Shown here: positions 1 through 64,000 of the stretch, piece by piece
Layout: each line of letters starts with the position of its first letter
Position numbering within the stretch: position 1 is the first letter of the stretch
Sequence record: MZ475898.1
Strand: one strand, 5' to 3'
Length of the DNA stretch: 64,000 bases
Position numbers and translations under genes: made by a program
Notes under the pieces: generated by a model
Databases searched by the model: none
Told to the model about the DNA's origin: nothing
What the model saw: the letters and a program-made list of their open reading frames with translations, nothing else

Positions 1-1
1 A

Positions 2-601
2 AAAATTCCTATTCGCATTATCGAGGACACGCGCCCAATAATCATTTGCCCCGAGATGGAAGACAAACCTCGTCCGTTTCGTTTTCGCGGTCAGTGCCCG
101 ATAACAACCTGCCAGTATTGCACACGCGAAACTGCAACTGGCTGCATGTCGTTAGATCGTAAAGAGTCTTCCGACCGTTCTATCTCTAACCGCGAGATTG
201 CGTACTATAAGCGTAGCCTCTTTCCTGAACTTAAAGAGATGGATCAGAAACAGTTGGACACGACTGTTCGACGGGCACAGACTCGTACCCGTACTGCTAT
301 CTGTCTCAATATGTTTATTGCCTCCGTTGATGATTCTGATTCTGATCGTTCATTTCAGTACGTGAAAGGCAGACACCCGTCAGTGGACAATGTGCATAAC
401 TACATGGTTCAAACCTTTACCGACTACAGACCTTGGATGCTCGCCTATCTTGATGATGAGCAGCGCTTCGAAGAACTGGTCGGTAAGATAGCAAATTCTG
501 AATTTAATTTAGGTACAGCCTTGCGTCTTACGCCTCGTAAGTATCAGGTGTTCTGCAAAGCTCTAAACGACCTTAAACAATCTGGAGAAACCAATGAGTG
601 A
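2..601 (+). CDS. Hypothetical protein, probably 5'-truncated by the window edge
   Basis: Frame is open from position 2 (KIPIRIIEDTRP...) into the tracked ORF at 56; contains CPITTCQYC; stop overlaps the next start. Confidence 0.7.
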   Translation, partial: KIPIRIIEDTRPIIICPEMEDKPRPFRFRGQCPITTCQYCTRETATGCMSLDRKESSDRSISNREIAYYKRSLFPELKEMDQKQLDTTVRRAQTRTRTAICLNMFIASVDDSDSDRSFQYVKGRHPSVDNVHNYMVQTFTDYRPWMLAYLDDEQRFEELVGKIANSEFNLGTALRLTPRKYQVFCKALNDLKQSGETNE

Positions 602-2369
602 TAACTTCATTACTCTTGAGCAATATCGCGCGATGATCGAACGCAACATCCTGACCGAACCCGCGATGTTAGTCAAGAACCAGACTCAGCCACTTGGGCG
701 CATCATCTTCCAAGCGCTGGGCGACAACATGCAGATGAAGGACATCATTGTTCCTGACTCTCGCAACGCGATTGACCTGACGCAGCAAGCGCCGCTGTCT
801 AACCTGCTGGCCAGCTCGCAACTCAAGTCGCTGATTCAGCTTCGCCGTCTGGTAATCTTGAATCCGGATGATATGCCTGCACCAGAGCAAGGCATTAAGA
901 AGCCTACTCTGTCGCAAGAGCCCGTTGCTGGCGCTACCTCGATCGATGGTACTACGATTCCAAACGCGACTGTTATCGTTGAGCAAAACGGTAACGTCTG
1001 GACTGGTACTTCGAACGGTAGCGGTGCTTTCACTGTTGACGTGTCTGGCCTTGCAGAAGGTCCATTCAGCGTAACAGTCACAGCCGACAACTATGCGCCT
1101 TCGCGCTTCACTTACACTGCTGGTCCTCAGCCGTTGCAGCCGTACCCTGAACCTACTATTCATGCAGTCTTCAAAGAGACTCAGGTAACAGGTACTACTG
1201 TGGCTGACGCGAACATCGTCGTCGAATTCGGCGGCAAGTCGTTCACAGGTCAGGCTACTAACGCCGGGGACTTTACCGTACCAACTGGCGCGCTGCCGTT
1301 CGATACCATCGTCGTCAAATTTGTCGCCGAAGGTTATCTGGATGCGCAGCGTAGCGTCAACACTTCATCCGTACCAGGCACTGCTACCATCAGCGATCTC
1401 AAGTACCTCGTTACTGAAATTAATGGTACTGCAAGCCCTAGCGCTCAAGTCGAAGTGCTGGTGGATGGTCAGTCTAATCAGATCGTTAACGCGAACACCG
1501 ACGGCCTGTGGACTGCAACCGTGCAGCCTGTCAAAGGCGATGTGAATATCCGCAGTCTGGAAGTTAGCGGTTACGACGAAGCGACTGCAACTGTTAAGCC
1601 GACCACCAACACCATGGGCGCAATCACTATCGATAACGCAGACCAGTTCGGTGAGAACGAAACTGTCGTTACCGGTACTGTTGCAGGTCTGGATGAGAAC
1701 GCGACCGACGTTGCTGTGACTGTCACTGTTCAGGCGGGCGTGTACGAAGGTACAGTCAATCTGTCTAACGGTACCTTCCGCGTTGAAGGCATCGATGCTA
1801 AAGCGGGTGTGGGTTCAAGTGGTGTCGTTGACATTACTTCGGCCTTCTACGAAGAAGCGTCCGAGTCGTTCACGATTCTGGAAGAGTTCTCTGTGCCGAC
1901 TGTTACACAAGCACAGGACGGTGATACTTCAATCAAGGGTCAGACCTCAGGGTCTACCACTGTGAAGATCACTATGGGAAGTGAAACGAAGCAAGCATCT
2001 GCAACACCTCAGGGTGATTTTGAAGTTACTGGCTTTACCAACGTTGCGCCTGGTGCACTCACTATCGAGCTGTCTAAGTCAGGCTACCTGACCAAAACTT
2101 CTCAAGTGACTCTGGTCGTTCAGGCGTACGGCATTGCTGATGCAGAACCTAAGGTAGATGATACCACAGTGACTGGTCATGCAACGCAAGGTTCTACCGT
2201 TACCATTACTCAGGGTAGCGTAACTGGTGATGCACAAGCTGATGCGTCTACTGGTGAGTTCTCTGTAACTCTGTCTGGTCCGCTGACGGCAGGTGAGTTG
2301 CAATTCAAGGTGAGCCATGCTAACTACGTGGATTACACCGAAACTCTTACTGTGGCCGCTTCGGCCTAA
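594..2369 (+). CDS. Virion-associated protein with tandem bacterial Ig-like (Big) repeats
   Basis: Several ~80-aa repeats of the pattern G-T-x-P-x-A-T-V-x-V...G-x-F-x-V...L-x-x-G...GY; T/V/G-rich; GGAG RBS before ATG. Confidence 0.8.
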   Translation: MSDNFITLEQYRAMIERNILTEPAMLVKNQTQPLGRIIFQALGDNMQMKDIIVPDSRNAIDLTQQAPLSNLLASSQLKSLIQLRRLVILNPDDMPAPEQGIKKPTLSQEPVAGATSIDGTTIPNATVIVEQNGNVWTGTSNGSGAFTVDVSGLAEGPFSVTVTADNYAPSRFTYTAGPQPLQPYPEPTIHAVFKETQVTGTTVADANIVVEFGGKSFTGQATNAGDFTVPTGALPFDTIVVKFVAEGYLDAQRSVNTSSVPGTATISDLKYLVTEINGTASPSAQVEVLVDGQSNQIVNANTDGLWTATVQPVKGDVNIRSLEVSGYDEATATVKPTTNTMGAITIDNADQFGENETVVTGTVAGLDENATDVAVTVTVQAGVYEGTVNLSNGTFRVEGIDAKAGVGSSGVVDITSAFYEEASESFTILEEFSVPTVTQAQDGDTSIKGQTSGSTTVKITMGSETKQASATPQGDFEVTGFTNVAPGALTIELSKSGYLTKTSQVTLVVQAYGIADAEPKVDDTTVTGHATQGSTVTITQGSVTGDAQADASTGEFSVTLSGPLTAGELQFKVSHANYVDYTETLTVAASA

Positions 2370-2372
2370 TGC

Positions 2373-2390
2373 AAGGGGCTTCGGCCCCTT
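2373..2390 (+). terminator. Hairpin after the Ig-repeat gene
   Basis: AAGGGG-CTTCGG-CCCCTT. Confidence 0.6.
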
Positions 2391-2416
2391 AATAAAACAA
2401 TTTCTGGAGAAAGACC

Positions 2417-3091
2417 ATGACAACCAAAGCCTCAGCTTCAAACAAAGTAAAGCCGATTACCCTGAACGCATACAACGAACGTTACAAAGATGACTCCGTT
2501 GCTTCGCTGTATGTACTGAACCGTACTGAGCCTCGCGGTAACGTAGCATTCTCTGCTGTCAACGATCTGGGCCAGCCTATTGCCGTAGTAGTTCCAGCTA
2601 CTTTCATTCCAATCGACCTGACCACTCAGGCGACTAAAGAAAGCCTGATGAAGTCTACTCACTTCCGTCGTGCATTGAATCAACGCCAGCTGGTCATTCT
2701 TGACAACGACAGCGCAGAGAACTTCCTGCGCTCCAACCCTCTGGCTAAAACCGAACTGCGTAACCTGAGCCGCATCGACGGTCTGATTGCCAGCGATCTG
2801 AAAGAAATCGAAGGCTCTGATGATCTGGAAGAAATCGATCTGGGTGGTGGCGGCGGTCGTAAGAAGACTCGCCACTTCGAAGGCGATAACATCTCGTCTA
2901 ACCAGTTCGTTAACGCATTCATCTCTCGCGCCGCAGAAGACAGTCAAGAGTCTGATGAGAACCTTGAGCGTGAATTCCTGAACAAAGGCCTGAGCCTGCC
3001 TGTTGAAGAACTGGAGCTGCTGCGCAAGCACATCACCCGTCCTGCAATCGTTGAGCTGATCGTTCAGGCGCTGGACGAAGCCGAAGCGTAA
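2417..3091 (+). CDS. Hypothetical (probable virion) protein sharing its N-terminal domain with 594..2369
   Basis: GGAG RBS; N-terminal ~90 aa align by eye to the N-terminus of the Ig-repeat protein. Confidence 0.8.
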   Translation: MTTKASASNKVKPITLNAYNERYKDDSVASLYVLNRTEPRGNVAFSAVNDLGQPIAVVVPATFIPIDLTTQATKESLMKSTHFRRALNQRQLVILDNDSAENFLRSNPLAKTELRNLSRIDGLIASDLKEIEGSDDLEEIDLGGGGGRKKTRHFEGDNISSNQFVNAFISRAAEDSQESDENLEREFLNKGLSLPVEELELLRKHITRPAIVELIVQALDEAEA

Positions 3092-3112
3092 TCGTTCAAA
3101 AAGCATTTAGAC

Positions 3113-3152
3113 AAAAAAAAATGGGAGGCCCCGAAAGGAGTCTCCCATTTTT
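3113..3152. terminator. Bidirectional intrinsic terminator between convergent genes
   Basis: A-tract, ATGGGAG...CTCCCAT stem, T-tract. Confidence 0.85.
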
Positions 3153-3153
3153 G

Positions 3154-3312
3154 TTACAGCAACTTATTTTTCTGCTCTGCTCTAATAGCACGTTCTATGC
3201 GCGTATTGCCTAGATAACGAAAGTAACTAAGACGAATAGTAGTCTGGTGCTCACGTTCACGTAGGTCAGCGAGCGTGTGACTTTTGAACCTTCTTCTTGG
3301 CTTTAGCGCCAT
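3154..3312 (-). CDS. Small basic protein (52 aa, MALKPRRRFKSHTLADLRE...) overlapping the primase 3' end
   Basis: Hand-translated; AGAGGA RBS upstream of ATG; stop abuts the terminator; too short for the ORF track. Confidence 0.5.
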   Translation of the reverse strand: MALKPRRRFKSHTLADLREREHQTTIRLSYFRYLGNTRIERAIRAEQKNKLL

Positions 3313-4363
3313 CTTTCTTTTCCTCTTTTATCGGACGTGCCCAACCCAACTCTTTAGCAGGAACAAAACAGTTCTTGCCGTGAATCTCTCTGAGAAGTTC
3401 TTTGACTTCCTTGATGATCTGCATACTCGCATTATCAGGGTCGAGCTTAATCAGCTTACCGTCTTCATCGAACTCACGAGGTAATTTGAAATGCTTAACC
3501 TGCAGCGGTGAGTTACGATCAAACTCCGCTTTGATTTTGTTGCGGAGCATCTTACCTGCCGCATCGTTATCTGTCATCGTGTAGACAACGCTGATGCCTA
3601 ACATCTCAATCGTTCTGCGTTTCGTTTCACCGAACTGCTCTGCGCCCAACACAGCGACTGCTGGAATGCCATACGACAATAGCGCAAGCGCATCACGAGG
3701 ACCTTCAACGATCACAATGTACTTGAGCTTGTATTTCTTCAAACACTCTTTCGCTAACTGCAAGGGGAACAGGCCTTTATCCTTTGCCCAATCACCTTGC
3801 GAGTTTACATAGCTGGTGCCGTTCATCTGCTTTCTCAGATACGCAGCGATACCACCTATGTACTTTGTTCCATGTTTACACGGAAAGAAACAAATGCTTG
3901 TGCCTGTGCGCTGTGCATTCAACAAACCACCAGCAGCACGAACAAGCGCTCCGGGATATCCGCGCCATTCTTCATCGAGTGGCCAATCAAGATAGCTGTT
4001 ACGTCCGAGCGCTTTCATCAACAGACCAACTGACGGGTAAGTACCAATCTTCTGACCTATCTGCTCATACGTTCTGAGCAACGCACTTAACGAGTTCGTG
4101 CCAGCATCTTTAATCGCCCAGCCTTTGATCTCTTGGAGCTTCGCGTGCTGTGCTAACTTGTTCCAGCCGCCTTTCTCTCCGCAACCAAAACAGTGGAAGA
4201 AACCTAGCGGTATCTCCATGCCCACAGAAGTGTAAATACCACAACTAGGAGTCTTATCACTGTGGAAGGGACAACACACCATGATAGTGTCGCCGTTATA
4301 TTTCTTATCGCCGGGTATCTTGCCTATTTCATCAAGAATTATCTGATGGACATCTTCTGCCAT
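3266..4363 (-). CDS. dnaG: DNA primase (CHC2 zinc finger plus TOPRIM domain)
   Basis: CCPFHSDKTPSC...FHCFGCGEKG; IVIVEGPRDAL and TDND TOPRIM motifs; start moved to MAEDVH (AGAGGA RBS). Confidence 0.92.
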   Translation of the reverse strand: MAEDVHQIILDEIGKIPGDKKYNGDTIMVCCPFHSDKTPSCGIYTSVGMEIPLGFFHCFGCGEKGGWNKLAQHAKLQEIKGWAIKDAGTNSLSALLRTYEQIGQKIGTYPSVGLLMKALGRNSYLDWPLDEEWRGYPGALVRAAGGLLNAQRTGTSICFFPCKHGTKYIGGIAAYLRKQMNGTSYVNSQGDWAKDKGLFPLQLAKECLKKYKLKYIVIVEGPRDALALLSYGIPAVAVLGAEQFGETKRRTIEMLGISVVYTMTDNDAAGKMLRNKIKAEFDRNSPLQVKHFKLPREFDEDGKLIKLDPDNASMQIIKEVKELLREIHGKNCFVPAKELGWARPIKEEKKDGAKAKKKVQKSHAR

Positions 4364-4425
4364 ACCATCCTCTACTTGCTTCGTAATTTGAGCATATACG
4401 CACATTTACAGTTTCTGGAGCTATC

Positions 4426-4761
4426 ATGAGCAATCAGCATCGCTACGTTGCATCTGCGCAGCGCCGCTTCTATTCGAAGAACTGGTTGGAGTTTTGTGAT
4501 CTTATTCGAGTAGAGCCGCAGAAGATTGGCGCTTTCAACAAACAGGGTGATTTGATTGGTCTCCAGTTGCCTGTTGATTTTGACTATACGACTGCAACAA
4601 AAAGCCTGCGCCTGATGTACGCTGTCAAGGAAGAAGGTGTCGATATGCGCTGCTACCTGTTTGGTGCTCGCTACTACAAGTTCGTTTTCTTTGAAAAAAC
4701 AATTGCCGTAAGCGAGGAAGAATATGAGATCGTTAGCCAACGTTCCAGCGCGAGTCAATGA
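4426..4761 (+). CDS. Hypothetical protein
   Basis: GGAG RBS; overlaps the next gene. Confidence 0.7.
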   Translation: MSNQHRYVASAQRRFYSKNWLEFCDLIRVEPQKIGAFNKQGDLIGLQLPVDFDYTTATKSLRLMYAVKEEGVDMRCYLFGARYYKFVFFEKTIAVSEEEYEIVSQRSSASQ

Positions 4762-5809
4762 CACACGGAAGCTGTCACGCATCGGTAAGATGATCGACGC
4801 TGCACTTGACGTTAAGATTCAAGAGAAGCGTTGGCCAAAGAAGCGTGTTAGTCCGTCAATGTTCCCTATCTGTCCGATTCAGGAAACTGCCAAGCTCATC
4901 TATCAGAAACACAACAACGCAATGACGGGTGAGTCTGGTACGCTGCTGAACATCTTTGCGAAAGCAGGTACGGGGATGCACGAGGCGATTCAGAATGCTC
5001 TGGGTCATAGTGGTCAGATGGTAGGCCACTGGAAGTGCACCAACGAAAAGTGTGAGGAGTACCCGAAGACTAAAGGCAAGATGGTCGATGGCAAATACAA
5101 GAAGGGCAAGTACACGCGCACTAAAAGCACGAACAACCGCTGCCCTTGTTGTGATCAGCCTATGGCCTATGCTGAACTCAAGGTGCTGTACAAAACTCTC
5201 AAGGGCTATGTCGATGGACTTGTCGATAACCTTGACGGCACGTACAGCCTGATCGATTTAAAGTCAACGATGATCACGAAAGCAGAGGACGGCACATTCT
5301 TTGTCAAGTACCATCGCTTCCAGATTGCAACCTATGCCTATCTGCTCAAGAAGCGCTATGGATATAACATCGTTGACTACACTCTGGTCTATGTTCCACG
5401 CGACAACCCTAAGAAGTTTGTCGAGAAGACCTTTGTGTTTGACGAAGAAGAAGCAAAACGCGCCAAAGACTTTATGATGGTGCAGATACGCGCTTGGGAT
5501 GCTGCGGTAAAATCGGCTGCTACTGGTGACCTGATGCCTGCTATCAAACGCAAGCCATGCAAGAGCGCCGAGTATTATTGGGATGAGTTTCATGGCTACG
5601 ACACTTGTCCGTTTGTAGATCATTGCTTTATTCAATCACACATGATCGACTTCATGAAGAAGTTAGAACAACGAATCATGGCTAACCCCGAACTGACGTA
5701 CACGGAAATCATTACGACAGGTCGGAAAACTCAACAACAAGGATTGCTGCCGGACAAGAAACCGAAGTCAGGTCGTCCGAAGCATATCGTAAAAACATTT
5801 GAGCTATGA
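4724..5809 (+). CDS. Cas4/RecB-like PD-(D/E)XK exonuclease
   Basis: SPSMFPIC, GTGMH, GYVDGL, LIDLKS, QIATY motifs and C-terminal Cys cluster; the start may be ATG 4790. Confidence 0.85.
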   Translation: MRSLANVPARVNDTRKLSRIGKMIDAALDVKIQEKRWPKKRVSPSMFPICPIQETAKLIYQKHNNAMTGESGTLLNIFAKAGTGMHEAIQNALGHSGQMVGHWKCTNEKCEEYPKTKGKMVDGKYKKGKYTRTKSTNNRCPCCDQPMAYAELKVLYKTLKGYVDGLVDNLDGTYSLIDLKSTMITKAEDGTFFVKYHRFQIATYAYLLKKRYGYNIVDYTLVYVPRDNPKKFVEKTFVFDEEEAKRAKDFMMVQIRAWDAAVKSAATGDLMPAIKRKPCKSAEYYWDEFHGYDTCPFVDHCFIQSHMIDFMKKLEQRIMANPELTYTEIITTGRKTQQQGLLPDKKPKSGRPKHIVKTFEL

Positions 5810-6216
5810 GCATCGAAAGAGACTATGAACGTTCTGCGCGAAGACTTAAGGAGTCTGTCCGGCGCATGGAACAACTCGGTTACGTTGTTCCCCACTGCGT
5901 TGTTTTAGTTCTGGCCAAGCTGCGGCCACCCAAAGAGGTGGTGTCGAGAAAGTACCTCGTTATTCTGATGTTGTTCAGTCAGACGTGTGAGACGCTGGGT
6001 GCTACCTTGACTATGCGTGAGCAGCTTGTGGTTAAACTGACTATCTTAGGCCGTAAGCATCCAACGCCAGAGATTACGCGCAAGCAACAGCGCATCGATC
6101 AGCTGGTAATATCGCAAGACAAGATCATTGAGAGTAACCTCGACCTGCTTGCGTATCGTTCGGAGATACTGCTGGCAATTCTCAGTGGTGAAGATCCAAA
6201 ATCACGATACATTTGA
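5806..6216 (+). CDS. Hypothetical protein
   Basis: ATGA start/stop overlap. Confidence 0.7.
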   Translation: MSIERDYERSARRLKESVRRMEQLGYVVPHCVVLVLAKLRPPKEVVSRKYLVILMLFSQTCETLGATLTMREQLVVKLTILGRKHPTPEITRKQQRIDQLVISQDKIIESNLDLLAYRSEILLAILSGEDPKSRYI

Positions 6217-6224
6217 GGTAATAT

Positions 6225-6689
6225 ATGACCATCGTTTATATCAGCCTGAGTCAAACGTCTTCGGATAAGAACCGAGACCGTGTCTCAAGCCCTGAGTCAA
6301 ACACTGGACGTGTTGACGTGTCTGAATACGCTTCTCTTGAGAAGAAATTGCGCCTCACAGAAGAAGCCAAGGACAAAGAGAAACTTGCACAGAAAGCTGG
6401 TGGCGGGGATTCTGTAAAGAATAAGAAAGCCAAGCCTAAAGCAGATGATGCAGGAGGAGATGATGATGCCACGGATGATGACGCAAGTTTCGACGACTTC
6501 GATACTGGAGATGACGACGATGATGCAGATTCCGACGCTTCGAACGGAAAGAAATCTAACAAAGCCAAGGGCGGCAAAGACAAGTCAGAAGAAACTGACG
6601 GCGGAGAACCCTCAAGTGAAGATGGGGATGATTCTGCTGAAGGAGATGATGACGGCTCCGACGACGACTTTGAAGACGAAGACGCCTGA
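6225..6689 (+). CDS. Low-complexity acidic/Lys-rich protein
   Basis: GAGG RBS; D/G/K-rich C-terminal two thirds. Confidence 0.75.
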   Translation: MTIVYISLSQTSSDKNRDRVSSPESNTGRVDVSEYASLEKKLRLTEEAKDKEKLAQKAGGGDSVKNKKAKPKADDAGGDDDATDDDASFDDFDTGDDDDDADSDASNGKKSNKAKGGKDKSEETDGGEPSSEDGDDSAEGDDDGSDDDFEDEDA

Positions 6690-6705
6690 GGAAGCATACG
6701 AAGAA

Positions 6706-7164
6706 ATGCGTGACATACTGATCGCTATTCAGTATATGTGTGTCAAGCGCATGGTCTTCCCGATTGTCACTGCCCGCATTGAGCAGAAGAATGGTTTCTT
6801 GGTAATGCACGCCATGCGTTTCAATGTCAGTCCCAAGAAATTCTTCGAAGCCATTAACGAGCGCAACGGTCAGATTAATTGTGTCTGGCTGCTGCGTGCC
6901 TTTACTCGTACTGCAATCAGTTATGGCCTCAAGCCTGTGATCGTCGAGAAGCTGAATGAGTACCAAGCGTTCAGCTCTCGTTTCTTTGATCACTCGGATG
7001 TAGACCTGACGTATCGTCGTCAGTACGATTACCGTGAACTGGCAATTCTGGCAGAGCATCCCAAACCTCGAATTTATACGCTGAATGGAGTTGATTACGA
7101 TGGCGTACAAATCCCAAGCAAAGAAACCCAAGAAGTCGAAAGCCGCGAAAGAAGCGGAAGTTAG
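6706..7164 (+). CDS. Hypothetical protein
   Basis: Likely start MRDILI with GAGGA upstream; the tracked 6445 extension is a shadow of the previous gene. Confidence 0.65.
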   Translation: MRDILIAIQYMCVKRMVFPIVTARIEQKNGFLVMHAMRFNVSPKKFFEAINERNGQINCVWLLRAFTRTAISYGLKPVIVEKLNEYQAFSSRFFDHSDVDLTYRRQYDYRELAILAEHPKPRIYTLNGVDYDGVQIPSKETQEVESRERSGS

Positions 7165-7756
7165 ACAGAAAGCGCACAAGCAAGCGCGTTCGGGTAAGCT
7201 CGGTAAAGCAGTAAAAACAATGAGTGCGGCGTCTGCAAAAAGTCGTCGTATGACCAAAGGCGAGAAGCGTGCTGTAATGCTTACGCCATTCAAAGCACAG
7301 GTTGTTCCCCAGCCTCCTAAAACCCCTCTGATGGATAAAGGTCTGTCGCTGAATGCTCTCATCAAGTCAACACCACGACTGATGAAAGAGAATGCGATGG
7401 AGTGTTATGTGAACTCAGTCAAGCGCGGCAAGACACCGAAAGGTTTGCCTTTCATTCAAGCTAACGTTAGACACAAAGACCCACTGCGTCCTAACAAGAC
7501 CGTGCGTATTCATAAGCCGATGATTGTTGGCCTTGATGATCCTTACAAGCCGATTTCAAAGCAGAAGCGCGTGCTGGTCAGTTGTCCGTGTGAGAACTTT
7601 GTGTTCATGTGGGAATACGCTGATGCCGAACACGGCGCTGCGCGTATCATCTACGGTAACGGCGAACCGCCTGACTTCACTAACCCCGGTCGTGCTCCAG
7701 GTCTGTGCAAACACCTGATGGCTTTAGCTGATCAAGTAAAACTGCACGGAGACTAA
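7100..7756 (+). CDS. SWIM-type zinc-finger protein with basic N-terminus
   Basis: VSCPCENF...GLCKHL (CxC...CxH); GGAG RBS before MAYKS. Confidence 0.7.
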   Translation: MAYKSQAKKPKKSKAAKEAEVRQKAHKQARSGKLGKAVKTMSAASAKSRRMTKGEKRAVMLTPFKAQVVPQPPKTPLMDKGLSLNALIKSTPRLMKENAMECYVNSVKRGKTPKGLPFIQANVRHKDPLRPNKTVRIHKPMIVGLDDPYKPISKQKRVLVSCPCENFVFMWEYADAEHGAARIIYGNGEPPDFTNPGRAPGLCKHLMALADQVKLHGD

Positions 7757-7758
7757 GT

Positions 7759-8292
7759 TTGGATATTTTCACCTCTGATACCCACTACGCATCACAGCGA
7801 ACTCTGGAGTTTAGTCGTCGTCCATTTGCGAACGTATCTGAAATGGATAGAACAATGCTGGACCGTTGCAATGCTGTAGCAACGCGTGAAGACACGCTAT
7901 ACCATGTTGGCGACTTCGGTGCTTACGAAATGGTGAAGTACATCAATGCGCCTGTCATTCTGATTTGCGGTAACTACGAAATCAATGACATGCACAAACA
8001 GTTCAACTCGGACTTTGATGCGTTTCGTGATCACCTACGTCGTCTTGGATTCAAAGACGTTATCCGTGATAGTCTGGAGGTTGGGGACATGCACCTCAAT
8101 CATTATCCTACTAAACGTAGCCGAACGAAGTTCAGCCTGTTCGGTCACATTCACGGTTTGCAGATGGTCAAACGCGGAGCACTAAATGTCGGCGTTGACT
8201 GTCACCACTATGCGCCAGTAGATGCTGGTCGCCTTGCGTTCTTCCGTAACGCTATCGAAACGCATTACGACGAAGACGTGTTCGGACCTTAA
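7759..8292 (+). CDS. Calcineurin-like metallophosphoesterase
   Basis: SDTH, HVGDF, GNYE, HYP, GHIH, NVGVD motifs; TTG start. Confidence 0.88.
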   Translation: MDIFTSDTHYASQRTLEFSRRPFANVSEMDRTMLDRCNAVATREDTLYHVGDFGAYEMVKYINAPVILICGNYEINDMHKQFNSDFDAFRDHLRRLGFKDVIRDSLEVGDMHLNHYPTKRSRTKFSLFGHIHGLQMVKRGALNVGVDCHHYAPVDAGRLAFFRNAIETHYDEDVFGP

Positions 8293-8306
8293 CGGAGAGT
8301 AATACC

Positions 8307-8576
8307 ATGTTCTTTAAAAATCCTGTTGGCGGTATCATCCCCAACTTTCCTATTCAACATACCATCGTTGATATGGAGCGCAGAGTATCAGAGCTGTACG
8401 GCGAGTTACGCGCTGCTGGCTGCAAAGTCGTTCAGGAGCTTGACTGTCTGTATATCGAAGTTCCGCACGGCGTTAATGTTGACCCAATCATGAAGCGTCA
8501 TGAGGAGATGTTCACCAGCATCATTTCAAAGCCCGGTCGTCTGAGTCTAGGAGATGAAGATGAAGAAGAAATTTAA
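8307..8576 (+). CDS. Hypothetical protein
   Basis: GGAG RBS. Confidence 0.7.
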   Translation: MFFKNPVGGIIPNFPIQHTIVDMERRVSELYGELRAAGCKVVQELDCLYIEVPHGVNVDPIMKRHEEMFTSIISKPGRLSLGDEDEEEI

Positions 8577-8982
8577 TCCTGATACTCACAGCGTATCTCT
8601 CCACTTCGGTCCGCATATCGTTCACGGTCATGCGCAGGAGACAGCGTTCGGTGAGGTGATGCAGTCAATGCTACTGCGTGAAATCAGTCGCAGTGCTCAT
8701 GAGTCATTTAGTAGCCTTGCTGTTGCCGAGCCTGCTCCTACCTTCGAGATTAAGGAGCAAGACGGCAGTTCTATCATTCGTGCTATTGAGCAATGGCGCC
8801 AGATGCTTGCTGATGCTCCTCAGCCCGAAGAGTTTACGCCGTGCAGTATCCCTGATTGGATGCGTCCTAGTTTGCGTGAGAGCGGCATGACTGACGCGCA
8901 GATTGATAGCATTCTGATCACAGGCGTCGAACCTAATCTAGGCGATGCGCCTGGCGTGACATTCAGGACAGTAACCATCTAA
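8560..8982 (+). CDS. Hypothetical protein
   Basis: AGGAG RBS. Confidence 0.7.
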   Translation: MKKKFNPDTHSVSLHFGPHIVHGHAQETAFGEVMQSMLLREISRSAHESFSSLAVAEPAPTFEIKEQDGSSIIRAIEQWRQMLADAPQPEEFTPCSIPDWMRPSLRESGMTDAQIDSILITGVEPNLGDAPGVTFRTVTI

Positions 8983-9194
8983 TGGCTTGTGCTGGATGTG
9001 GCCGCCGTAGTTCGAAAATAAGCTACGGCCGTTCTTCTGCTCCTCCGACTGTTGTCGAAGAGGACGATACTCTCAGTGCAGCAAAGTTAACACCTCAAGG
9101 TTGGGTAAGCACTTGTGTTGTGTGCGGCGCTCAATCAACTCCGTCACCATTTGCAGACACGATTCAAAAAACGTGTGACTGCAAACCTCAATGA
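8982..9194 (+). CDS. Small Cys-rich (putative zinc-binding) protein
   Basis: CAGC, CVVC, CDC; TAATG coupling. Confidence 0.65.
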   Translation: MACAGCGRRSSKISYGRSSAPPTVVEEDDTLSAAKLTPQGWVSTCVVCGAQSTPSPFADTIQKTCDCKPQ

Positions 9195-9202
9195 GATAAG
9201 TT

Positions 9203-9904
9203 ATGAACACAGTCTACCTGCCGTCTTTGATTGATGCGCTCAACAACTGCCGCTTCTATGCAGCGAACATGATCAACATTCAGTTCAACATGCGTCTTGA
9301 GGCATGTCCTCCTGAGCATCCTGAAGTGCCAGAAGAAGATCATCAATTGCTGGTGGCTCGTATCGCTCAGGAGTTTGATAACGCAGTGAGTCGCACTGAC
9401 CTGCGCTGGGATGCAAAGCCTCTGATTCATCGCTTCCGCGCACTGCACTCTCAGTATCTTACTGCGGTTGGCGGTGAGTTGCAGTTCGACCGAATCCCGG
9501 AACTGTCTTATCCGATTCCGTTCCCGTTCACTGAGAACACTCCGCCTGATCAAGAGATCGCGCGTCGTCATCTGCGCTTCACCGGTGAGCAAGTTCGCGC
9601 TTATCAGTATATGGTGTGTTTGTCACGCTACACGCACAAAGAGGAGACGTATTATCTGCCATCTCCTCCTGACCAGTTTGAGATGCCTGACGTTGATGCA
9701 GCATTGCCGTTCGACAGCGCACAGTCACAGATCGCTGGTATCTTCCTCGAACATTATCAGCGCGTTGAGCCTCCTCGGTATCGTGAGCAGGCGCTCCTCG
9801 AAGAAGTGGGTCGTGAGAAAATGCTGCCTATGATTTCTCAGTGTCGTTTCTGGATCTACAAGGCATTCCCTACAGTTCTCAAAAAGGTTGAAACAAATGA
9901 CTGA
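9203..9904 (+). CDS. Hypothetical protein
   Basis: Long ORF in operon. Confidence 0.75.
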   Translation: MNTVYLPSLIDALNNCRFYAANMINIQFNMRLEACPPEHPEVPEEDHQLLVARIAQEFDNAVSRTDLRWDAKPLIHRFRALHSQYLTAVGGELQFDRIPELSYPIPFPFTENTPPDQEIARRHLRFTGEQVRAYQYMVCLSRYTHKEETYYLPSPPDQFEMPDVDAALPFDSAQSQIAGIFLEHYQRVEPPRYREQALLEEVGREKMLPMISQCRFWIYKAFPTVLKKVETND

Positions 9905-10418
9905 TGTGGTTGTGTTCGATAAGCAAAGTGAGTGGGAAGACTTCGGTAGTGCAGTCTACGAAGAATTCCGACTGAATGTAATGACGGGCAGTAGCAGCGC
10001 ATCTCAGATTCCTTCTGTTGTTGCGTCCGAGGATGTGAAGCACGTTCTCAACTATGCCAACAAAGGTCTGGACCAATCGCCTATCGTTGTGCTGGACGTT
10101 CTTATTCGTGAGATTGATCTGGCCGAAGGTGAATCGCGCAACTACGATGCAGACGGTTTGGATAGCGCTGTGCGTAAGATTGTTGACCTGTATAAAGCGC
10201 GTGCTGCTGACCTCGATTGCCACCTGACAGGTAACTTCCTGAACACCGGTCATCAGGTTGATGGTGCGTTGCTGCGTATCTATCGCAACAGCGACTGGTC
10301 ATGCAAAGGTCACCCAGAAGTTCTCGTCGGTCCTATTGGTATGTATCACTGTGACAAGTGCGGTGAACTGCAAGTGGCCGGAACATTCCACTCAGTACCG
10401 GAGCAAGCGAATGTCTGA
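9897..10418 (+). CDS. Hypothetical protein with C-terminal Cys/His zinc-ribbon-like motif
   Basis: WSCKGH...YHCDKCG. Confidence 0.7.
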   Translation: MTDVVVFDKQSEWEDFGSAVYEEFRLNVMTGSSSASQIPSVVASEDVKHVLNYANKGLDQSPIVVLDVLIREIDLAEGESRNYDADGLDSAVRKIVDLYKARAADLDCHLTGNFLNTGHQVDGALLRIYRNSDWSCKGHPEVLVGPIGMYHCDKCGELQVAGTFHSVPEQANV

Positions 10419-10881
10419 TAAAGGAGGTCTGTGGCGTGTCTTCCCTGACTATGACTCGGAAGAGATGATGATCAAACTCAACATGGCTATCGGCGTTGAC
10501 CCTGACGATGATGGCGTGCCTGATGAGTTGCATGTTACTCTGGCTTATGACGAAACTAACCCTGACGTCGAGGCAGAAGTGAATCATCCGGGTGAGTTCT
10601 TTGCGACTGTCACAGGTGTTGAGCTGTTTGGTGAAGGTCAAGATAAGATTCTGGTGCTAGTGCTCGAATCGCCTGACCTGTGTGCAGAACATGATCGCAT
10701 TCACGCATGTGGTGCTGCCAAGTTCTCTCACTCTCCGTATCGTCCCCACGTTACGCTGTTGAAGCGTGCGAAAGACAGTCAGGTTGAATATCTGAATCAG
10801 ATCATTCAGCATCCAGGGCGCCCACCAATCACTCTGCGCTTCATCGATGAAGATCGCAAGGTGTTGGACAAGCGTAGTTAA
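10411..10881 (+). CDS. acb1: 2H phosphoesterase, T4 gp57B/Acb1-like (anti-CBASS candidate)
   Basis: Two HxT motifs (LHVTLAY, YRPHVTL); LVLVLESPDLCAEH...GAAKFSHSPYRPHVTL resembles T4 57B LVLVLDSEYLRCRH...GATHDFDDYTPHITL as recalled; start ATG 10411 with GGAG. Confidence 0.8.
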   Translation: MSDKGGLWRVFPDYDSEEMMIKLNMAIGVDPDDDGVPDELHVTLAYDETNPDVEAEVNHPGEFFATVTGVELFGEGQDKILVLVLESPDLCAEHDRIHACGAAKFSHSPYRPHVTLLKRAKDSQVEYLNQIIQHPGRPPITLRFIDEDRKVLDKRS

Positions 10882-10933
10882 AAACAAGCGGTGGCCAATG
10901 TGCTGCCGCTTTTGTCATTCTGGAGGAATTTCG

Positions 10934-11257
10934 ATGGAAATGCTCGTAAGCCTTAGCCATGAGTTGCGTGTCGATGAGCAAGACGCACGCACGGCAGAAG
11001 AAGCACAGCCTCAGCAAAATCCTGATCAAGCACGCGCCCTTGAGCTGCAAGAAAAGAAACGCATCGAAGACACTTATGGTGTTGAAGCCACTGATGAAGA
11101 AATCAAACGTGGTGAAGATGCAGAAACAGAAAAGAAACAGGCAGAGGAAGAGTCTGCCAAGCCTGAGAAGGTTGAGAATCTCGGTCAGTTTAAGCCCCGT
11201 GAAGATCTGACTGCCTCACAGATACAAGATGAGCACGATAAGCCAATCAATCTGTGA
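10934..11257 (+). CDS. Hypothetical acidic, E/Q/K-rich protein
   Basis: GGAGG RBS before MEML. Confidence 0.7.
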   Translation: MEMLVSLSHELRVDEQDARTAEEAQPQQNPDQARALELQEKKRIEDTYGVEATDEEIKRGEDAETEKKQAEEESAKPEKVENLGQFKPREDLTASQIQDEHDKPINL

Positions 11258-11302
11258 AAATCTGTAAATAAGAGTCAAAGCAACTGACAGGTGTATTTGA
11301 CC

Positions 11303-12340
11303 ATGAATAACAAGTCTAACCTGACAGGCGGTCAAATCGAAAGCGTCATGGACACGATGCTTCACGACTGCCTGAGGGAGATTGTTGAGAATACGGATAT
11401 ATTCGATGTGCAGCTAACGTACCTGTTGGCTCTCATCACGTCGAACAAAAAGCGTAAGCCCTACAACGCTCAAACCCGTGACCGTGCGATCAGCCTTCTG
11501 ATTCGTGCGCTTTCAGTTCCTCGTAATCAGAAAATGATCTACATTCAGGAACTGAAAATGGAACGCAACTTTATCTATGTGTTCCTGGAAAATGTAATTA
11601 AGCGGTACTACGTTACTTATGTTGATCTCTACCGCGCATTCATTTGCACGCAAGATGAGGTCAAGCGTAAAGCGTATGCGAATCGCCTGAACGTGTATGT
11701 CAAAATGTTCGGTGCCGATTCCCGCTCCAAACTGTTTGTTGCGCTGTGCCGCTTAAACGATTTGATGCCGCAGTTCATGGAATACTTCCATAGCGTTGTC
11801 GGTGACTTCTATCGTCTGAGCAGCAAGCAAACGAAATTTTATATTGATACCAATAAAGGCAAGCTATACGACAGCAAGGACGTGCGTCAAAACTTCCTGC
11901 GCAATATCATTATTGCTATCAATAAGTATGACTCGTCGCGAGGTGCGATAGTCAGCTACGTGAAGTGGTGGATTCTGAATGCTCAAACCTGTAGCAGCTC
12001 CGAGCATGAGTACGGTATTGCTTACACGATACCTCAGACTCAGCGTAAGAAACTCGCAACAGGTGAAGACAACACTTCAATGAATTTCTCGGTTAGTCTC
12101 GATGCTCCAACGTCTGAATCTGATGAAGGGGCGGACGCGTCCTTGCATCAAAAGGTGAGTGACCATCATCACCTTGAAGATCACGTTGACAGCGAAAGAC
12201 GTACTGAAAAACTGAGGCTGCTTATTAAGCGCGTTGACCCCTATGGAGTGGCCCGACTGACTATGGACGTTGGAGAGGAGTTCGATAAATTCGAGCTGGA
12301 AAAAATGCAGCGACATATGCAGCTTCAAGGGCTAGCCTAA
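11303..12340 (+). CDS. Phage-encoded sigma70-like factor
   Basis: Region-2 signature AINKYDSSRGAIVSYVKWWILNA followed by a VSLDAP-like motif. Confidence 0.75.
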   Translation: MNNKSNLTGGQIESVMDTMLHDCLREIVENTDIFDVQLTYLLALITSNKKRKPYNAQTRDRAISLLIRALSVPRNQKMIYIQELKMERNFIYVFLENVIKRYYVTYVDLYRAFICTQDEVKRKAYANRLNVYVKMFGADSRSKLFVALCRLNDLMPQFMEYFHSVVGDFYRLSSKQTKFYIDTNKGKLYDSKDVRQNFLRNIIIAINKYDSSRGAIVSYVKWWILNAQTCSSSEHEYGIAYTIPQTQRKKLATGEDNTSMNFSVSLDAPTSESDEGADASLHQKVSDHHHLEDHVDSERRTEKLRLLIKRVDPYGVARLTMDVGEEFDKFELEKMQRHMQLQGLA

Positions 12341-12387
12341 AACTGTAAACATTGCGTAACAGCAAAACTCAATATTGAGGATATACA

Positions 12388-13638
12388 ATGGGACGTGGAT
12401 TTGGTGACATTCAGGACAACAGCAAACGCGATAGCCTTCGCGAGTCCGAAATTTTTGAAATCTTCCCTTTAGCGAAGAAAGCGAACGGCACGTGGGTATC
12501 GATTCGTCTGTTGGACCTTGACCTGCTTCCAATTAAGAAGCACTGGATTAAGATCATGGGCGGGAAAGATAAAGATAAGGAAATCAAAATCCCGCGTATG
12601 TGCGTCAGCTTCGACCCTGACAATCAGAACAAGCCGCTCAAAGGCATGAAGTGTCCGTACTGTGGTATTCAACACGGTAACGATGAGTCGGGTGCACCAG
12701 CGCAGTATGACTACAAGTGGTACGCGCAAGCAATCATCCGTGATGTGCAGGCCGGTGCTCCTCGCAAAATGCCGAGCATGACTAAGAAAGAACAAAAGTC
12801 AGGCAAGAAAGAAATGGGCAGCGAGTCTTGGACTCCTGTGCAGTGTATCGGTCTGTCGAACTCTCTGGCAAGTAAAATCCAGCAGCTGGGTGAGCGTAAC
12901 ATTCACACGGTCAAAGATAAGAAAACCGGTAAGAAGTCTAAGCAGGCGTTCCAGGTTAACCATCCGAAGTATGGCTGTGATATTGAAATCAAATACAACG
13001 CCAAGAAATCTCCGGCTGAACGTTACACCCTCGAACGTGGCGATCATACTCCACTGACGAAAGATGAACAGGCGTATCTGACCTGGGACTTCGACAACTG
13101 GAACGAAATCTACGACCTGCTGGGCCGTCTGGACGAAGATGCTGCTATGGCAGACTTCAAAAAGATGGACGTTCTCGGCGGTGAGTCTCAAGTCGATGGA
13201 GACGACGATGAAGACGAAGACGATGATGACGACATGGCGCTCGGTAAGAAAAAGAAAGGCGCCAAAGGCAAAGCGGACAAGAAAAAGCGCCGCTCAATGG
13301 ACGATGATGACGAAGACGACGACGAAGACGATGAAGATGATCGTCCGTCAAAATCTAAGAAGTCCAAGTCCAAGTCGAAGTCTCGTGCTCTGTTAGACGA
13401 CGATGAAGACGACGAAGACGATGACGATGAGCCTAAGAAGAAAAAGAAATCTTCTAAGGACAAGTCGTCCAAGTCGTCTAAAGTGAAATCCAAAAAGTCT
13501 AAGAAGTCAGATGATGACGACGAAGACGACGAAGATGATAAGCCGAAGAAGAAAAAGAAATCCTCTTCGGTGAAGTCGTCGTCTAAGAAAAAGTCTTCGA
13601 AGGACGATGAGCCTAAGAAGAAAAAGAAAAAGAAGTAA
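12388..13638 (+). CDS. Probable single-stranded DNA-binding protein (gp32-like) with a long D/E- and K/S-block tail
   Basis: Position just upstream of recA/uvsX; CPYC; aromatic-rich core; ~150-aa low-complexity charged tail. Confidence 0.6.
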   Translation: MGRGFGDIQDNSKRDSLRESEIFEIFPLAKKANGTWVSIRLLDLDLLPIKKHWIKIMGGKDKDKEIKIPRMCVSFDPDNQNKPLKGMKCPYCGIQHGNDESGAPAQYDYKWYAQAIIRDVQAGAPRKMPSMTKKEQKSGKKEMGSESWTPVQCIGLSNSLASKIQQLGERNIHTVKDKKTGKKSKQAFQVNHPKYGCDIEIKYNAKKSPAERYTLERGDHTPLTKDEQAYLTWDFDNWNEIYDLLGRLDEDAAMADFKKMDVLGGESQVDGDDDEDEDDDDDMALGKKKKGAKGKADKKKRRSMDDDDEDDDEDDEDDRPSKSKKSKSKSKSRALLDDDEDDEDDDDEPKKKKKSSKDKSSKSSKVKSKKSKKSDDDDEDDEDDKPKKKKKSSSVKSSSKKKSSKDDEPKKKKKKK

Positions 13639-13646
13639 AATGAATC

Positions 13647-13675
13647 GGGGTGGCTAGCGCCGCCCCTTTCTTTTC
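13647..13675 (+). terminator. Intrinsic terminator
   Basis: GGGGTGGC-TAGC-GCCGCCCC followed by TTTCTTTTC. Confidence 0.8.
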
Positions 13676-13697
13676 TCCACTCAGGAATTATCTCTCA

Positions 13698-16199
13698 ATG
13701 GCAAAAGAGAAGAAGGCCAAAGCAAGCAAGAAGGCGAAAGCTGTTGCTTCTGATGACATTGGCGGGACCGTAGTAGAACTGTTTAGTCTGGGTAGCTACA
13801 TGGACGACGTCCTCGATGCTATCGAAAAGAAGACGAAAGTTAGTTCTGCTGATGCTGCCCGACATGCTCCTCGTATCTCGACCGGTGTGCTTGCTCTCGA
13901 CATGTATCTGGATGGTGGTATCGTGCCTGGCGGCTGGTACACGTTCAGCGGCGGTGAGCAATCATGTAAGTCAACCATGACCATGAGTATCATGGCCTCT
14001 CTTATTCGTCTCAAGTACAGCGGCATTAGCGTTGTGTTTGACTACGAAGGTTCTACCGATGCCGACTACGTTGCTGGTCAGCTCAAAACATTCGGCGTTA
14101 AAGTCGATCCGAAAACTATCTTCGGTGTGCGTGATGAAGAAGGCGGCTGGATCATCAAGCCTACCATTCGCTACTACGCGCCTGACAACGGTGAGCGCTT
14201 CTTCGATTATATGTCGATGCTGCGTCGTCGCCTGCCTGACAAGATCGTTGAGAAAGACGGTTCAGCTTACTACCTCTTCGAGAACACCAAAGAGAACTCG
14301 AAGAAGCTGGCAGGCAAGTACGATAAGAAGTGGTTCAGTCGTAACAACCAGTTCAAAGTTCCTGCGCCAGATGGCCACATGCAGGCTGCTGTTATCGTTG
14401 ACTCCTATCCGGCAATGCTGCCTGATCAGGTCGATGACGACGACGGTTCAAAAGCAATGGCTCTGCAAGCGCGTATGTTCTCCGATGGCATCAAACGTTT
14501 CCGTGGCGGTATGCGCCGTAAGATGATGACTATCGTGGGCGTTAACCAGTTGCGCCAGAAGCCTGCTGTAATGTTCGGCAGCCCTGAATATGAGCCGGGC
14601 GGGGACGCTCTCAAGTTCTATTGCTTCGCTGATGACACGCGCATTCGTACCGACCACGGTGTGTTGACTGCGCCTAAGATTAAAGCGTTGCTGGACGAAG
14701 GCAAAGAAGTTTGCGTTGAATCGTTCGAAGGCTTCCAGAAGATTAACGGTGCGTGGAAAGTTGAAGACGCTCCTTATCCGATTGAAGTCAATGCTGGTGG
14801 GCATGTGTATATCGGCAGTGCTGAGCATCGCCAGTTCACCTTCATGCATGACACAACCGCAGAAGGTATGCGTGTACTTCGTCCTGAGTGGAACACGCTT
14901 AGCCAGCTGGCGCAGTACCCTTCTGCGGAAGGTCAGTATGCTGCGATTCGTCTTGCGTCTGTCGAAGAACTCAAGCAGAACACGCCTGATCAATTCGATG
15001 CATCAAGCAAGAACATCGAGCTGGTGTTGTCTAACTGCGGTCCTGAGAAGCGTGATATTAATATCCTCTCTCATGACGGTACAACGTACACGATGCCTGC
15101 TGTGCTGATCGATGCCGTTGGTCCTTACGATCACGTTGAAGACTTCGCGCATTACATTCAGGACTTCCTGAACATCGGTATCTATGCGTATGCAGACAAC
15201 TCCGGTATCTGGATTCCTGGTCTGGTCGAAGCTGACCTGCACAACGCTATTGCACGCGATGCAGACTCTGGTTATCAGGGTGTTGACTTCTACGCTACCT
15301 CACGTCAGATCAGCTACCAGATGATGGCAGTTATCTCTGACGTGTTCCCAGAGCTGACCCGCTTCGTTCTGGACTTCAACGCTAATCACGCGGAAGAGCA
15401 GGAAGAGCAAGTTTATCTGGCGCCTGGCTTTGACATAGCCGAAGCTATGGACGGCATTCTGCACAAAGAGATCAGCGGCTACGACGACCAGTACGATCTG
15501 CTGATGCAGCAACTGGCCTATGTCGAAGACTGGTTCAGTGTTGATGACCGTCTGCTGCCTGTACCGTTTACGCTACGTGCGCTTGACAAGCAAGTTGAGT
15601 TCTGGGATGTTAACGTCGATGAAACTTCCGTCGTTATTACCAACAACTTCGTTAGTCATAACAGTGACGTTCGCGTTCGTCTGGCTTCTCGTGCTGTGCC
15701 TGAAGGCTGGCCGAAACTTAAAGACGCGCCTGGCGTTGTCGGTGAGAAGTCTGTTTCTGTTGAAGGCGGTACTGACCGCTATCGCTTCATTGCAGCCAAG
15801 ACCATCAAGAACAAGATGGGCGGTATCCCGAACCAGCAGACGTGGTTACGCCTGTGGGAAGCTGACGGTAATGGTGAAGCACGCGGCTTTGACCCAGTGT
15901 TCGATACATGGCACTACGTCAAAACTCTCGGCCTCGTCAACGGCACGCGCAAGTCGTTCAAACTGAAAGCGCCATGCCCTGTAGCATCCGAAGTTAAGAT
16001 GGATTGGGATGACTTCCGTACGCTGATCAACGGTAACAAAGAACAGATTGTTAGCGTGTGCAAAAAGCTGAAAGTCAAACCTGTATCTCTGCGTCTGTGG
16101 GCGTTCAAGTTCGTGCAGTCTCAGAAAGGCAAAGATATGTTGAAAGCGTCGATCAGTAAGTCCGTTAAGAACGTTAACGACGACGAAGACGACGATTAA
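13698..16199 (+). CDS. recA: RecA/UvsX recombinase interrupted by an intein
   Basis: ISTGVLALDMYLDGGIVPG, Walker A variant GGEQSCKST, Walker B VIVDS, VNQLRQK, MFGSPEYEPGGDALKFY...SDVRVRL, KTIKNK; AGGA RBS at MAKEK. Confidence 0.92.
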   Translation: MAKEKKAKASKKAKAVASDDIGGTVVELFSLGSYMDDVLDAIEKKTKVSSADAARHAPRISTGVLALDMYLDGGIVPGGWYTFSGGEQSCKSTMTMSIMASLIRLKYSGISVVFDYEGSTDADYVAGQLKTFGVKVDPKTIFGVRDEEGGWIIKPTIRYYAPDNGERFFDYMSMLRRRLPDKIVEKDGSAYYLFENTKENSKKLAGKYDKKWFSRNNQFKVPAPDGHMQAAVIVDSYPAMLPDQVDDDDGSKAMALQARMFSDGIKRFRGGMRRKMMTIVGVNQLRQKPAVMFGSPEYEPGGDALKFYCFADDTRIRTDHGVLTAPKIKALLDEGKEVCVESFEGFQKINGAWKVEDAPYPIEVNAGGHVYIGSAEHRQFTFMHDTTAEGMRVLRPEWNTLSQLAQYPSAEGQYAAIRLASVEELKQNTPDQFDASSKNIELVLSNCGPEKRDINILSHDGTTYTMPAVLIDAVGPYDHVEDFAHYIQDFLNIGIYAYADNSGIWIPGLVEADLHNAIARDADSGYQGVDFYATSRQISYQMMAVISDVFPELTRFVLDFNANHAEEQEEQVYLAPGFDIAEAMDGILHKEISGYDDQYDLLMQQLAYVEDWFSVDDRLLPVPFTLRALDKQVEFWDVNVDETSVVITNNFVSHNSDVRVRLASRAVPEGWPKLKDAPGVVGEKSVSVEGGTDRYRFIAAKTIKNKMGGIPNQQTWLRLWEADGNGEARGFDPVFDTWHYVKTLGLVNGTRKSFKLKAPCPVASEVKMDWDDFRTLINGNKEQIVSVCKKLKVKPVSLRLWAFKFVQSQKGKDMLKASISKSVKNVNDDEDDD
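14622..15662 (+). mobile_element. Intein (347 aa) with a degenerate LAGLIDADG-like core
   Basis: Begins CFADDTRIRTDHG, block B SAEH, ends VSHN followed by +1 Ser; removing it restores ALKFY|SDVRVRL. Confidence 0.92.
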
Positions 16200-16243
16200 T
16201 TAACTCGCGGTCCTTCGGGGCCGCCCTCTATCTGGAGAAAGAA

Positions 16244-16627
16244 ATGCGTACTCTGATTCATACCGCAGACGTAACCAATCTGTCTGTGCTGGAACTGGAA
16301 GAAGGCTCGGTAGCAAAGCCTGTTACTCCAAATCTGATTTCTGATCTCAAAGAGTTGCTGTCACGCGAAGACCTGAGTCAGAACATTCGCCACGTTGTAT
16401 TCATCTCTGCTGATCAGGTCGGTGTGTTTACCGAACCTGAGATGATCAACTACTTCGATCCAATCGAACAGGTGTCTGAAATCAACGCAGGCAATATCGG
16501 TACTGTGCTGGCTATGCAGGTTATTCGTGTCGATGACAAGACTAATCTGATCGCAGTGGCTGGTGTCACTGATGTGGAAGAAGGCGTTACTATCAACGAG
16601 TTCAACGCATCGCCTGTAAATCTGTAA
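16244..16627 (+). CDS. Hypothetical protein
   Basis: GGAG RBS. Confidence 0.75.
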   Translation: MRTLIHTADVTNLSVLELEEGSVAKPVTPNLISDLKELLSREDLSQNIRHVVFISADQVGVFTEPEMINYFDPIEQVSEINAGNIGTVLAMQVIRVDDKTNLIAVAGVTDVEEGVTINEFNASPVNL

Positions 16628-16697
16628 ATAAAACAAGTGAGGGCAATCGTGTCCTCACTTAACTCACTCTGATAGGGCATTGACCCAGGAGATAAAC

Positions 16698-17420
16698 ATG
16701 ACAATCAAATTTGTCGAAGTACCGAACATTAGTATGTTCGAGGGTCTGGTGCATGGCGCCAACCGACACGCACAAAACACCAACATCGGCGGCAAGGCGC
16801 GTTATGCATTCTACGTGGATGTGACAGAAGCTGCGGCAGAAGCTGCACTGTATTCAATGTTGCGCAAGAAGGCACACGCAGATGTTAGAGCTGTGGGCTA
16901 CTCTGTTTCTCATACTGTTCGAGGTATGACTCAACCCAAAGAGATTCCTGTTTTCTTGTCGGACAATTTGTCGCACATATCATTGGATTCTTTGAAACAA
17001 AATTTATGTGAGTTGCTTCGTGCGCTGTGTCGTTCAGCCGCCAGCTCGGATAGCAATATCATTCTGTATTACCAAAAGGACATGGCTTTCATCAAAAGCA
17101 AAATGTTCGATTGGGTTCTTGAAGGCAAGTTAAGCAGGCCTTCAAAAGTAAACAGCGAACTATATGTTCGTTCCTCAAACATTGATCTTAACGTCCTTCT
17201 TAACATCGTTAGAGATCACGATTATATCGGACACTTTGCATCTAACATACCACAAGAGATTACAATAGGCTCTGATGCGAGTGCCATAGATGCAGTCAAG
17301 TTATGTGACACAGCCGACGTACTGGCTGCTCAAGGTCGCAAAGTGCATCTGTGCAATGACATTTACCGCAAAGCGTTGTCTATCTCCTTTGCCGACGGTA
17401 TTCCGCGTAATCAACTGTAA
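16698..17420 (+). CDS. Hypothetical protein
   Basis: AGGAG RBS before MTIKF. Confidence 0.7.
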   Translation: MTIKFVEVPNISMFEGLVHGANRHAQNTNIGGKARYAFYVDVTEAAAEAALYSMLRKKAHADVRAVGYSVSHTVRGMTQPKEIPVFLSDNLSHISLDSLKQNLCELLRALCRSAASSDSNIILYYQKDMAFIKSKMFDWVLEGKLSRPSKVNSELYVRSSNIDLNVLLNIVRDHDYIGHFASNIPQEITIGSDASAIDAVKLCDTADVLAAQGRKVHLCNDIYRKALSISFADGIPRNQL

Positions 17421-17465
17421 ACCAAACACATTGCTGTGTGTAGTCTTTGGCCAAACTTAGGCTCG

Positions 17466-17495
17466 GGAGTCCAGGACGGGCTCCCATTTTTATTT
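17466..17495 (+). terminator. Intrinsic terminator
   Basis: GGGAGTCC...GGGCTCCC followed by ATTTTTATTT. Confidence 0.75.
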
Positions 17496-17508
17496 CGGAG
17501 ACAGAACA

Positions 17509-18573
17509 GTGACTGACATTAGAAGCAAAACAGCCTACGAATATCTGCACGACACGTATCTTGAAAACAATTTCTTTGTTGGCGTTCCTCGATCTAAACT
17601 CACTGCAAAGTTTCAAGAGTACCTGAAGACAACTAACGGTAGGCTGCATCGTCATGGTCTTCCTCTCGCTGACTTTATGACGTGGGCCAACATGCGTCCT
17701 GAGATCAAAAAGGGCGAACAGCAATTTGATGCCGTCATGAGACTGCACAAACTTTCTTTTGATGCAGCCGCCGTGTACACACAATTCGTATGGTCGTTTA
17801 CCAAAGGTGTGTTCAAGATCGATCAAGAGATATGGAAACATCTCGCAGAAGGTGAGCCACCCAAGATACTGCCTTCTGATACGCTCAAGAGACTGCCTAA
17901 CTGGTCACAGTGGTTAGATACATCGCTGAGAATGGTTCGCCACGATAGCGCCAGTGACACGCTATTTGCTTTGACCACTGAGGGCTTCTGGTCAACGTAT
18001 CTGTGCTACGATCATCAAAACAGAACGCACATGTTCCTCGTAGCGCCTACCGTTATGCAGATAGGCAAAGATAGTTTCATCGCAACCACTCTGGTTATGT
18101 TTGACATAACAAAAGACCATGAGATGGAAGACAACATGGATTGGCAAATCACCGCCACATCAACTGACGGTCAAACTTCCGTACGCTTTACTAAAGAGCA
18201 TGAAACGTACGGCAAGATACTTGACGGTTTGGTTAGTGCTTGGATTGACTCTGCTGTCAATGCATTGTTGTTTGTCGCTTCATCCGTTGATAACGTTTAT
18301 AAAGGAGGTGTAAAGGGCATCGTCCCACGCAAACAAGGTAAGACGTTCAAAGTTCTACCGATACGTGACGTGCGTGTATGGCATGTAGGTTCAGAGTTGC
18401 TTAACGAGATACGCCAGTATGAATCTGATGTAGCCTCAGAGAGTTCTCAGAATCGTCGTGCTCACATTCGTCGTGGTCATTATCATAACTACTGGTATGG
18501 CCCACGTGATGGTGAACGTGTTCTAAAAGCCAAATGGCTTCCACCGTGTGTCGTTCGAGGCACCGCAGAGTAA
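17509..18573 (+). CDS. AcrVA2/FinQ-family protein
   Basis: WSFTKGVFKIDQEI, LPNWSQWLD, GFWSTY, VWHVGSELLNEIRQYES and RRAHIRRGHYHNYWYG match AcrVA2 blocks as recalled; GTG start with GGAG. Confidence 0.75.
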   Translation: MTDIRSKTAYEYLHDTYLENNFFVGVPRSKLTAKFQEYLKTTNGRLHRHGLPLADFMTWANMRPEIKKGEQQFDAVMRLHKLSFDAAAVYTQFVWSFTKGVFKIDQEIWKHLAEGEPPKILPSDTLKRLPNWSQWLDTSLRMVRHDSASDTLFALTTEGFWSTYLCYDHQNRTHMFLVAPTVMQIGKDSFIATTLVMFDITKDHEMEDNMDWQITATSTDGQTSVRFTKEHETYGKILDGLVSAWIDSAVNALLFVASSVDNVYKGGVKGIVPRKQGKTFKVLPIRDVRVWHVGSELLNEIRQYESDVASESSQNRRAHIRRGHYHNYWYGPRDGERVLKAKWLPPCVVRGTAE

Positions 18574-18622
18574 TCACAATCAACCTTATCTTCCACAAAG
18601 GCGTTTAGCCTAGGAGAATCTT

Positions 18623-19381
18623 ATGTCAAGAGTACAAACGTTGTTCATCCCTGAAGTTGAACGTTTTGAAGCGTATGTTAAGTCGTTGCTGCACATGGCA
18701 CGCACGCTAGATAACAGCGGTCGTCAATATGATCGCACGAAACATGTTGTCGTCGTTGGCTCAACAACTCGCACAGTCGAAGCCTACGTCAAAACAACAA
18801 TCGGCTCTAACACAGTTCCAGATGGCGTTTTCTGCCTCGGACTGAACCAAGCGCCTGACCTCTATAAGAAATATGACTTCGGCTCGGCTCATGTTGTACT
18901 GATGTTCGATCTGATGTATACGTCGGAGAGCGCAATCCAATCACTGGCCCACAGACTATTTGATATTATCCTGACGCTCAAGCAGCGACCAGAAGACAGA
19001 GAACTGAAAAACCTTCCGATACATATCGTTGGCCAGAACTGGAAGGTGTGGGATGCTATGATGGAGTCCGGTGCAGGCAACGCAGCAAACTACGAATGCT
19101 ATTCTAAGGGATTGCAGTTTGCGCCCAATCAAACTTTCGAAACAGCTTCATGCATCACGTTTGACCAGCTACTCACGCAGGACCCGAACACTTACGCCAA
19201 GCACGACATTTCGATTGGCCGAGAGTTCACCGTGATTGATCATGCTACGCTGATTCAAAAACTCCATAACATCAAATGGGTGTTGCAGTCGGGCCAGACA
19301 CAACACAAACTCATCCTCGACCACGCGTTTCAGCGCATTTTGTTCGAGCAATATCTCTGCTATGAGTTTCAGGGTCTTTAA
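18623..19381 (+). CDS. Hypothetical protein
   Basis: AGGAG RBS. Confidence 0.75.
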   Translation: MSRVQTLFIPEVERFEAYVKSLLHMARTLDNSGRQYDRTKHVVVVGSTTRTVEAYVKTTIGSNTVPDGVFCLGLNQAPDLYKKYDFGSAHVVLMFDLMYTSESAIQSLAHRLFDIILTLKQRPEDRELKNLPIHIVGQNWKVWDAMMESGAGNAANYECYSKGLQFAPNQTFETASCITFDQLLTQDPNTYAKHDISIGREFTVIDHATLIQKLHNIKWVLQSGQTQHKLILDHAFQRILFEQYLCYEFQGL

Positions 19382-19455
19382 GAATAATCTTAGTCCGCTA
19401 ACTAATTTAAAAACGTTGGCAAGTAGTGCTGACGTCTAGTTATCGGAGACATAAC

Positions 19456-19719
19456 GTGTACGAACGTAGCCTCGTGCGATTGAAGTACCACGCCAGAGCA
19501 CACCTCTGGTACAATAATACAGAACACGCTTGCAGTGAGCGGAAGGCTACTAATGTGCAATGTGAACAATTCTTGGAAGCAACCAAGAACTGTCGCTCTG
19601 TGCAGGAGTCGCCTAGTGTTGTTTCTTTCTACTCAGGAGCCGAGCTTGTTGGTCAAGCAATATGGCAGCATGATGCAGACAGTGACAGCACACTTCAATT
19701 CCGGCTTCTACTTGCGTAA
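19456..19719 (+). CDS. Hypothetical protein
   Basis: GGAG RBS before GTG at 19456. Confidence 0.5.
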   Translation: MYERSLVRLKYHARAHLWYNNTEHACSERKATNVQCEQFLEATKNCRSVQESPSVVSFYSGAELVGQAIWQHDADSDSTLQFRLLLA

Positions 19720-19783
19720 CATCCTAAAGGGCTTTCAGATACCTCTGGCGGCCCTTTATCATTTCAATACACGGAGAAAGCCA

Positions 19784-20050
19784 ATGTCTGTTCAGATTCA
19801 ACTGTCAGAGAAAAACCTCGACGATATTATGCAGCACTCCACCAGCCGCATCAGCCTGTCTGAGTTGAATGCGCGTCTGGCGCAAGATGAAATCATCATG
19901 CAGAACGTGCTGGTGGAACGCCCTGTAGGCGCCGGTGTGCCTATCACTGTCGTGCGTGATATTGTTGATCGCTATCTGGAGCTGATTCGCAATCCAGGTC
20001 CGATTGACGGTCAATGGCAGCCGCAAGAATACGCTATCGTGCAATACTGA
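19784..20050 (+). CDS. Hypothetical protein
   Basis: GGAG RBS before MSVQIQ; followed by a hairpin. Confidence 0.7.
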   Translation: MSVQIQLSEKNLDDIMQHSTSRISLSELNARLAQDEIIMQNVLVERPVGAGVPITVVRDIVDRYLELIRNPGPIDGQWQPQEYAIVQY

Positions 20051-20124
20051 TCTCATGGGTGCCTTAGGGCGCCCATATTCGTTTATATGCTAATTTCTAC
20101 CTACATTCAACTAGGAGAGACAGC

Positions 20125-20784
20125 ATGAAAATATTCGTTTCGCTGTCGGCCCCACAAAAACAAAAAGAACCGCCGATTGTAACTGAATCTGATCAAAAGA
20201 ATCCTCGCGTAAACGATAACAGCAAACTCGGTCAAGTGTTTGATGTGTTCGTGCTCCAGCAAATGTCCTATCTCGATATGAAAGAGATTCGTGGCTCTGC
20301 TGGTCCAAAGTACGCGCAGGTTATTGCCGACTGGCTCAACAGCCAACGCAGTATCGACAATAAGTTCCGTGTGTCTAAGCGCAGTAAGATCTCTATTGCT
20401 GTCAAGAACACCCAACAGCTTGCCGCTCGCTATACGGACATTTACCTGTTGAGTCCTGAGAGCAATAAAGAGCGTTCGTGGTTGCTTAAAGGCGAAGGCC
20501 CACAAGGCAACAACAAGACGATTGAGATTGGTCGTAATCTCTTATTAGACGTCCTATATGCTTCTGCTCTGACGTTGCTTGGTGCACACCTCGTAACAGA
20601 AGAATGGCCAGGCAACAGCACGTATGATCAAGTGTTGTTTGAAATGGACAAGCGAAGTAAACGTGGTAAAAGGATTGGTAAGCGCTACCCACGCATTGCC
20701 AAAGAAAATGAAAACACACTAATCACGATGATGCAGGACGGGTTGTCTATTGCAGAAATCACCGATTGGGTTCTGAAACAGTAA
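20125..20784 (+). CDS. Hypothetical protein
   Basis: AGGAG RBS. Confidence 0.75.
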   Translation: MKIFVSLSAPQKQKEPPIVTESDQKNPRVNDNSKLGQVFDVFVLQQMSYLDMKEIRGSAGPKYAQVIADWLNSQRSIDNKFRVSKRSKISIAVKNTQQLAARYTDIYLLSPESNKERSWLLKGEGPQGNNKTIEIGRNLLLDVLYASALTLLGAHLVTEEWPGNSTYDQVLFEMDKRSKRGKRIGKRYPRIAKENENTLITMMQDGLSIAEITDWVLKQ

Positions 20785-20793
20785 GAGGAATCT

Positions 20794-21606
20794 ATGTCAC
20801 TCGTAAAACTTCAAGGCGTCCCGTCCTTGTCCGCGCCTACCAAGGCCCAGAAAGATGCAGCTATCTATATGTTTGGCTCTAAAGGCCATTCTATCGTTGC
20901 TGTGTTGGATAAATTCAGTCGTGCCAAAGAAGTGCGTGCACCGCATCTCGATGGTCTGTTGAAGCTGATGAAGGAAGGCGAAGATGATGAGATCATCAAA
21001 TTCGTTTCATCTGCTGCCGGTAAGAAAGCTCTGGCTAACGCGAAAGTCTTTGCCGTTGCAAAGACACTGACCGCAAGCATCAAAGCACTGAAACTGATTC
21101 GCGTTCCGATGAAGTGGATCGACGGTCACTCGGATGTTGCTGCTGCACGCAACGAAGAAACCAAAGAGATTCGCGCACGCAAGACCGCGGGCAATCGTCC
21201 TGAGAAACCTATCAAGCTCGATAACCCGCAGGCACCTGCACCTGTTACTCCTAAGGCCAAGCCTGTTCACATCCCTTCTGGTAAGTCTGCTGACACGCTG
21301 GTTGATGAGATGGGGGAAATCGCTGCGCGTAAGATCTCAGGCAAGAGCCTGCAACAGCGTGAAGAGTATATGAATGCTCTCGGCTTTGTTATCCAGCGTA
21401 ATATTCCGCGTGCAAAAGTCAACGTCTCGGCTGATAGTGTTATGGTAACTAAAGGCTCCAAGATTTATACCATTGCATTGACCCCACAAGCGTGGACGCT
21501 GCAAGAAGGTGTGACTAAGAAACCTAAGCGCATCGGCACAACGTTCGACATTGTTGACCTGCTGTCCGCGATTGATTCTTCGTTCGCTCCTGTACTGATG
21601 AAGTAA
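20794..21606 (+). CDS. Hypothetical basic protein
   Basis: GAGGA RBS; K/A/P-rich central segment. Confidence 0.78.
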   Translation: MSLVKLQGVPSLSAPTKAQKDAAIYMFGSKGHSIVAVLDKFSRAKEVRAPHLDGLLKLMKEGEDDEIIKFVSSAAGKKALANAKVFAVAKTLTASIKALKLIRVPMKWIDGHSDVAAARNEETKEIRARKTAGNRPEKPIKLDNPQAPAPVTPKAKPVHIPSGKSADTLVDEMGEIAARKISGKSLQQREEYMNALGFVIQRNIPRAKVNVSADSVMVTKGSKIYTIALTPQAWTLQEGVTKKPKRIGTTFDIVDLLSAIDSSFAPVLMK

Positions 21607-21611
21607 CAACA

Positions 21612-21639
21612 AAAGGGTGGCCTAAGGGTCGCCCTTTTT
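21612..21639 (+). terminator. Intrinsic terminator
   Basis: AAAAGGGTGGCC-TAAG-GGTCGCCCTTTTT. Confidence 0.8.
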
Positions 21640-21861
21640 CGATCTATTTGCGTGCCAATCGTAAATAACCTTTCCTCTGCGTTGCCTCTCCTACTCCTGC
21701 CTCGACGTACACACGCTGCATACTCATTCCATTTGTCTCTACTAACTCTGGCTCTAACTCAAAACCTGCCTCAGTTTCCTGCTCACCTGATCGCTAATTC
21801 CTATCTGCAAGCCAAGTTCTTGCATACGCAAATTTGCTATTAGGTTAAGAGGAATATTCCC

Positions 21862-23700
21862 ATGATTGAAGTAAACTGTTTCGCAGATTTACGCACTACC
21901 GCTCCAGCAAAGGCTGGCGACATGGCGTTACTGAAACGTTACTATGACAAAGACAGTTCGTTTCGTGGGGGCGGCTACTTCATCGGCTTTCCGCAGACAA
22001 AAGATCTGCCTGCAGATGATGGTGGTATTACGGCAGTAGATGCAAACAAAAGTTTCTTCTGGAAGCGTGTTGTGAATGACCCAGAAGAGATTAACCTGTT
22101 CCACTTCGGTGGTCGCTGCGACGGCAAGACAGATGACAGTGACGCGTTCCTGCGTAACTTCATGTGGACGTGTAAGTCTGCTGACGGCAACGACACTATT
22201 GGTGTTCGCTTCCCGACAGGCACAACGTTGATCAACCCTATCGATCTTACTCACTTGGGTGAGATACCTGTGTTCGCTATCTATGGTGACACACGTTCTG
22301 ATAAGGGCTGGCGTCCTCGTGTCAAGCTGATCAGTAACCAAGGCGAAGCTACTGTATTCAAGTTCAACGCTCGCCGCACTATTGTTCGTGGCCTGAACTG
22401 GAACGGTCAGTGCTATCCTGTGAAGGACGGCAAGAAGGTAGACGTGTCCACGATCGTGGGTGCTGTCATGCCTGAGCAGCGTTCAAACAATCAGATCTTC
22501 CTTGAGAACATCTGTACTATGGGTCAGTACATTGGCGTACAGTGCTTCCGTGCTGAGAGCAACGGCGGATCTGCATTGAAGTTCCAAGACACCATCGATA
22601 CTTCTATCACAGAGATCTATGGCAGTAAGAGCTACGGTGCTGTGATTGAGGCCAAGTGGTCGAACACAGTGCAGGCAGGTTGGAACCACTCTACTGCTGT
22701 GCGCTTAGAGAACGGTAACTTCCAGTACGGCTACGGCCCTGCTGTGTTAGACATGCCGCGTATGACTCAGGCGTTCATGAAGAACGTCTGGATTGAACAC
22801 ACGCGCTTCCCAGGTAATATGAATGATGGTCAATGGGTGCTTGAAGGTAACTCTATTGAGAGTTCTGACAACCCACTCAATCTGGCCAACACTCGTTGCG
22901 TGATCAATGGCTACTACTTCCAAGGCGTTGGGACAATGAACTTGGAACGTGCGTCAAGCCCTGACAACTGGCTGAGTGGCTACGAGCGCGGCAACATTCG
23001 TACTGAAACATACGGTATCATCATGACCGATGCTTGCTTCCGCGCAGGCTATTACACGGGTTATAAGATTACCAACAATACAGATCAGGACAAATGGTTC
23101 TATCTGGGCAGCTATTCATTCCCGAAAGTGAATCAAGTGTGGCAGATTGAACTTCTGGGTACTGCACCAAACGTTGTACCGAACACGAAGCTGCAACAGC
23201 CTACACAGATGGATGGCATGGGTCGTCGTGTTATCACAATGCAACGCTGTATCTCACCGCAGAAGAAAGTGTATGCTGATATGCACATGGAAGGAACGGA
23301 CGCAATCGCCGATGTTGTGTACCAGCGTCTGTGGGAAGACTACGGCAAGGTGTGGGTTAAGCTGAAAGCCAACAGTGGCGATACTATCTTCAACCTGACC
23401 ACCACTGGTCCGACTCGTTTCGAAGCAGGTGTTTGTACGTTGTTCAGCGACGGTCCAATTGAATGCGTGGATCCCGTTCTGACCGAGATGACCACCAGTG
23501 TCGAAAAGAATCAGAAGGACTATGCGCGACCTCAGGCTCGTTTCAGTTTGCACAATGGCCTTGCAGGTGTAGGCGCAAACGAGCAGGGTCTCATCACTAT
23601 TCAAACCAAAGACGCTACAGCACCGAAAGATACCACTAAGCCTGCTGGCTATGTGAGTGTCAATATCAACGGTGTTGATCGTCTCTTGCCTTACTACTAA
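21862..23700 (+). CDS. AmsF/WceF-like tailspike-fold (beta-helix) protein; candidate EPS-binding/depolymerase
   Basis: N-terminal YY...GGG-x-F, DDGG, WKRV, NLFHFG...DGKTDD head motifs; Asn/Gly-rich body; C-terminal GYVSVNINGVDRLLPYY. Confidence 0.7.
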   Translation: MIEVNCFADLRTTAPAKAGDMALLKRYYDKDSSFRGGGYFIGFPQTKDLPADDGGITAVDANKSFFWKRVVNDPEEINLFHFGGRCDGKTDDSDAFLRNFMWTCKSADGNDTIGVRFPTGTTLINPIDLTHLGEIPVFAIYGDTRSDKGWRPRVKLISNQGEATVFKFNARRTIVRGLNWNGQCYPVKDGKKVDVSTIVGAVMPEQRSNNQIFLENICTMGQYIGVQCFRAESNGGSALKFQDTIDTSITEIYGSKSYGAVIEAKWSNTVQAGWNHSTAVRLENGNFQYGYGPAVLDMPRMTQAFMKNVWIEHTRFPGNMNDGQWVLEGNSIESSDNPLNLANTRCVINGYYFQGVGTMNLERASSPDNWLSGYERGNIRTETYGIIMTDACFRAGYYTGYKITNNTDQDKWFYLGSYSFPKVNQVWQIELLGTAPNVVPNTKLQQPTQMDGMGRRVITMQRCISPQKKVYADMHMEGTDAIADVVYQRLWEDYGKVWVKLKANSGDTIFNLTTTGPTRFEAGVCTLFSDGPIECVDPVLTEMTTSVEKNQKDYARPQARFSLHNGLAGVGANEQGLITIQTKDATAPKDTTKPAGYVSVNINGVDRLLPYY

Positions 23701-23795
23701 CAGACGAGGGGCGCAATGCCCCTCAACTAAGTCAAATCTCTGTACTCTCCCTAACTCAAATAAGATACGCCGCACAGCGTACTATGCACTAATAA

Positions 23796-23838
23796 GGTCA
23801 AAATGACCATTCTCTGTGATATGCGCCTATGCTATAAT
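23796..23838 (+). promoter_or_regulatory. Early-type promoter (GGTCAAAA, 29 nt, TATAAT with TG extension)
   Basis: Member of an 11-copy motif. Confidence 0.75.
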
Positions 23839-23884
23839 AGTTGCGAGCGCATTGCTCAATACAATCATGCTGAGGAGCATAACA

Positions 23885-24226
23885 ATGAACGCATCTACTT
23901 TCGATTTTTCTATCATCTGCACCGAGAGCTTCAACATTAACGAGCTGAACAAAATCGCCGTTGAGCTGAATAAGCTGATCACTAACTCGCAGATCAAAAT
24001 TGAAGCCGCAGAAATCGACGATGAAGGCGCCGAGTGTATTCTTCTGGCTGTCGGTCTTGATGAAGACGGCGAAGAGACTGGCGAGAACGGCTACTCCCTG
24101 CATCTGGACAACGGCGACTATCAGATCGTGTATCTCGGCGTGCCGCATCCTGACTTCGATAAGCACGAACTTGCGACCAGCGACTTTGAGTTGTTCATCA
24201 AATCAGTGAACGGCCTTGAGTTCTAA
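23885..24226 (+). CDS. Hypothetical acidic protein
   Basis: GAGGAG RBS before MNAST. Confidence 0.75.
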   Translation: MNASTFDFSIICTESFNINELNKIAVELNKLITNSQIKIEAAEIDDEGAECILLAVGLDEDGEETGENGYSLHLDNGDYQIVYLGVPHPDFDKHELATSDFELFIKSVNGLEF

Positions 24227-24236
24227 GCATTGATCT

Positions 24237-24279
24237 GGCAGAAATCGCCGTTGTGTTTAGACGCTCAACGGCATACTAT
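24237..24279 (+). promoter_or_regulatory. Early-type promoter (GGCAGAAA, 29 nt, TACTAT)
   Basis: Same spacing as the other copies; followed by the TAGCGC/GCGCTA hairpin. Confidence 0.6.
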
Positions 24280-24328
24280 TATGTCTCTAGCGCAATGACG
24301 CGCTACAACAACGAAAGAGAGAAACAAC

Positions 24329-24583
24329 ATGAGCGAAGACGTTAAAGTAACAATCGACTTAGTAGCTGACTTTGTATCACGCACCGAAGTTGTGTTTGAA
24401 GACGGTCAATCATCTAATGACTGGCTCGCGCCGTATGATCTGCGCCTGAACGTAACTGAGCCTCAAGGGCCGAACGGCTACCCCGAAGTTGAAATCGTCG
24501 GCCAGCGCGATAACGTCTTGCGCTTCTTTGATGAGCAGATGCCTGACAGCGACATTACAGAAGACTCGCTTGAATCTGCATAA
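24329..24583 (+). CDS. Hypothetical acidic protein
   Basis: ORF downstream of promoter. Confidence 0.7.
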   Translation: MSEDVKVTIDLVADFVSRTEVVFEDGQSSNDWLAPYDLRLNVTEPQGPNGYPEVEIVGQRDNVLRFFDEQMPDSDITEDSLESA

Positions 24584-24642
24584 GCAACAAACAACACTGT
24601 GGCGTTACGGCGCCACTTTTCTATTTCTGATCTGAGGTCAAT

Positions 24643-25182
24643 ATGAAACAAAAATTCTTATTCTTGCGCATGAGCCGACACGAGCTGAATCAGCATTTGT
24701 TTTTACTTCGTGGCATGAGCCGTGAGCGTCTTGAATCATTCACTGGTATTATCGCCGTTGTCAAAGACGATACGACGATGGCGAACATCGATGATACTGA
24801 CCTGTATTATTTCAGCGAAGTAACAGCCGAAGAGACAACATCAGAGACGCAACAAACCTGGTGGAACCTGATTCATTACTACGACAATCAGATTGCTATC
24901 GGCTCACTCCCACGTATAGAGCCGCTGCTGCCTGACGATTTAGTTGAGCGCATCAAAACAACTCGCAGCAATCGCTTCTACTACGAGTTCGATACGCAAA
25001 TGCCAGAAGTGTTGGCCACTGTTGATCTTGACCTACACTTCTTACCGTCTGCCGCTCAGCCTCGTGTGAAGAAGCCTAAAGAAGAACAGCCAGAAGTTAA
25101 TCCCCTGGCCGCATACACAGTCGAACAACTGTGTGCCGAACTGCGTACTCGCCTGAGTGCAAAAATCACTATCGAATTTTAA
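24643..25182 (+). CDS. Hypothetical protein
   Basis: GAGG RBS. Confidence 0.75.
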   Translation: MKQKFLFLRMSRHELNQHLFLLRGMSRERLESFTGIIAVVKDDTTMANIDDTDLYYFSEVTAEETTSETQQTWWNLIHYYDNQIAIGSLPRIEPLLPDDLVERIKTTRSNRFYYEFDTQMPEVLATVDLDLHFLPSAAQPRVKKPKEEQPEVNPLAAYTVEQLCAELRTRLSAKITIEF

Positions 25183-25223
25183 TCAACTAGCACAGGGACG
25201 TGCCTCTAACTGAGATCAAAACT

Positions 25224-25829
25224 ATGTTCACCAAAGCATTCTTCTTCAAAACTAACTACTCTGTATTGGCCGAAGGTGAGTTCGCGCTGCCTGTTGACTC
25301 ACTGACCTCTCTCGTCAACTCGCGCATTTTCATCTGCATCACAGAAGACAACCTGCGCTTTGCACTGACCAACATCACTGTGCAGCCGATTCGCAATGGC
25401 TTCTTGCGCGTTGGCTTCGAGCCGAAGACTGACGTGAATGCAATCACTACTCCAATCATCACGCCTAAAACGATGTGGAGCGAATATGATTTTGATGCGT
25501 GCAGTGTTGAAAACATCCCGTCATTCAATATCAGTACGCATGAAGACAAGAACAACGAACAACTGATTGCACTGTCATATGACCTTCGTATGGCTCTCAT
25601 GCATTATCGTGAAGGCATGTACTGCGTGACCGACATCGTTTTGCGTCTGCATGAGTATGGCATCTTTGTCGTAGACATTGATCAGAATCTCAAGGCTGCT
25701 CTCTCGCCTATCGCCGTGCTTAGCGAACGACCTACACATGCGATTAGTCTGAGCAAAGACAACGGTGTGCTGTCTCGCATTGATGACTTCGAACTGCCTG
25801 ATCTCGCCAAACTGATCGTCCTACTGTAA
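25224..25829 (+). CDS. Hypothetical protein
   Basis: ATG at 25224. Confidence 0.7.
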   Translation: MFTKAFFFKTNYSVLAEGEFALPVDSLTSLVNSRIFICITEDNLRFALTNITVQPIRNGFLRVGFEPKTDVNAITTPIITPKTMWSEYDFDACSVENIPSFNISTHEDKNNEQLIALSYDLRMALMHYREGMYCVTDIVLRLHEYGIFVVDIDQNLKAALSPIAVLSERPTHAISLSKDNGVLSRIDDFELPDLAKLIVLL

Positions 25830-25881
25830 ACAAACAACTCTAGCCTCGCATCGTGCGGGGCTTTCTGCTTTGGAGAACACC

Positions 25882-26142
25882 ATGTATCAATATGACCGCG
25901 ATGAATTGAATGATCTGCCGCTTGACGTGCTGCATAGCGAAGCTGAAAAGCGTGGCTTGCTCGCTGACCTGGACGACGATGATGATTGTCCTGACCGTGC
26001 AGTGCTGGTGGGCATGATCCTTGATGATCAGAACGAGCGCAATGCCGAAAACGAAGAGGAAGAGCAGCGCCGTCAGATGCAAGATGACGCTGACGATCAC
26101 CGTCGCATGTTAGACGAACGCGACGGCTCAGACGACTGCTAA
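25882..26142 (+). CDS. Small acidic protein with a Rho-N/HeH-like module
   Basis: ELNDLPLDVLHSEAEKRGL...DRAVLVGMIL; GGAG RBS. Confidence 0.65.
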   Translation: MYQYDRDELNDLPLDVLHSEAEKRGLLADLDDDDDCPDRAVLVGMILDDQNERNAENEEEEQRRQMQDDADDHRRMLDERDGSDDC

Positions 26143-26143
26143 C

Positions 26144-26482
26144 ATGCTATACTCTGGGCAGCAATACGATACACTCAGTCCTGACCAGTTGAATGAGTGT
26201 TTCAATCTGATTGAAAGTTGCATGGTGGCCTCTGGCTGTCGTGGCTTTCAAATAGTGTTATCACCATCTGGTCATGGCGATTGTCGTAGCGTCGTCCACA
26301 TTCAGCATCCACAGTATGCAGGTCACATTGAGTTCCCCTCAGTTGACCGTGATACTTTTCGTGTAACACTCGTCGCAACACGCGGTTGCTATGACAGCCG
26401 CACAGTGTTCGTACCAAATTCAGATACAGCCTATTCAGTGATAGGTCTGTATCTCTCAAACTTTATAGGGGCTACAAAATGA
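26144..26482 (+). CDS. Hypothetical protein
   Basis: Translationally coupled. Confidence 0.65.
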   Translation: MLYSGQQYDTLSPDQLNECFNLIESCMVASGCRGFQIVLSPSGHGDCRSVVHIQHPQYAGHIEFPSVDRDTFRVTLVATRGCYDSRTVFVPNSDTAYSVIGLYLSNFIGATK

Positions 26483-26823
26483 AACGCCGTGTTATTCTTA
26501 TTGAGCAGTCAGAGTTCACGGGTGACCCTCTGGTGTTCCCCACCGCTTTCAATTTCACAGGCATTGACGTTGTGGTGCTTGTGACAGTGACGCATCAAGA
26601 CTTTGGTGGTGTGAAGTTTCACGACACCTATCGTGTGAACGAGATGCGTGTAAGTGAACACACAGATCCCCTGCGTCAGGAGATTGAGATTGTAGAGTAC
26701 AGCAAACTGCCGAACAAGGAAGAAGACTTCCAGGCGCTGCTTGCTGTCGATTACTTCGACGAAGAGATCGCAGAACGTGACCTGCGTCTGTACGATACAC
26801 CAACCACAATCGTCACTGCGTAA
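26479..26823 (+). CDS. Hypothetical protein
   Basis: ATGA overlap; followed by a terminator. Confidence 0.7.
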   Translation: MKRRVILIEQSEFTGDPLVFPTAFNFTGIDVVVLVTVTHQDFGGVKFHDTYRVNEMRVSEHTDPLRQEIEIVEYSKLPNKEEDFQALLAVDYFDEEIAERDLRLYDTPTTIVTA

Positions 26824-26830
26824 TAACCTT

Positions 26831-26863
26831 AGGGCTGCCATCTTGGTGGCCCTTTTTTGTTTT
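26831..26863 (+). terminator. Intrinsic terminator
   Basis: AGGGCTGCCA-TCT-TGGTGGCCCT followed by TTTTTGTTTT. Confidence 0.8.
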
Positions 26864-26906
26864 CTGTAAACTACACGCACAATCCCAACAATGCGAGAAC
26901 GCACAG

Positions 26907-27281
26907 ATGCCAAAGCGCCGCTTTTATTTGATGTTCTTTATCAGTCAGGCAGAACTCGACGCCAAGACTTTCTATCAACACAACATGCGCATCCTGACAA
27001 CGATACGCCGCACACGCTGCATCTTCCTTGTGGTCAGAGAGACTGGTGAAGTCTATGTGCCAGGCAGCGCCGTGTATCAGTCTGCAATCGAAGAAGATCT
27101 GACGCAGATGGTCTTTGACGATCTGCACAAGGTCACCGAGTCTGTGAATGCCGTTGAGTCATTCGCTCAGGCTATCGCAGTAAACAAAAACGATAAGACA
27201 GTTCGCTACTGCGGCCGCAATCCAGAGGTGAGTGTCGTCTTCTTTGATCGCATGTTCACGAAAGTGGAGGTTCATATATGA
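26907..27281 (+). CDS. Hypothetical protein
   Basis: ORF in operon. Confidence 0.65.
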   Translation: MPKRRFYLMFFISQAELDAKTFYQHNMRILTTIRRTRCIFLVVRETGEVYVPGSAVYQSAIEEDLTQMVFDDLHKVTESVNAVESFAQAIAVNKNDKTVRYCGRNPEVSVVFFDRMFTKVEVHI

Positions 27282-27553
27282 GTTACGATCCGCCTAAGCC
27301 AACTACGTCTCTTGGCGCTTCCCTTGCTTCACGTTGTGCGCACTCGACCCGAGAGAAAGCAAACAAGACGCGCAAGAAGTATCCCGCAACAAAGACTGTG
27401 GTCGCTACGCTGACAGCACCTATGCACGCCGCTGTGCAACGTCTGGCCAACAAGCGCAATGTGTCTATTCAACGTTGCTTAGTCAACATGCTCGAAGCCG
27501 AGTTGGCGAAAGAGGGTATCACTTACGCTAAAGAACAGGACGAAGACGAATGA
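27278..27553 (+). CDS. Putative ribbon-helix-helix (Arc/CopG-like) DNA-binding protein
   Basis: VVATLTAPMHAAVQRLANKRNVSIQRCLVNML beta-alpha-alpha pattern; GGAGG RBS. Confidence 0.5.
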   Translation: MSYDPPKPTTSLGASLASRCAHSTREKANKTRKKYPATKTVVATLTAPMHAAVQRLANKRNVSIQRCLVNMLEAELAKEGITYAKEQDEDE

Positions 27554-28185
27554 AACGTTTAGGTACAGTCATGGCGTTAGGTCTAAAAGACAAAGCGCCA
27601 AAGAATACTGACCTCGACATTACGCCCGTTTCGAAAGATGCAGAATGGGGCTCTTTGAGTCCCTTTCACTTGGGGCCGTGTCGAAGCGCAGATGGTATTA
27701 TGTTCCACAACTTCGAAAACCTCTGGCAGTATAGCAAGGTCTACGAAGAACATTTGGAGAACACAAACCTCATCCTCGCTGGAGAGATAAACTCTGATTG
27801 GTATCAGTGGCATCTTAAAGGTGCAAGATCAAAACAGGCGCATCGCTATCCTATGGGAAAAGGCCAGAAGGCTTTATTCTCCAGATGGGGCGACTTGCGC
27901 CTTTCGTACATTCCCGCACGTAAACAGATCTATGTTCCAGGCTATGCCGAGCTACTTCTGCCTCAAAAGAAATTCAAACAACTCCTCAAGCAATACAAGG
28001 CCGGCGCCAACATAATCGTCCGGGACTACGACACCTACGATCTGCTGAAAGCCTATCCCAATTCTAATCGCATGTGGCTTGATGCTCTCAACAACCCAAA
28101 CGCCAAGTTCGGTCACAGTTTCGTGATCGCCCTTGCTCTCATACTGCACGACAGACCTCTATGGTACAATCAATGGGTGATATAA
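27550..28185 (+). CDS. DUF6939-like protein, possible NADAR/YbiA-like fold
   Basis: LSPF...FENLWQYSKVY...ARKQIYVPGY pattern. Confidence 0.5.
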   Translation: MKRLGTVMALGLKDKAPKNTDLDITPVSKDAEWGSLSPFHLGPCRSADGIMFHNFENLWQYSKVYEEHLENTNLILAGEINSDWYQWHLKGARSKQAHRYPMGKGQKALFSRWGDLRLSYIPARKQIYVPGYAELLLPQKKFKQLLKQYKAGANIIVRDYDTYDLLKAYPNSNRMWLDALNNPNAKFGHSFVIALALILHDRPLWYNQWVI

Positions 28186-28484
28186 TCTACGAATGGGTCC
28201 ACGACCTTGAAGGTAACGAAAGTCAGAATCTGCCTATCTTACCTCCAGACATTTATGCGTATGTGCGCGATGCCGTTACTGGCGCACGTACCCCAATCAA
28301 CTTTGAAGGCCGCACTGAGTTGCAGCGTCAAGACAAGAAAGTCATAGGCATTGTCTACTGGTCTAATCGAGCTAATCTGATTTCATGGACGGGCGTCGAG
28401 CGCTTTCGTTTTACGCTGTATGTAGTACGCGCCGCACGTAAGTCAAATGAGCAACATGAGGAAGCTCAAGTCTGCACTAATTAG
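28161..28484 (+). CDS. Hypothetical protein
   Basis: ORF between genes; start uncertain. Confidence 0.55.
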   Translation: MVQSMGDIIYEWVHDLEGNESQNLPILPPDIYAYVRDAVTGARTPINFEGRTELQRQDKKVIGIVYWSNRANLISWTGVERFRFTLYVVRAARKSNEQHEEAQVCTN

Positions 28485-28526
28485 GCTGAAATAGCTATCG
28501 CGCATAATACGCTCCTGTGCTATACT
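28484..28526 (+). promoter_or_regulatory. Early-type promoter (GGCTGAAA, 29 nt, TATACT with TG extension)
   Basis: 11-copy motif. Confidence 0.7.
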
Positions 28527-28571
28527 CATAGACGAAGCAACACATAATCTATTCACGCTAAGGAGCGTACT

Positions 28572-29003
28572 ATGACTATCAACAAGTTTGACTTTCAAAC
28601 ACTGACTACCCCAGAACAATGGTCTTCCGCTGCTTGGGGTTTCTATCGTGACTTCGCAGATCGTTTACGCGATGTTATCGGCCGCGATGATCTTTTCTTC
28701 GACATTGAAGTTGATGGTGGCAGCGATAGTGACCAAGTTGCCGAAGAGATGGTCGATGATGGTGTGATTCATTTACTTATCTCGTACAAAAACGAAGATG
28801 AAGATTTCATTAACGCCAAAGGCGTCTGGCTGTTCCAAGTCACTTACCCAACAGAAAGTGATATTGACGGTGAGTGGTCTAACCGCTTCGTGGTAGATGT
28901 GCAGACCGTTGATATGGAAATCTTAGAGCTGGTGGATTTTGATAACGGCCACCCACGTTTGCTTGAAGATATTGCAGCGCGGGTTAATCACTGGTTAGTG
29001 TAA
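28572..29003 (+). CDS. Hypothetical acidic protein
   Basis: AAGGAG RBS. Confidence 0.78.
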   Translation: MTINKFDFQTLTTPEQWSSAAWGFYRDFADRLRDVIGRDDLFFDIEVDGGSDSDQVAEEMVDDGVIHLLISYKNEDEDFINAKGVWLFQVTYPTESDIDGEWSNRFVVDVQTVDMEILELVDFDNGHPRLLEDIAARVNHWLV

Positions 29004-29068
29004 TTGCTTGCGGGTCTTTTACGAAGGGCCCGTCGTCAACAACACAAACCTGTTCTAAGGAGAACAAC

Positions 29069-29386
29069 ATGTCATCATTAGTTAAACTGCAATTCATCTT
29101 TCCAGAACTGACCTCAGTTACTGTAACTGTTTCTGATTCTGACATTCCTCGCTATCTCAATATTGCAGCGGGCGCCGAAGTAACATACGAAGGCCAGACG
29201 GCGCTGGAGCGTATTACTGACGTAAACCTGCTGCGCAATCTTCTCGTGATTGATCGTAAAATCCTAGAGATGTTGCTTGAGCGTCACAACAGCGCAAACG
29301 TTTCTAGTGAAATCGCTCACGCTGTAGACCAGATTAAGTTTGTACCTAATCGTGGCCTAAAGTTAATCGTCAATCGTTACCGCTGA
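29069..29386 (+). CDS. Hypothetical protein, tandem paralog A
   Basis: FIFPE motif shared with the next gene. Confidence 0.8.
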   Translation: MSSLVKLQFIFPELTSVTVTVSDSDIPRYLNIAAGAEVTYEGQTALERITDVNLLRNLLVIDRKILEMLLERHNSANVSSEIAHAVDQIKFVPNRGLKLIVNRYR

Positions 29387-29833
29387 GATTTGTGAAGGGC
29401 ATTTGCGAGTGCTCTTTGAAAATCCTAAACCCGTTCTATGGAGAACAACATGTCATCATCTACTGAATTTCATTTCATCTTTCCAGAGTCAACCACTCTT
29501 ATCGTTACTGTGGGTAACGGCATCGTCCCTGAGTATATGGGCATCCCTGCTAATCAAGAAACCCACCTGACTGGTGAGACTGCATTCAACTTTATGCAGA
29601 ACTCTAACATCGTGGGCGTTATGAATCGTTTTGATCAGTCGCTTCTCAATCTGCTTATTGATCGCCATGAGCAGAACGAAGAAGAGGAGAGTGCGTTGCG
29701 TCAAGCACACATGCAGAAGCACACAAAGAACTTCGGCGTGTATCTGCTGATCAAACATCACCGCTAAGATTTGTGAAGGGCATTCGTATGAGTGCTCTTT
29801 GAAAATCAACCCTGTTCTGAGGAGAACAATATG
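29381..29833 (+). repeat. Direct repeat of a ~70-nt intergenic module (29381-29452 and 29762-29833), period 381 nt
   Basis: CGCT(G/A)AGATTTGTGAAGGGCATT...GAGTGCTCTTTGAAAATC...GTTCT(AT/GA)GGAGAACAA(C/T)ATG. Confidence 0.85.
29450..29767 (+). CDS. Hypothetical protein, tandem paralog B
   Basis: Same length (105 aa) as paralog A; FIFPE and LL-x-RH motifs. Confidence 0.8.
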   Translation: MSSSTEFHFIFPESTTLIVTVGNGIVPEYMGIPANQETHLTGETAFNFMQNSNIVGVMNRFDQSLLNLLIDRHEQNEEEESALRQAHMQKHTKNFGVYLLIKHHR

Positions 29834-30241
29834 AAACATCCACAACCTGGCTCTGTATACACCCTGCGTGAAATGCTGACTGAACTGAGTCTGCGCGACA
29901 CGCCGAATCTTGGCTTCACTCCTGTTTCTGTGCGCTATCCCGAAACGAAGGAAATCGTCCAGCAGACGGTTCAGGATTCGCATCTGACCGAAGAAGAGAT
30001 GCTCGCTCTTCCTGGCTGGGCAGAAACGAAGTGGCGCTACATTCGTGAAACCCACGAGTGGATCCCTGTGTTCGTCGCTGTTGACGATGCAGAGGTTGAA
30101 GCGCTGTGTGTCATTGAACCCAACACTGACCGCTACTTCCGTAATGAGGGTATCATGCACGTTTACCCACGTGGCGTTGAGCGCGAGCAGCATAAAGCGT
30201 ATGACCCAGAAACGCACGGCACACTGGTTAAAGTGGCCTAA
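29831..30241 (+). CDS. Hypothetical protein
   Basis: GAGGAG RBS before MKHPQ. Confidence 0.75.
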   Translation: MKHPQPGSVYTLREMLTELSLRDTPNLGFTPVSVRYPETKEIVQQTVQDSHLTEEEMLALPGWAETKWRYIRETHEWIPVFVAVDDAEVEALCVIEPNTDRYFRNEGIMHVYPRGVEREQHKAYDPETHGTLVKVA

Positions 30242-30298
30242 GCACAAACTACCTCAAGCGGCTTACGGGCCGCTTTTCTTAAACATCAGGAGTCTATC

Positions 30299-30820
30299 AT
30301 GAAAACCACCGACGTAGTTCATATCGCTCATCACCTCATGACCCATCTCGCATCGGCTCGTCTCATCAGTGCATTGACTTTCATCGGCCAGGACGCTGTG
30401 CGTTTCAAAGTTGGTTCGCAGACGTTTGACGTTCGTGGGCGCCACCCGAGCTTCATCGTCCATCAAGTTGAAGGTGGATGTTTGTGTGCAGACGCAGACT
30501 CTGCCGAGATTGAAGCGCAGTTGAACGGTGACCCAATATCGAGTATGCGTGATCAACTGCCGCATCCTGAGAACGTGCAATCTGCCATCATCGATCACGT
30601 CAACTCCATGCCAGACAAAGACGTGCAGAACTTTAGCGAGCATCAGGGTGGCCCAGACATGGACACGATGTTTGAGCAGCGTCTGTGGTTGAAGAACTGG
30701 TTGATTAGTCGTTCAATCGTACTTGCCGACATGCTCGACATTGTTGCGTTTCTTGAAGGCACTGAGCGCCGTAACTCACTGGCTATGGCAATTGAACTCA
30801 ACAAAGGGAAACGCGCATGA
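30299..30820 (+). CDS. Hypothetical protein
   Basis: AGGAG RBS. Confidence 0.75.
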   Translation: MKTTDVVHIAHHLMTHLASARLISALTFIGQDAVRFKVGSQTFDVRGRHPSFIVHQVEGGCLCADADSAEIEAQLNGDPISSMRDQLPHPENVQSAIIDHVNSMPDKDVQNFSEHQGGPDMDTMFEQRLWLKNWLISRSIVLADMLDIVAFLEGTERRNSLAMAIELNKGKRA

Positions 30821-31317
30821 ACTTTGTACGCAGACTTAAAGCAATCGACCAGCTGCCGTTAATCACTGGTCAGTATTACAATGCGCAAGCCATGGCAGAA
30901 CAATCAGCATTTGGTTCGTGTGCGTTTCACATAACTGATCGTGTGGAGCTTGACGGCATCTCGATGTACATTCGTTTCCGCACTAATCAGCAACGTCTGT
31001 GGATGCATCCTGTTTTGATACTCGCATCAATCGACATTGAACATCAGGGCTGCGGTATCTTCACTGAACTTCTCGCAGAAGCCCAACGCGTATGTCGTGA
31101 GAACAAGTGGGTGCTGCAAATTGAGAACGTGCTTGAGCAACGCTTCCGCCGATTCTTGTTTGACCGTTCGTTCGAAACTATCGGCGTTGATAAAGATTGT
31201 GCGCACGGTAGCATGTTCTGGTTCTTTGATGAGAAGATCAAAGAGAACGCAACGCAGTTCCAAGCGATGGAAGAAAACATCCGAGAACGCGCCGCTGCAC
31301 AGAAGGCAACAACATGA
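30817..31317 (+). CDS. GNAT-like acetyltransferase
   Basis: LASIDIEHQGCGIFTELL motif A; QIENV. Confidence 0.6.
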   Translation: MNFVRRLKAIDQLPLITGQYYNAQAMAEQSAFGSCAFHITDRVELDGISMYIRFRTNQQRLWMHPVLILASIDIEHQGCGIFTELLAEAQRVCRENKWVLQIENVLEQRFRRFLFDRSFETIGVDKDCAHGSMFWFFDEKIKENATQFQAMEENIRERAAAQKATT

Positions 31318-31781
31318 ACATGCCATGGTACATGATGTTTGCTATCGGCTGTGTGCCGCTTTTCTTCTGCTATGTGACTATGCCGTGGTTTCGCGCTGCT
31401 GTCAAAAGACGTTTGCTGTTTAAACCACGTGATTACGATTCGGTGCAGGAGATCTTAGACACAGGCATCCCACCTGAGATCTCTATCGAATGCTTGCAGG
31501 CTAGCTATCGCAGCAACATGCCTGTCAAGTATGCACAACACATCGACTTCTATCCGCACAAGGAAGGCATCGTGTGTTGTCGCATGAAGTACGACGAGCA
31601 ATTTCCAATCGCTCGTATATTTAATGGTGTACTTGTCGCAAACATCGGACTGCTTGCTCTGCCTAGCAAAAAGATGCCGCGCATCACCATTAACTATTCC
31701 ACTTATCAAGTCACGGACTTTGATAGTGATAATGAGTACCTGCACATCTATCTTCAACATAAGGAAGGCAAGCATGAATAA
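31314..31781 (+). CDS. Hypothetical protein with N-terminal TM segment
   Basis: Hydrophobic N-terminus. Confidence 0.7.
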   Translation: MNMPWYMMFAIGCVPLFFCYVTMPWFRAAVKRRLLFKPRDYDSVQEILDTGIPPEISIECLQASYRSNMPVKYAQHIDFYPHKEGIVCCRMKYDEQFPIARIFNGVLVANIGLLALPSKKMPRITINYSTYQVTDFDSDNEYLHIYLQHKEGKHE

Positions 31782-32826
31782 CGAATCTGCAATGATCGAC
31801 GAAGACGTTCTTGAATGGCTCGAAGACCTGACCCGTCATAAGTTGCTGGACGTGATTGGCTTAATCAACAATCTGATTTTCGTCCATCGTCCTGTTCTCG
31901 ATCTGCCGACTCTCGGTTCGGACGAAGATGTAGCTGCACTGTCGCACGCTGACCTGACAACGTTGTTCCGTCTGGTTGCACCAGAATGCTCTGTTGATAC
32001 AAACACGCTGAGCAATCTACAACTGCTTGGGCTTATGCTCAATCAGAAAGGCGTTGTTGTGTTCTCGCTGCCAAACAACAACAGCCCGATTCTAACAGCC
32101 CGTACGTTCAACGTGCCTAATAAGCCGCAACGTTTAAACCCAGCCTCTTCTAAGGGTGAGATTGCTACTGCTGTTAGCGCGTGGTTATTCGGACTGTTCC
32201 CGCTTGAGCTACGCTCTGATCAAAACGACATGCCGCGTGAGAACGGTCTGTATCTTGCCAAAGACGAGCATGAGCAGATTCGTTTTGGGCGTTTGTTCCG
32301 TAACGGCGCAGAAGGTGATGGCTGGACTTTCTGCGAAAGCTATTCTGATGCTACAGCTACTTACTGGCATCACAGCGATTCACCTGTGGACGACGAACTG
32401 CCTATGAGTTTGCTGCATAGCTGGCTGCAAGTCTCCGCAACAACTTCACCAAACGAAGTGCATAACGAAAACGTCAGTGTGCTGGTAACTGACTCGCAGC
32501 GCATCTTTGCTTTCCTGCGCAGCCTGAGTCAACACGTTAAAGCTGAGCTGGTGGCCAACTTTGATGGTGTGCTTAACTCGACACATACCAGTGTTGAATC
32601 TATTGGGCGTCTGACGCGTGCTGACTGGACAGCCGCTGCCGTAGCAGTAGCAGATGATAAAGACATGAAGGACGGACTTGGCTCATGGGAAGAGCACAGC
32701 GCGTGGGATTGTTTCGTGGCTACGCTACAAAGTCTACGCTTCAATTTTGATACACGGGAATTCGACCCGATGTATGACTATGGGAAACACGACAATGAGA
32801 CCGATATTGATCGAGGAGACGAATAA
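31774..32826 (+). CDS. Hypothetical protein
   Basis: AAGGAAGG RBS before MNNES. Confidence 0.75.
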   Translation: MNNESAMIDEDVLEWLEDLTRHKLLDVIGLINNLIFVHRPVLDLPTLGSDEDVAALSHADLTTLFRLVAPECSVDTNTLSNLQLLGLMLNQKGVVVFSLPNNNSPILTARTFNVPNKPQRLNPASSKGEIATAVSAWLFGLFPLELRSDQNDMPRENGLYLAKDEHEQIRFGRLFRNGAEGDGWTFCESYSDATATYWHHSDSPVDDELPMSLLHSWLQVSATTSPNEVHNENVSVLVTDSQRIFAFLRSLSQHVKAELVANFDGVLNSTHTSVESIGRLTRADWTAAAVAVADDKDMKDGLGSWEEHSAWDCFVATLQSLRFNFDTREFDPMYDYGKHDNETDIDRGDE

Positions 32827-32833
32827 ACTAAGG

Positions 32834-33013
32834 ATGGCCTACGCACTGACTGCAATATTTCTATCTTGGCTTGAGCTGAGCATTGCAGTTCGGTATCTCG
32901 ACTATACACAGATTTTTGATGCGCTGATCATTCTGGTTAGCGGTGTGAATCTGGTGATTGCTTTTATCTCGTCACTTGATGAGGTAGACCATATCTTTTC
33001 GTGGGAAGATTAA
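32834..33013 (+). CDS. Small membrane protein
   Basis: Two hydrophobic segments. Confidence 0.55.
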   Translation: MAYALTAIFLSWLELSIAVRYLDYTQIFDALIILVSGVNLVIAFISSLDEVDHIFSWED

Positions 33014-33014
33014 A

Positions 33015-33221
33015 ATGAAAGACATTGTGCTACACACAGCCCTTTTATTGACCATGATCGTTGTTAGCTTTTTGACTCTCCACTACATTCGCTTCCTGAG
33101 TCTGGGCTACTATATGCTGATCACTATGACAGCATTCGTACTGGCAGTCTATGCGTGCAAGCGTCTCGCAACTGCTGTCACTAAAAATCGTTTTAACAAA
33201 GTGAGAATCAATCGTGGCTAA
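33015..33221 (+). CDS. Small membrane protein
   Basis: Two TM segments and basic tail. Confidence 0.65.
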   Translation: MKDIVLHTALLLTMIVVSFLTLHYIRFLSLGYYMLITMTAFVLAVYACKRLATAVTKNRFNKVRINRG

Positions 33222-33759
33222 ATCTTTCGGTGTGTACCTGACGTTCATTCTGCGCCATCGACCGCAAGACATTGGCCTTGCAATGGACACTCAGGGCTGG
33301 GTATCAGTTCCTGACTTGCTCGAACGTGCTCAATACAAGAAGCAACCAATCACGTTAGAGATGTTGCGCGAAGAAGTTGCTACTGACGGTAAAGGCCGCT
33401 TCCAGTTCAACGCTGCCCACTCGCGCATTCGTTGTGTGCAGGGACATTCAGTTGAGCATGTGATTCTTAACCTCAAGCCGTACACGAATCACAATGACCC
33501 GCTGTATCACGGAACGGCCAGCAAGAACGTTGCGTCTATTCTTGCGCAGGGAATTCTTCGCGGTAAACGTAAACACGTCCACATCGCAACCAACACCGCT
33601 ACTGCTAAGCAAGTTGGTCAGCGTCACGGTGAACCTGTTGTATTTGAGATCGACACGTATGCCATGATTACTCACGGCTACAAGTTCGAACAAGCCGAGA
33701 ACGGTGTGATTCTTATCGAGCACGTCCCATCCCGATATCTAAGGTTGGTAGAGTTATGA
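33214..33759 (+). CDS. kptA: RNA 2'-phosphotransferase (Tpt1/KptA)
   Basis: ILRH-P...D-QGWV, KGRF, RIRCVQGHS, LYHGT, RKHVH motifs. Confidence 0.92.
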   Translation: MAKSFGVYLTFILRHRPQDIGLAMDTQGWVSVPDLLERAQYKKQPITLEMLREEVATDGKGRFQFNAAHSRIRCVQGHSVEHVILNLKPYTNHNDPLYHGTASKNVASILAQGILRGKRKHVHIATNTATAKQVGQRHGEPVVFEIDTYAMITHGYKFEQAENGVILIEHVPSRYLRLVEL

Positions 33760-34163
33760 CTGAACAACGAATGAGTTATTGCGGTTCACGTTACATCCGT
33801 ACATCTTCCGGCAGGTGGTATTTGCTTTTCGAACGAGCGGCCTGCTTGTGCATCAATCGTCATGGTACCCAGTACTGGCGAGCAGGTACGCAAGTGTGGA
33901 AAGATGTGTCCATCTCAACTCGCGCCACTTTGGAAAACGAGTTTATCAGTCGTACCTGCAAAGATTTCAGGGAGTCGAAGTCTGCGTACAACAGATGGGG
34001 CAAGGTGATTCGTACACTCATTCTAGGTGCAGGTACTAACGAGCATCTCCACGATTTAGCGTCTATTCTTGAGTCACTGAGACAGACGCATATAGGGCGC
34101 AAGCAACAGCAACTGCGCACTACATTGGATGAAATAGCTATTCAGTCAAGAACCACCCTATGA
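33756..34163 (+). CDS. Hypothetical protein
   Basis: ATGA overlap. Confidence 0.6.
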   Translation: MTEQRMSYCGSRYIRTSSGRWYLLFERAACLCINRHGTQYWRAGTQVWKDVSISTRATLENEFISRTCKDFRESKSAYNRWGKVIRTLILGAGTNEHLHDLASILESLRQTHIGRKQQQLRTTLDEIAIQSRTTL

Positions 34164-34169
34164 TATAAT
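34127..34169 (+). promoter_or_regulatory. Early-type promoter (GGATGAAA, 29 nt, TATAAT with TG extension)
   Basis: 11-copy motif. Confidence 0.7.
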
Positions 34170-34220
34170 AGCAGCGAACGCTAAACAGTCTCGTTTAGCT
34201 ACTTACATGAGGATATGTAC

Positions 34221-34322
34221 ATGAATACCAACTACTGCCCGTTTCGCGCTGTGATGTACCACGCTTCAATCATCCTTCTCGCCATTTGCTCTGGCGTTGT
34301 TTTAGCCCATGCACATTTCTGA
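34221..34322 (+). CDS. Small hydrophobic peptide (33 aa, MNTNYCPFRAVMYHASIILLAICSGVVLAHAHF)
   Basis: GAGGA RBS directly downstream of a promoter; hand-translated. Confidence 0.45.
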   Translation: MNTNYCPFRAVMYHASIILLAICSGVVLAHAHF

Positions 34323-34333
34323 GGAGAAAGATT

Positions 34334-34570
34334 ATGTCAGATCCAAAACCAAAACCAGAAGTAACAAAAGCTGATCTCCAACATCTGCTGCACGTAGCAG
34401 GTGCGTATGAAGGCAACGACCGCCATCGCTGGTACGCAATGTTCGTCGTGCTCAAACTGAAACGTCAGATGGACGGTCAGAACCTGCCGCGCTCTTGTGC
34501 CAACATTACGCATGAGAGCCAAGACTACGAGATCGAAGAGGCTTGCTACAAGCTGGGGTATTTATCATGA
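34334..34570 (+). CDS. Hypothetical protein
   Basis: GAGGAG RBS before MSDPK. Confidence 0.7.
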   Translation: MSDPKPKPEVTKADLQHLLHVAGAYEGNDRHRWYAMFVVLKLKRQMDGQNLPRSCANITHESQDYEIEEACYKLGYLS

Positions 34571-34932
34571 AAGAGCGCCGTAACTATTACTGGGATAGCC
34601 CGTTCTATTACGGGCTGATACTCTGGCGTAAGCGTATGCGCAATGTCGTGCTGTTTCTGATTGCTATCTTAATCTATCATGGCACGCACGCACCCGTAGT
34701 TGAGAACATGTGGATGTGGACAGGCACTATCTTCGGCATTCTCTTTCTCGTCTGCTATATCAAGATGTGGGAATACGAGCGCATGATTCTCGAAGCTATG
34801 GGGCCGCTGAATAATAACTGCGTTATCGGTGCTCTTAACTTTGAGAGTCTTGAGCGCCGCCATGCTGTTTGGTATCGGAAGAAATTTAAATCCGAACCAC
34901 CTAAGACTAACACGTATTCGAGGGAAAACTAA
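34567..34932 (+). CDS. Membrane protein (2 TM)
   Basis: Hydrophobic segments; ATGA overlap. Confidence 0.65.
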   Translation: MKERRNYYWDSPFYYGLILWRKRMRNVVLFLIAILIYHGTHAPVVENMWMWTGTIFGILFLVCYIKMWEYERMILEAMGPLNNNCVIGALNFESLERRHAVWYRKKFKSEPPKTNTYSREN

Positions 34933-35294
34933 TGCCACGTATGTTCACACAGACTCATCGCAACAAATATAAACTGACCGAAGCTGATGCAGACTATCAC
35001 GGTGATGCCTGCGAAGCTGTCTATCTTGAAGGTATGGAGTTGCTCAAAGAGCTTCACTATCTGAAAGGGCTTCTGCATGATCGTCACATTGCAGAAAAGC
35101 CGATGCCCATTCCTCCTGAGTCTAAGCGTTGGTCAAAGTGGATGGCTTGCACGAAAATGTCACAGCTTGATGTGCGCTCCACTGACCGTCTGCGCAAGCG
35201 CTATCGTCGTGTCATGGAAGAACTCAAGATTGCCCGCGTATCTTATACGCTGCTGCACACGGCACGACATGCACCGGCGGTTGAGGTTAAGTAA
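34932..35294 (+). CDS. Hypothetical protein
   Basis: TAATG coupling. Confidence 0.7.
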   Translation: MPRMFTQTHRNKYKLTEADADYHGDACEAVYLEGMELLKELHYLKGLLHDRHIAEKPMPIPPESKRWSKWMACTKMSQLDVRSTDRLRKRYRRVMEELKIARVSYTLLHTARHAPAVEVK

Positions 35295-35575
35295 TGCAGT
35301 TTACTTCAAAAGAAGAAATAGACGAAACGTATGCAATGGTTGTTCATGCCATGCTGGCCGCCCTTGTGCCTGATGATACTCGCACAAAAGACCAACGCGT
35401 TCTCGACTACGTGGCGAAGCACTTAGCGCCCAATAACATTTTTGACAGGGACCTGTTTAGCATTTCATTTGAACATCGGTTCAAGTTTCAAACAACACAC
35501 AGGATGATGCGCAACGCTAAAGTGAGCGGCGCACCTTTTCTATATCTAAAGCAGGCTCATAGCCTAAAGAATTGA
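35294..35575 (+). CDS. Hypothetical protein
   Basis: TAATG coupling. Confidence 0.7.
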   Translation: MQFTSKEEIDETYAMVVHAMLAALVPDDTRTKDQRVLDYVAKHLAPNNIFDRDLFSISFEHRFKFQTTHRMMRNAKVSGAPFLYLKQAHSLKN

Positions 35576-35585
35576 GGTTAGTATC

Positions 35586-35849
35586 ATGGCAGTAGGTTTC
35601 GCCAAAGATGATGACGTGTCCAACACCGTCGAAACAAACGTGCTGAATGAAATCGACCGCGCTCGTTCTGAGTTGCGTGGCGCTGGTAGTTCGCACTGTA
35701 TCAACCCTGACTGTGGTGCAGAGATTCCCCTCATGCGCCGTGTAGCAATGCCGAACGCTCGCTACTGCGTTAGCTGTCAAGCACACCATGATGGTACGCC
35801 TACTGTTGGCTACAATCGTCGTGGTTCCAAAGATTCTCAACTGAGGTAG
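35586..35849 (+). CDS. ybiI: DksA/TraR C4 zinc-finger protein, YbiI-like
   Basis: CINPDCGAEIP-x-x-RR...CVSCQ; C-terminus GYNRRGSKDSQLR as recalled for enterobacterial YbiI. Confidence 0.85.
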   Translation: MAVGFAKDDDVSNTVETNVLNEIDRARSELRGAGSSHCINPDCGAEIPLMRRVAMPNARYCVSCQAHHDGTPTVGYNRRGSKDSQLR

Positions 35850-35854
35850 AAACT

Positions 35855-36163
35855 ATGTTAAGCAAACTTTTGGCTGCCTTAGGGATAACTTATCCGTCAG
35901 TCGATAGCGCCCTACTCAAGAATGCAAAGTGTGTGCGTATAGGTCAGGACGGCTACTGCATTCGCTCTGCTTCTGGTTTTGCAGAAGCACTTACCCATCA
36001 TATGGCCCGAGACTATGTTACTTTGGCTTCTGACACTGAGGCTAGAAAGAAGATTGTCGACCGAGCACAGTCTTTGACATACCCATGCGTTGTTTGGTTC
36101 ACTGGTCATGATTTTAATTCTATGTCTGTGGATGATCCAAACATGACCTACCCGGTACAATAG
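35855..36163 (+). CDS. Hypothetical protein
   Basis: GAGG RBS. Confidence 0.65.
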   Translation: MLSKLLAALGITYPSVDSALLKNAKCVRIGQDGYCIRSASGFAEALTHHMARDYVTLASDTEARKKIVDRAQSLTYPCVVWFTGHDFNSMSVDDPNMTYPVQ

Positions 36164-36182
36164 AAAACACGTGGAGAATAAA

Positions 36183-36323
36183 ATGTCCGAACCAGACAGA
36201 GAGAATGAAACACCTTGTGTGCGATGCACCAAGCCCACACCTGTTGTTGACTTGGGCGGCCCGTACGGTGATTTGTGTGATGACTGCGTAACGCTGATGC
36301 GTGAAGAACAGGAGGAAGAATGA
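36183..36323 (+). CDS. Small C2-C2 zinc-binding protein (46 aa)
   Basis: MSEPDRENETPCVRC...LCDDC; GGAG RBS; hand-translated. Confidence 0.55.
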   Translation: MSEPDRENETPCVRCTKPTPVVDLGGPYGDLCDDCVTLMREEQEEE

Positions 36324-36502
36324 AACTGTCCGAATCTGAATTAGAGTCTTTGCGTTTTCGTATGCGTCTGCGTGAGCAACCCAAGCCGATGCCTGACACG
36401 CACAAAATGCCAGACAAAAAGTTTGACAGTCATAAGCTGGACAAGTCCACTGATATGACGCTCGGCGATGTTCGCCACCACTTCCCTCCAAAAGGAAATT
36501 GA
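36320..36502 (+). CDS. Hypothetical protein
   Basis: AGGAGG RBS. Confidence 0.6.
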   Translation: MKLSESELESLRFRMRLREQPKPMPDTHKMPDKKFDSHKLDKSTDMTLGDVRHHFPPKGN

Positions 36503-36503
36503 A

Positions 36504-36836
36504 ATGGAAGAGATTCTTGATGTTGACAGCAAGATGTATGCTGTCTATGACGGTCACGTTGTTACCAACTATCATCATGAAGGTAGCGGCGTGATGTACA
36601 TCGAAGACAGCTTCTGGTTGAGTTTGAATCTGCGCGACGATCTTTTCCCTGCGCCGCCAACTCGTTTGGCGCATTACAAAAATGTACACACGCGTTCTAT
36701 TGATCGCGTTCGTGTTAGCACCATTCAAGATATACGCGAATCTTTGTATAAGGTTCGTCACTATATTCGTTGGTTCGAGTATATCTCCGAAGATAAGCTG
36801 CAAGGTTTGCAGCACCTGTTACGCGAACCTGATTAA
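36504..36836 (+). CDS. Hypothetical protein
   Basis: AAGGA RBS before MEEIL. Confidence 0.65.
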   Translation: MEEILDVDSKMYAVYDGHVVTNYHHEGSGVMYIEDSFWLSLNLRDDLFPAPPTRLAHYKNVHTRSIDRVRVSTIQDIRESLYKVRHYIRWFEYISEDKLQGLQHLLREPD

Positions 36837-36933
36837 AGGTAACGCTCATGTGTCTGCTAGTCAATTTCCTCAAGGACGAGGGTACGATGCGTATCTGTAA
36901 ACGTTTACAACAACCCAACTAAAGGTAGCGATC

Positions 36934-37299
36934 ATGATTTCTCGAATCAGTAATCTCCTCTTTGCCGAATCAATGTCCGTTGAGCAGTTAGCGCAGGCAT
37001 TGCGTATTCAAAACTTCAACGCGACTGTTCGTGGTGAGTTCAAGTTGGTTGCTGGCACTAACTCCAGTGGCTATATCACTTCTGCACTGTCAAGTCCTGT
37101 CGAAGTGCTGCGCGACCTGAAAGGCGTTCAGACTTTGAAAGATGCAGGCTTCTCTGACCCTGACATTGCACTCGCTCTCGGCATCGACCGTTTGCGTCTC
37201 AAGAAAGTTTATAACGAGGCACGCAAGAGCAACAAGAAGCCTGTTGCGCCTGCTCCAGTGCAGCGTACCTCTAAAGCAATTTCACTCGACGATCTGTAA
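36934..37299 (+). CDS. Hypothetical protein with HTH-like segment
   Basis: AGFSDPDIALALGIDRLRL. Confidence 0.6.
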   Translation: MISRISNLLFAESMSVEQLAQALRIQNFNATVRGEFKLVAGTNSSGYITSALSSPVEVLRDLKGVQTLKDAGFSDPDIALALGIDRLRLKKVYNEARKSNKKPVAPAPVQRTSKAISLDDL

Positions 37300-37309
37300 G
37301 GAAACAATC

Positions 37310-38014
37310 ATGACAAGTAAATTTGAAAAGTCGGATGCATCTACTCGCCGCGCCGAACTGCTGGTGCTGATGTGTGAGATCTATACGTCACTGCGTGACC
37401 AGTCGTTGTCTGAGTCAGAGACAAAAGCCTTTGCGTTGTTCAAAGACATTATGGATTTGGCTGACGTGCGTACAGTCGATGCCGTGTTCTCTGAAATCGA
37501 GCACGAGCTGGACCCTAAAGTTGAAGGTCTGCTGAATTATGTCCACAGAACGTTTATGCTGCATGACACTCTGTGCAAAGCTGAGGCAGAAGCCGCAGCA
37601 AAGCTCAAAGCCGAGGAAGCGCGTGAGCATGTACGCAAACACACGTACAAACCTCCTGTGGAAAAGCTCATTAGTAAAGAGCAGATTACCGAACTGTGTG
37701 CAGGCCTGACTGCATACGTTGGGCGCGAAGATGTTCGACCTAAAGTCAACGTCGATCTTATCGATGATATTCTCGAATCATTGGATAAGAACTACACGTT
37801 CATCGATACGCTCGATCTTTCCAGTCACCTTGAAGGTGAAGATCTGAAAACTGCCGTCAAGCTGATTGAAGACGCAGTGACCGAGAGTCACCAACCATTG
37901 AAAGAAGTCATGGACACTATCTGGTGCCACATGGCTAAACGCGATTTGCCTGCCGTTGACTTCTTTGACCAATACGGCAATGCCGAAGATGAGAACTATG
38001 CACTTGCACCTTAA
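37310..38014 (+). CDS. Hypothetical protein
   Basis: AAGGA RBS before MTSKF. Confidence 0.75.
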   Translation: MTSKFEKSDASTRRAELLVLMCEIYTSLRDQSLSESETKAFALFKDIMDLADVRTVDAVFSEIEHELDPKVEGLLNYVHRTFMLHDTLCKAEAEAAAKLKAEEAREHVRKHTYKPPVEKLISKEQITELCAGLTAYVGREDVRPKVNVDLIDDILESLDKNYTFIDTLDLSSHLEGEDLKTAVKLIEDAVTESHQPLKEVMDTIWCHMAKRDLPAVDFFDQYGNAEDENYALAP

Positions 38015-38195
38015 ACGTTATTGGCGGGCACTCATTGTATTGCTCGTCGTTTTCATCATTAGTTGTTTGCTGCCCATTCTTGAAGTGCGCAACCCAACAC
38101 TGACTCTTATCGTAGTCGTGATTGTTGCCTGCTACTTCATTGCAGTCTGGGCATACAAACCTGTTAAAGCAATTAAGGAAGAGTTGGATGACTAG
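37998..38195 (+). CDS. Small membrane protein (2 TM)
   Basis: Two strongly hydrophobic segments. Confidence 0.6.
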   Translation: MHLHLKRYWRALIVLLVVFIISCLLPILEVRNPTLTLIVVVIVACYFIAVWAYKPVKAIKEELDD

Positions 38196-38745
38196 TCGTA
38201 AGAACGAAGTCAAGTTGACTGACGCTGAGGTAGCCGCAGGCGCACGGCAGATACTTGAGATGCTGGTGAGTATGCGTCTCAGTGCGCATCATCAGGATGT
38301 CGGCTATGAAACGCTGTACACCGATTCTCTGGGTGAGACGCAGGGCGGTTGGTATGTAGCATTCGACAGCTTGAGCCGTGCTCGACTCAAAGAATCCAAA
38401 GCTGTGTCGTGGCGCAACGTCGGTATGGTCTCTGGTGATTCGCTAGAAGATGTTCTCACAACGCTGCGAACTCTCCGCCGAGATATGTCCAATCGCGTAC
38501 ATGCGCCCACACCAGAAGAGCGTGAGCGTGTACTCAACTTGCGTGATAGCAACATACGCAACGCACTGACTAAGTTCCACAAGGGTGAGTCGCTGTCTGA
38601 CGGTGAACTCAACCTGAGCATTAAGCATTTTCAGTCGTTAGAGAATGCGCTTCGCGTAGATGAGTTGTTGCAACTTGCAGCACCCTACATTACTCAGAAT
38701 CTCAACGTGCTCTTAGGATATAAAGAAGCACGCCGTCGCAAATAA
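38188..38745 (+). CDS. Hypothetical protein
   Basis: AAGGA RBS before MTSRK; terminator follows (about 38751-38783). Confidence 0.7.
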   Translation: MTSRKNEVKLTDAEVAAGARQILEMLVSMRLSAHHQDVGYETLYTDSLGETQGGWYVAFDSLSRARLKESKAVSWRNVGMVSGDSLEDVLTTLRTLRRDMSNRVHAPTPEERERVLNLRDSNIRNALTKFHKGESLSDGELNLSIKHFQSLENALRVDELLQLAAPYITQNLNVLLGYKEARRRK

Positions 38746-38801
38746 CAATCGGGAGATCCCTAACAAGGGGTTTCCCTTTTTGCATTTCTGGAGCAAATTT
38801 T

Positions 38802-39782
38802 ATGCGTTTTGGTTTCGCCTGCAAACTGCTTGATGACAACGGTAAGCAACCGTACACGAACAAGAGCCTGAGCTATGCTCACTTCTCCAAGCTGTCTCAG
38901 ACAGAGCAGCAAGAAAAGCTGGTGCTCGTCGTCACACACAATCTGACCTCGTTGCTTGAGATGATCAGACACGTTGGCCGTCTGCGCACCGACTTGCGTA
39001 TGTTTCGAATCACAAGCGAACTACTTCCGCTGTTCACGCACCCGATGGTAACGCGTATGTATCTCCAAACACACATGACCAAACTGACCGACACGATGTT
39101 GGCGACATGTGGTGCAGCGGCTAGACGTCTTGGTGTTCGACTGTCATTCCACCCAGGTCAGTTTACCGTGCTTGCGTCTGACCGACCTGACGTTATGCTC
39201 AACTCGATTAACGAAATGGAGTATCACGCCTACTGTGCGCAGGCTATGGGCTACGGTCGTAAGTTCCAAGATTTCAAAATCAACATTCACCTGAGCGGTC
39301 GTCGTGGTTCCGCAGGTTTCAGAGACGCCTACTCTCGTCTAAGCGATCATTGCCGCAAGATGATCACGGTAGAAAACGATGAGTACACTTCCTCGATCGA
39401 GGATTGTCTTGAGCTTGCCGACATTTGTCCTATCGTTCTCGACATTCACCATCACTGGGTAATGACTAACGAATACATTCAGCCAACCGATGATCGTGTT
39501 CAACGTGTCATTGACTCGTGGCGCGGCGTTCGTCCTGTTGCGCATTACTCTGTGTCTCGCCCAGAGTTCATACCATCTACAGGTCTGCCTGATCAGAACA
39601 AGATAGAAGCAAAGTCTGCCTCGCTGCGTGCTCATTCTGACTACTACCACAACGACAGCGTAAACGAGTGGGCCCTCAGCTTCGAGCAATTCGACCTGAT
39701 GTGCGAGTCTAAAGCGAAGAATCTAGCACGCACGAAACTAGCCCTTTTTAAGGGCAACTCTGCACAAATATGGTCAAAATAA
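38802..39782 (+). CDS. uvsE: UV damage endonuclease (UvdE/UvsE)
   Basis: RFGFAC, FRITSELLP, RLSFHPGQF, INIH, VENDE, DIHHH, HYS, AHSDY, MCESKAK motifs. Confidence 0.92.
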   Translation: MRFGFACKLLDDNGKQPYTNKSLSYAHFSKLSQTEQQEKLVLVVTHNLTSLLEMIRHVGRLRTDLRMFRITSELLPLFTHPMVTRMYLQTHMTKLTDTMLATCGAAARRLGVRLSFHPGQFTVLASDRPDVMLNSINEMEYHAYCAQAMGYGRKFQDFKINIHLSGRRGSAGFRDAYSRLSDHCRKMITVENDEYTSSIEDCLELADICPIVLDIHHHWVMTNEYIQPTDDRVQRVIDSWRGVRPVAHYSVSRPEFIPSTGLPDQNKIEAKSASLRAHSDYYHNDSVNEWALSFEQFDLMCESKAKNLARTKLALFKGNSAQIWSK

Positions 39783-39815
39783 GGCTTGTTTTAGAAGGTG
39801 CCCCTATGATACACT
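39772..39815 (+). promoter_or_regulatory. Early-type promoter (GGTCAAAA, 30 nt, TACACT with TG extension)
   Basis: 11-copy motif; ACGAGC/GCTCGT hairpin follows. Confidence 0.7.
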
Positions 39816-39866
39816 GATTACGAGCACTGTATGCTCGTTTCTACTGATTCAAGAGGATAAGACAAT

Positions 39867-40163
39867 ATGTTCATTACAACTCTAAACGCAAACACTGCGA
39901 AATCTGCACCGAAAGCAATTAACCACATGAACCTCGACCTTGCACCTTCTGGTCGCATTTCTTGTGTCTGGCCGGGCGCACTCGATGTTCCTGCGAACAT
40001 TAAACGTTTCTGCCGTGCTTGTGAAATCATTACCGACCTTGACCCATGTATGCGTCTTCGTTTCAAAGGTCGTCGCTCTGACGTTCTGGCGCTCATTACC
40101 AAGATCGCTCCTGACAACCCTGACCTCGCAGCGCGAATTGCGGGCACTATCACTGAGGCTTAA
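39867..40163 (+). CDS. Hypothetical protein
   Basis: GAGGA RBS. Confidence 0.7.
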   Translation: MFITTLNANTAKSAPKAINHMNLDLAPSGRISCVWPGALDVPANIKRFCRACEIITDLDPCMRLRFKGRRSDVLALITKIAPDNPDLAARIAGTITEA

Positions 40164-40164
40164 A

Positions 40165-40428
40165 ATGAAAATCCCCTGTTTGAATGCTGTGTATGGTATT
40201 ACGAACACCAATACTCCACTCGTGGATAAACGCGGCTTTCGTTGTGTTGAATCGAAATATGTTGACGGAACGGAGGTTAGATTACAACGACAAGCCCATG
40301 ACATTCATGAACGTGTGGTAGTGGCCTATGACCAGTATGGTCGTGCAGTGTATGGAACACTGACTCCGCCCGCATCGTTCGAAGTGCGTGACAGCAAGGA
40401 AAGCGACCAATATAACAAGGCGCCCTAG
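40165..40428 (+). CDS. Hypothetical protein
   Basis: GAGG RBS before MKIPC. Confidence 0.6.
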   Translation: MKIPCLNAVYGITNTNTPLVDKRGFRCVESKYVDGTEVRLQRQAHDIHERVVVAYDQYGRAVYGTLTPPASFEVRDSKESDQYNKAP

Positions 40429-40506
40429 CAAGCTCACAACGAAGCCATAGAATGAATACTAAGAAGTCTAACAATTCATGCGCTGACCTAATCGTGGGGT
40501 GTCAAA

Positions 40507-40884
40507 ATGATCGTAGTATGTAACTCTTCAAAGGAATTTTCTGTTGAACGTTTGAAACACGGGGACGCATTTGTATTCGGCAAGACGCGAATGCTTCTGC
40601 GAGCGGACTATCTGATACTAACAGATAAGCACAATGCTTTTTACGTGGTTCGCAAATCTGATGTTGTTTGGGCTCCCGAATTAACTGGCGCTACGCACAT
40701 GATTAAGATCAGGGCGTATGCCCAGATTAAGCCGTTCGAACTCCATGCAGCATGTCCACAATTCAATGGTCGTGTTTACGGAACAATCGCTTTCCGTAAC
40801 CCACACTTTGAACATAGAATGAATACACTTCGTTATAGTGAGACAATCTTTGGAGGTCAACATGGCACGGTATCATGTGTTTAG
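40507..40884 (+). CDS. Hypothetical protein
   Basis: ORF in operon. Confidence 0.6.
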   Translation: MIVVCNSSKEFSVERLKHGDAFVFGKTRMLLRADYLILTDKHNAFYVVRKSDVVWAPELTGATHMIKIRAYAQIKPFELHAACPQFNGRVYGTIAFRNPHFEHRMNTLRYSETIFGGQHGTVSCV

Positions 40885-41110
40885 TGCAGAAAGCAAATAC
40901 TACGGCGAAGCATATGAGGGAACGCACTTAAAAGCGATTGATCTCGGGTACCCAGTTACCCACGCCGAGTTTAAAAATTTCGAGAGTGCTAAGGAATGCG
41001 CAGATAAGTTACATGAGGTTTGCGATATGGGCTGGATTGTATACAACGCTTTTTCAGAAGTATCTGTATACGACAGCCGCACTATTGAAGGTGAGTCTGT
41101 AAATAACTAA
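40862..41110 (+). CDS. Hypothetical protein
   Basis: GGAGG RBS before MARYH. Confidence 0.7.
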   Translation: MARYHVFSAESKYYGEAYEGTHLKAIDLGYPVTHAEFKNFESAKECADKLHEVCDMGWIVYNAFSEVSVYDSRTIEGESVNN

Positions 41111-41181
41111 CAGACGACCTTGCATCTTCCGTGTGATGCTTACGGGCGTCACGCACATTCACTGTGATAATGAGGTTCAAA

Positions 41182-41697
41182 ATGAAATACGCTTCAATCG
41201 TTCTTGCTACTCTGCTTGCCACTTCTTTCGCTGCGTCTGCCGCCAACTACAAAGCACCAGCGCCTGTTAAGGGTATGCAGTCTAGCGGTATGCACATCGA
41301 TGATCAACTGGACGATAGCTGCAAGGCCAAACTTGCTCAAGCCATCGACTTGCGCGACTCTGTTGTTGACTTCACTGTTAGTCGCAATCAGATTGATACT
41401 GTGGCCGCTTGGCCGCTTGTGTGTTCCCCAACAGTCGAAGCAAAGACTGTTAGTGTTGAGCGTATGGGTTCTGACCTGACGATCACTTACGTTAACAACG
41501 ACGATACCCTGCACCCGCTGACTCTGACCTTGCAGCGTGTTGAATCTGAATCCGAAGAGGACGCACCCGCGTATCAGATAGTCCAAGTAGGCGACATGAG
41601 CGCCATGGGTTATCAAGAGCAGGCTGACGTTAAAGATTGGCTGCTTGATTGCTACGCTGCTACCTTGCAGACTGGCATTCCACTGAGCATGAACTAA
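41182..41697 (+). CDS. Secreted/periplasmic protein with Sec signal peptide
   Basis: MKYASIVLATLLATSFAASA|ANY; GAGG RBS. Confidence 0.7.
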   Translation: MKYASIVLATLLATSFAASAANYKAPAPVKGMQSSGMHIDDQLDDSCKAKLAQAIDLRDSVVDFTVSRNQIDTVAAWPLVCSPTVEAKTVSVERMGSDLTITYVNNDDTLHPLTLTLQRVESESEEDAPAYQIVQVGDMSAMGYQEQADVKDWLLDCYAATLQTGIPLSMN

Positions 41698-41975
41698 TGC
41701 AGCACCGTCGTAAAGTAAAGGCCGAGTCAAAGCAACGTTCAATACCCGAAGACTGGCCTGTATTCAAAGACATGTTGCTGACGTTGCGCATCGCTGTACT
41801 CACGGACGAGAAGCCTCACGCTAAACTGCGTGCGCTTGCTCTCCAATGGTATACAGATGGGAAGTATCGTAACCCTGTCTGTGATTCTGTTCTGCTTAGG
41901 CTAACCGCTGAGAAACGCCCTAAGCAAACTCTTGATCAATTGATCACTCTCTATAACTTTCTTGAGGAAGAATAA
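41697..41975 (+). CDS. Hypothetical basic protein
   Basis: TAATG coupling. Confidence 0.65.
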   Translation: MQHRRKVKAESKQRSIPEDWPVFKDMLLTLRIAVLTDEKPHAKLRALALQWYTDGKYRNPVCDSVLLRLTAEKRPKQTLDQLITLYNFLEEE

Positions 41976-41977
41976 AA

Positions 41978-43186
41978 ATGGCTATCATTTCCGCAGAAGA
42001 ACAAGCGCGTCTGGATTCACTTGCTGCTATCGTAGCTAAGATGTGGGCACAAGGCGGCCCTGCTGTGCGTGATGCTCTGCGCTACGTTGCTAACCAAATG
42101 CTGAGCGACGAGCATTCATTCCTGTACGAAGAAGTGCCTGGTGTAACGCCTGACATTGAATCTGTCTACCACCATCTGGGCGATTTGCCACTGACGGGTA
42201 TGACCCGCATCGTGCGCAATCCTGACTTGATCAGCTCGCTTGAAGATCTGATGAACAAAAACGAGCGTGAGATCTTCGGCTCTGCTGTGCGTAACAGCGC
42301 GTACACTATGTTCAAACTTTTACCGCAGAATGAAACCTCGGTGTTCTGTCATCCAGGTAAAGGTGCTACCTCTCGCACCCAGCCACGTCAGGTCGCTGAA
42401 AGACTACATCGTGGTTTAAGCTACATGTTGTCCGTGCACGGTCTGGACGCGTATATCAAAAAGGCTGACAATCAAATTCGCTCTTACGGGCATACTCGCC
42501 TAGCCTCTCTGGTAATCGCAGTCGCAGTCAAAGGCGAACGCAGTGTTGCTACTCGCATCGTACCTCTGTGGCGTATGGACGATCACACGGAAGAGGTAGG
42601 CACGATTGAACTTGATCAAGATATTCCGAACGATCAGCCTGCTTACTCAACTGCGGTAGAAACCGATAGTCAGGTTTGGCAGAAGTTCGATGCAGAACAC
42701 CTTATCGCTATCCTGCTCAAGCATGAAAATCATAGCGCGTCTAAGTTACGTGGCATGGACCGCGAAGAATTAGACGATACCTATGAAGCCTTCGTTGATG
42801 ACTATCTTGACGACAACCAAGATGAGGAAGAAGACGATGAGTGGGACGAAGAAGATGAAGACGAAGAAGATGCCTTCTGTCCTGAAATCCCTTCGCGTCT
42901 AGCTCTCCCTATCGAACTGCCTATTGTTAATCTCGAACGTCAGAAGTTAGACATTCGTCCAGGCGTGCGTTTGAAGACCAAAAAGCCTAAACAGTCTCAT
43001 ATTCAGAATATTCTGATTGATCCAGTTTGGCACGCAGTTGACCTACAAGACGAGAACAATATTCATTATTTCAGTGTGTCTATTGTTGCCCGTGATACTG
43101 TCGGTCATAAGGCTATTTCAGCTTCGCCGCTTGAAGCACTGACTATCTCCAACGTGCTGATGCAGATCGCTGAAACTAACACTTAA
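41978..43186 (+). CDS. Hypothetical protein with internal acidic tract
   Basis: GAGGA RBS; D/E tract. Confidence 0.8.
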   Translation: MAIISAEEQARLDSLAAIVAKMWAQGGPAVRDALRYVANQMLSDEHSFLYEEVPGVTPDIESVYHHLGDLPLTGMTRIVRNPDLISSLEDLMNKNEREIFGSAVRNSAYTMFKLLPQNETSVFCHPGKGATSRTQPRQVAERLHRGLSYMLSVHGLDAYIKKADNQIRSYGHTRLASLVIAVAVKGERSVATRIVPLWRMDDHTEEVGTIELDQDIPNDQPAYSTAVETDSQVWQKFDAEHLIAILLKHENHSASKLRGMDREELDDTYEAFVDDYLDDNQDEEEDDEWDEEDEDEEDAFCPEIPSRLALPIELPIVNLERQKLDIRPGVRLKTKKPKQSHIQNILIDPVWHAVDLQDENNIHYFSVSIVARDTVGHKAISASPLEALTISNVLMQIAETNT

Positions 43187-43188
43187 CT

Positions 43189-43231
43189 GGACAAAACAGC
43201 GCTTCTTAACGAGGCGCTTTTCTGCTATAAT
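43189..43231 (+). promoter_or_regulatory. Early-type promoter (GGACAAAA, 29 nt, TATAAT with TG extension)
   Basis: 11-copy motif; AGAGC/GCTCT hairpin follows. Confidence 0.8.
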
Positions 43232-43297
43232 AGCAGCTAGAGCACAAGCTCTCACGTTTGCATTTACTATACGTTAAATACGGGAACCTCACATATT

Positions 43298-43600
43298 ATG
43301 GCACGTAACATTTCACGCAAGAAAGCGCTCGACCTGATGGCAAAAACTTACAACGAAAAACATCCAGAGTATTTGCCGCGCCTCATGAAAGAGGACATGA
43401 ATGCGAAAGACCTGTTCGAATTCCGTGAAGATGTTGTAGCTCAAATTCAGGCAGGTTTGAATCCTGCGAAAGTTGTTGATGATATGATCGACAACGCAAT
43501 ACGCGTCACCACGATGCGCCGCCGTATGAGCAATGATTATAATCCGAAAATCTCCGACGTCCTTACCGATGAACTGCGTGAGGAACTTCGTAAACTCTAA
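43298..43600 (+). CDS. Hypothetical protein
   Basis: ORF after promoter. Confidence 0.7.
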   Translation: MARNISRKKALDLMAKTYNEKHPEYLPRLMKEDMNAKDLFEFREDVVAQIQAGLNPAKVVDDMIDNAIRVTTMRRRMSNDYNPKISDVLTDELREELRKL

Positions 43601-43609
43601 GGAATAAAA

Positions 43610-44170
43610 ATGAAAAACTACGGTTACTTCTTTATCCTGAATCACATCGCACTCGCCGTAGATAGCGCCAGCAAGGAAGCTGGCTTTAAAGATTTGGTTG
43701 AGCTGGACATGTTCAACCGCGCTTCTGTTTTAGTTGTAGCTGACGCCGAGCCAAGGGGACGTCAGATTGCAAACGATTTGACCGCCGCACTTTATCCACG
43801 AGCGGCTGATTGTGTGCCAACAGTTGAGCAACGCATGATGTTAGTGCAAGCTCTGCATGATGCCGAAATCGAAAAGATTCTTGGCAACATCCGCTTCTTC
43901 GTACCGCACGCTCACACGCGAGAAGATCTGATTTCGCGTTTCGGCTTTTACGTGGAGAACGATCAGCCTGCGCTGTTTATGCCGTACTACATGCGAAAGC
44001 ATATTCTCAGTGACACCGCTGTGTTCTGCGAGGGGCGTCTGACTTCATTCAGAGACGCCTGCTCTAACGGAACTGTTACTGAGAACATCCGCGACTACGG
44101 CCTATTGACTGCGCAAGCGTACGGAAAAGACAACGTGCCTGAAATGTATCAGGACCTGCCTTTGTTTTAA
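43610..44170 (+). CDS. Hypothetical protein
   Basis: AAGGA RBS. Confidence 0.75.
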   Translation: MKNYGYFFILNHIALAVDSASKEAGFKDLVELDMFNRASVLVVADAEPRGRQIANDLTAALYPRAADCVPTVEQRMMLVQALHDAEIEKILGNIRFFVPHAHTREDLISRFGFYVENDQPALFMPYYMRKHILSDTAVFCEGRLTSFRDACSNGTVTENIRDYGLLTAQAYGKDNVPEMYQDLPLF

Positions 44171-44181
44171 GGAGACACCTC

Positions 44182-44649
44182 ATGGGTGTAGTTAACGGTA
44201 TCAGTTCAACTAAGTTCCCGCGTCGAGGGCGGGACGAAGGTCTGACAGTCATTCTTCGTCGTCGCTGGGGATTGTTCCCAGCTACTATCATTCGCCAAGA
44301 TCACGGCGAACCCAATAACACGATCTACCGCATTGAAGCTAAGGCCTTGCCTAAACGTTTCTTCGACGGTAGTCATGAACTCTATGTTGCTGAGTATTAT
44401 CAAACGAACTTTCCTAAAGACACTCCTATGTGTGCTGCTGGTGCAGTTGAAGGTCTGTTCGTTGAGATTGTATTCGACCATGACGTTCACAACAAATGCG
44501 AAGGCATCTGTGTGACTGATCGCGGTATGCAGAAAATCTTTTTGATCACGACAGGTCAACATGAAGGTCGTTACGTCACTGAGGCCGAGTGTGATTACAA
44601 AGTCAAACCTAAACTTGTAAAGGATAATAGAGATGACAGTAACATCTGA
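44182..44649 (+). CDS. Hypothetical protein
   Basis: AAGGAG RBS. Confidence 0.75.
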   Translation: MGVVNGISSTKFPRRGRDEGLTVILRRRWGLFPATIIRQDHGEPNNTIYRIEAKALPKRFFDGSHELYVAEYYQTNFPKDTPMCAAGAVEGLFVEIVFDHDVHNKCEGICVTDRGMQKIFLITTGQHEGRYVTEAECDYKVKPKLVKDNRDDSNI

Positions 44650-44938
44650 ACACTCAACAACATCTAGCTGCAAGCGTGCGACTACAGGCCTGGGTCGTTT
44701 GACTAGCGGTGATCAGTTCTTCCTGTCGCTGGCCGTCACTGGTTCTAAGACAGGTGAAGATGCGGGCTTCATTGATTCCGTTCGTGATCTGCACAAGCAC
44801 ATCGCTGCGTTTGCAGCAAAGCATGAGGTTACGCAAGTGACCGCGTTTCTTGGACATAACGTTATGTCCGACGCTGAGTACACGTTAGAGTTCAACGTGT
44901 CTCAAGTATTCACACTCAAAAAAGAAAGGACGTATTAA
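44633..44938 (+). CDS. Hypothetical protein
   Basis: Overlaps both neighbours. Confidence 0.6.
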   Translation: MTVTSEHSTTSSCKRATTGLGRLTSGDQFFLSLAVTGSKTGEDAGFIDSVRDLHKHIAAFAAKHEVTQVTAFLGHNVMSDAEYTLEFNVSQVFTLKKERTY

Positions 44939-45483
44939 TGGAATTTCAAATTAAGCCAGACTTGCAGACCTACCCAAATTTCATTCTGCCTAAGCGCGGC
45001 TCTGCTCAGGCGGCGGGCCTCGATCTGTTCGCGCAGGAAGATATGATCTTCACTGAAACTACTGAGCTGTTTAATCTTGGCTTCCGCGCCGCTGTGCCTG
45101 AAGGCTACGTTGCCTTAATCGTACCGCGCTCTGGCTTGGGTGCTAAGTTCAACATGCAACTGTCAAACACGATGGGCGTTATTGATAGTGACTATCGTGG
45201 TGATTGGATGGCAGCATTCCATCTGGGCGGTAAAGGCACGCAAGCTGATACACTGCCACCATATGGTCAGTATCAGAAAGAGTTCTATCATCACGGCAGT
45301 GAGCTGTGGGAAAAAGCGAATCAAAACGAAGCGCCTATGCTCCTCGTTCCTAAAGGTGATGCATTTGCGCAGGTGCTGTTCTTTGAAGTACCGTTAATGC
45401 AAGTGACTCTGGTCGACGAGCTGCCTGAAACAGAGCGTGGTGAAGGTGGCTTCGGTTCTACCACGAAGTCGCAAAGTGCCTGA
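44938..45483 (+). CDS. dut: Trimeric dUTPase with an insertion between motifs III and IV
   Basis: AAGLDL, PRSGLG, GVIDSDYRG, AQVLF, RGEGGFGST. Confidence 0.95.
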   Translation: MEFQIKPDLQTYPNFILPKRGSAQAAGLDLFAQEDMIFTETTELFNLGFRAAVPEGYVALIVPRSGLGAKFNMQLSNTMGVIDSDYRGDWMAAFHLGGKGTQADTLPPYGQYQKEFYHHGSELWEKANQNEAPMLLVPKGDAFAQVLFFEVPLMQVTLVDELPETERGEGGFGSTTKSQSA

Positions 45484-45691
45484 TTACCTTATCTTCATCT
45501 TGATCGCCTACTACATTGTAGGCTTCATGCAGTTTATGCGTGAAGTGTTCAGTTCTAAACTGAGTGAGAGCGAACGCTTGGCTGTCATTAAAGAAGATGA
45601 GGACACTCCAACGTCCGTAGTTTGGGCGCAGGCATTTAAGCTGATGTTATACGTTCTGTTCATTCACATACCGATGTGGATATTCAGATAA
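45476..45691 (+). CDS. Small membrane protein (2 TM)
   Basis: GTG start overlapping the dut stop; hydrophobic ends. Confidence 0.55.
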   Translation: MPDYLIFILIAYYIVGFMQFMREVFSSKLSESERLAVIKEDEDTPTSVVWAQAFKLMLYVLFIHIPMWIFR

Positions 45692-45742
45692 CGTCAATCG
45701 TTAGGTCCTTGCGGGGACCTATTTTATCGTAATATAAACACT

Positions 45743-46063
45743 ATGAGCAAAAAGAAACCGCAGTACATTCTGCCTCGTGAGCGTCCTACGCGCTTGCCAA
45801 ATCTGCGTGCTTATCTGATGCATCTGGCACGCAACCCAAACAAACATCGTGCCGTCCTTGAGATGCATTGCAATGCAGCGCTGGCCCAGCTGCGTAAAGA
45901 TCGTTTATTTCTTGGCAGACTGTTTGCTCATAAGGTGTATACGAAGTCGAACAAGGTCGCATACACAATAGTATGGATTGACCCGTACAACTACGATTGC
46001 CTTGTTCTAAATCATATAAAAAGGAGAGTAGAGTTTAAAAACCTTTACGGCCTGATTCTTTGA
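45743..46063 (+). CDS. Hypothetical basic protein
   Basis: ORF. Confidence 0.65.
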   Translation: MSKKKPQYILPRERPTRLPNLRAYLMHLARNPNKHRAVLEMHCNAALAQLRKDRLFLGRLFAHKVYTKSNKVAYTIVWIDPYNYDCLVLNHIKRRVEFKNLYGLIL

Positions 46064-46096
46064 TTAGGTCCTAGCGCCTTCACACTAGGAGACAGA

Positions 46097-46777
46097 ATGA
46101 CTATTCTTATTTCTAACCGCACCGACGAGGTGATTCGCCAACTCAACGTAGCTATCTGGTCAAGCGTTCTATTCGGACTCATTGTACTCGCATCAATTCT
46201 GGTGCAGCCGAATGCAACAGCCAGCGTCTCTACGGGCCCTGATAACGTTATCGATATGTCTTCAACAACTTCACTCGATCCCTCCAATCGTGTGGCAAGA
46301 GAATACAAGGAGATTGCAAAGACGCTAGTTGTGCAAGACGAGCGAAGGCCCTCGCGTTCTGTTACGAGAGAGCGCCTCCGACAATTGTACTCGCATCTAC
46401 CGCACCCCAATGATTTAGGCAGGCAGATTGATTTGGCCGCTGCAAAGTATGCAGTGGACGCAAAGCTGATTCTTTCCATTTGCGTCTCCGAGTCGCATCT
46501 TCGTGCTAAAGTCAGAAACAAGTCTGGTGCAACAGGCATCTGCCAAGTAATGGCCAAGATGCATGGGCATTCAGCAAAAGACCTCCTCGATTATCGTATC
46601 AACATTGATGCGGCAACGAAGATAATTGCAGATCTTAATAAACAGTGTCGTGGTCGTACTGCTTGTGTTATTCAAGCGTACAACACAGGCTGGGGAGCAT
46701 ATTCGAAGGGTGCCCGTGCACCGCAATACTTGGCTAAAGTTAGATCAGAGATGCGCAAGCACCCATCATCATCCTAA
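46097..46777 (+). CDS. Membrane-anchored SLT-family lytic transglycosylase
   Basis: N-terminal TM; catalytic ES (VSESH), GATGICQV, NIDAA, AYNTG motifs. Confidence 0.85.
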   Translation: MTILISNRTDEVIRQLNVAIWSSVLFGLIVLASILVQPNATASVSTGPDNVIDMSSTTSLDPSNRVAREYKEIAKTLVVQDERRPSRSVTRERLRQLYSHLPHPNDLGRQIDLAAAKYAVDAKLILSICVSESHLRAKVRNKSGATGICQVMAKMHGHSAKDLLDYRINIDAATKIIADLNKQCRGRTACVIQAYNTGWGAYSKGARAPQYLAKVRSEMRKHPSSS

Positions 46778-46790
46778 AGAGGACATAATA

Positions 46791-47444
46791 ATGAGCACCG
46801 CCAACATCGCAGACTTGTACAAAATGCAGTTCCAGATTCTCAAACCACTTTCGCCTCGCCAAGAGTACGCACTGATTGTGCTACATGCTTCCGCGACCGA
46901 AGATGACGTTCGTGGTCTGGCCGAAGTTGTTGTTCGTGATTACCCGCACGTTGCGCGTCTGTATGATGCGTTTGCTGCTGCGACTGAGTACGGTGATAAC
47001 TCTGTACCGTTCATCATTCCAGTATCAAACAGTGAGCACGTCACCGAAGAGATTTACGCTATCGTTGACCACTCACTCGTCGTTGCGCCAAGTCTGCGCC
47101 AACTTTTGGAGCAAGCCCTTGAGCGTGTTCAATACATGCCAGAGACTGCTGACGAAAGACGTTTCGTAATTGAACGCGAACCCCTGACTATGGGCTGGTT
47201 CATTGATTGTGTCCTTGACGCGTACAACTGTGGTCAACTGCCTATGGCTGTTCGTCCATCGAAAGCGCAACAGGAAATGCGTAACGAAAACCTGCTGTCG
47301 TTCAATCAGCTCCGTGATGCTGATATGTTCAGCGGCGAGATCGACTACACGCAAGCCTTACAGCCAAGTATGCAAGCGCGTCACATTGCAGCTAAGCTGA
47401 TCGCACGTCTGCAAAACAGCAAGCGTGCCGTAACTGTTAACTAA
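46791..47444 (+). CDS. Hypothetical protein
   Basis: GAGGA RBS before MSTAN; terminator at about 47450-47482. Confidence 0.75.
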   Translation: MSTANIADLYKMQFQILKPLSPRQEYALIVLHASATEDDVRGLAEVVVRDYPHVARLYDAFAAATEYGDNSVPFIIPVSNSEHVTEEIYAIVDHSLVVAPSLRQLLEQALERVQYMPETADERRFVIEREPLTMGWFIDCVLDAYNCGQLPMAVRPSKAQQEMRNENLLSFNQLRDADMFSGEIDYTQALQPSMQARHIAAKLIARLQNSKRAVTVN

Positions 47445-47508
47445 CAACTCGGGAGACCTTAACTGGTTTCCCGTTTTACTTTCTCGCTGAATTTTTAAGG
47501 AAATTCCA

Positions 47509-48654
47509 ATGACTAATTCATCTCTGCCTTTCGTTTCTTGGTTCGAACGTGACAACTACTTCGATGACATGATTGAGCGTCTCGACCTCAAACGTCTCTG
47601 GGGATATGTTGAAAAGAACAACGTGGTCAACAAGACTAAATACAATCTGCCTAACCTCACTGCCTACCACACTACCGAGCACATGAAAGAAGTTGCGTGC
47701 ATCGCGTCCTCCCTACTGCACCGCGAGTCGAACCACGACTGGCAGATTCGTCTGATGGAATATCCGTTAGTCGTCGCGTGCCTCTTCCACGATATGAATC
47801 ACAGTTTGGGTAAATACACGGATGACGTGAACATCAACCATGCGCTCGTTGCGTTTAATGATTATCTCAATAGCAAAGATGAGAATCAGGGCAACGACAA
47901 GCTGCTGTTTGAATATCACGATCAGATCTGTGCGTTGATTCGTTGCACTCAATTCCCGTTCCATGAATCACGTAACCCAACTAACCTGATGGAACGCTGC
48001 ATTCGTGATGCGGACATTTTATACGGCCTGCAGGATGACGCAATGCCTGCTGTTGTGATTGGTCTACTGGATGAAGTGAACGTTCGTTTGGCTCCAGAAA
48101 GCAAATACTCCACAGCTCAGTGGGTAGCTGGTCGTATTGAGTTCCTGTTGTCGTGTGAGATGTTCACCGAAACTGCTAACAAAATCTTCTGCGATGCTCT
48201 TAGCACCAACAGCCCGAACTATCACGGTAATGTGCTGCAATCTTTCCTTGAGATGAAAGTGCGGCTGATCGATGTTCGTGCAGGTAAGCTACGTGGTGGT
48301 GATGTTATCTGGACAGACACAGAGAACGACTCAACCTATCGTCCACGCCAAATCAGAAACATCGGCAACGAAGCGCTGCCAGACGTTAACGTGTATTTCA
48401 CTGACGGTCAGGCTTGCGGCTATCGTAGCGGGGAGACCGTTCAGTTGCTGCCTAACACTGAGATGGTGAAGCTCGAAGACATTGTAGTTGGCGACATTAT
48501 TCTTGAGCCTGCACAGGGTGAAGTGAAGCGCGATCTGCATCGCATCGTAAACATCGCTAACGGTGGCCTGCATGAAAGCGTGCTCTATCTCGAAAATGGC
48601 GGTGTGTTTACGTCAGCGCCCAAAGGCCGTGTCTGTCGTGTAGTCAGCAAATAA
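47509..48654 (+). CDS. HD-domain phosphohydrolase fused to two small beta-rich repeats
   Basis: YHTTEH, LFHDMNH, IRDAD; C-terminal KLRGGDVI / DIVVGDII repeats. Confidence 0.8.
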   Translation: MTNSSLPFVSWFERDNYFDDMIERLDLKRLWGYVEKNNVVNKTKYNLPNLTAYHTTEHMKEVACIASSLLHRESNHDWQIRLMEYPLVVACLFHDMNHSLGKYTDDVNINHALVAFNDYLNSKDENQGNDKLLFEYHDQICALIRCTQFPFHESRNPTNLMERCIRDADILYGLQDDAMPAVVIGLLDEVNVRLAPESKYSTAQWVAGRIEFLLSCEMFTETANKIFCDALSTNSPNYHGNVLQSFLEMKVRLIDVRAGKLRGGDVIWTDTENDSTYRPRQIRNIGNEALPDVNVYFTDGQACGYRSGETVQLLPNTEMVKLEDIVVGDIILEPAQGEVKRDLHRIVNIANGGLHESVLYLENGGVFTSAPKGRVCRVVSK

Positions 48655-48656
48655 CT

Positions 48657-48699
48657 GGACGAAATAAGGCTACTCTGCTTAGGCTGCTTATGCTATAAT
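48657..48699 (+). promoter_or_regulatory. Early-type promoter (GGACGAAA, 29 nt, TATAAT with TG extension)
   Basis: 11-copy motif. Confidence 0.8.
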
Positions 48700-48741
48700 A
48701 TGCGTGAGCAGTCATTTATCATATTCTCAAGGGAGAAACGT

Positions 48742-49416
48742 ATGTACAGATCATTCAATCCAGATATGACAGGCAAGTTTTTCGTAATCGAACACAGCTT
48801 TAAAATTCAAAACATCTTTTGGATGGGCTTCAAAACGATTGATGGCAGAGAAATCATTTTGCCTATTCCTGCACGTGACGCACAGAGTGGTTATCGTGTT
48901 GGCCGAGAAGCGGCCTTCCCTGTAATTCGCTCCAACATTAATACGAACGCTGACCCAGATTCAGACGTCTTGTTCGAACATACGGTAGGCATCTTGCATA
49001 TGCGAGCACGCCGTTTCGAAACTCAGATCATGACGCGCACTGCCGTCTCTTATACTGGCTTGCTGCCTGACGTCCGTATGGCAAAAGAGGGCGAGCGCTA
49101 TGTTACGCCTCTTAATTCGTTTGAAGGTCCTCTTATTCCTGCACTGAGTCGTCGTCTTACTCATTTCTGCGAAGAAACGCCGATGCTGCACAGTTCTTTC
49201 CTTGAGACGTTCTCTGACGAAGAGTGGTCGAAACTGAAAGCCGCACCTGTATCAATCAATGATTGGCATAGTGTTTCTAACTCTATTCGTGAGGGTAAGC
49301 TAAAGCCTACAGTTAATATCCCAGACTTCTATCTGTCTACCCGTAAAGAAGATACGACAATACCGTCAGACGTTATCGAATATTACGCCGAAGCTAACGC
49401 ACGAGGTGACATATAG
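48742..49416 (+). CDS. Hypothetical protein
   Basis: GGGAG RBS before MYRSF. Confidence 0.7.
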   Translation: MYRSFNPDMTGKFFVIEHSFKIQNIFWMGFKTIDGREIILPIPARDAQSGYRVGREAAFPVIRSNINTNADPDSDVLFEHTVGILHMRARRFETQIMTRTAVSYTGLLPDVRMAKEGERYVTPLNSFEGPLIPALSRRLTHFCEETPMLHSSFLETFSDEEWSKLKAAPVSINDWHSVSNSIREGKLKPTVNIPDFYLSTRKEDTTIPSDVIEYYAEANARGDI

Positions 49417-49649
49417 TGAGCAACGTCATTCATCAAACGTCCGAGACTGTCTTCTACGTTCTCGGTGCTGTAACCCTTTTGGCTCACCTTGTGGGCTTCG
49501 TTAAGAACTGGCTAAAGATTCATGAGATGCGCCAGAAGCGCCGCGACAAACTCGCAAAAGCTAAAACTCCGCACGAAAAGATGCAACGCCGTCTGGGCAA
49601 AGCTCGGCGCGATGCTCTGCTTTATAAACCTCGCAAAGTAAGGAATTGA
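49416..49649 (+). CDS. Small protein with one TM segment and basic tail
   Basis: GTG start coupled to the previous stop. Confidence 0.6.
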   Translation: MSNVIHQTSETVFYVLGAVTLLAHLVGFVKNWLKIHEMRQKRRDKLAKAKTPHEKMQRRLGKARRDALLYKPRKVRN

Positions 49650-49651
49650 TT

Positions 49652-49954
49652 ATGTCTTCTGATTTACGCCGCAAGCTCATGGCTGTGCTTGACAAGATGT
49701 TTGAGCACAAGTCTGAAAACAATCTCGCAGACGACACGGCCTACTCCGTACCTCGTTCTGAGTTCTCTATGATTGCACCTGAGAGTGCTGCTGAGAAATG
49801 CGCGGTCATTACCGAGATGCTGCGTGATGGCCACATCATCAATCTGTACGGCCCGTATGCTGTTACTGTCAGTCGTGACAGTGAAGGCCAACAGGTGTTT
49901 GTGTTCGTCCGCGTTCCAGACTATCAAGACATTGTTGCTGTGGAGAAACTGTGA
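49652..49954 (+). CDS. Hypothetical protein
   Basis: AAGGA RBS. Confidence 0.7.
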   Translation: MSSDLRRKLMAVLDKMFEHKSENNLADDTAYSVPRSEFSMIAPESAAEKCAVITEMLRDGHIINLYGPYAVTVSRDSEGQQVFVFVRVPDYQDIVAVEKL

Positions 49955-50502
49955 TGGAACAGATCGACATGTTCTACCAAGATCAGCCTCAGCAAACAAC
50001 AACGCGTGCTGAATACTATAACCCGCATATCTCAGAAGAAGATCGTCTTCGCCAGTGGCGTTATGTGCAAGCTGCATTCGGGGGCGGTCCTGCAGGTAGT
50101 CCTATTCGCATCGAGAAGATGCCGAAAGACATTACCAACATTCATGAGTTCATCATTGTACCTAACGAGAAACAGCGTAAGGAAATGAAGGAACTCATGG
50201 GCGATCCCGAAGACCCGTCCGACCAGAAGTATCTGACGATGCTGTACACGTACACGACAAAAGTCGGTATGATGGTACGCTCGTTCCAAGAGCTGGCTGA
50301 ACGTGGTGGCCCTATGGGTTGTCTCAACGTGTTCACTACAACGAACATCTATGAGTCTCGTCTGCTTGTGTTCTGGAATAAGAATCCTCTCGAAGACCAA
50401 GAGGAGTACACACAGTGGCTTGACCACATTCGCGGCAACTTCAACAAGAAGTCCCGACGCTTCTACGAGATTTCCTCAGAGCGTGAACTTTACTCAGCAT
50501 AA
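49954..50502 (+). CDS. Hypothetical protein
   Basis: GGAG RBS; TGATG coupling. Confidence 0.72.
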   Translation: MEQIDMFYQDQPQQTTTRAEYYNPHISEEDRLRQWRYVQAAFGGGPAGSPIRIEKMPKDITNIHEFIIVPNEKQRKEMKELMGDPEDPSDQKYLTMLYTYTTKVGMMVRSFQELAERGGPMGCLNVFTTTNIYESRLLVFWNKNPLEDQEEYTQWLDHIRGNFNKKSRRFYEISSERELYSA

Positions 50503-50539
50503 TTCATTTTGGCCTTGCGGGGCCAATTAGGAGAACATC

Positions 50540-51925
50540 ATGATTTTCGATCTGCGCAAAAGTTTGGCCATGGTTCGTACCGTAATCGATGACCAAGTAA
50601 TCTATAACTTCTACAACATGATTGGCCGCGATATGCAATTGCCCGGTACTACTCTCAAAGAGATTATCGACGTGCAGCGTAAGGGCGAACTGTCCACCTG
50701 CATCATGTGGGGTACTCAGAAGATGGAGTATCGCACACTCAGATTCGATGAGCGTGGTGATCTCCTCTTAGACGTGACCGTTGGTCCGCATTGCTACGCA
50801 CGGCTTTCTTACGATCAGATTGAACACTATGGGCGCAAAGAGTTTAAGATTATTAACTGCATCGAGATTGATAGCTACCTAGCCCGTGACATTAGAGCGC
50901 ATCTCCGTGCAGTAGGTCAGACTGAGCCTAAGCTCGAATGGTATGACAACATATCGGATGATGAACTAAAGGACGCGCTCCTTTCTATCGGTTACATGGG
51001 ACCTCTGGCGTATGAAGGTAAATCTCGTAACCAGTTAGAGGATATGTTTGAGAAATTCCAGCGTAAGCACGATGCAGAATACAAATATACGCACGCGCAT
51101 ATTGGCATAGACCCAGACGAAAAGCTGCCTGCTGATCTGTACGAAGATGAGGCCCGCTCAATCACTCGTCGTTCGTTTGCTCCTCAGAAGACTGTCGATA
51201 TGATGATCACTGAGATCTCAAACGTGATGCGCATGTTCGATATCTGGGACTCAGCGCCGACCTCTGAGACGCATGAGTGGTCAATGCAAGAGGCGTACAT
51301 GGCCTTCTATAACAGCTTAGTGATTGATAGCGATGGCAGCCGTCTGCGTGAACTGAAAGATAATCCACAGTTCGCTATCAACTTCATCTACGGCATGGCG
51401 GCTGACCTGAACTGGATTCACATCAATGAAATGACCGAAGACTATCGTGGCTCGGTTGTGAATCGCATCCTGCAGGAGATTGCTGTTGAGATCAGCACCT
51501 CTGATGATTACTGCACGACGGAGCACGGCATTGCTCTTATTCAGAAAGAAATAGAAGAGGAAGAGGAGGATGCTTCTGAGCCTGTCTCCATCGAAAAGAA
51601 AAAGAAGAAAGGCTTCCCGGATATTCGTTCAGTAGAAGAGGTGAACTATGACACACTGCATATCATCGAGACTACATACGCGATGCCCAAGCAGCCTAAG
51701 CTGCGCACTAAGCTAGACGTACTGCAATCTCGTGAGTGCTATCTTGAGCACTTCTTCGGTTGTTTGAAAGAAAATGATTGGCATAGATTACACAATATCA
51801 CTAATCTTGACCTGCGTCGTATTGTCGGTGCTGTGACAAACTCTAATGGCGGTAGATTCAGTCACAACGCCCTGTTAAACATAATTAAACGTGCAGCTAA
51901 GAAACTGGCTGCTACTGAGTTCTAA
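50540..51925 (+). CDS. Hypothetical protein with a HeH-like module and acidic tract
   Basis: AGGAG RBS; DNISDDELKDALLSIGY...KSRNQLEDMF. Confidence 0.8.
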   Translation: MIFDLRKSLAMVRTVIDDQVIYNFYNMIGRDMQLPGTTLKEIIDVQRKGELSTCIMWGTQKMEYRTLRFDERGDLLLDVTVGPHCYARLSYDQIEHYGRKEFKIINCIEIDSYLARDIRAHLRAVGQTEPKLEWYDNISDDELKDALLSIGYMGPLAYEGKSRNQLEDMFEKFQRKHDAEYKYTHAHIGIDPDEKLPADLYEDEARSITRRSFAPQKTVDMMITEISNVMRMFDIWDSAPTSETHEWSMQEAYMAFYNSLVIDSDGSRLRELKDNPQFAINFIYGMAADLNWIHINEMTEDYRGSVVNRILQEIAVEISTSDDYCTTEHGIALIQKEIEEEEEDASEPVSIEKKKKKGFPDIRSVEEVNYDTLHIIETTYAMPKQPKLRTKLDVLQSRECYLEHFFGCLKENDWHRLHNITNLDLRRIVGAVTNSNGGRFSHNALLNIIKRAAKKLAATEF

Positions 51926-51959
51926 TCCACTATTATACCTAACATTGTAGGGAACCAAA

Positions 51960-52382
51960 ATGAATTTCAATCCAAACATCATTGTTGTTGATCGTGTTGT
52001 TGTCATGGCCACCAAAGAGACCACAGACAAGTGGGCCGTGGCGGCTAAGCAAGATCGTGACAACGCGCAGTTCGGTATGGCTTTATTGCACGCGGAGCTT
52101 CAACGTAAAATCAGTAGCACGCTGCGTAACGCCAACCCTGAATCGATGTTCCGTCCAGAAATGTTCTGGGCAGACTACGGCCCACTTACAGTTAGCGGCT
52201 TCATGTACATTGAGAGCAGCGCGGACGAAGAGGTGTTGAATCAGGCCGATGACCGCGATTACCTGTGTCATCTCGAAGCGATCAAAAACATCGCCGCATC
52301 TATGGGACACAACGTTGTTATTCAGCGCGTGAAAGCCCAGTTCCCTATTGTCGATACTCGCATACCTGTTGCTTATGCCTGA
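51960..52382 (+). CDS. Hypothetical protein
   Basis: AGGGA RBS. Confidence 0.7.
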   Translation: MNFNPNIIVVDRVVVMATKETTDKWAVAAKQDRDNAQFGMALLHAELQRKISSTLRNANPESMFRPEMFWADYGPLTVSGFMYIESSADEEVLNQADDRDYLCHLEAIKNIAASMGHNVVIQRVKAQFPIVDTRIPVAYA

Positions 52383-52392
52383 GAGGTGACCT

Positions 52393-52689
52393 ATGTCTGA
52401 ACAAGCTCAATTGCCTGGCCAAGTCGTTATCGTTTGTGTTATGCAGGAATCTGATTCTTTCATGGGCCAGAAGTTTGATGGCTATGTGTACTTGCTCAAC
52501 CTCGAACACAAAGCGATGTTTGAGCGTCACCTGCAGGCGCACAAGAGCCGTGAAAACTACTCACGCATTATCACCCACGCTAATCACTATATAACTAGCA
52601 CGGGCTTCGATGCGCTTCATGCTGCTATACGCAAAGACGCAAACAGACCCTGGCTGTGGTCAGATACTGACTACACGATAACTGCATAA
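52393..52689 (+). CDS. Hypothetical protein
   Basis: GAGG RBS. Confidence 0.7.
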   Translation: MSEQAQLPGQVVIVCVMQESDSFMGQKFDGYVYLLNLEHKAMFERHLQAHKSRENYSRIITHANHYITSTGFDALHAAIRKDANRPWLWSDTDYTITA

Positions 52690-52693
52690 ATCT

Positions 52694-52736
52694 GGACAAA
52701 ATAGAGGTAGCTAGAAAAAGCTGCCCCTGATATACT
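52694..52736 (+). promoter_or_regulatory. Early-type promoter (GGACAAAA, 29 nt, TATACT with TG extension)
   Basis: 11-copy motif; AGCGTAGC/GCTGCGCT hairpin follows. Confidence 0.8.
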
Positions 52737-52790
52737 TAAAAGCGTAGCTTGTGCTGCGCTTTTTTACTTTCTGTCTGAGGAGACAACGAA

Positions 52791-53246
52791 ATGAAACCAA
52801 TCAAAGCAACTGAGGCTGACAAAGCGCTTCAAAACGAATGTATGGATGCTGTTGCTCAGTGTATTATCCTGAACACGCCTGACTGGCGAGATGTAGCGAT
52901 TGCAGGTTTGCGCCTGTATCTGGTTGCATCGAGTATGAGCGGTGCGGAACTTCCATGTATGCAGTTCGAACACAACGGCAAGCCTTGTCGTTTGTCGTTT
53001 AAGATGAACGTTGTCGATGAAGGCGAAGACTTCACTCCAAACGAAGTCAACCAAGCGCACCAACAAGAAATGGTCGAATGCATTCTTGCTAAGACCGAAG
53101 CTCTTGGCGGTTACAGTTACTTTGATTTGTTCATTTGTGCAGGACGCCTGTTTATGATTGGCTTCGACGGTATGGCCGACACCGTTCCTGCTCTGATGTT
53201 CCGCTCAGACAAAAAGAACTACCGTGTTAACTTGATCAACGGATAA
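52791..53246 (+). CDS. Hypothetical protein
   Basis: GAGGAG RBS; contains two similar ECMDAVAQCI / EMVECILAK segments. Confidence 0.75.
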   Translation: MKPIKATEADKALQNECMDAVAQCIILNTPDWRDVAIAGLRLYLVASSMSGAELPCMQFEHNGKPCRLSFKMNVVDEGEDFTPNEVNQAHQQEMVECILAKTEALGGYSYFDLFICAGRLFMIGFDGMADTVPALMFRSDKKNYRVNLING

Positions 53247-53249
53247 GCT

Positions 53250-53432
53250 GTGAAGACCACCAACGACCTGATTAAAGAATTAAAGCAACATCGTGTTATC
53301 ATCATTGAAGAACACGACAAGCATATTCTGCCTGACCTGACATTCGCCCTGAGTTGCTTGTGCATCGATCATACTAAACGTGTGGTCGAAACAAAGCGTA
53401 GTGCTCAGGCAACCAAAATCAAACTCGCATGA
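53250..53432 (+). CDS. Hypothetical protein
   Basis: GTG start; fills the gap between genes. Confidence 0.5.
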   Translation: MKTTNDLIKELKQHRVIIIEEHDKHILPDLTFALSCLCIDHTKRVVETKRSAQATKIKLA

Positions 53433-53439
53433 GGTTACT

Positions 53440-53877
53440 ATGAAATTTGATCAAGCACCAACGAAAGCACAACTCGTACTGCTGGCCCTCGCGCTTGAAT
53501 CCGTTCTCCTCTCTATGGAGAAAACGTTTATCAACCGTAATCTGCTGGAGCAGTTACTTGCGAAGTACGGCATCTCGTTTAACGATCTGAAAGAGTTGCG
53601 AGAGTACGGCGAAAAGCATTCCGCCATCGGTACCAGCGTTGCTCAAGTTATGGAGATAGCTGCCTTGCATGTGGCTCATCTGAAAACAGAACCTGTGCCT
53701 GAATACAGTCAAGACGACCTTGATCTAATTCGCGTAGAATACGAGCCAATCGATACGTCTGTCCTGCGCCAGGGCGCTGTGAATGATGGGGTTATCACAG
53801 TGCAGCAAGCAGCCGCTTTTGAGCGCGATCAGATACTGACTGCTATTCTTGAGTACCGACTGCGCTCAGAAGCATAA
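53440..53877 (+). CDS. Hypothetical protein
   Basis: GAGG RBS before MKFDQ. Confidence 0.72.
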   Translation: MKFDQAPTKAQLVLLALALESVLLSMEKTFINRNLLEQLLAKYGISFNDLKELREYGEKHSAIGTSVAQVMEIAALHVAHLKTEPVPEYSQDDLDLIRVEYEPIDTSVLRQGAVNDGVITVQQAAAFERDQILTAILEYRLRSEA

Positions 53878-53881
53878 ATCT

Positions 53882-53924
53882 GGACAAAATCGTGGTTGTA
53901 GCAAAAACCGTCCTATGTTATAAT
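53882..53924 (+). promoter_or_regulatory. Early-type promoter (GGACAAAA, 29 nt, TATAAT with TG extension)
   Basis: 11-copy motif. Confidence 0.82.
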
Positions 53925-53981
53925 AGAGATGTAGCGTAGACGTGAGGTATGCGCTATAAATTGAATGACGCGTTTTTGCTT

Positions 53982-54115
53982 GACTGTAAGGTAGCGGTAT
54001 CTTACAGTCCTTTTTCAAGTGGCTTCGAAGTTTGAGGCTTCTTGCGAAAGGTCAAATGTACCTTTGAGCGTTTTCGGATTTACGCGGTTTTCACCGACTG
54101 CGCTCTCACTTTAAA
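53982..54115 (+). ncRNA. Structured leader RNA, copy 1 (P1 plus P2 with multibranch insertion)
   Basis: GACTGTAAG/CTTACAGTC stem, then TTTTCAAGTG...CACTTTAAA enclosing three hairpins. Confidence 0.55.
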
Positions 54116-54133
54116 CCGCAAAGGAAATACATC

Positions 54134-54955
54134 ATGCCAGAAGCACGCAAACCTCGCCCAGCTGATCGTTTCGCTAAAGCCCGTGCAGAGAAAAACTCAC
54201 CGGAGCGTCAAGATGCGGCAGCCCAGCGCACGTATAAAGACACTCCGCCTAAATCTGTTCAGGTGAAACTTGATGCTGTGGCAGCTTCTAAGAAGAAAGT
54301 TTCACGCGGCCCCAAGGCATCTCGTCCGCGTCAGTCGCCTGTTGTTGACGCAGCACCAAAGCCTCGCATTCGTGATGAGGAACGTGTGTACAATCTCGTA
54401 CACATGATTCTCTCTGCGTGGAAAGCCGATGCAGAAAACGCGGCGGTAAGTGTGGGAATCATTAAAGTGTCTCGCCGTAAGATCGAGGGTGCGTTACGCG
54501 ATCTCAAGAATACGCGCTTCACTAAAATCCCAGGCTTAATCAATGACGTGCTTGTCTACAATGAACTGGTAGCTGAGTTCGGACAGTGGGTGTACGTCGA
54601 GCACGACAGTCCTGATTGGATTTTTGTGCGCCTGCCTGAAAACAGCACGCCTGTGATTCGCGCTGACATTAGTTACGCCAAGACGGGTGAAACTTCCACG
54701 TCTGTTTCGACTTCTAGTGAAGTTCTGCTGAAAGATCTTAGCGAAGACGAAGAAGATGAGATCCCCGATAATGTCGAGTACGACGATGCGGACGAGACTG
54801 ACGAAGACGAAGCTGAGCCGTATGACTACAGCGCTTGGTCGCTGAGTGACCTGCAGGCTTATGCAAAGCGTTATGACTTCCTGCAGCCCGACACTGAGGG
54901 GTTCGATGATCGCGAGAAGTTGATAGCAGCCATCGAGCTGGGGGAACAGCACTAA
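54134..54955 (+). CDS. Dipolar protein: basic N-terminus, acidic C-terminus with a HeH-like module
   Basis: AAGGA RBS; DYSAWSLSDLQAYAKRY...DREKLIAAI. Confidence 0.8.
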   Translation: MPEARKPRPADRFAKARAEKNSPERQDAAAQRTYKDTPPKSVQVKLDAVAASKKKVSRGPKASRPRQSPVVDAAPKPRIRDEERVYNLVHMILSAWKADAENAAVSVGIIKVSRRKIEGALRDLKNTRFTKIPGLINDVLVYNELVAEFGQWVYVEHDSPDWIFVRLPENSTPVIRADISYAKTGETSTSVSTSSEVLLKDLSEDEEDEIPDNVEYDDADETDEDEAEPYDYSAWSLSDLQAYAKRYDFLQPDTEGFDDREKLIAAIELGEQH

Positions 54956-54965
54956 GCACAAATAT

Positions 54966-55009
54966 GGACAAAATAGTGGTAGTATCTAAAGCATGACCTG
55001 TGCTACACT
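54966..55009 (+). promoter_or_regulatory. Early-type promoter (GGACAAAA, 30 nt, TACACT with TG extension)
   Basis: 11-copy motif; no ORF before the next promoter. Confidence 0.75.
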
Positions 55010-55035
55010 ATAGATCGAATGCCTTGTAGTTTTTT

Positions 55036-55100
55036 GACTGTGAGTTACTTTCCGGCTCACAGTCCTTTTTAAAGTGCTCTCACAAGAACGCTTTAAAAAG
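55036..55100 (+). ncRNA. Structured RNA, copy 2 (P1 plus P2)
   Basis: GACTGTGAG/CTCACAGTC and CTTTTTAAAGTG/CGCTTTAAAAAG; compensatory change relative to copy 1. Confidence 0.55.
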
Positions 55101-55138
55101 CACAGACTGCCTGCGCTTTTGATAGACAGCATAAATCT

Positions 55139-55181
55139 GGACAAAATCATGGTTGTATCAGAATGCTGCCTGTCATACACT
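55139..55181 (+). promoter_or_regulatory. Early-type promoter (GGACAAAA, 29 nt, TACACT)
   Basis: 11-copy motif; CGAGCA/TGCTCG hairpin follows. Confidence 0.75.
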
Positions 55182-55242
55182 TTAATGAGTCGAGCAATAG
55201 TGCTCGCAACAAACTAAATCCCAATACTGAGGAGTATTACAC

Positions 55243-56850
<1,608 letters not shown>

Positions 56851-56925
56851 GTAACCTGTAGTTCTGAATACATGCGGCTCGAAAGGGCCGCACACTGACA
56901 ACAAAGTTGATTGAGGAATCACATT

Positions 56926-58188
56926 ATGTCAAACGCAAATAAAACTCTGCTTAACGCTCGTGTACGTCTGTCCACTGGCACAACTACTTTCATCAACAAG
57001 ATTAACGCGAACGGCTACGGCATCGATGCTAAGGGCCCACAGATTTCTGTGAAGCGTCTTGTTATTGCAGGCAAAATGCTCAAAGAGCTGGCTGAGCCGC
57101 TGCCGCAAGGTGAATACGTTGTGCTGAACGGCGTCACTGTGAAACTGAACAAGCGCCAGCAACGTGAGCTTGCAGAGAAAACGCTCGACACTAAAGCGCT
57201 GCTGCCTGATTTAAGCAAGCTGACCTACGTTGACCCGCAGACAGGCAAAGTCACTGATTCAAAAGTGAAGGCGCCTAAAGCTGGCGCGAAAGCAAGTCTG
57301 AAAGCAACGCGTGAGCACAACAAAGAGCCGAAGCGTAGTCGCAAACAGCACAAAGCTGAAACGAACGATCTCAAAGACAGTCTGGACATTATCGACGAAC
57401 GCAAATCACCGAAAGCGTCTCTGATTGAACGTCTGGATGCAGCAATCGCCGAAGCGAAAACGAAAGCACGCCGTAAGCTGTTAGCCGAAACGTTCGACAT
57501 GGACTGGGCTGATATTAAAAAGCATGGCGGTGCAGGTATCGTTAAGCAGCATGGCCGCAAGAACGCCCAGAAGTTTATTGATCGTCAGACAGTGCAGGTC
57601 GATAGCACAACGTTCATCAAACAAATGCCAGCGCCGCTCAAGCGTCTTATTCAGGACACTGAGTTGCGTCTCAATCAAAAGCAGATTGAGCAAGTGCTTG
57701 GTGCGCTGGGGCTTGATACGCAATTCTACGCAGTCGCCGTGCAAGAGCTGCTGGGCAAACTCAAACTGTCCATAGGCGGCCGCGTGATCGAAGGCGAAGT
57801 TGTTCGAAAGGAGAACACGCCGAAGCCAAAAAGGTTCGTACACGCTGAGGCGCAATACGCAGATAAGAAAGAAGCGAAACGCCGCGTAAGCAAAATGAAA
57901 TACGCGCTGCTGATTCCGCCTACGAAAGGTCTGCCTGCGTTACGCATTCATCAGGCAGAGGCAAAGCAGTCACTCGCCGTTATGCTGCACCTGAAGCCTG
58001 GGAACATCAAGCGTGGTCTGCTTGCGTATGACAACAAAGGCCGTGAGTATATGTATGTCGCTTGCGATATGACGGGCCCTGTGTTCATCGATAAAGATAG
58101 CAACGAGCTGGCGTTCACGTATGCCAATCTGATCGATAACTTCAAACTCAAAGCGCAGCCTGTGTCTGAACTGGACGTGGCCGTATGA
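56926..58188 (+). CDS. Basic protein paralogous in part to 55243..56850
   Basis: GAGGA RBS before MSNAN; shared N-terminal domain pattern. Confidence 0.8.
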   Translation: MSNANKTLLNARVRLSTGTTTFINKINANGYGIDAKGPQISVKRLVIAGKMLKELAEPLPQGEYVVLNGVTVKLNKRQQRELAEKTLDTKALLPDLSKLTYVDPQTGKVTDSKVKAPKAGAKASLKATREHNKEPKRSRKQHKAETNDLKDSLDIIDERKSPKASLIERLDAAIAEAKTKARRKLLAETFDMDWADIKKHGGAGIVKQHGRKNAQKFIDRQTVQVDSTTFIKQMPAPLKRLIQDTELRLNQKQIEQVLGALGLDTQFYAVAVQELLGKLKLSIGGRVIEGEVVRKENTPKPKRFVHAEAQYADKKEAKRRVSKMKYALLIPPTKGLPALRIHQAEAKQSLAVMLHLKPGNIKRGLLAYDNKGREYMYVACDMTGPVFIDKDSNELAFTYANLIDNFKLKAQPVSELDVAV

Positions 58189-58571
58189 GAACTGAAATCA
58201 TCGTAGCGGGAGTTCTCTCTCAACTTTACACGCGGCTGATTACGGCCGCTATAATGAAAGCGCATGTGTATTACTCAGACCTTGCGCCGGTGGTGTTCGG
58301 TGTGCAGCTTACCAAAGTCGGTAAGTCGCAGTATCAAGCGCTGTGGGATTTAGTAGCGCTGACGATGCAGATGGACCACGCACACGGCCGACCGCCTGTT
58401 GCTGCTCTGTATGTGTCTCGCGCTAATGCATCAAAACGACCGCCGCAAGCATTCTTCGCTGAATACGAGCGGCTAACTGGTAAGCGACTCAATGACGACG
58501 ACTGGGAAGAGTTAGTCGATGAAGTATGGGCAGCTTACTCTCCACCAGAAATCTGTCAGGAGCCGACATGA
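58185..58571 (+). CDS. Putative winged-helix protein
   Basis: VYYSDLA...D-x-x-HGRPPVAALYV...P-x-x-FF...W-x-x-LVDEVWAAY. Confidence 0.6.
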   Translation: MRTEIIVAGVLSQLYTRLITAAIMKAHVYYSDLAPVVFGVQLTKVGKSQYQALWDLVALTMQMDHAHGRPPVAALYVSRANASKRPPQAFFAEYERLTGKRLNDDDWEELVDEVWAAYSPPEICQEPT

Positions 58572-59026
58572 AGAAGTTGAAAGCCGTAAAGGTTAAAATT
58601 AGCCGCGGTGGTTATAAGCCTTCTTCTAAGGAAGAGGCAAAGAAGCTGGTGGCAGAGTTTCTGCTCGGTACCATCGGCATTAGCCCAACGCAAGTCAGTC
58701 AACAACTGCTGTTGAATATCACGAACTACAACTATCTGACCTCTGTTGCGTATTCTGGACGTTCTACAGATTACAGCCAAGCGGCAGCGCACAAAACTGT
58801 AAAAGAACTAAATGAATTTTGTCGAAAGCATAAAATTCAACTGGGCTTGCTAATTATGCCCCACACGTCGGCGTCTGAATATGATGGTGACGTAATTGTT
58901 GCAATCCCGTGGGAGCATGTTAAGAACAATCCGCAAATCCAGTCTGCCGTTAATTCTCTGTTTGAATCGGTTGAAGCAGACGGCTACCCACAGTATGTGA
59001 CTGATGCTAAAACAGTAGAGGGATAA
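58568..59026 (+). CDS. Hypothetical protein
   Basis: AGGAG RBS before MKKLK. Confidence 0.75.
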   Translation: MKKLKAVKVKISRGGYKPSSKEEAKKLVAEFLLGTIGISPTQVSQQLLLNITNYNYLTSVAYSGRSTDYSQAAAHKTVKELNEFCRKHKIQLGLLIMPHTSASEYDGDVIVAIPWEHVKNNPQIQSAVNSLFESVEADGYPQYVTDAKTVEG

Positions 59027-59027
59027 G

Positions 59028-60308
59028 ATGTTCTACGACTATGTATTCAACTTCGACGAGCGCCAGACGCTACTGTCGTTAGCGGAATCCAAGTATCTTC
59101 TTAAACGGGACATTCCCGAGTATCTTAAAAAGTCCAAACACGCAATTGAGATTCGTCACACTGTGACCAATCGTGGACGCGAGCGCCGCTCAGGAACAAT
59201 AACAACTCCTATCGTGCCGCGTATTCACACCCGTGATGTTATGCGCTTGCTTGATGATATTCGTGACAACGCGACTTACAGCTCCTGCCAAAGTCTCGCT
59301 GAACTGTTTGAATTGGGCTTGGGCGTTCCGCGCCAGAAAGATATTGCTACTTACCTTCATGCTTATTCGCGTGAGCACGACAAGAAAGGTATCGGTATCA
59401 AGTATATCCGCAAGCTGGTGGTTGATTATCATCGTAAGCACCGTCGTAGTATGGCGGGCAGTCGCTGGTTAATGCCTGCTGCTTACACGGCCAATCTGCT
59501 GAACATGCAGAACTTCATTCATCTGAAAGAAGACGGCTACAAGGGTAAAGTCAAAACGCCAGACGGCATCCCTGTAGTCTTGATTTACCAGAGCACTGAA
59601 TACGCGACTGGCGAGTTTACTTTGTGTGACGCATTCATGATTAGTCCGATGGGATATCCAATGCCGTTCGCACAGATTGCGCTGCGTCCCGAGTTCAAGG
59701 CTGTGCCTAAAACGTTTTGCTCCCAAGCTCTGCGCGGCAAAGGCATGTACTCAATGGTTCTCGGTATGATTTACTGGGAGAAAGGTGATTCAGTCGAATT
59801 GACCCGCGAAGTCATGGAGATTGATGATAACCAGTATCTCACGTTGCTTGATGATGAACGTTACGCTGACCGTCGCTCTGATGAATATTCAGCGATGCTG
59901 GTCAAGCGTGAAGAGTTCCGTCGTAATCGTGACAAGTGGCAGTCAGTGATTGATAAGTACGGCCAAACAGTTCGAACTCTCAAGCCTGAGATTAGCGCTC
60001 GTCTTGATCGTGCTCGTCAGTTCTTCTACGACCGTGCCGAGTTCCTGAAAGAGTTCGAGTCTCAGGAGAAGCGTGAGAACACCCGCGCATCAAAACGTTT
60101 TGCTGTAGCGTCTGCGATGTTTGCAGCGGTTGACTGTGGGACAATTGCTGATCGTCAGACCTACCTTGCAGTAAGCACAAAGATTGATAAAGTGCATGAC
60201 ATTCTCGGTAAGTGGGGATTCAACACTGTAAAATCTGTTAATGCTAGTTTGAAGAAGTCTCTTTTAACCTATGACGAATCAGGCGTATCTCGCGTCTGGT
60301 CACTATAA
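59028..60308 (+). CDS. Hypothetical protein
   Basis: Long ORF, coupled to the previous gene. Confidence 0.8.
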   Translation: MFYDYVFNFDERQTLLSLAESKYLLKRDIPEYLKKSKHAIEIRHTVTNRGRERRSGTITTPIVPRIHTRDVMRLLDDIRDNATYSSCQSLAELFELGLGVPRQKDIATYLHAYSREHDKKGIGIKYIRKLVVDYHRKHRRSMAGSRWLMPAAYTANLLNMQNFIHLKEDGYKGKVKTPDGIPVVLIYQSTEYATGEFTLCDAFMISPMGYPMPFAQIALRPEFKAVPKTFCSQALRGKGMYSMVLGMIYWEKGDSVELTREVMEIDDNQYLTLLDDERYADRRSDEYSAMLVKREEFRRNRDKWQSVIDKYGQTVRTLKPEISARLDRARQFFYDRAEFLKEFESQEKRENTRASKRFAVASAMFAAVDCGTIADRQTYLAVSTKIDKVHDILGKWGFNTVKSVNASLKKSLLTYDESGVSRVWSL

Positions 60309-60329
60309 CCCTTATCTGAGGAGATAAAC

Positions 60330-63300
60330 ATGTCCGAGAACAATCAAAGCGGAGCTACTCGCTTCGGCACAGAAGTGCAGGCCGGCATCGCAGAAGCGCA
60401 ACGCCGTGCTAACTCTGCTGAGAGTGGCAAGCTGAACAAATGCACGATCATCGTGCTGACTTCGATTGACGCCAACCAGCGTTACTCTTATCTGTCCGCA
60501 GACGAACAACTGCGCGAAGAACTGGTGCGTGGTAAAGTAATCAATCGTCTTCCTGATCTGTTAGAGCGTGCTGGTGGTAATACCGCTGCTGACAATAACA
60601 GCGCGTTCCACATCCTGCACCCGAACAACGGTGTGCCTACCTCGATCGATGCTCGCATCAAAGTGGGCGAAGGCAATGCGGTCATTCTGTCATATACTGT
60701 AAACAAAGCAGTGACAGAGATGCACGGTAGCTTATCGCTTGCTCTGTTTGCATCTGGCGCCGAAGACTTAAATGATCTGGCCGCTGATTTCGGTATTCAC
60801 GCAATTGCGATTGTTGAAGAATCGAAAGCCGCTGAGTTCATCAAAGGACTTGAAGCTCAGGTGGAAGCGTTGAATATTGTAAATCTCACTAGCATTGATG
60901 ATTCTAACGATTCGTTAGACCTGCCAGTGATTGACTTCGCTGCATTAGCGGGCAATCCTACAACAGTGCTTACGGGCGCTGTGCGTACCTTCATCATGCA
61001 ATCAATCAGCGGCGAAGTCTTCGCTGCAATCCCTAATAACGGAGAACTGAACGTGAAAAACGATAACGTGGCTCAGCCTGCTGACCTGGAAGAAGACTTC
61101 GACAACAATGATGAGATTGTTGATCAGAACGGCGGCGAAGGCGAAGTTACTGGCGAAGAGCTGCTGGGCTACAAAGCAGAAAATCTTTCGCTCGACCAAA
61201 TGCGTAGTGCGCTTGAAGCGATCAACTACGACCTGTCTGAAATGACGGAAGAAGCAATCCGTGAAGCGTTCGAAACTGAACAGAACCTTTACCTGGGTGG
61301 TGGCGATGATGAATCTTCCGAAGAAGAGGAAGATGAAGACGCCGCTGATGTTGACAGCGACGACGAAGAAGAGGAAGAAGACGAGGAGTTCGATGCTCCT
61401 GCGTATCTGGCTCAAGCGCTCGCTGCTGAAAACTTTAGCCGTAGCGATCTGAAACTGCTGGTCAAGTCGCAAGACCTGAAAGTGATGAAGAACGACACTC
61501 CTGAAACTCTGGTGCAGAAGCTGCTGGATCTGGTACAGGATGCATCGTCTGATGAAGTGTTCGAACTGATCACTGTGTTCGTTGAACTGCTGGACGAGCA
61601 CGGCGTTGAATGTGACGCGCTGCGTGCTACCATCGCTGAGGATGAAAGCGATGAAGACGAAGAAGAGGACGGCGAAGACGAAGACGCCGATGAAGATGGC
61701 GACGACGAAGAAGAGGAAGATGAAGAGGAGTCTGATGAAGACGAATCTGAAACCGAATCTGACGACGAACCAGCAACGCTGTTTTCTCCCTCTGACGTTA
61801 CTGATCCTCTCGACTACTTCCAGTTCGAAGGTGGTGACCTGACTCACGAACAACGCGCCGCTGCCGTACAGGCGATGGGCTCAAGCACCGCCGGTCTGAA
61901 CATCGTTCAGGTCATGAAAGCGTTCAATCAAATCCGTTCGCAGTCTAACGCGATTGACATTGCCGCTGATGAAGCAGACTCTGCGCTGTACGATGTGCTG
62001 ACTGCGCTGCCGTATGCAACGCTGCTGAGCTTCGCTCAAGAGATTGAGCTGGACGTTGATGGCGAAGAGTCTGCCGAAGATCTCGTCACTCTGCTGATGG
62101 ACGAATCTACTGCCGACAGCGATACGCTGAAAGCGTTGGCGTATGTGTTCGAAACCTACGGCGGCCTGGGTGTTGAAGCAGATGATATCCTGCTGATGGA
62201 CTGGCATGAAGCGCTGGCGCTGGTTATTCCTGTGTATGCATCGTCAGACGAAGTTGAGTCCGATGCAGAAGAAGACGAAGACGTTATCGCTGATGAAGAT
62301 TCGTCTAACGCTAACCTGAAGTTCCTGAAATCTGTTGACGTCAACAACCCTGTCGGCCCGATGCTCGAAGTTGATATGGACCGCACTCTGGTTATCAACT
62401 ACACCTTCACTGACGGTAACACTTACCGCGATGTGCAAGATGAGCTGGCTGATATCGGTGGCGTTAACTACCGCTTCCCGTTCAATCTGGGCAAAGCTGG
62501 TAAAGCAAACAAGAGCAGCGCGCCTGGTAGCCTGATTGCTCCTGCTGAACATCTGATCGCAATGTTAGACCGCGCCGGTACTACTCGCTTCTTAGCTGAC
62601 CCGAACACCTTCGATGTTGGTGTGTGGGCAGAATCTCTGGAGCGTATGCTGAACGCAGAAATCGCTAACAACCTGTACGCTGGTCGCATTGAAGACGGCG
62701 CTGACCCGCAGCAAGCTGGCATCGTAGTCGGTGACTTCATCGATGAAGACGAGCAAGCAGAAGTTGCTGACCTCGGCCTGCTGGATGAAGATGAGCTGGA
62801 AGCGTACACTGGTGATCATCTGCCGATTGCAAGCCTGTACAATGCGCAAGCCCGCGTCCGTCCAGTCAACGTCGATAGCTCTTACGTTGCACTGAGCACC
62901 GTAGTGCTGAACGTTGCAGTCCCTGGCTTCTGGTGTGACTCTGATGTTGGCCGTCTGGTGCAAGCGTGTGTTAATCGCGTAATCAGCCTGGCGGAAAGCG
63001 TTGAAGGCATCAAAGTGTATGCAGGCTTCACTCTGGAATCTGCTGCGCTGCTGAACAACGGTCGCCTGTACGAAGTTGTTGGTGCGCTGCGTGAGATGGA
63101 CGGTGTGCAGTCTTACTCTGCCGCTGACGCTGCTAACTTCTCAGAAGCGGAAGACATTATCGAAGTAGCGTCTTCTATCGATGATCGTGACCTGCCGTTC
63201 ACTGTACTGGCAAGCGGCCTGTCTGGCGCAACGTTTGAAAACGGCGGTGACCTGACCGTGCTGGTTCCGTGCTCTGTCTTCGACGAAGAGGAAGATGAGT

Positions 63301-63335
63301 CCGAAGAGGACGAGTCAGAAGAAGACGAAGAGTAA
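60330..63335 (+). CDS. Giant acidic protein (1001 aa) with D/E tracts and several HeH-like modules
   Basis: GAGGAG RBS; ENLSLDQMRSAL, ENFSRSDLKLLVK...DTPETLVQKLL, TALPYATLLSFAQEI...ESAEDLVTLL. Confidence 0.85.
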   Translation: MSENNQSGATRFGTEVQAGIAEAQRRANSAESGKLNKCTIIVLTSIDANQRYSYLSADEQLREELVRGKVINRLPDLLERAGGNTAADNNSAFHILHPNNGVPTSIDARIKVGEGNAVILSYTVNKAVTEMHGSLSLALFASGAEDLNDLAADFGIHAIAIVEESKAAEFIKGLEAQVEALNIVNLTSIDDSNDSLDLPVIDFAALAGNPTTVLTGAVRTFIMQSISGEVFAAIPNNGELNVKNDNVAQPADLEEDFDNNDEIVDQNGGEGEVTGEELLGYKAENLSLDQMRSALEAINYDLSEMTEEAIREAFETEQNLYLGGGDDESSEEEEDEDAADVDSDDEEEEEDEEFDAPAYLAQALAAENFSRSDLKLLVKSQDLKVMKNDTPETLVQKLLDLVQDASSDEVFELITVFVELLDEHGVECDALRATIAEDESDEDEEEDGEDEDADEDGDDEEEEDEEESDEDESETESDDEPATLFSPSDVTDPLDYFQFEGGDLTHEQRAAAVQAMGSSTAGLNIVQVMKAFNQIRSQSNAIDIAADEADSALYDVLTALPYATLLSFAQEIELDVDGEESAEDLVTLLMDESTADSDTLKALAYVFETYGGLGVEADDILLMDWHEALALVIPVYASSDEVESDAEEDEDVIADEDSSNANLKFLKSVDVNNPVGPMLEVDMDRTLVINYTFTDGNTYRDVQDELADIGGVNYRFPFNLGKAGKANKSSAPGSLIAPAEHLIAMLDRAGTTRFLADPNTFDVGVWAESLERMLNAEIANNLYAGRIEDGADPQQAGIVVGDFIDEDEQAEVADLGLLDEDELEAYTGDHLPIASLYNAQARVRPVNVDSSYVALSTVVLNVAVPGFWCDSDVGRLVQACVNRVISLAESVEGIKVYAGFTLESAALLNNGRLYEVVGALREMDGVQSYSAADAANFSEAEDIIEVASSIDDRDLPFTVLASGLSGATFENGGDLTVLVPCSVFDEEEDESEEDESEEDEE

Positions 63336-63386
63336 TTGACATGCGGTCCTTCGGGGCCGCAATCTTTCTCAACAGGAACTGTCTAA

Positions 63387-64000
63387 ATGTCAGAACAAGT
63401 TGACCACGCAACTAACATCATTAAGATGGTTAGTGACCGTGATGCTAAGATTAGCGAGCTGTCCGTTACGGCAAACGAGCTGCAAGGTCAGGTTAATGAC
63501 TATGCAGCCGAACTCGCCGCATCTGCTGTGCGTGAAACTGCATTGCGTTTGAAGCTACGTTCTCAAGAGCGCCAGACGAATACTGATTTAGTTCGTCTGG
63601 AAACTCGCACGAAAGAGCTGGTGGATATTTCAAACACTCAGATGGCCGAAAGCAACGAGCTTAAAGCACGCGTTGAAGAAATGAACGCTAAGCTGGCGCA
63701 AGTTGACCCGATGCCGTTCGTGCTGCATCTGGTTGCTGTGCAAGCCGCATCTGTGTTCTCGTACATGGTGCAGTCGTTTGCTCATGCTCATGTTAACCAG
63801 CGCACCAACGATACCACACGCACACTCAGTGCTCTGATGGTAGGCGAGACAGCGCGGCGCTATCAGTCTTTCGAAAAGACCATCGCTCGCTACTGCAACT
63901 CGATTGGCGCTGAACGTCCGAAAGCAAATGATGTGCGTAACGCTTTCCCTGACTTCATGCGTAATGAAGCTGATTTATTCTGTAAAGACCCGAAGTACAG
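63387..64000 (+). CDS. Coiled-coil protein, 3'-truncated by the window edge
   Basis: AGGA RBS; MSEQVDHATNIIKMVSDRDAKISEL...; frame open to the window end; absent from the track because it has no stop. Confidence 0.75.
   Translation, partial: MSEQVDHATNIIKMVSDRDAKISELSVTANELQGQVNDYAAELAASAVRETALRLKLRSQERQTNTDLVRLETRTKELVDISNTQMAESNELKARVEEMNAKLAQVDPMPFVLHLVAVQAASVFSYMVQSFAHAHVNQRTNDTTRTLSALMVGETARRYQSFEKTIARYCNSIGAERPKANDVRNAFPDFMRNEADLFCKDPKY

Follow-up and report, generated by a model that had tools for sequence, protein, structure and literature searches.

An AcrVA2/FinQ-family gene of Erwinia phage pEa_SNUABM_25 and the exchange of its alleles at a fixed slot

We found an AcrVA2-like gene in the jumbo phage pEa_SNUABM_25, and its counterparts in related Erwinia phages occupy a fixed slot 3' of uvsX. 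The family link of the encoded protein is already catalogued in Pfam. What is new here is the exchange of very different alleles at this fixed slot, together with a modular conservation of the protein. Our preferred explanation, to which we give a probability of about 0.4, is that the protein is a functional member of the AcrVA2/FinQ family that silences mRNA under the guidance of a nascent peptide, with a target other than Cas12a that is set by variable domains and differs between alleles.

The gene and its expression signals

The window analyzed here is a stretch of 64,000 nucleotides from MZ475898.1, the 263 kb genome of the jumbo phage pEa_SNUABM_25, whose isolation host is Erwinia amylovora. 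Position 1 of the window corresponds to approximately position 186,001 of the record. The gene, named g248, lies on the + strand at 17509-18573, starts with GTG and encodes 354 residues. It is identical to the deposited CDS QYW05604.1, which is annotated as 'hypothetical protein'. The intact open reading frame (ORF) that an earlier, sequence-only reading had placed at these positions was thus borne out. The GTG start is supported by pEa_SNUABM_34 and a metagenomic relative, both of which have ATG at this site.

The same reading had g248 preceded by a terminator and by a ribosome-binding site of its own, and we could confirm both signals. A consensus scan and a predicted RNA fold identified a terminator-like hairpin on the + strand (17465-17485), with an 8 bp stem and a 5 nt loop, followed by a T-run that extends to 17495. 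The pairing of this hairpin is kept in relatives despite changes in the stem, and two of the pairs show compensated changes. The ribosome-binding site, GGAG, was read from the sequence at 17497-17500 on the + strand, 8 nt 5' of the start codon, and is conserved in close relatives. Since only about 13 nt lie between the T-run and the start codon, there is no room downstream of the hairpin for a promoter belonging to g248 itself.

We then compared the region upstream of the hairpin in nine phages. The slot is headed by a noncoding core on the + strand (17425-17446), consisting of an ACACA/TGTGT inverted repeat plus 5 nt. The invariant core, a small hairpin, the terminator-like hairpin with its few compensated stem changes and the T-run follow one another in this order. 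This composite element is present in all nine phages, whichever allele follows it and whether or not g247 precedes it. A 20-nt core is invariant in the nine phages, although the flanking proteins there are merely 26-55% identical. In the nine-phage alignment the core is conserved in sequence and no covariation was found, and an Rfam search with the upstream element gave no match. A scan of IMG/VR with 15-mers returned mostly chance matches and a single contig that carries the same composite element before a g247-like gene. We rejected a general phage promoter as an explanation for the motif, as its recurrence within the window is not above chance. The element may be a promoter, an operator, a processing site or a recombination anchor.

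Membership in the AcrVA2-like family

In a phmmer search of 177,635 PDB sequences, the only match to the g248 product was the AcrVA2 chain 7ci1_A (E = 2.2e-13), with query residues 87-349 aligned to chain residues 72-316. A profile constructed from nine relatives also retrieved AcrVA2 from the PDB, at E = 2e-13. We then modeled the protein with AlphaFold2 (pLDDT 81, pTM 0.80) and searched the PDB with the model by Foldseek. The only significant match was again AcrVA2 (7ci2_A; E = 4e-11, probability 1.0). The global TM-score is merely 0.44-0.49, so the domain arrangement may differ from that of AcrVA2.

The relation to FinQ was found by tblastn against plasmids. A total of 582 plasmid records matched, of which 557 are conjugative, and the enterobacterial ones are annotated as FinQ. 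Matches bearing the name 'finQ: protein FinQ' cover query residues 95-349 at about 23% identity, with E-values from 3e-8 to 7e-9. The protein also matches PHROG 6160 (E = 1e-64), for which PHROG gives no functional annotation. The Pfam family PF26125 ('AcrVA2-like') is a precomputed match on all eight database relatives, including P0001 (99% identical) and P0002 (82% identical). Scans of the g248 product itself against Pfam, in a set without PF26125, and against NCBIfam assigned no family, and a PADLOC scan gave only a chance-level match. The family is large: in an exhaustive profile search we recovered 2,446 clusters with a cutoff of E <= 1e-3, and 737 when the cutoff was lowered to E <= 1e-10, in agreement with the approximately 1,800 orthologues of Marino et al.

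Five ordered sequence blocks had been pointed out as resembling AcrVA2. All five are present in the translation of the window (residues 95-108, 129-132, 159-164, 291-304 and 319-324 of the g248 product), and each is aligned to 7ci1_A by HMMER. The proposed membership in the AcrVA2/FinQ family also stands, with AcrVA2 recovered by phmmer, by a significant profile match and by Foldseek, FinQ recovered by tblastn (E = 3e-8), and PF26125 assigned to the relatives. Judged by its sequence, the g248 product is a member of the AcrVA2-like family.

AcrVA2 itself derives from a Moraxella bovoculi prophage (PDB 7CI1/7CI2). The two proteins share the homology over residues 87-349, the three-domain layout and five functionally tested residues, and they are of similar length (354 residues against 323 in the PDB chain). 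However, their identity is only about 19-25%, and the N-terminal 86 residues of the g248 product are not aligned by sequence. Whereas AcrVA2 belongs to a prophage of a Cas12a host, g248 belongs to a 263 kb jumbo phage, and the CRISPR type described for its host is I-E. We recognized no AcrVA1-like partner gene near g248. FinQ, found on IncI/F-like conjugative plasmids of E. coli, Salmonella and Shigella, shares the match over query residues 95-349 and a C-terminal HxR motif, and is placed in the same family by Marino et al. It differs in being plasmid-borne and in acting on F-plasmid transfer genes, while g248 is in a phage genome, and the identity is about 23%. Family, length class, C-terminal motif and 'hypothetical' annotation are shared with other phage AcrVA2-like proteins (PHROG 6160; PF26125), for example those of the Erwinia phages Yoloswag, Y3 and Alexandra, the Dickeya phages AD1 and JA13, the Klebsiella phage FBKp24 and the Shewanella phage vB_SbaS_Y11 (ORF43). 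Al-Shayeb et al. drew attention to AcrVA2-like proteins of huge phages in 2020 (PMC7162821), and an AcrVA2 homologue is also on record for a lytic phage of Shewanella (PMC10846135).

Functional residues, domains and selection

The mutations W79A and D89A weaken the activity of AcrVA2, and H286A, R288A and H291A abolish its downregulation of mRNA (Marino et al., bioRxiv 10.1101/2022.11.29.518452). All five of these tested residues are present in the g248 product. In the HMMER alignment, the equivalents of W79 and D89 are W95 and D105 (codons within 17791-17823, + strand), and those of H286, R288 and H291 are H319, R321 and H324, which form an H-x-R-x-x-H motif (18463-18480, + strand). Among 158 family members, H319 is kept in 157, R321 in all 158 and H324 in 157, and the three residues are invariant across the clade alignment. 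W95 is found in 151 of the 158 members, and position 105 is occupied by D in 110 and by E in 21 (D or E in 131/158). Since none of the residues with a demonstrated role in AcrVA2 has been lost, nascent-chain mRNA silencing by the g248 product is plausible.

The AlphaFold2 model predicts three domains, in agreement with the published description of AcrVA2 (PMC10846135). The N-terminal domain, delimited by the predicted secondary structure, is helical (residues 1-98; 17509-17802, + strand). It is variable, and conservation within the family is lowest here. The middle domain (residues 99-270; 17803-18318, + strand), delimited by the model and by conservation, comprises a beta-sheet and a long helix. 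The small C-terminal beta domain (residues 271-354; 18319-18570, + strand) is the best conserved part by clade identity and by HMMER, and contains the strongest HMMER stretch to AcrVA2. Residues 271-354 are 43-70% identical to clade relatives and residues 91-165 are 31-51% identical, while the values for residues 1-90 and 166-232 are 12-36%. The C-termini of AcrVA2 and FinQ are likewise similar and their N-termini differ (Marino et al., bioRxiv 10.1101/2022.11.29.518452). At the sequence level, the modular conservation in the clade mirrors this AcrVA2-FinQ comparison. We infer that the N-terminal helical domain is the specificity region. By analogy with AcrVA2, the C-terminal beta domain would be a ribosome-docking and effector module.

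We next estimated selection on g248. The dN/dS values are 0.06 against pEa_SNUABM_34, 0.04 against pEa_SNUABM_21 and 0.11 against the 82%-identical metagenomic relative, indicating purifying selection and thus a working gene. These values rule out gene-wide positive selection. Compared with the 82% relative, g248 is better conserved than g246, g247 and g249, which are 53-66% identical.

Distribution and exchange of alleles at a fixed slot

Homologues of g248 were found by tblastn in 92 phage records. The 48 Erwinia records retrieved in a uvsX search are the same 48 as those retrieved with the AcrVA2-like protein, and every one of them has exactly one copy, located 3-4 kb downstream of uvsX. 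The 48 records belong to Alexandravirus, Sasquatchvirus (Y3), Yoloswagvirus, Rivsvirus and the unclassified SNUABM_25 group. The last of these comprises nine records, and in all the others the AcrVA2-like protein is only 25-47% identical to the query (tblastn). For the adjacent UvsX, the identity of the N-terminal part among these phages is 79-94%. No other named phage protein exceeds 49% identity to the allele that SNUABM_25 shares with eight near-identical relatives, and the nearest relative beyond this group is the metagenomic protein (82%). Homologues at a greater distance were found in other jumbo phages, which infect Klebsiella, Salmonella, Serratia and Erwinia (RisingSun), and also in Moraxella phages.

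Pairwise identity matrices for ten phages distinguish at least five allele classes. The first is that of SNUABM_25, the second that of Y3 and SNUABM_32, the third that of Yoloswag and SNUABM_5, the fourth that of SNUABM_3, and the fifth that of Alexandra, AD1, SNUABM_1 and SNUABM_30. Identity between the classes is about 27-42%, except that the first two are somewhat closer to each other (46-49%). The allele of SNUABM_3, an Alexandravirus, is a separate one, with 29-36% identity to every other allele. The allele of SNUABM_32 is 46% identical to the query, and its closest counterpart (55%) is in Y3, which belongs to a different genus.

The matrices of the different genes are strongly incongruent. 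SNUABM_32 and SNUABM_1 are 98% identical in g243, 96% in UvsX and 80% in g246, but only 30% in the AcrVA2-like protein. Their DNA is 90% identical until 9 nt before the start codon. Within the ORF, similarity can be detected only in the last ~40 nt. This abrupt DNA boundary rules out fast divergence in situ as the source of the low identity, and allele replacement is favored instead. The downstream gene g249 has a different mosaic pattern: SNUABM_30 resembles SNUABM_32 in g249 (92%) and SNUABM_1 in the AcrVA2-like gene (95%). Breakpoints must therefore also lie between g248 and g249. A further case is found in Salmondvirus, where the AcrVA2-like gene of JA13 is at another locus. JA33 has an unrelated 481 bp segment there, between flanks that are 98-99.8% identical, and from these sequences JA13 and JA33 represent a clean one-gene swap. 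No AcrVA2-like match was obtained by tblastn in JA11, JA29 or JA33.

As read from these alignments, near-identical genomes have exchanged whole alleles, and the exchanged segments are bounded by the start codon and by the conserved end of the C-terminal coding region. Such exchange is the behavior expected of a specificity determinant in a conflict.

Neighboring genes

We then investigated the genes around g248. Upstream, the + strand genes g246 and g247 (16244-17420) are fast-evolving, with 24-43% identity to clade relatives, and g247 is absent in SNUABM_3 and SNUABM_30. Conserved replication and recombination genes also lie upstream, namely g243 and g244, whose annotations in relatives are sigma-70-like and SSB, respectively, and a gene for a UvsX/RecA-like recombinase; the insert of UvsX had no match in the PDB. 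The next gene after g248 is g249 (18623-19381, + strand). The two are probably co-transcribed, since there is no terminator between them, the next terminator-like site on the + strand after g248 being at 20055. For g249 we found only four homologues, and its model (pLDDT 62) has no significant fold match, with a weak and generic resemblance to alpha/beta NTPases. None of g246, g247 and g249 had a match in Pfam, PHROG, PADLOC or the PDB.

We considered g246, g247 and g249 as partner genes of g248 and rejected this, as they are absent beside the homologues in Dickeya phage JA13 and Klebsiella phage FBKp24. An acr-aca operon, with the upstream repeat as operator and g249 as regulator, found no support, as g249 has only four homologues, a model with a pLDDT of 62 and no DNA-binding fold. 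The co-occurrence of the repeat and g249 may simply reflect phylogeny. Among g246, g247 and g249 we found no known acr or aca gene and no adjacent DNA-binding regulator. The name 'anti-CRISPR' is unsuitable for g248, as this feature of acr loci was looked for and is not present. We propose the annotation 'AcrVA2/FinQ-family protein, target unknown'.

Possible functions

The preferred explanation follows what is known of AcrVA2, the only family member for which a translation-dependent lowering of a specific mRNA by way of the nascent peptide has been established. The C-terminal part of AcrVA2 associates with ribosomes and polysomes, and the protein does not cleave mRNA on its own but recruits a cellular enzyme (2026 editorial, PMC13728456). 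By extension, the conserved C-terminal domain of the g248 product with its H-x-R-x-x-H motif would dock on translating ribosomes, and a specific nascent peptide would be bound by the two variable domains, the N-terminal and the middle one. The mRNA would then be destroyed by an RNase of the host, and the target protein would never be made. The target would be set by the variable domains and would differ between the exchanged allele classes. Marino et al. have drawn an analogy to mammalian tubulin autoregulation, in which a factor also binds a nascent N-terminal peptide on the ribosome and causes decay of the tubulin mRNA; the likeness ends there, as the proteins are unrelated and the system is eukaryotic.

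Cas12a is unlikely to be the target, since the CRISPR systems described for E. amylovora are of type I-E, together with a remnant of type I-F (PMC9004355). FinQ shows that the AcrVA2-like family has targets other than Cas12a. The sequence-only reading took an action on such a target to be an undescribed counter-defence activity, and in this respect it has to be corrected. Marino et al. had already reported about 1,800 AcrVA2 orthologues, including those of megaphages, usually without Cas12a, and had proposed other targets for them, explicitly so for megaphages (bioRxiv 10.1101/2022.11.29.518452; see also PMC7162821 and PMC10846135).

Blocking synthesis leaves the pre-existing protein in the cell, so that in a presumed lytic infection the target should be a protein made during the infection. 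The preferred class of target would be a host protein newly made in the long infection by a jumbo phage, such as an induced defence or stress function. By the same reasoning, the sparing of pre-existing protein weakens a counter-defence role unless the target is induced. In addition, the presence of the gene at one position in all 48 Erwinia records is core-like and atypical of accessory anti-defence genes. E. amylovora is a genetically uniform species, and this fits awkwardly with at least five allele classes directed against a host protein. The many alleles exchanged among phages from one host species make a polymorphic target likely, and for this reason an action against competitors comes close behind an action against a host protein.

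In such an action the mechanism would be the same, but the alleles would be aimed at rival elements, as FinQ is, and would silence genes of plasmids resident in the cell or of other phages that co-infect or superinfect it. We regard this as possible, if somewhat doubtful. FinQ, the second family member to have been characterized, lowers transfer-gene mRNA of a competing plasmid (Marino et al., bioRxiv 10.1101/2022.11.29.518452), and nearly all of the matching plasmids (557/582) are conjugative. Divergent, recombining alleles in phages of one host fit a polymorphic target carried by phages better than one in a uniform host, and an action on newly made protein would suit an incoming competitor, which has yet to make every one of its proteins. 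However, we found no candidate target gene that co-varies with the allele class. The polymorphic gene nearest to g248 is g249, and its mosaic is a different one. It is rather unlikely that the fold has been kept with a different activity, for example as a stoichiometric binder and inhibitor of a finished protein or with an action on transcription, as in the early reading of FinQ. AcrVA2 does bind mature Cas12a and an internal Cas12a peptide, but its binding to the mature protein is not inhibitory (bioRxiv 10.1101/2022.11.29.518452). The mechanism of FinQ was never settled, and the older literature describes Rho-independent termination within the tra operon. The low identity to AcrVA2 (~19-25%) and the modest global TM-score would also allow a different activity. 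On the other hand, conservation within the family is highest at the very residues that are required to downregulate mRNA, and their retention in 157-158 of 158 members points to a shared effector activity.

A role in self-regulation or in a general takeover of the host, with housekeeping host mRNAs or the phage's own early mRNAs silenced as a timing switch, appears quite improbable. The core-like, fixed place beside the replication and recombination module in every member of the Erwinia clade and the conserved, regulatory-looking element upstream are consistent with such a role. A conserved target, however, predicts a conserved recognition surface, whereas the recognition domains are 12-36% identical and the alleles are swapped; moreover, JA11, JA29 and JA33 do without the gene. 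That g248 is a decaying or neutral relic without current function is hardly credible. The annotation as a mere 'hypothetical protein' could be taken that way, but every relative examined has an intact ORF, the functional residues do not vary and the expression signals are conserved, and the selection analysis (dN/dS 0.04-0.11) excludes a dead relic.

Implications for the AcrVA2-like family

A more specific proposal, which we offer tentatively, is that the slot 3' of uvsX acts as a hot-swappable specificity cassette. Each allele class would recognize a different nascent peptide of a polymorphic target, either a protein encoded by a rival phage or plasmid or a defence induced on infection. The classes would share the C-terminal module for docking on the ribosome, and the upstream element and the 3' coding end would serve as recombination anchors. 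If this is true, the clade would be a natural, recombining library of peptide-guided silencers in presumed lytic jumbo phages.

Which targets the approximately 2,000 AcrVA2 homologues outside Cas12a hosts act on is a question posed by the work on AcrVA2, and g248 alone does not answer it. The clade as a whole, with its fixed-slot allele exchange and modular conservation, is a good natural series for finding such targets. It provides a clean natural comparison, as dozens of phages from one host differ at the slot by whole alleles, SNUABM_32 and SNUABM_1 being an example. Allele pairs of this kind could reveal the targets, and also how peptide specificity is encoded in the variable domains.

A conserved noncoding element at the AcrVA2-like gene slot

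We found a composite noncoding element (window 17425–17495) at the slot, the fixed position downstream of uvsX where alleles of the AcrVA2-like gene are exchanged among the Erwinia clade phages. The element consists of an invariant 20-nt inverted-repeat core, a small hairpin, a terminator-like hairpin and a T-run, and it occupies the equivalent position in the fetched loci L002, L003, L008, L011 and L013–L016 of related phages. It is more conserved than either flanking gene, and allele swaps leave it in place. On contig L056 (40–110), the element precedes a g247-like gene rather than an AcrVA2-like gene. In this phage, g247 (window 16698–17420) lies upstream of the slot, and it is absent from the Alexandraviruses pEa_SNUABM_3 (L015) and pEa_SNUABM_30 (L016), where g246 is followed by the slot element and then the AcrVA2-like gene, with nothing between g246 and the element. 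Thus, g247 is itself an optional gene.

Genes around the slot

The UvsX/RecA-like recombinase (window 13698–16199) has 833 aa, compared to about 500 positions in the family profile, and similarly long uvsX genes are found in all clade relatives. It contains an insert of 347 aa (about 14622–15662), of which the first residue is Cys and the last two are His-Asn, with Ser as the next residue after it. The insert appears intein-like, as judged by these end residues, and it has no match in Pfam or PDB.

Downstream of the slot, gene content differs between phages. No gene is annotated in the deposited record in the approximately 400 nt between g249 and g250 (window 19382–19783), where the only ORFs are short and unconvincing, and no Rfam match was found across window 16000–20500. 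An EPS-depolymerase or tail-spike-like gene (window 21862–23700; PHROG 4250, E 2e-195) has homologues near the slot in Yoloswag and SNUABM_5 (78–80%), and the DRR494324 contig has a partial one (59%); no homologue turned up in the loci fetched for Alexandra, Y3 and AD1. In Dickeya phage JA13 (L009, 4851–6475), the AcrVA2-like gene lies at another locus and shares a 4-nt overlap with the start of the next gene, by its annotation a putative (p)ppGpp synthetase/hydrolase. The related phage JA33, which lacks the AcrVA2-like gene, has this second gene as well.

Annotation of the homologues

The deposited start codons of the AcrVA2-like genes in AD1 (L011, 4965–5891) and Alexandra (L002, 6935–7987) look inconsistent with the clade. 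In AD1, alignment of the upstream element places the ATG common to the other phages upstream of the annotated start, and the protein as annotated has only 308 aa. Among the structural homologues of the AcrVA2-like protein is A0A223LH45 of Erwinia phage vB_EamM_RisingSun (BFVD, Foldseek E 2e-13, TM 0.52); its UniProt name, ‘putative mycothiosynthase’, is probably a misannotation.

Follow-up and report, generated by a model that had tools for sequence, protein, structure and literature searches.

Terminators located in the 5′ UTRs of phage transcripts yield two alternative products, a short RNA and a long mRNA, as was found using ONT-cappable-seq in six Pseudomonas phages, including phiKZ (PMC10914365). 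The E. coli greA leader (GraL) is reported as a bacterial leader terminator (PMC2836576). The activity of put RNAs relies on individual residues and bulges and on a triple helix that is formed in stem I (PMC9378689).

We analyzed a 64-kb stretch of DNA (the window) that belongs to the Erwinia jumbo phage pEa_SNUABM_25, whose whole genome is 263 kb. In the PaBG-like group, which includes Alexandravirus, sigma-factor genes have been reported, but a phage RNA polymerase is reportedly absent (PMC7412058), so the terminator rules of the host should apply. Jumbo phages of this group reportedly depend on host RNA polymerase. The locus studied here provides a new RNA family supported by covariation, consisting of a leader of ~200 nt and a reusable module that is composed of a hairpin (P1), a run of five U nucleotides (U5) and a second hairpin (P2) that captures the U-run. 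All features discussed below are on the + strand.

Promoters and the two module copies

The module occurs twice, and in both cases a promoter is placed between the stop codon of the preceding gene and P1. The promoter 5′ of copy 1 (53880-53924), as read from the sequence, is of the sigma-70 type. It has a GGACAAAAT box (53882-53890), a −35-like TTGTAG (53896-53901), a 17-nt spacer and a TG-extended −10 element, TATAAT (53919-53924), and the layout of box and −10 element is kept in all relatives. The promoter 5′ of copy 2 (54964-55009) has the same GGACAAAAT box (54966-54974) and a TG-extended −10 element, TACACT (55004-55009). Based on promoter consensus, the transcripts probably start near 53931 and 55016, and P1 thus begins ~51 nt (copy 1) and ~20 nt (copy 2) past the inferred starts. 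A third promoter (55137-55181; box 55139-55147, −35-like TTGTAT 55153-55158, −10 element TACACT 55176-55181) heads a 535-aa gene that starts at 55243 and is followed by tightly packed genes. The first-pass annotation had placed copy 2 between two promoters in a region free of ORFs, and indeed two promoter-like sites are present with no annotated gene between them. The module cluster coincides with the densest group of early-type promoters in the genome.

P1 of copy 1 (53982-54009) is a 12-bp hairpin identified by an exact pattern match and by covariation, and P1 of copy 2 (55036-55064) is an 11-bp hairpin that follows a U-rich linker. The shared P1 pattern that had been proposed, GACTGTRAG..CTYACAGTC, occurs exactly twice in the 64 kb, at these two positions, where zero occurrences are expected. 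The proposed compensatory change, by which an A-U pair in one copy corresponds to a G-C pair in the other, is also present. P1 has a predicted folding energy of −15.8 kcal/mol in copy 1 and −15.7 kcal/mol in copy 2 (z-scores of −5.8 and −4.9), and the copy regions as a whole fold better than shuffled sequences (z-scores of −3.7 and −4.2).

CCTTTTT follows P1 in each copy. In copy 1, the C and U5 run directly 3′ of P1 (54010-54015) were called by a terminator scan, and the U-run forms the 5′ arm of P2 (54010-54050), a local hairpin whose 3′ arm is CTTGCGAAAG. In copy 2, the C and U5 (55065-55070) begin P2 (55065-55100), in which CTTTTTAAAGTG pairs with CGCTTTAAAAAG. A pattern describing a U-run that pairs with a downstream A-run matches only 54009-54050 and 55064-55100 (expected: 0). 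P1 and P2 together span 69 nt in copy 1 (53982-54050) and 65 nt in copy 2 (55036-55100). In most instances, P2 is a near-perfect helix of 15-20 bp, frequently with a single 1x1 mismatch located 5-7 bp from its base, but in copy 2 it is limited to about 12+3 bp.

A P2 directly abutting P1 had been claimed for both copies. While a U-capturing hairpin does follow each P1, the pairing partner in copy 1 had been misassigned. The long-range P2 that was proposed for this copy (54012-54021 with 54107-54115) is paired in 70% of cells in 23 relatives and exhibits no covariation, and its pairing level was reached by 411 of 500 shuffles. The local hairpin at 54010-54050 is the true counterpart of P2 in copy 2. 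It is paired in 96.5% of cells, has three compensatory pairs among the 23 relatives, and beats all 300 shuffles with which it was compared. The three hairpins that were thought to be inserted into P2 of copy 1 are actually the top of P2, P3 and P4/P5.

Covariation, which had been suggested as a check using a covariance model, is present across the relatives. Standard pairs occupy 94.5% of pair cells in the 23 distinct relatives, versus 35-57% in slid controls, and compensatory double changes occur in 22 leader pairs, a level that was reached in none of 500 shuffles. The helices of the module are conserved + strand RNA structures. Given that 11 of the 12 P1 pairs have compensatory changes in these relatives, it is only the shape of P1 that is selected; its loop varies from 4 to more than 30 nt, and can even be a three-way junction. 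The T columns of U5 are unchanged in the 23 leaders, with the exception of a one-base gap in AD1. Yet in six of these leaders, the partners of U5 at columns 84 and 85 have become a mismatch and a G-U pair. Because U5 stays the same when its pairing partners in P2 are altered, the U-run is constrained for its own sake. The G-U pairs in P2 are functional only in + strand RNA. Two other ideas were rejected. P2 is not a protein-binding DNA palindrome, because its arms retain G-U pairs, which would read C-A on the opposite strand, and are variably spaced; a minus-strand terminator is ruled out because, on that strand, neither hairpin is followed by a U-run.

A covariance model built without copy 2 assigns copy 2 (55032-55102) a score of 50.6 bits (E-value 8e-10) and also retrieves paralogues in Yoloswag-type phages. 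On the + strand of the 263-kb genome, it found no copies of the module besides the known ones. At loose thresholds, our own scanner passed 71 of 468 sites; with tightened thresholds, only the two copies stand out. We folded 14 sites drawn from the window, Yoloswag, SNUABM_5, phB78/SNUABM_30 and Alexandra. Both P1 and P2 appear in the minimum free energy (MFE) folds of 13 of them, and P2 alone in the remaining one. Pairing of the U-run exceeds that of shuffles at nine of ten sites. One module lies between cistrons, where no promoter is close, and modules also occur at gene ends. At one Yoloswag site, P2 is directly 3′ of a promoter and a clear P1 is absent, suggesting that P2 may work alone.

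The full leader is conserved in Alexandravirus and the related genera Yoloswagvirus and Rivsvirus. In pattern scans of IMG/VR, the leader was confined to 13 contigs (~260-268 kb) that belong to this phage group, and the P2 pattern gave one additional match by chance. The statement that no described family fits these RNAs holds, as Rfam 15 at gathering thresholds yields zero matches in the 64 kb. Searches of the region and three relatives at E-value thresholds gave chance-level matches only, all of them elsewhere. Together, the module and the leader make up an RNA family that has not been described before but is of a known kind.

The leader of the 273-aa gene

Copy 1 opens a ~200-nt leader of a gene encoding a 273-aa protein (54134-54955). 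This leader has five helices and is conserved down to the start codon at 54134. In nascent-RNA MFE folds of the window and its relatives, the transcript begins with a 5′-terminal hairpin (53931-53957), followed by an A/U-rich, single-stranded linker (53958-53981) that extends to P1. Similar start-proximal hairpins follow five of six other promoters with the box.

The P3 hairpin (54047-54065) overlaps the 3′ end of P2 with its 5′ arm, the shared positions being 54047-54050, so that the two could be alternative pairings. In most relatives, P3 reads GGGTTCGATACCC, which looks like a tRNA T-arm, but its loop has diverged in the lineage of the window. Pairs 90-100 and 91-99 of P3 have compensatory changes among the 23 relatives. 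P4/P5 is a long hairpin (54066-54105) with compensatory changes in six of 13 pairs and a loop containing an invariant 12-nt core, TTTACGCGGTTT. The leader ends (54113-54136) with an invariant tail, AAACCGC (54113-54119), the Shine-Dalgarno sequence AAAGGAAA (54120-54127) and the ATG. The tail is complementary to GCGGTTT (54084-54090) in the loop. A pseudoknot between loop and tail is possible as judged from this complementarity: all seven pairs can form in all 23 sequences, but they are invariant save for one G-U, and pairs that almost never vary leave the pairing unproven. Additionally, in some MFE folds, CCTTTG on the 3′ side of P3 pairs with CAAAGG at the Shine-Dalgarno sequence.

The 273-aa protein has a basic N-terminus, a conserved core of ~100 aa, an acidic stretch and a variable C-terminal module resembling helix-extension-helix. 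Pfam gave only a sub-threshold Ish1/HeH match for this protein, a PHROGs search gave no match, and its AlphaFold model (pLDDT 70) had no Foldseek match in the PDB better than an E-value of 0.5.

Possible functions of the module

We see about an even chance that each copy is a leaky Rho-independent terminator or a pause signal that is situated in a leader and read by host RNA polymerase. P1, the C and U5 would halt a fraction of the host polymerases at U5. These would include arrivals from the upstream unit, because the promoter lies between the previous stop codon and P1. The transcripts released at U5 would be short, at ~85 nt in copy 1 and ~55 nt in copy 2. The other polymerases would read through U5, and P2 would form only afterwards and act on the read-through mRNA by marking or protecting it. 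P2 would thereby hide an A/U-rich single-stranded run from RNase E, Hfq or Rho; alternatively, it would offer a processing stem of 15-20 bp. Of its conceivable roles, we infer that marking or protection of the read-through mRNA is the more likely. In copy 1, competition between P2 and P3 for the A-run may also set the availability of CCTTTG to mask the Shine-Dalgarno sequence of the 273-aa gene.

Several properties are consistent with a leaky terminator. The terminator scan classified both sites as terminator-like, and in both copies the C and U5 place the U-tract within 0-2 nt of the stem. The U-tract of canonical terminators is 7-9 nt long, and thus U5 is shorter, but the phage's convergent terminator likewise ends in U5. 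In MFE folds of the nascent RNA from the inferred start to U5, all ten sequences form the 5′ hairpin, the single-stranded linker and P1. No upstream antiterminator competing with P1 appears in these folds. P2 had been proposed to pair off the U-tract and so prevent P1 from terminating transcription. However, RNA polymerase reaches the 3′ arm of P2 only 25-35 nt after the U-run, and this arm does not yet exist when the decision is made, so P2 cannot prevent termination there, and P1 has no competitor.

Other features speak against a leaky terminator. With U5, a 1-nt spacer and a stem base containing A/U pairs, the module is a modest terminator by E. coli standards and may only pause the polymerase. 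A stop located 20-50 nt past a strong promoter also appears wasteful. Among the terminator-like sites of the genome, 11 other compact ones lack P2, which indicates that P2 is not a general terminator accessory.

The first-pass annotation favored antitermination resembling that of put, in which the RNA formed by P1 and P2 would stay on the host RNA polymerase and confer resistance to terminators. The general arrangement is similar: two abutting stems, ~70 nt in total, are found 20-50 nt past strong promoters at the head of long strings of genes, and two copies are close together, as are putL and putR. The layout resembles that of putL (PMC9378689). However, P1 is a plain, uninterrupted helix whose sequence and loop are free to vary, the element itself carries a terminator-like U5, and modules also occur at gene ends and between cistrons. 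In addition, the module model has no match, at E-values up to 10, in HK022 positions 22000-40751, which we take to hold putL and putR, although these sites are absent from the annotation of that record. Moreover, the rest of the + block past copy 2 lacks strong intrinsic terminators on the + strand, and with few intrinsic terminators downstream, there is little for an element of this type to suppress. Given the missing HK022 match, the unconstrained P1 sequence and the scarcity of downstream terminators, the analogy is unsupported, and we regard put-like action as quite improbable. A related proposal is that the module is a loading site for a phage antiterminator, comparable to nutL and nutR, with the basic N-terminus of the 273-aa protein as an example of the loaded factor. 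There are two copies, one of which is in the leader of the first gene, and this N-terminus is both basic and helical. Yet searches with the 273-aa protein gave no antiterminator family, N and Q included, the loop of P1 is unconserved and a clear boxA is absent, making this proposal very improbable. More broadly, it is improbable that the module and its upstream linker reprogram host RNA polymerase at all, either alone in the manner of put or in the manner of nut, with U5 as a loading pause. If they did, they would constitute the first example in a jumbo phage of processive antitermination based on RNA. The leader terminator and the short RNA product, which had been listed as alternatives, fit the data better than the antiterminator that was put forward most prominently.

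The short terminated RNAs could themselves be the product, as small RNAs of the Hfq type, a possibility that is compatible with a leaky terminator. The predicted 55-nt and 85-nt RNAs would be built accordingly, starting with a 5′ hairpin or seed and continuing through a U-rich stretch to a terminator hairpin with a U-tail; the linker before P1 of copy 2 (GAATGCCTTGTAG) closely matches that of Alexandra-type leaders; and abundant short RNAs derived from 5′ UTRs occur in phiKZ (PMC10914365). This function is distinctly unlikely, as conservation of the linker breaks down in copy 1 of the window and in several relatives, and P2 and the conserved 3′ half of the leader are left unexplained. Another unlikely, if conceivable, function is processing or stability in the absence of termination, whereby P2, perhaps stacked on P1, would be a target of RNase III or a phage factor that trims early leaders. 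Trimming of the RNase III type is known for the early mRNAs of T7 and the lambda N leader. An RNase III site comprises about two turns of double-stranded RNA. P2 is usually a near-perfect helix of 15-20 bp, stands without P1 at the Yoloswag site mentioned above, and lies behind tandem strong promoters, as T7 R0.3 does. By contrast, the 12+3 bp or so in copy 2 are short for E. coli RNase III, and a need for double-stranded RNA alone does not explain why U5 is kept where its partners are lost. Copy 1 might instead chiefly be a leader for translational control, either autoregulatory or sensing a factor, of whose fold P1 and P2 are mere parts. In the off state, the U-run would pair with the A-run and CCTTTG with the Shine-Dalgarno sequence; in the on state, the A-run would pair with CCTTTG as P3. 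The positions shared by P2 and P3 accord with such a switch, and among orthologues the MFE fold is sometimes one state and sometimes the other. In the CCCTTT segment, only C-to-U changes occur, which preserve pairing with G in both possible partners, and the loop and the tail beside the Shine-Dalgarno sequence are invariant. But P1 and P2 also occur in copy 2 and other paralogues, which lack P3, a Shine-Dalgarno sequence and a gene, and neither the Shine-Dalgarno pairing nor the pseudoknot exhibits covariation; we consider this explanation, too, unlikely. Finally, the record of pEa_SNUABM_13 annotates a tRNA-Glu (95 nt), and ARAGORN makes this call on that phage, in keeping with the T-arm look-alike in most relatives. 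To accommodate this call, P1 and P2 must serve as D and anticodon arms, whereas covariation favors the five-helix leader. ARAGORN finds no tRNA in the window and none in 14 of the 15 relatives scanned, and Rfam has no tRNA there. These results refute a tRNA identity for the window, the chance that a tRNA or tRNA-like gene is present is close to nil, and the annotation in the pEa_SNUABM_13 GenBank record looks spurious.

If the U-capturing hairpin marks read-through RNA, whether for protection, processing or translational gating, it would represent a design principle that is undescribed for terminators. The module is also a clean test system for studying the fate of RNA that escapes a terminator.

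Comparison with known systems

The resemblance of P3 to a tRNA T-arm in most relatives consists of a 5-bp stem and a TTCGATA loop. Unlike tRNAs, the leader has no cloverleaf, and the lineage of the window replaced the loop of P3 while keeping its stem. As in the early mRNAs of T7 and the lambda N leader, structured leaders stand behind strong early promoters. In lambda sib/tI retroregulation, a structure likewise exists only in RNA that extends past a terminator, but there the extra pairing extends the terminator stem itself, whereas the U-run of the module forms a separate downstream hairpin.

Like attenuators of the trp type and of the pLS20 zipper type (PMC13401043), copy 1 would have a leader terminator before the first gene of its unit, as well as overlapping helices (P2 and P3). 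In contrast to classical attenuators, there is no antiterminator opposing P1, and the alternative pairing is downstream of the terminator. It can therefore affect the fate of the RNA or its translation, but not the decision to terminate. The module shares with putL and putR of HK022 a size of ~70 nt, two adjacent stem-loops, a location soon after early promoters and the presence of two copies. It differs in that it has no sequence or structure match to them, its helix sequences are free, it provides no evidence of a triple helix, and a terminator-like U-run is located between its stems.

The leader terminators phiKZ T102 and GraL are similar in that a hairpin and a U-run lie only tens of nucleotides past a promoter, and two outputs, a short RNA and a long mRNA, would be expected. 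The module differs from these 5′ UTR terminators in that copy 1 is embedded in a five-helix leader, the module is duplicated, and its U-run doubles as the 5′ arm of a second conserved hairpin.

Two copies of the module and their leader

The P1 hairpin pattern has exactly two matches in the window, at 53982-54009 (copy 1) and 55036-55064 (copy 2), where none were expected. The two stems are separated by an A-U to G-C double change. The duplication and the compensatory change reported in the first-pass annotation are thus both borne out. P1 is directly followed by C and five U's (U5) in each copy. A search for a U-run that pairs with a downstream A-run, as in the next hairpin, P2, matches only 54009-54050 and 55064-55100. 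Both regions fold better than their shuffled counterparts (z-scores of -3.7 and -4.2), as do the P1 hairpins taken by themselves (-5.8 and -4.9). The structure originally drawn is correct for copy 2. However, in copy 1, P2 was drawn as a long-range helix (54012-54021 with 54107-54115), while both the MFE fold and the alignment with relatives make it a local hairpin (54010-54050). The long-range helix is paired in 70% of cells across 23 relatives, shows no covariation, and is equaled by 411 of 500 shuffles. Apart from this one wrongly drawn helix, the earlier observation is largely right.

Copy 1 lies within a conserved leader upstream of a gene for a 273-aa protein. In distant BLAST matches, the non-coding region 54004-54132 is 72-89% conserved in about 45 phage records. 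We aligned 23 distinct leaders over 175 columns, using 15 records and 10 contigs reached via homologues of the downstream protein. The elements occur in the order promoter, 5′ hairpin, single-stranded linker, P1, C and U5, P2, P3, P4/P5, tail, and Shine-Dalgarno sequence with ATG. Both a 12-nt core inside the loop of the long P4/P5 hairpin and the tail between P4/P5 and the Shine-Dalgarno sequence are invariant. Standard pairs occupy 94.5% of 1149 cells, whereas shifting the partners by 1-3 columns leaves 35-57%, and 22 pairs have changed on both sides; none of 500 shuffles reaches any of five measures. Compensatory changes are found in 11 of 12 pairs of P1, 3 of 15 of P2, 2 of 3 of the short form of P3, and 6 of 13 of P4/P5. 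Because the G-U pairs in P2 and P4 are functional solely in plus-strand RNA, they indicate an RNA structure and rule out a DNA palindrome as the explanation. The leader and its module are a real, covariation-supported and undescribed RNA family, restricted to this jumbo-phage group.

A loop sequence, GCGGTTT (54084-54090), is complementary to AAACCGC (54113-54119), just 5′ of the Shine-Dalgarno sequence. A loop-tail pseudoknot is therefore possible on the basis of sequence, but it is unproven because the candidate pairs never vary. Most of the 23 leaders have a P3 (54047-54065 in the window) of the form GGGTTCGATACCC, which resembles a tRNA T-arm, and six show small departures from it; in the window's lineage the loop has been replaced, but a compensatory change from G-C to U-A preserves the stem. 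In phB78 and pEa_SNUABM_30 (loci L015 and L016, 2343-2705), the 273-aa gene and P4/P5 are missing, and a second box promoter and then the 535-aa gene come right after P1-P2-P3.

Two existing annotations overlap this leader in relatives. The pEa_SNUABM_13 record has a 95-nt tRNA-Glu(ttc) over P1-P2-P3 (3178-3272 of its locus, L001). ARAGORN reproduces this tRNA only in pEa_SNUABM_13; neither the window nor 14 other relatives yield a tRNA at the corresponding position. Given that P1 and P2 would be forced into tRNA arms and that one phage alone has ARAGORN support, the annotation is very likely a false call, whose source is most likely the T-arm resemblance of P3 in most relatives. In Yoloswag, an annotated 65-aa CDS, gp311, overlies the structured leader (L012:2412-2609). 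This CDS is probably spurious, since the aligned leaders differ in loop length by numbers not divisible by 3 and the changes track RNA pairing.

The 273-aa protein provides no handle on leader function. Its 57 homologues are unnamed. The protein's N-terminus is basic and its C-terminal module variable, and it also has a conserved core and an acidic stretch. Pfam gives only a sub-threshold Ish1/HeH match and PHROGs gives none. An AlphaFold model (pLDDT 70) has no significant match in the PDB, only weak winged-helix-like ones (E above 0.5).

Genomic and promoter setting

The window matches Erwinia phage pEa_SNUABM_25 (MZ475898.1, 263 kb; record position minus 186000 gives window position) at 100% identity; all genes in that record are annotated as hypothetical. 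Its relatives are jumbo phages of Alexandravirus, Yoloswagvirus and Rivsvirus. The genome comprises one plus-strand block (record 185001 through the origin to 45957), which contains both module copies, and one minus-strand block. A bidirectional-looking terminator (A5, GC-rich stem, U5) is found where the blocks converge (record 45975-46010, in L025, the stretch from this phage's record). According to the paper on PaBG, this phage group has sigma-factor genes and lacks its own RNA polymerase (PMC7412058), so host polymerase signals should apply.

A GGWCAAAAT box about 28 nt 5′ of a TG-extended -10 element occurs seven times in the whole 263-kb genome, always on the plus strand and within the window (23796, 39772, 43189, 52694, 53882, 54966 and 55139). 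Four of these promoters lie within 2.5 kb around the module copies. The box spans roughly -49 to -41, relative to start sites inferred from the promoter consensus, and given this position it may serve as an UP-like element or as a site for an activator. The promoter of each copy lies after the previous gene's stop codon and before P1, so P1-U5 would be reached by polymerases coming from the upstream unit in addition to those from the nearby promoter.

Short repeats also occur near the promoters. The sequence CCGACTGCGCTC is present at 53857-53868, ahead of the promoter at 53882, and at 54094-54105, where it forms the 3′ arm of P4. Another, TCAGATACTGACT, is repeated at 52660-52672 and 53828-53840, each time close to the 3′ end of a gene that lies before a box promoter. 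These repeats suggest mosaic duplication of regulatory cassettes.

Recurrence of the P1-P2 module

A covariance model of P1 and P2, built from the 23 leaders with copy 2 left out, retrieves copy 2 (55032-55102; 50.6 bits, E 8e-10), Yoloswag paralogues (50.8, 37.3 and 31.2 bits) and a phB78 site (23.5 bits). Elsewhere on the plus strand of the 263-kb genome, it has only two sub-threshold, partial matches to a P2 arm (16.5 and 13.8 bits; E 0.2 and 0.95). We folded 14 sites from the window, Yoloswag, SNUABM_5, phB78/SNUABM_30 and Alexandra. At 13 of them, the MFE fold places a U-capturing P2 immediately after P1; the remaining one, in Yoloswag, has P2 alone, directly after a promoter. Pairing of the U-run beats 300 shuffles of the downstream sequence at nine of ten sites; the tenth misses for a purely technical cause, as the hairpin there begins one base later. 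BLAST matches to copy 2 occur only in the nine closest relatives. Yoloswag and SNUABM_5 have structural counterparts in the same position, between a promoter and that of the 535-aa gene. Within IMG/VR, the leader is confined to 13 contigs of this phage group, each about 260-268 kb long.

In an intercistronic version carried by Alexandraviruses, P1 takes the form of a three-way junction and there is no promoter close by. This conserved RNA of about 145 nt lies 3′ of a 63-aa gene (1850-1998 of L009, a locus from a relative's record, with homologous intergenic regions in L003, L005-L008, L010, L011 and L013-L015). It consists of the three-way junction, CCTTTTT, a hairpin pairing part of the U-run, and a Shine-Dalgarno hairpin with a GAGG loop; the region has no promoter box. 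Shine-Dalgarno GAGG tetraloops on A/U-rich hairpins of 5-6 bp, with the ATG 3-7 nt past the stem, also occur eight times on the window's plus strand (23872, 29819, 34321, 41964, 52777, 55229, 56913 and 60318), once on the minus strand, and ahead of homologous genes in relatives.

Termination, antitermination and known systems

The module could be a put-like antiterminator acting on RNA polymerase, as the first-pass annotation proposed, or a signal that itself stops polymerase. The layout resembles that of put: two stems of about 70 nt in all, soon after a promoter and in two copies. However, every testable defining feature of put fails. The covariance model finds nothing in HK022 22000-40751, which we take to be the stretch holding both put sites. 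Conserved stem residues and bulges characterize HK022 put (PMC9378689), but are absent from the module in the 23 leaders. Moreover, there are few intrinsic terminators downstream to overcome. The put-like interpretation is thus unsupported, and we assign it a small probability.

By contrast, the features held constant are those that define an intrinsic terminator; the sequence, loop size and even topology of the hairpin are free. Apart from a one-base gap in AD1, U5 is the same in all 23 leaders, even in the six where two of its P2 partners became a G-U pair and a mismatch; pairing is therefore not the only constraint on it. U5 also ends the phage's own convergent terminator. In nascent RNA reaching U5, P1 folds without a competitor in 10 of 10 sequences. 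The 3′ arm of P2 is transcribed 25-35 nt after U5; P2 therefore forms too late to affect what happens at U5, and is a feature of read-through RNA alone. Each copy is most likely a leaky leader terminator or pause, judging from these sequence features. Against this reading, five U's set one base away from the stem make a modest signal for E. coli, Yoloswag has a site with P2 only, and 11 other compact terminator-like sites of the genome lack P2.

With a leaky terminator or pause, polymerase stopping at U5 would yield short RNAs of about 85 nt (copy 1) and 55 nt (copy 2), and the U-run of the read-through mRNA would be locked away in P2. P2 could keep RNase E, Hfq or Rho away from the A/U-rich run, which would otherwise be single-stranded, or it could be a stem at which the RNA is processed. 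In copy 1, P2 and P3 share 54047-54050, and the P3 3′ arm, CCTTTG, can instead pair with CAAAGG at the Shine-Dalgarno sequence; MFE folds of orthologues flip between the two states. This arrangement suggests that the read-through RNA may also be gated for translation.

Terminators within phage 5′ UTRs, with a short RNA or a long mRNA as output, have mapped precedents, including in the jumbo phage phiKZ (PMC10914365). Phage leaders of this general kind, structured and with a premature terminator, are already known. What is new in this family is the U-capturing hairpin together with the multi-helix leader.

Follow-up and report, generated by a model that had tools for sequence, protein, structure and literature searches.

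A cassette of highly charged proteins in the Erwinia jumbo phage pEa_SNUABM_25 may bear on the question of how a large phage that lacks a chimallin shell keeps 260 kb of replicating DNA organised in the cell. We analyzed a window of 64,000 nt from the genome record of this phage (MZ475898.1; 263,017 bp), whose host is the fire-blight bacterium and whose nearby relatives are the phages Alexandra and Yoloswag. A helix-extended-loop-helix module of ~40 residues was found seven times within 12.8 kb, in four proteins that are named here by the window positions at which their genes begin: once internally in 50540, once each at the C termini of 54134 and 55243, and four times in 60330 (Table 1).

Table 1. 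Features of the cassette and its flanks, in window coordinates
Feature	Position (nt)	Strand	Residues	Remarks
461-aa protein (50540)	50540..51925	+		One internal SAP/HeH-like module
50540 module	50930-51067		131-176	
Promoter-like element	53881..53924	+		Conserved box TGGACAAAAT, 28 nt, then TATAAT
Hairpin, 12 pairs, then T-run	53982..54009	+		Leader of gene 54134; terminator-like; twin at 55036-55064
273-aa protein (54134)	54134..54955	+		Basic tail, folded middle, acidic linker, C-terminal module
54134 basic tail			1-80	Net +14
54134 acidic linker			196-230	Net -18
54134-C module	54818-54952		229-273	
Second promoter-like box (54965), then hairpin with T-run (55036-55064)	54965..55064	+		
Third promoter-like box	55138..55194	+		-10 hexamer TACACT; heads six-gene unit
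535-aa protein (55243)	55243..56850	+		Net -69; 27-ortholog alignment, AlphaFold model, VIA matches
55243 N-terminal small beta-domain			1-77	
55243 H1-like K/A/P-rich disordered segment			78-132	
55243 alpha/beta plus Tudor-like part			133-316	
55243 poly-Glu			317-367	
55243 second small beta-domain			368-462	
55243 acidic linker, end motif			486-493	Invariant DDDFxFDD
55243-C SAP-like module	56722-56847		494-535	
Basic protein (56911)	56911..58188	+		420-425 aa, pI 9.9, net +30
Conserved 128-aa protein (58185)	58185..58571	+		Start overlaps preceding stop codon
Conserved 152-aa protein (58568)	58568..59026	+		
Conserved basic 426-aa protein (59028)	59028..60308	+		Possible helix-turn-helix near residues 88-110
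1001-aa protein (60330)	60330..63335	+		Net -183, pI 4.05; AlphaFold pLDDT 76; 43 homologs
60330 N-terminal alpha/beta domain			35-235	
60330 M1	61164-61286		279-319	
60330 M2	61416-61541		363-404	
60330 M3	61818-61940		497-537	
60330 M4	61998-62108		557-593	
60330 C-terminal alpha/beta region			661-984	
Terminator-like hairpin, 8 pairs (6 G-C), T-rich tail	63342..63361	+		7 nt past 60330 stop codon

The six genes from 55243 to 63335 have stop and start codons that overlap or abut and are flanked by one promoter box and one terminator, and they look like a single operon. Genes 54134 and 50540 lie just upstream of this unit and topoisomerase II genes downstream, and the cassette shares its strand arm with genes for SSB, a UvsX-like recombinase and a primase. 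The promoter box, of which the copy at 53881 is one example, occurs seven times in intergenic regions on the plus strand between window positions 39771 and 55138; upstream, the conserved box is paired with a -10 hexamer of the sigma-70 type, and a hairpin ending in a T-run comes next. An earlier note on this DNA had claimed that early-type promoters act here via structured leaders, which is plausible in light of these elements; a search for RNA-seq turned up only runs of DNA or metagenomes. The genes and compositions that the note described were reproduced (Table 1).

Gene order is the same in Yoloswag as well as in a metagenomic phage of 257 kb and on contigs from very distant metagenomic relatives, and the cassette always lies upstream of GyrB-like and ParC-like genes wherever a contig extends that far. 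Charge is likewise retained: down to 26% identity, the net charge across orthologs is -184±14 for 60330 and -69±8 for 55243, and five orthologs of 56911 (334-475 aa) range from +28 to +35. Gene 1 of L013, a distant homolog, retains the beta-domain, the K/P repeats, the acidic tracts and one module. The 58185 protein has orthologs in every relative, including L007, L013 and L014, and no Pfam or NCBIfam family match. The N-terminal domain of 56911 is related to that of 55243 (BLASTP E 1e-4 over 60 residues), and the protein matches phrog_32501, a family entry with no function attached. The 59028 family is rare, with 26 representatives among 1.84 billion proteins in an exhaustive profile search; its distant members retain the same neighbours, and ten of them contain no Pfam domain. 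In further searches, NCBIfam yielded nothing, ESM Atlas provided no usable match for 54134 and, for 59028, no lead above the noise, and profile and sequence searches against the sequences of solved structures turned up a faint hint of uL24 and otherwise just low-complexity acidic matches.

Single-sequence comparisons recognised no module copy above shuffled controls. Alignment of ortholog profiles with hhalign, on the other hand, joined all seven copies into one network, each link of which beats 30 of 30 column shuffles; the links include M1 with M3 (95.5%), the 50540 module with 55243-C (93%, P 2.8e-7, the 50540 profile comprising three orthologs) and with M1 (85%), 54134-C with M4 (62%) and with the 50540 module (P 1.7e-4), and M2 with M4 (P 4e-4). 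Two native helical control segments of the 60330 protein, M2b and M4b, remained near the shuffled level (scores up to 12.4). These profile links bear out the recurrent module that the earlier note had described in 54134, 55243, 50540 and 60330, but do not support its further copy in 25882, whose scores (pooled HMM, -0.2 bits; first HMM, 5.5 bits) are at the shuffled level. In 60330, four copies take the place of its count of about three, and the 50540 copy, which no D/E tract adjoins, departs from its placement of the module nearly always beside such tracts.

In a leave-one-out HMM built from single sequences of the seven copies first claimed, scores were at the shuffled level except for 55243-C (9.2 bits versus a shuffled maximum of 5.4). 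Pooled HMMs that left out one protein at a time were weak, giving 11.9 bits for 50540 (shuffled maximum, 8.4) and 7.3 for 55243 and failing for 60330 and 54134, and the per-module ortholog HMMs each recovered only themselves from the genome. Across the 263-kb genome, no further copy exceeds the pooled HMM's shuffled maximum of 7.3 bits, and all seven detected copies thus fall within the 12.8-kb stretch. None of the modules reaches a curated Pfam threshold (SAP, HeH, Rho_N, Ish1 or LEM), the only matches being sub-threshold ones: 54134-C to Ish1 (24.7 bits, E 3.1e-5; cut-off, 26.6), excised 55243-C to SAP (18.0 bits, E 0.0022; cut-off, 23.9) and two LEM matches (13.4 and 11.4 bits; threshold, 24). 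The Pfam SAP model found no match in full-length orthologs (sets of 27 and 31). The Pfam models SAP, Rho_N and HeH, run over the genome in six frames, came up blank, an uninformative result because the prefilter missed even the 55243-C copy that hmmscan scores at 18 bits. Against the sequences of solved structures, the pooled module profile gave nothing significant, with EF-hand linkers (E 0.01) as the best matches and Rho at E 0.19.

AlphaFold models, which cover the 55243 and 60330 proteins, were compared with solved structures via VIA, and those of 55243-C, M3 and M4 superpose on solved SAP or Rho N-terminal helices, in agreement with the fold class first proposed from sequence. The 55243-C unit (490-535, pLDDT about 92) matches the SLX4 SAP domain (Z 3.9, rmsd 1.9 Å, 40 residues), the Hcc-1 SAP domain (Z 4.0) and the N-terminal helices of Rho (1a62, Rho residues 1-48; Z 4.0, 2.4 Å, 39 residues); M3 matches Hcc-1 SAP (Z 5.1) and Rho-N (Z 4.7, 46 residues), and M4 matches FAN1 residues 460-533 (Z 6.1-6.4) and PIAS1 SAP (Z 4.9), all of them modest values, of the order (Z 4-6.5) that can come from a common helix arrangement in small helical units, but spanning the whole unit. 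M2 also resembles the death fold (Z 5-6.5), a likeness that we set aside because such matches are unreliable when the helical bundle is small. M4 was also considered as an EF-hand and rejected, as its loop departs from the pattern for calcium binding and orthologs do not conserve it.

In 55243, the module loop has an invariant Gly514 and Leu515, with Arg519 and Lys520 at least 90% conserved across 27 orthologs. In the same set, the H1-like segment (K+R 36%, A+P 31%, pLDDT <50) keeps its composition while its length (46±6) and sequence vary; no linker-histone Pfam match was found in 55243 at E values up to 1. The domains on either side resemble small KOW-type or Tudor/CarD-type beta-barrels, with Z values of only 4-5. 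The 60330 protein consists of two alpha/beta ends joined by the four modules, with poly-D/E linkers between the modules. These linkers range in length from 3-6 to 38-77 residues, have almost no Lys or Arg and are 65-80% D/E, except for IDR1 (33%) and IDR4 (49%). The lengths of the module regions are kept across orthologs (M1, 45±5; M2, 86±2; M3, 56±1 residues), and the modules are about as conserved as the folded end domains (identity, 0.39-0.48). Foldseek retrieved nothing from the PDB at E<0.001 with the whole 1001-aa model, and BFVD returned one ortholog and weak matches to uncharacterised phage proteins, one of them from PaBG. Because M1 and M4 are strongly acidic and almost devoid of Lys and Arg (net charge, -8.4 and -9.4; K+R 0.3-1.6), they are unlikely to be nucleic-acid tethers.

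The ingredients that the earlier note had listed for a condensate or viral-factory scaffold or for DNA mimics, namely multivalent modules, polyanionic linkers and an H1-like K/A/P segment, are present, with charges conserved in orthologs. On the basis of these sequence features, we suggest, tentatively, that the most likely function of the module-bearing charged proteins is a charge-driven, multivalent assembly on or around phage DNA during replication. The modules would serve as small docking units along flexible polyanionic spacers: 55243-C, M2 and M3, with conserved loop Arg/Lys or near-neutral charge, could touch nucleic acid, and the acidic M1 and M4 would more likely have basic proteins as their partners. 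On the polycationic side, the 56911 protein, the H1-like segment of 55243 and the 54134 basic tail would then combine with the polyanions into an assembly that operates together with the adjacent genes for topoisomerase II and replication. In the same tentative explanation, selection may have fixed the net charges of the set, which comprises two polyanions, one polycation and a protein that is mildly basic. The modules and their fold class, the architecture, the synteny and the conserved charge are observed, whereas the assembly, its binding partners and the time of expression are what we infer from them. A bolder version, which we regard as a long shot, is that jumbo phages without chimallin might organise their replicating DNA in a phage "chromatin" or coacervate, a charge-balanced assembly that has no membrane. 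Two polyanions would come together in it with a basic partner and an H1-like polycation, SAP-like modules would provide multivalent contacts, and the whole would be coupled to the phage topoisomerase II.

Alternatively, the 60330 and 55243 polyanions might be host-takeover decoys, their D/E tracts imitating DNA and soaking up host nucleoid-associated proteins or DNA-targeting defence enzymes, with the SAP-like modules supplying specific contacts. We consider this unlikely, yet it accounts for a negative charge that is both extreme and conserved, for linkers that vary in length at constant composition and for the absence of enzymatic domains from the proteins in Pfam, PHROG and NCBIfam searches; moreover, promoter elements of the sigma-70 type suggest that the host polymerase transcribes the genes early in infection. 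It leaves unexplained why 60330 should have folded ends of about 200 and 320 residues, which a simple decoy does not need, and the polyanions are tightly co-conserved, and apparently translationally coupled, with basic partners of the same operon, which points to an internal phage complex rather than to a host target.

That the module is a mere common helical hairpin without a shared role, and that the cassette proteins have unrelated functions, is less probable again. The failure of single-sequence statistics, the unmet Pfam thresholds, the EF-hand linkers at the top of the pooled profile's matches and the ease with which helical units attain middling Z scores would all fit such a reading, but the profile-profile links are full-length, in register and above all column shuffles, with M2b and M4b near the shuffled level. 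Furthermore, all seven copies fall in 12.8 kb of a 263-kb genome, and relatives keep the module on different carriers: in pEa_SNUABM_1 and pEa_SNUABM_17, the 54134 module is on a separate 149-aa ORF. A virion association, as internal head or ejected proteins or as assembly scaffolds that leave the capsid, seems to us quite improbable. Jumbo phages do package many proteins annotated without function, high charge is typical of scaffolds and internal proteins, and virion proteomics of this phage group covers only 14 abundant PaBG proteins (PMC7412058). Nevertheless, the genes lie among replication genes with sigma-70-type promoter elements, outside the tail and head gene runs, and a polyanion with a net charge of -183 is an improbable companion of packed DNA. 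The strand arm as a further argument against virion association is weakened because the minus arm also carries the DNA polymerase.

The cassette offers a concrete, conserved candidate for the bench, with six genes predicted to be co-transcribed, fixed opposite charges and seven putative docking modules; it also exemplifies a single phage locus reusing SAP/HeH-type modules, the acidic versions of which probably bind proteins and not DNA. Even were the function that of a decoy or virion-related, several families of proteins that at present lack annotation would be defined by this locus.

Among known systems, the closest parallel is the SAP domain (PF02037), found in PIAS1, Ku70, SAF-A, Hcc-1, SLX4 and FAN1. 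Like it, the phage module is a small unit of ~35 residues, terminal or repeated on larger proteins, with a helix-extended-loop-helix structure and an L-x-x-L...G-L...L-I/R-x-L pattern, and it superposes on the SLX4, Hcc-1, PIAS1 and FAN1 units. It differs in that even the best phage copy stays under the SAP cut-off, several copies are strongly acidic without basic DNA-contact residues, and the carriers are phage polyanions without eukaryotic-type partner domains; the SAP combination of Gly-Leu with basic loop residues is present in the 55243 module and missing from M1 and M4. The helix-extended-helix topology is also shared with Rho_N, HeH, LEM and Ish1 (PF07498, PF12949, PF03020 and PF10281). 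Of these, Rho_N and HeH have no hmmscan match among the modules, no Rho OB-fold or ATPase follows the module, and the Ish1 score of 54134-C is below the cut-off. The 55243 segment recalls the histone H1 tail, and bacterial DNA-condensing tails of Lys/Ala/Pro-rich composition, in being Lys/Ala/Pro-rich, disordered and co-encoded with polyanions. H1-type tails have acidic chaperone partners, as in nucleoplasmin and prothymosin-alpha with H1; in 55243, polycation and polyanion blocks are instead in one chain, and Pfam detected no H1/H5 globular domain or histone fold.

Finally, the cassette invites comparison with the chimallin/PhuZ nucleus of the Chimalliviridae. No cassette protein resembles the shell protein, and the absence of tubulin that had been remarked on for the window extends to the whole genome record, in which PF00091 has no match (controls were positive in 13 of 14 genomes). 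Alexandra is a comparison phage outside the chimallin-encoding set of Prichard et al. (bioRxiv 10.1101/2023.02.24.529968), and the absence of chimallin from pEa_SNUABM_25 is taken solely from this placement in the literature. The point in common is that here, too, a jumbo phage may be organising the DNA that it replicates.

The window is identical (100% identity) to Erwinia phage pEa_SNUABM_25 (MZ475898.1; 263,017 bp, circular), with record position 240134 corresponding to window position 54134. The relatives of this phage are vB_EamM_Alexandra, Yoloswag, Y3 and the Dickeya phages AD1 and JA29, for which Evseev et al. use the name "Lupandier group" (PMC7412058). The record labels all of its genes "hypothetical protein." The block under study comprises seven plus-strand genes, named here by their window starts; Pfam, PHROGs and NCBIfam searches returned no function for them, the PHROGs matches being to "unknown function" families only. 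In the cassette formed by the last six genes, three products hold their net charge constant despite sequence divergence: it is -184±14 across 31 orthologs of 60330, whose identity goes down to 26%, -69±8 in the 55243 orthologs, and +28 to +35 in five 56911 orthologs (334 to 475 aa). When genome ORFs of 150 aa or more are ranked by acidity per residue, the 60330 product comes second and the 55243 product third.

Outside the window, the genome's most acidic large protein matches phrog_20988, a PHROG annotated as ATPase, and its most basic protein (0.29 charges per residue) matches phrog_37424, of unknown function. Together with two further strongly basic proteins, the latter is possibly DNA condensing, and these proteins are conceivably partners of the polyanions.

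Features of the block and of other regions in window coordinates, or in record coordinates where stated (L010 and L011, pieces of MZ475898.1; L003 and L004, pEa_SNUABM_1 and _17 loci)
Feature	Position	Strand	Size	Remarks
Gene 54134	54134-54955	+	273 aa	net charge -13
Gene 55243	55243-56850	+	535 aa	net charge -69
Gene 56911	56911-58188	+	425 aa	net charge +30
Gene 58185	58185-58571	+	128 aa	net charge -3
Gene 58568	58568-59026	+	152 aa	net charge +3, computed on the 166-aa reading from 58526
Gene 59028	59028-60308	+	426 aa	net charge +14
Gene 60330	60330-63335	+	1001 aa	net charge -183
Promoter-like elements	39771, 43188, 48656, 52693, 53881, 54965, 55138	+		box near CAYAAATNTGGACAAAAT, ~28-nt spacer, TAYAMT -10
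Hairpin + T-run	52738-52763	+		3' of promoter 52693
Hairpin + T-run	53982-54009	+		3' of promoter 53881
Hairpin + T-run	55036-55064	+		3' of promoter 54965
Terminator-like hairpin	63342-63361	+		end of six-gene run
Shared beta-domain	55243-55473, 56926-57105			55243 and 56911 proteins
60330 end domains	60330-60935, 62310-63281			residues 35-235, 661-984
Gene after terminator	63387-63998			runs past window
UvsX/RecA-like recombinase	13650-16199	+	849 aa	~2x usual length
Most acidic large protein	record 108599-110689 (L010:8599-10689)	-	696 aa	net ~-147, from a 701-aa ORF call
Most basic protein	record 161434-162093 (L011:11434-12093)	-	219 aa	net +63
Two strongly basic proteins	record 166029-168120
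Split 54134 equivalent	L003:4833-5920, L004:4739-5907			two adjacent ORFs

The block was earlier noted for a recurrent pattern of ~35 aa. Single sequences do not demonstrate this motif: with an HMM of the claimed copies, a copy withheld from the model scored no higher than shuffled proteins, the 55243 C terminus excepted (9.2 bits versus a shuffled maximum of 5.4). We gathered and aligned homologs (43 for 60330 and 36 for 55243; alignments A1 and A2) and fetched related loci. Comparison of the resulting ortholog profiles with hhalign connected the C-terminal modules of 54134 and 55243, the single module of 50540, and the four modules of 60330, M1 to M4 (residues 279-319, 363-404, 497-537 and 557-593). 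The links are M1 with M3 (95.5%, P 1.5e-8), 50540 with the 55243 C terminus (93%, P 2.8e-7) and with M1 (85%, P 6.1e-6), the 54134 C terminus with M4 (62%, P 7.8e-5) and with 50540 (26 to 50%, P 1.7e-4), and M2 with M4 (35%, P 4e-4). All six alignments span almost the whole module without a shift in register, and every one scores above 30/30 column-shuffled controls; the adjoining native helices M2b and M4b of the 60330 protein reach at most 12.4, which is near the shuffled level. The pooled alignment displays a signature of the SAP/HeH type (a hydrophobic position, S/T-x-x-E/Q-L-R/K, G-L, a loop and D/E-x-x-E/Q-L-I/R-x-L). Over the 263 kb, the pooled HMM recovered only its own seven input copies, the next-best match (4.8 bits) lying below the shuffled maximum (7.3). 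The proposed copy in 25882 is unsupported, as this ORF scores -0.2 bits. Recurrence holds for seven copies at the level of ortholog profiles. Leave-one-protein-out HMMs give weak recognition, which indicates a remote kinship at the level of a fold family rather than a recent repeat.

AlphaFold2 models of the 60330 and 55243 proteins, computed with the ortholog alignments, support the SAP/HeH fold class, in line with the kind of fold proposed in the earlier note. In the 60330 model (mean pLDDT 76), an N-terminal alpha/beta domain is followed by four helical modules with acidic linkers, predicted to be disordered, between them, then by an alpha/beta region at the C-terminal end and an acidic tail. 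The 55243 model (mean pLDDT 67) has an N-terminal small beta-domain, a disordered K/A/P stretch, an alpha/beta plus Tudor-like region, poly-Glu, a second small beta-domain and an acidic linker, and it ends in a C-terminal unit of three helices (pLDDT ~92). In VIA-align searches of 48,161 PDB chains, this unit matched the SLX4 SAP domain (7bu5; Z 3.9, 1.9 A over 40 residues), Rho residues 2-40 (1a62; Z 4.0, 2.4 A over 39) and the Hcc-1 SAP domain (2do1; Z 4.0, 3.7 A over 42). M3 matched Hcc-1 SAP (Z 5.1, 4.0 A over 55) and Rho-N (Z 4.7, 2.7 A over 46), and M4 matched PIAS1 SAP (1v66; Z 4.9, 3.6 A over 64) and FAN1 residues 460-533 (Z 6.1-6.4, 3.3-4.1 A over 63-70), a stretch within the SAP region of FAN1. 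Excised modules scored below the Pfam cut-offs: 54134 against Ish1 (24.7 bits; cut-off 26.6) and 55243 against SAP (18.0 bits; cut-off 23.9), with 13.4 bits against LEM; the excised 60330 modules matched none of these three families. Taken together, the superpositions and sub-cut-off scores support the fold class and not membership in a curated family. A resemblance of M2 to death-fold bundles (Z 5-6.5) is distrusted, M2 being a small helical bundle. The 60330 end domains are without a convincing fold match, the best being TiaS (Z 5.0) and uncharacterized BFVD proteins, including one from phage PaBG (E 1.3e-4).

The module also shifts from one carrier to another. The 54134 equivalent is split in pEa_SNUABM_1 and _17, and the 54134-type module lies on a separate, second ORF of 149 aa that combines a different N-terminal part with the same C-terminal module, an instance of module shuffling; in a very distant metagenomic 55243 homolog the module is internal. 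A small beta-domain at the N terminus is further common to the 55243 and 56911 proteins (27% identity over 60 residues; BLASTP E 1e-4), followed in both by a Lys-rich stretch; its weak resemblances in structure and sequence are to KOW/uL24-type barrels.

Upstream, the conserved box TGGACAAAAT, followed after ~28 nt by a TAYAMT hexamer, occurs in seven plus-strand intergenic copies between 39771 and 55138, the last three of which head the block. Because their -35 region shows little conservation, the box may serve as an UP-like element or bind an activator; the elements fit host sigma-70 transcription, with the timing of expression inferred from sequence. Three strong hairpins lie ~45-100 nt past a promoter and ahead of the next gene, those at 53982 and 55036 having GACTGT...ACAGTC stems in common, and could represent short RNAs or attenuators. 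The stop and start codons of the six genes from 55138 overlap or abut.

Yoloswag and a 257-kb metagenomic phage retain the gene order (55243-, 56911-, 58185-, 58526-, 59028- and 60330-like), and in both of them GyrB-like and ParC/GyrA-like genes lie 4-7 kb downstream; a 14-kb contig has a reduced form. Members of the 59028 family are scarce: a search of 1.84 billion proteins gave 26 representatives, with no Pfam domain, and even the most divergent of them retain this gene neighborhood. In tblastn searches, the 60330 family turned up in jumbo phages of Erwinia, Dickeya and Yersinia and nowhere else. The next gene past the terminator has a product of coiled-coil appearance, whose SMC-type match is faint (TIGR02168, E 0.004) and well under the cut-off. 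Elsewhere in the window, the RecA match of the recombinase falls in two stretches, suggesting a large insertion or intein.

The best-supported reading of the cassette, which we hold tentatively, is that these conserved proteins of opposite charge would be co-expressed as one set, that their SAP/HeH-type modules would act as multivalent docking units, and that the set would work on phage DNA inside the cell, close to topoisomerase II. Module length is kept and module conservation is about that of folded domains, with linker lengths varying from 3-6 to 38-77 residues. The linkers are 65-80% D/E, except IDR1 (33%) and IDR4 (49%), with Lys/Arg nearly absent, and an invariant acidic-aromatic motif, DDDFxFDD, immediately precedes the 55243 module; mean module charges over orthologs are -8.4 (M1), -9.4 (M4), +0.4 (M2), -1.0 (M3) and -2.7 (55243 C terminus), the last with 6.6 K+R on average and a conserved loop Arg-Lys. 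That the proteins are instead DNA-mimic decoys aimed at host proteins is unlikely. We give still less weight to the module being a common hairpin without function. Least probable is a role as virion or scaffold proteins.

With regard to known systems, a search of the whole pEa_SNUABM_25 genome, reassembled from pieces of MZ475898.1, found no PhuZ-type or other tubulin, extending the absence first noticed in the window to the entire genome. Prichard et al. (bioRxiv 10.1101/2023.02.24.529968) included its relative Alexandra for comparison, apart from their set of phages that encode chimallin.
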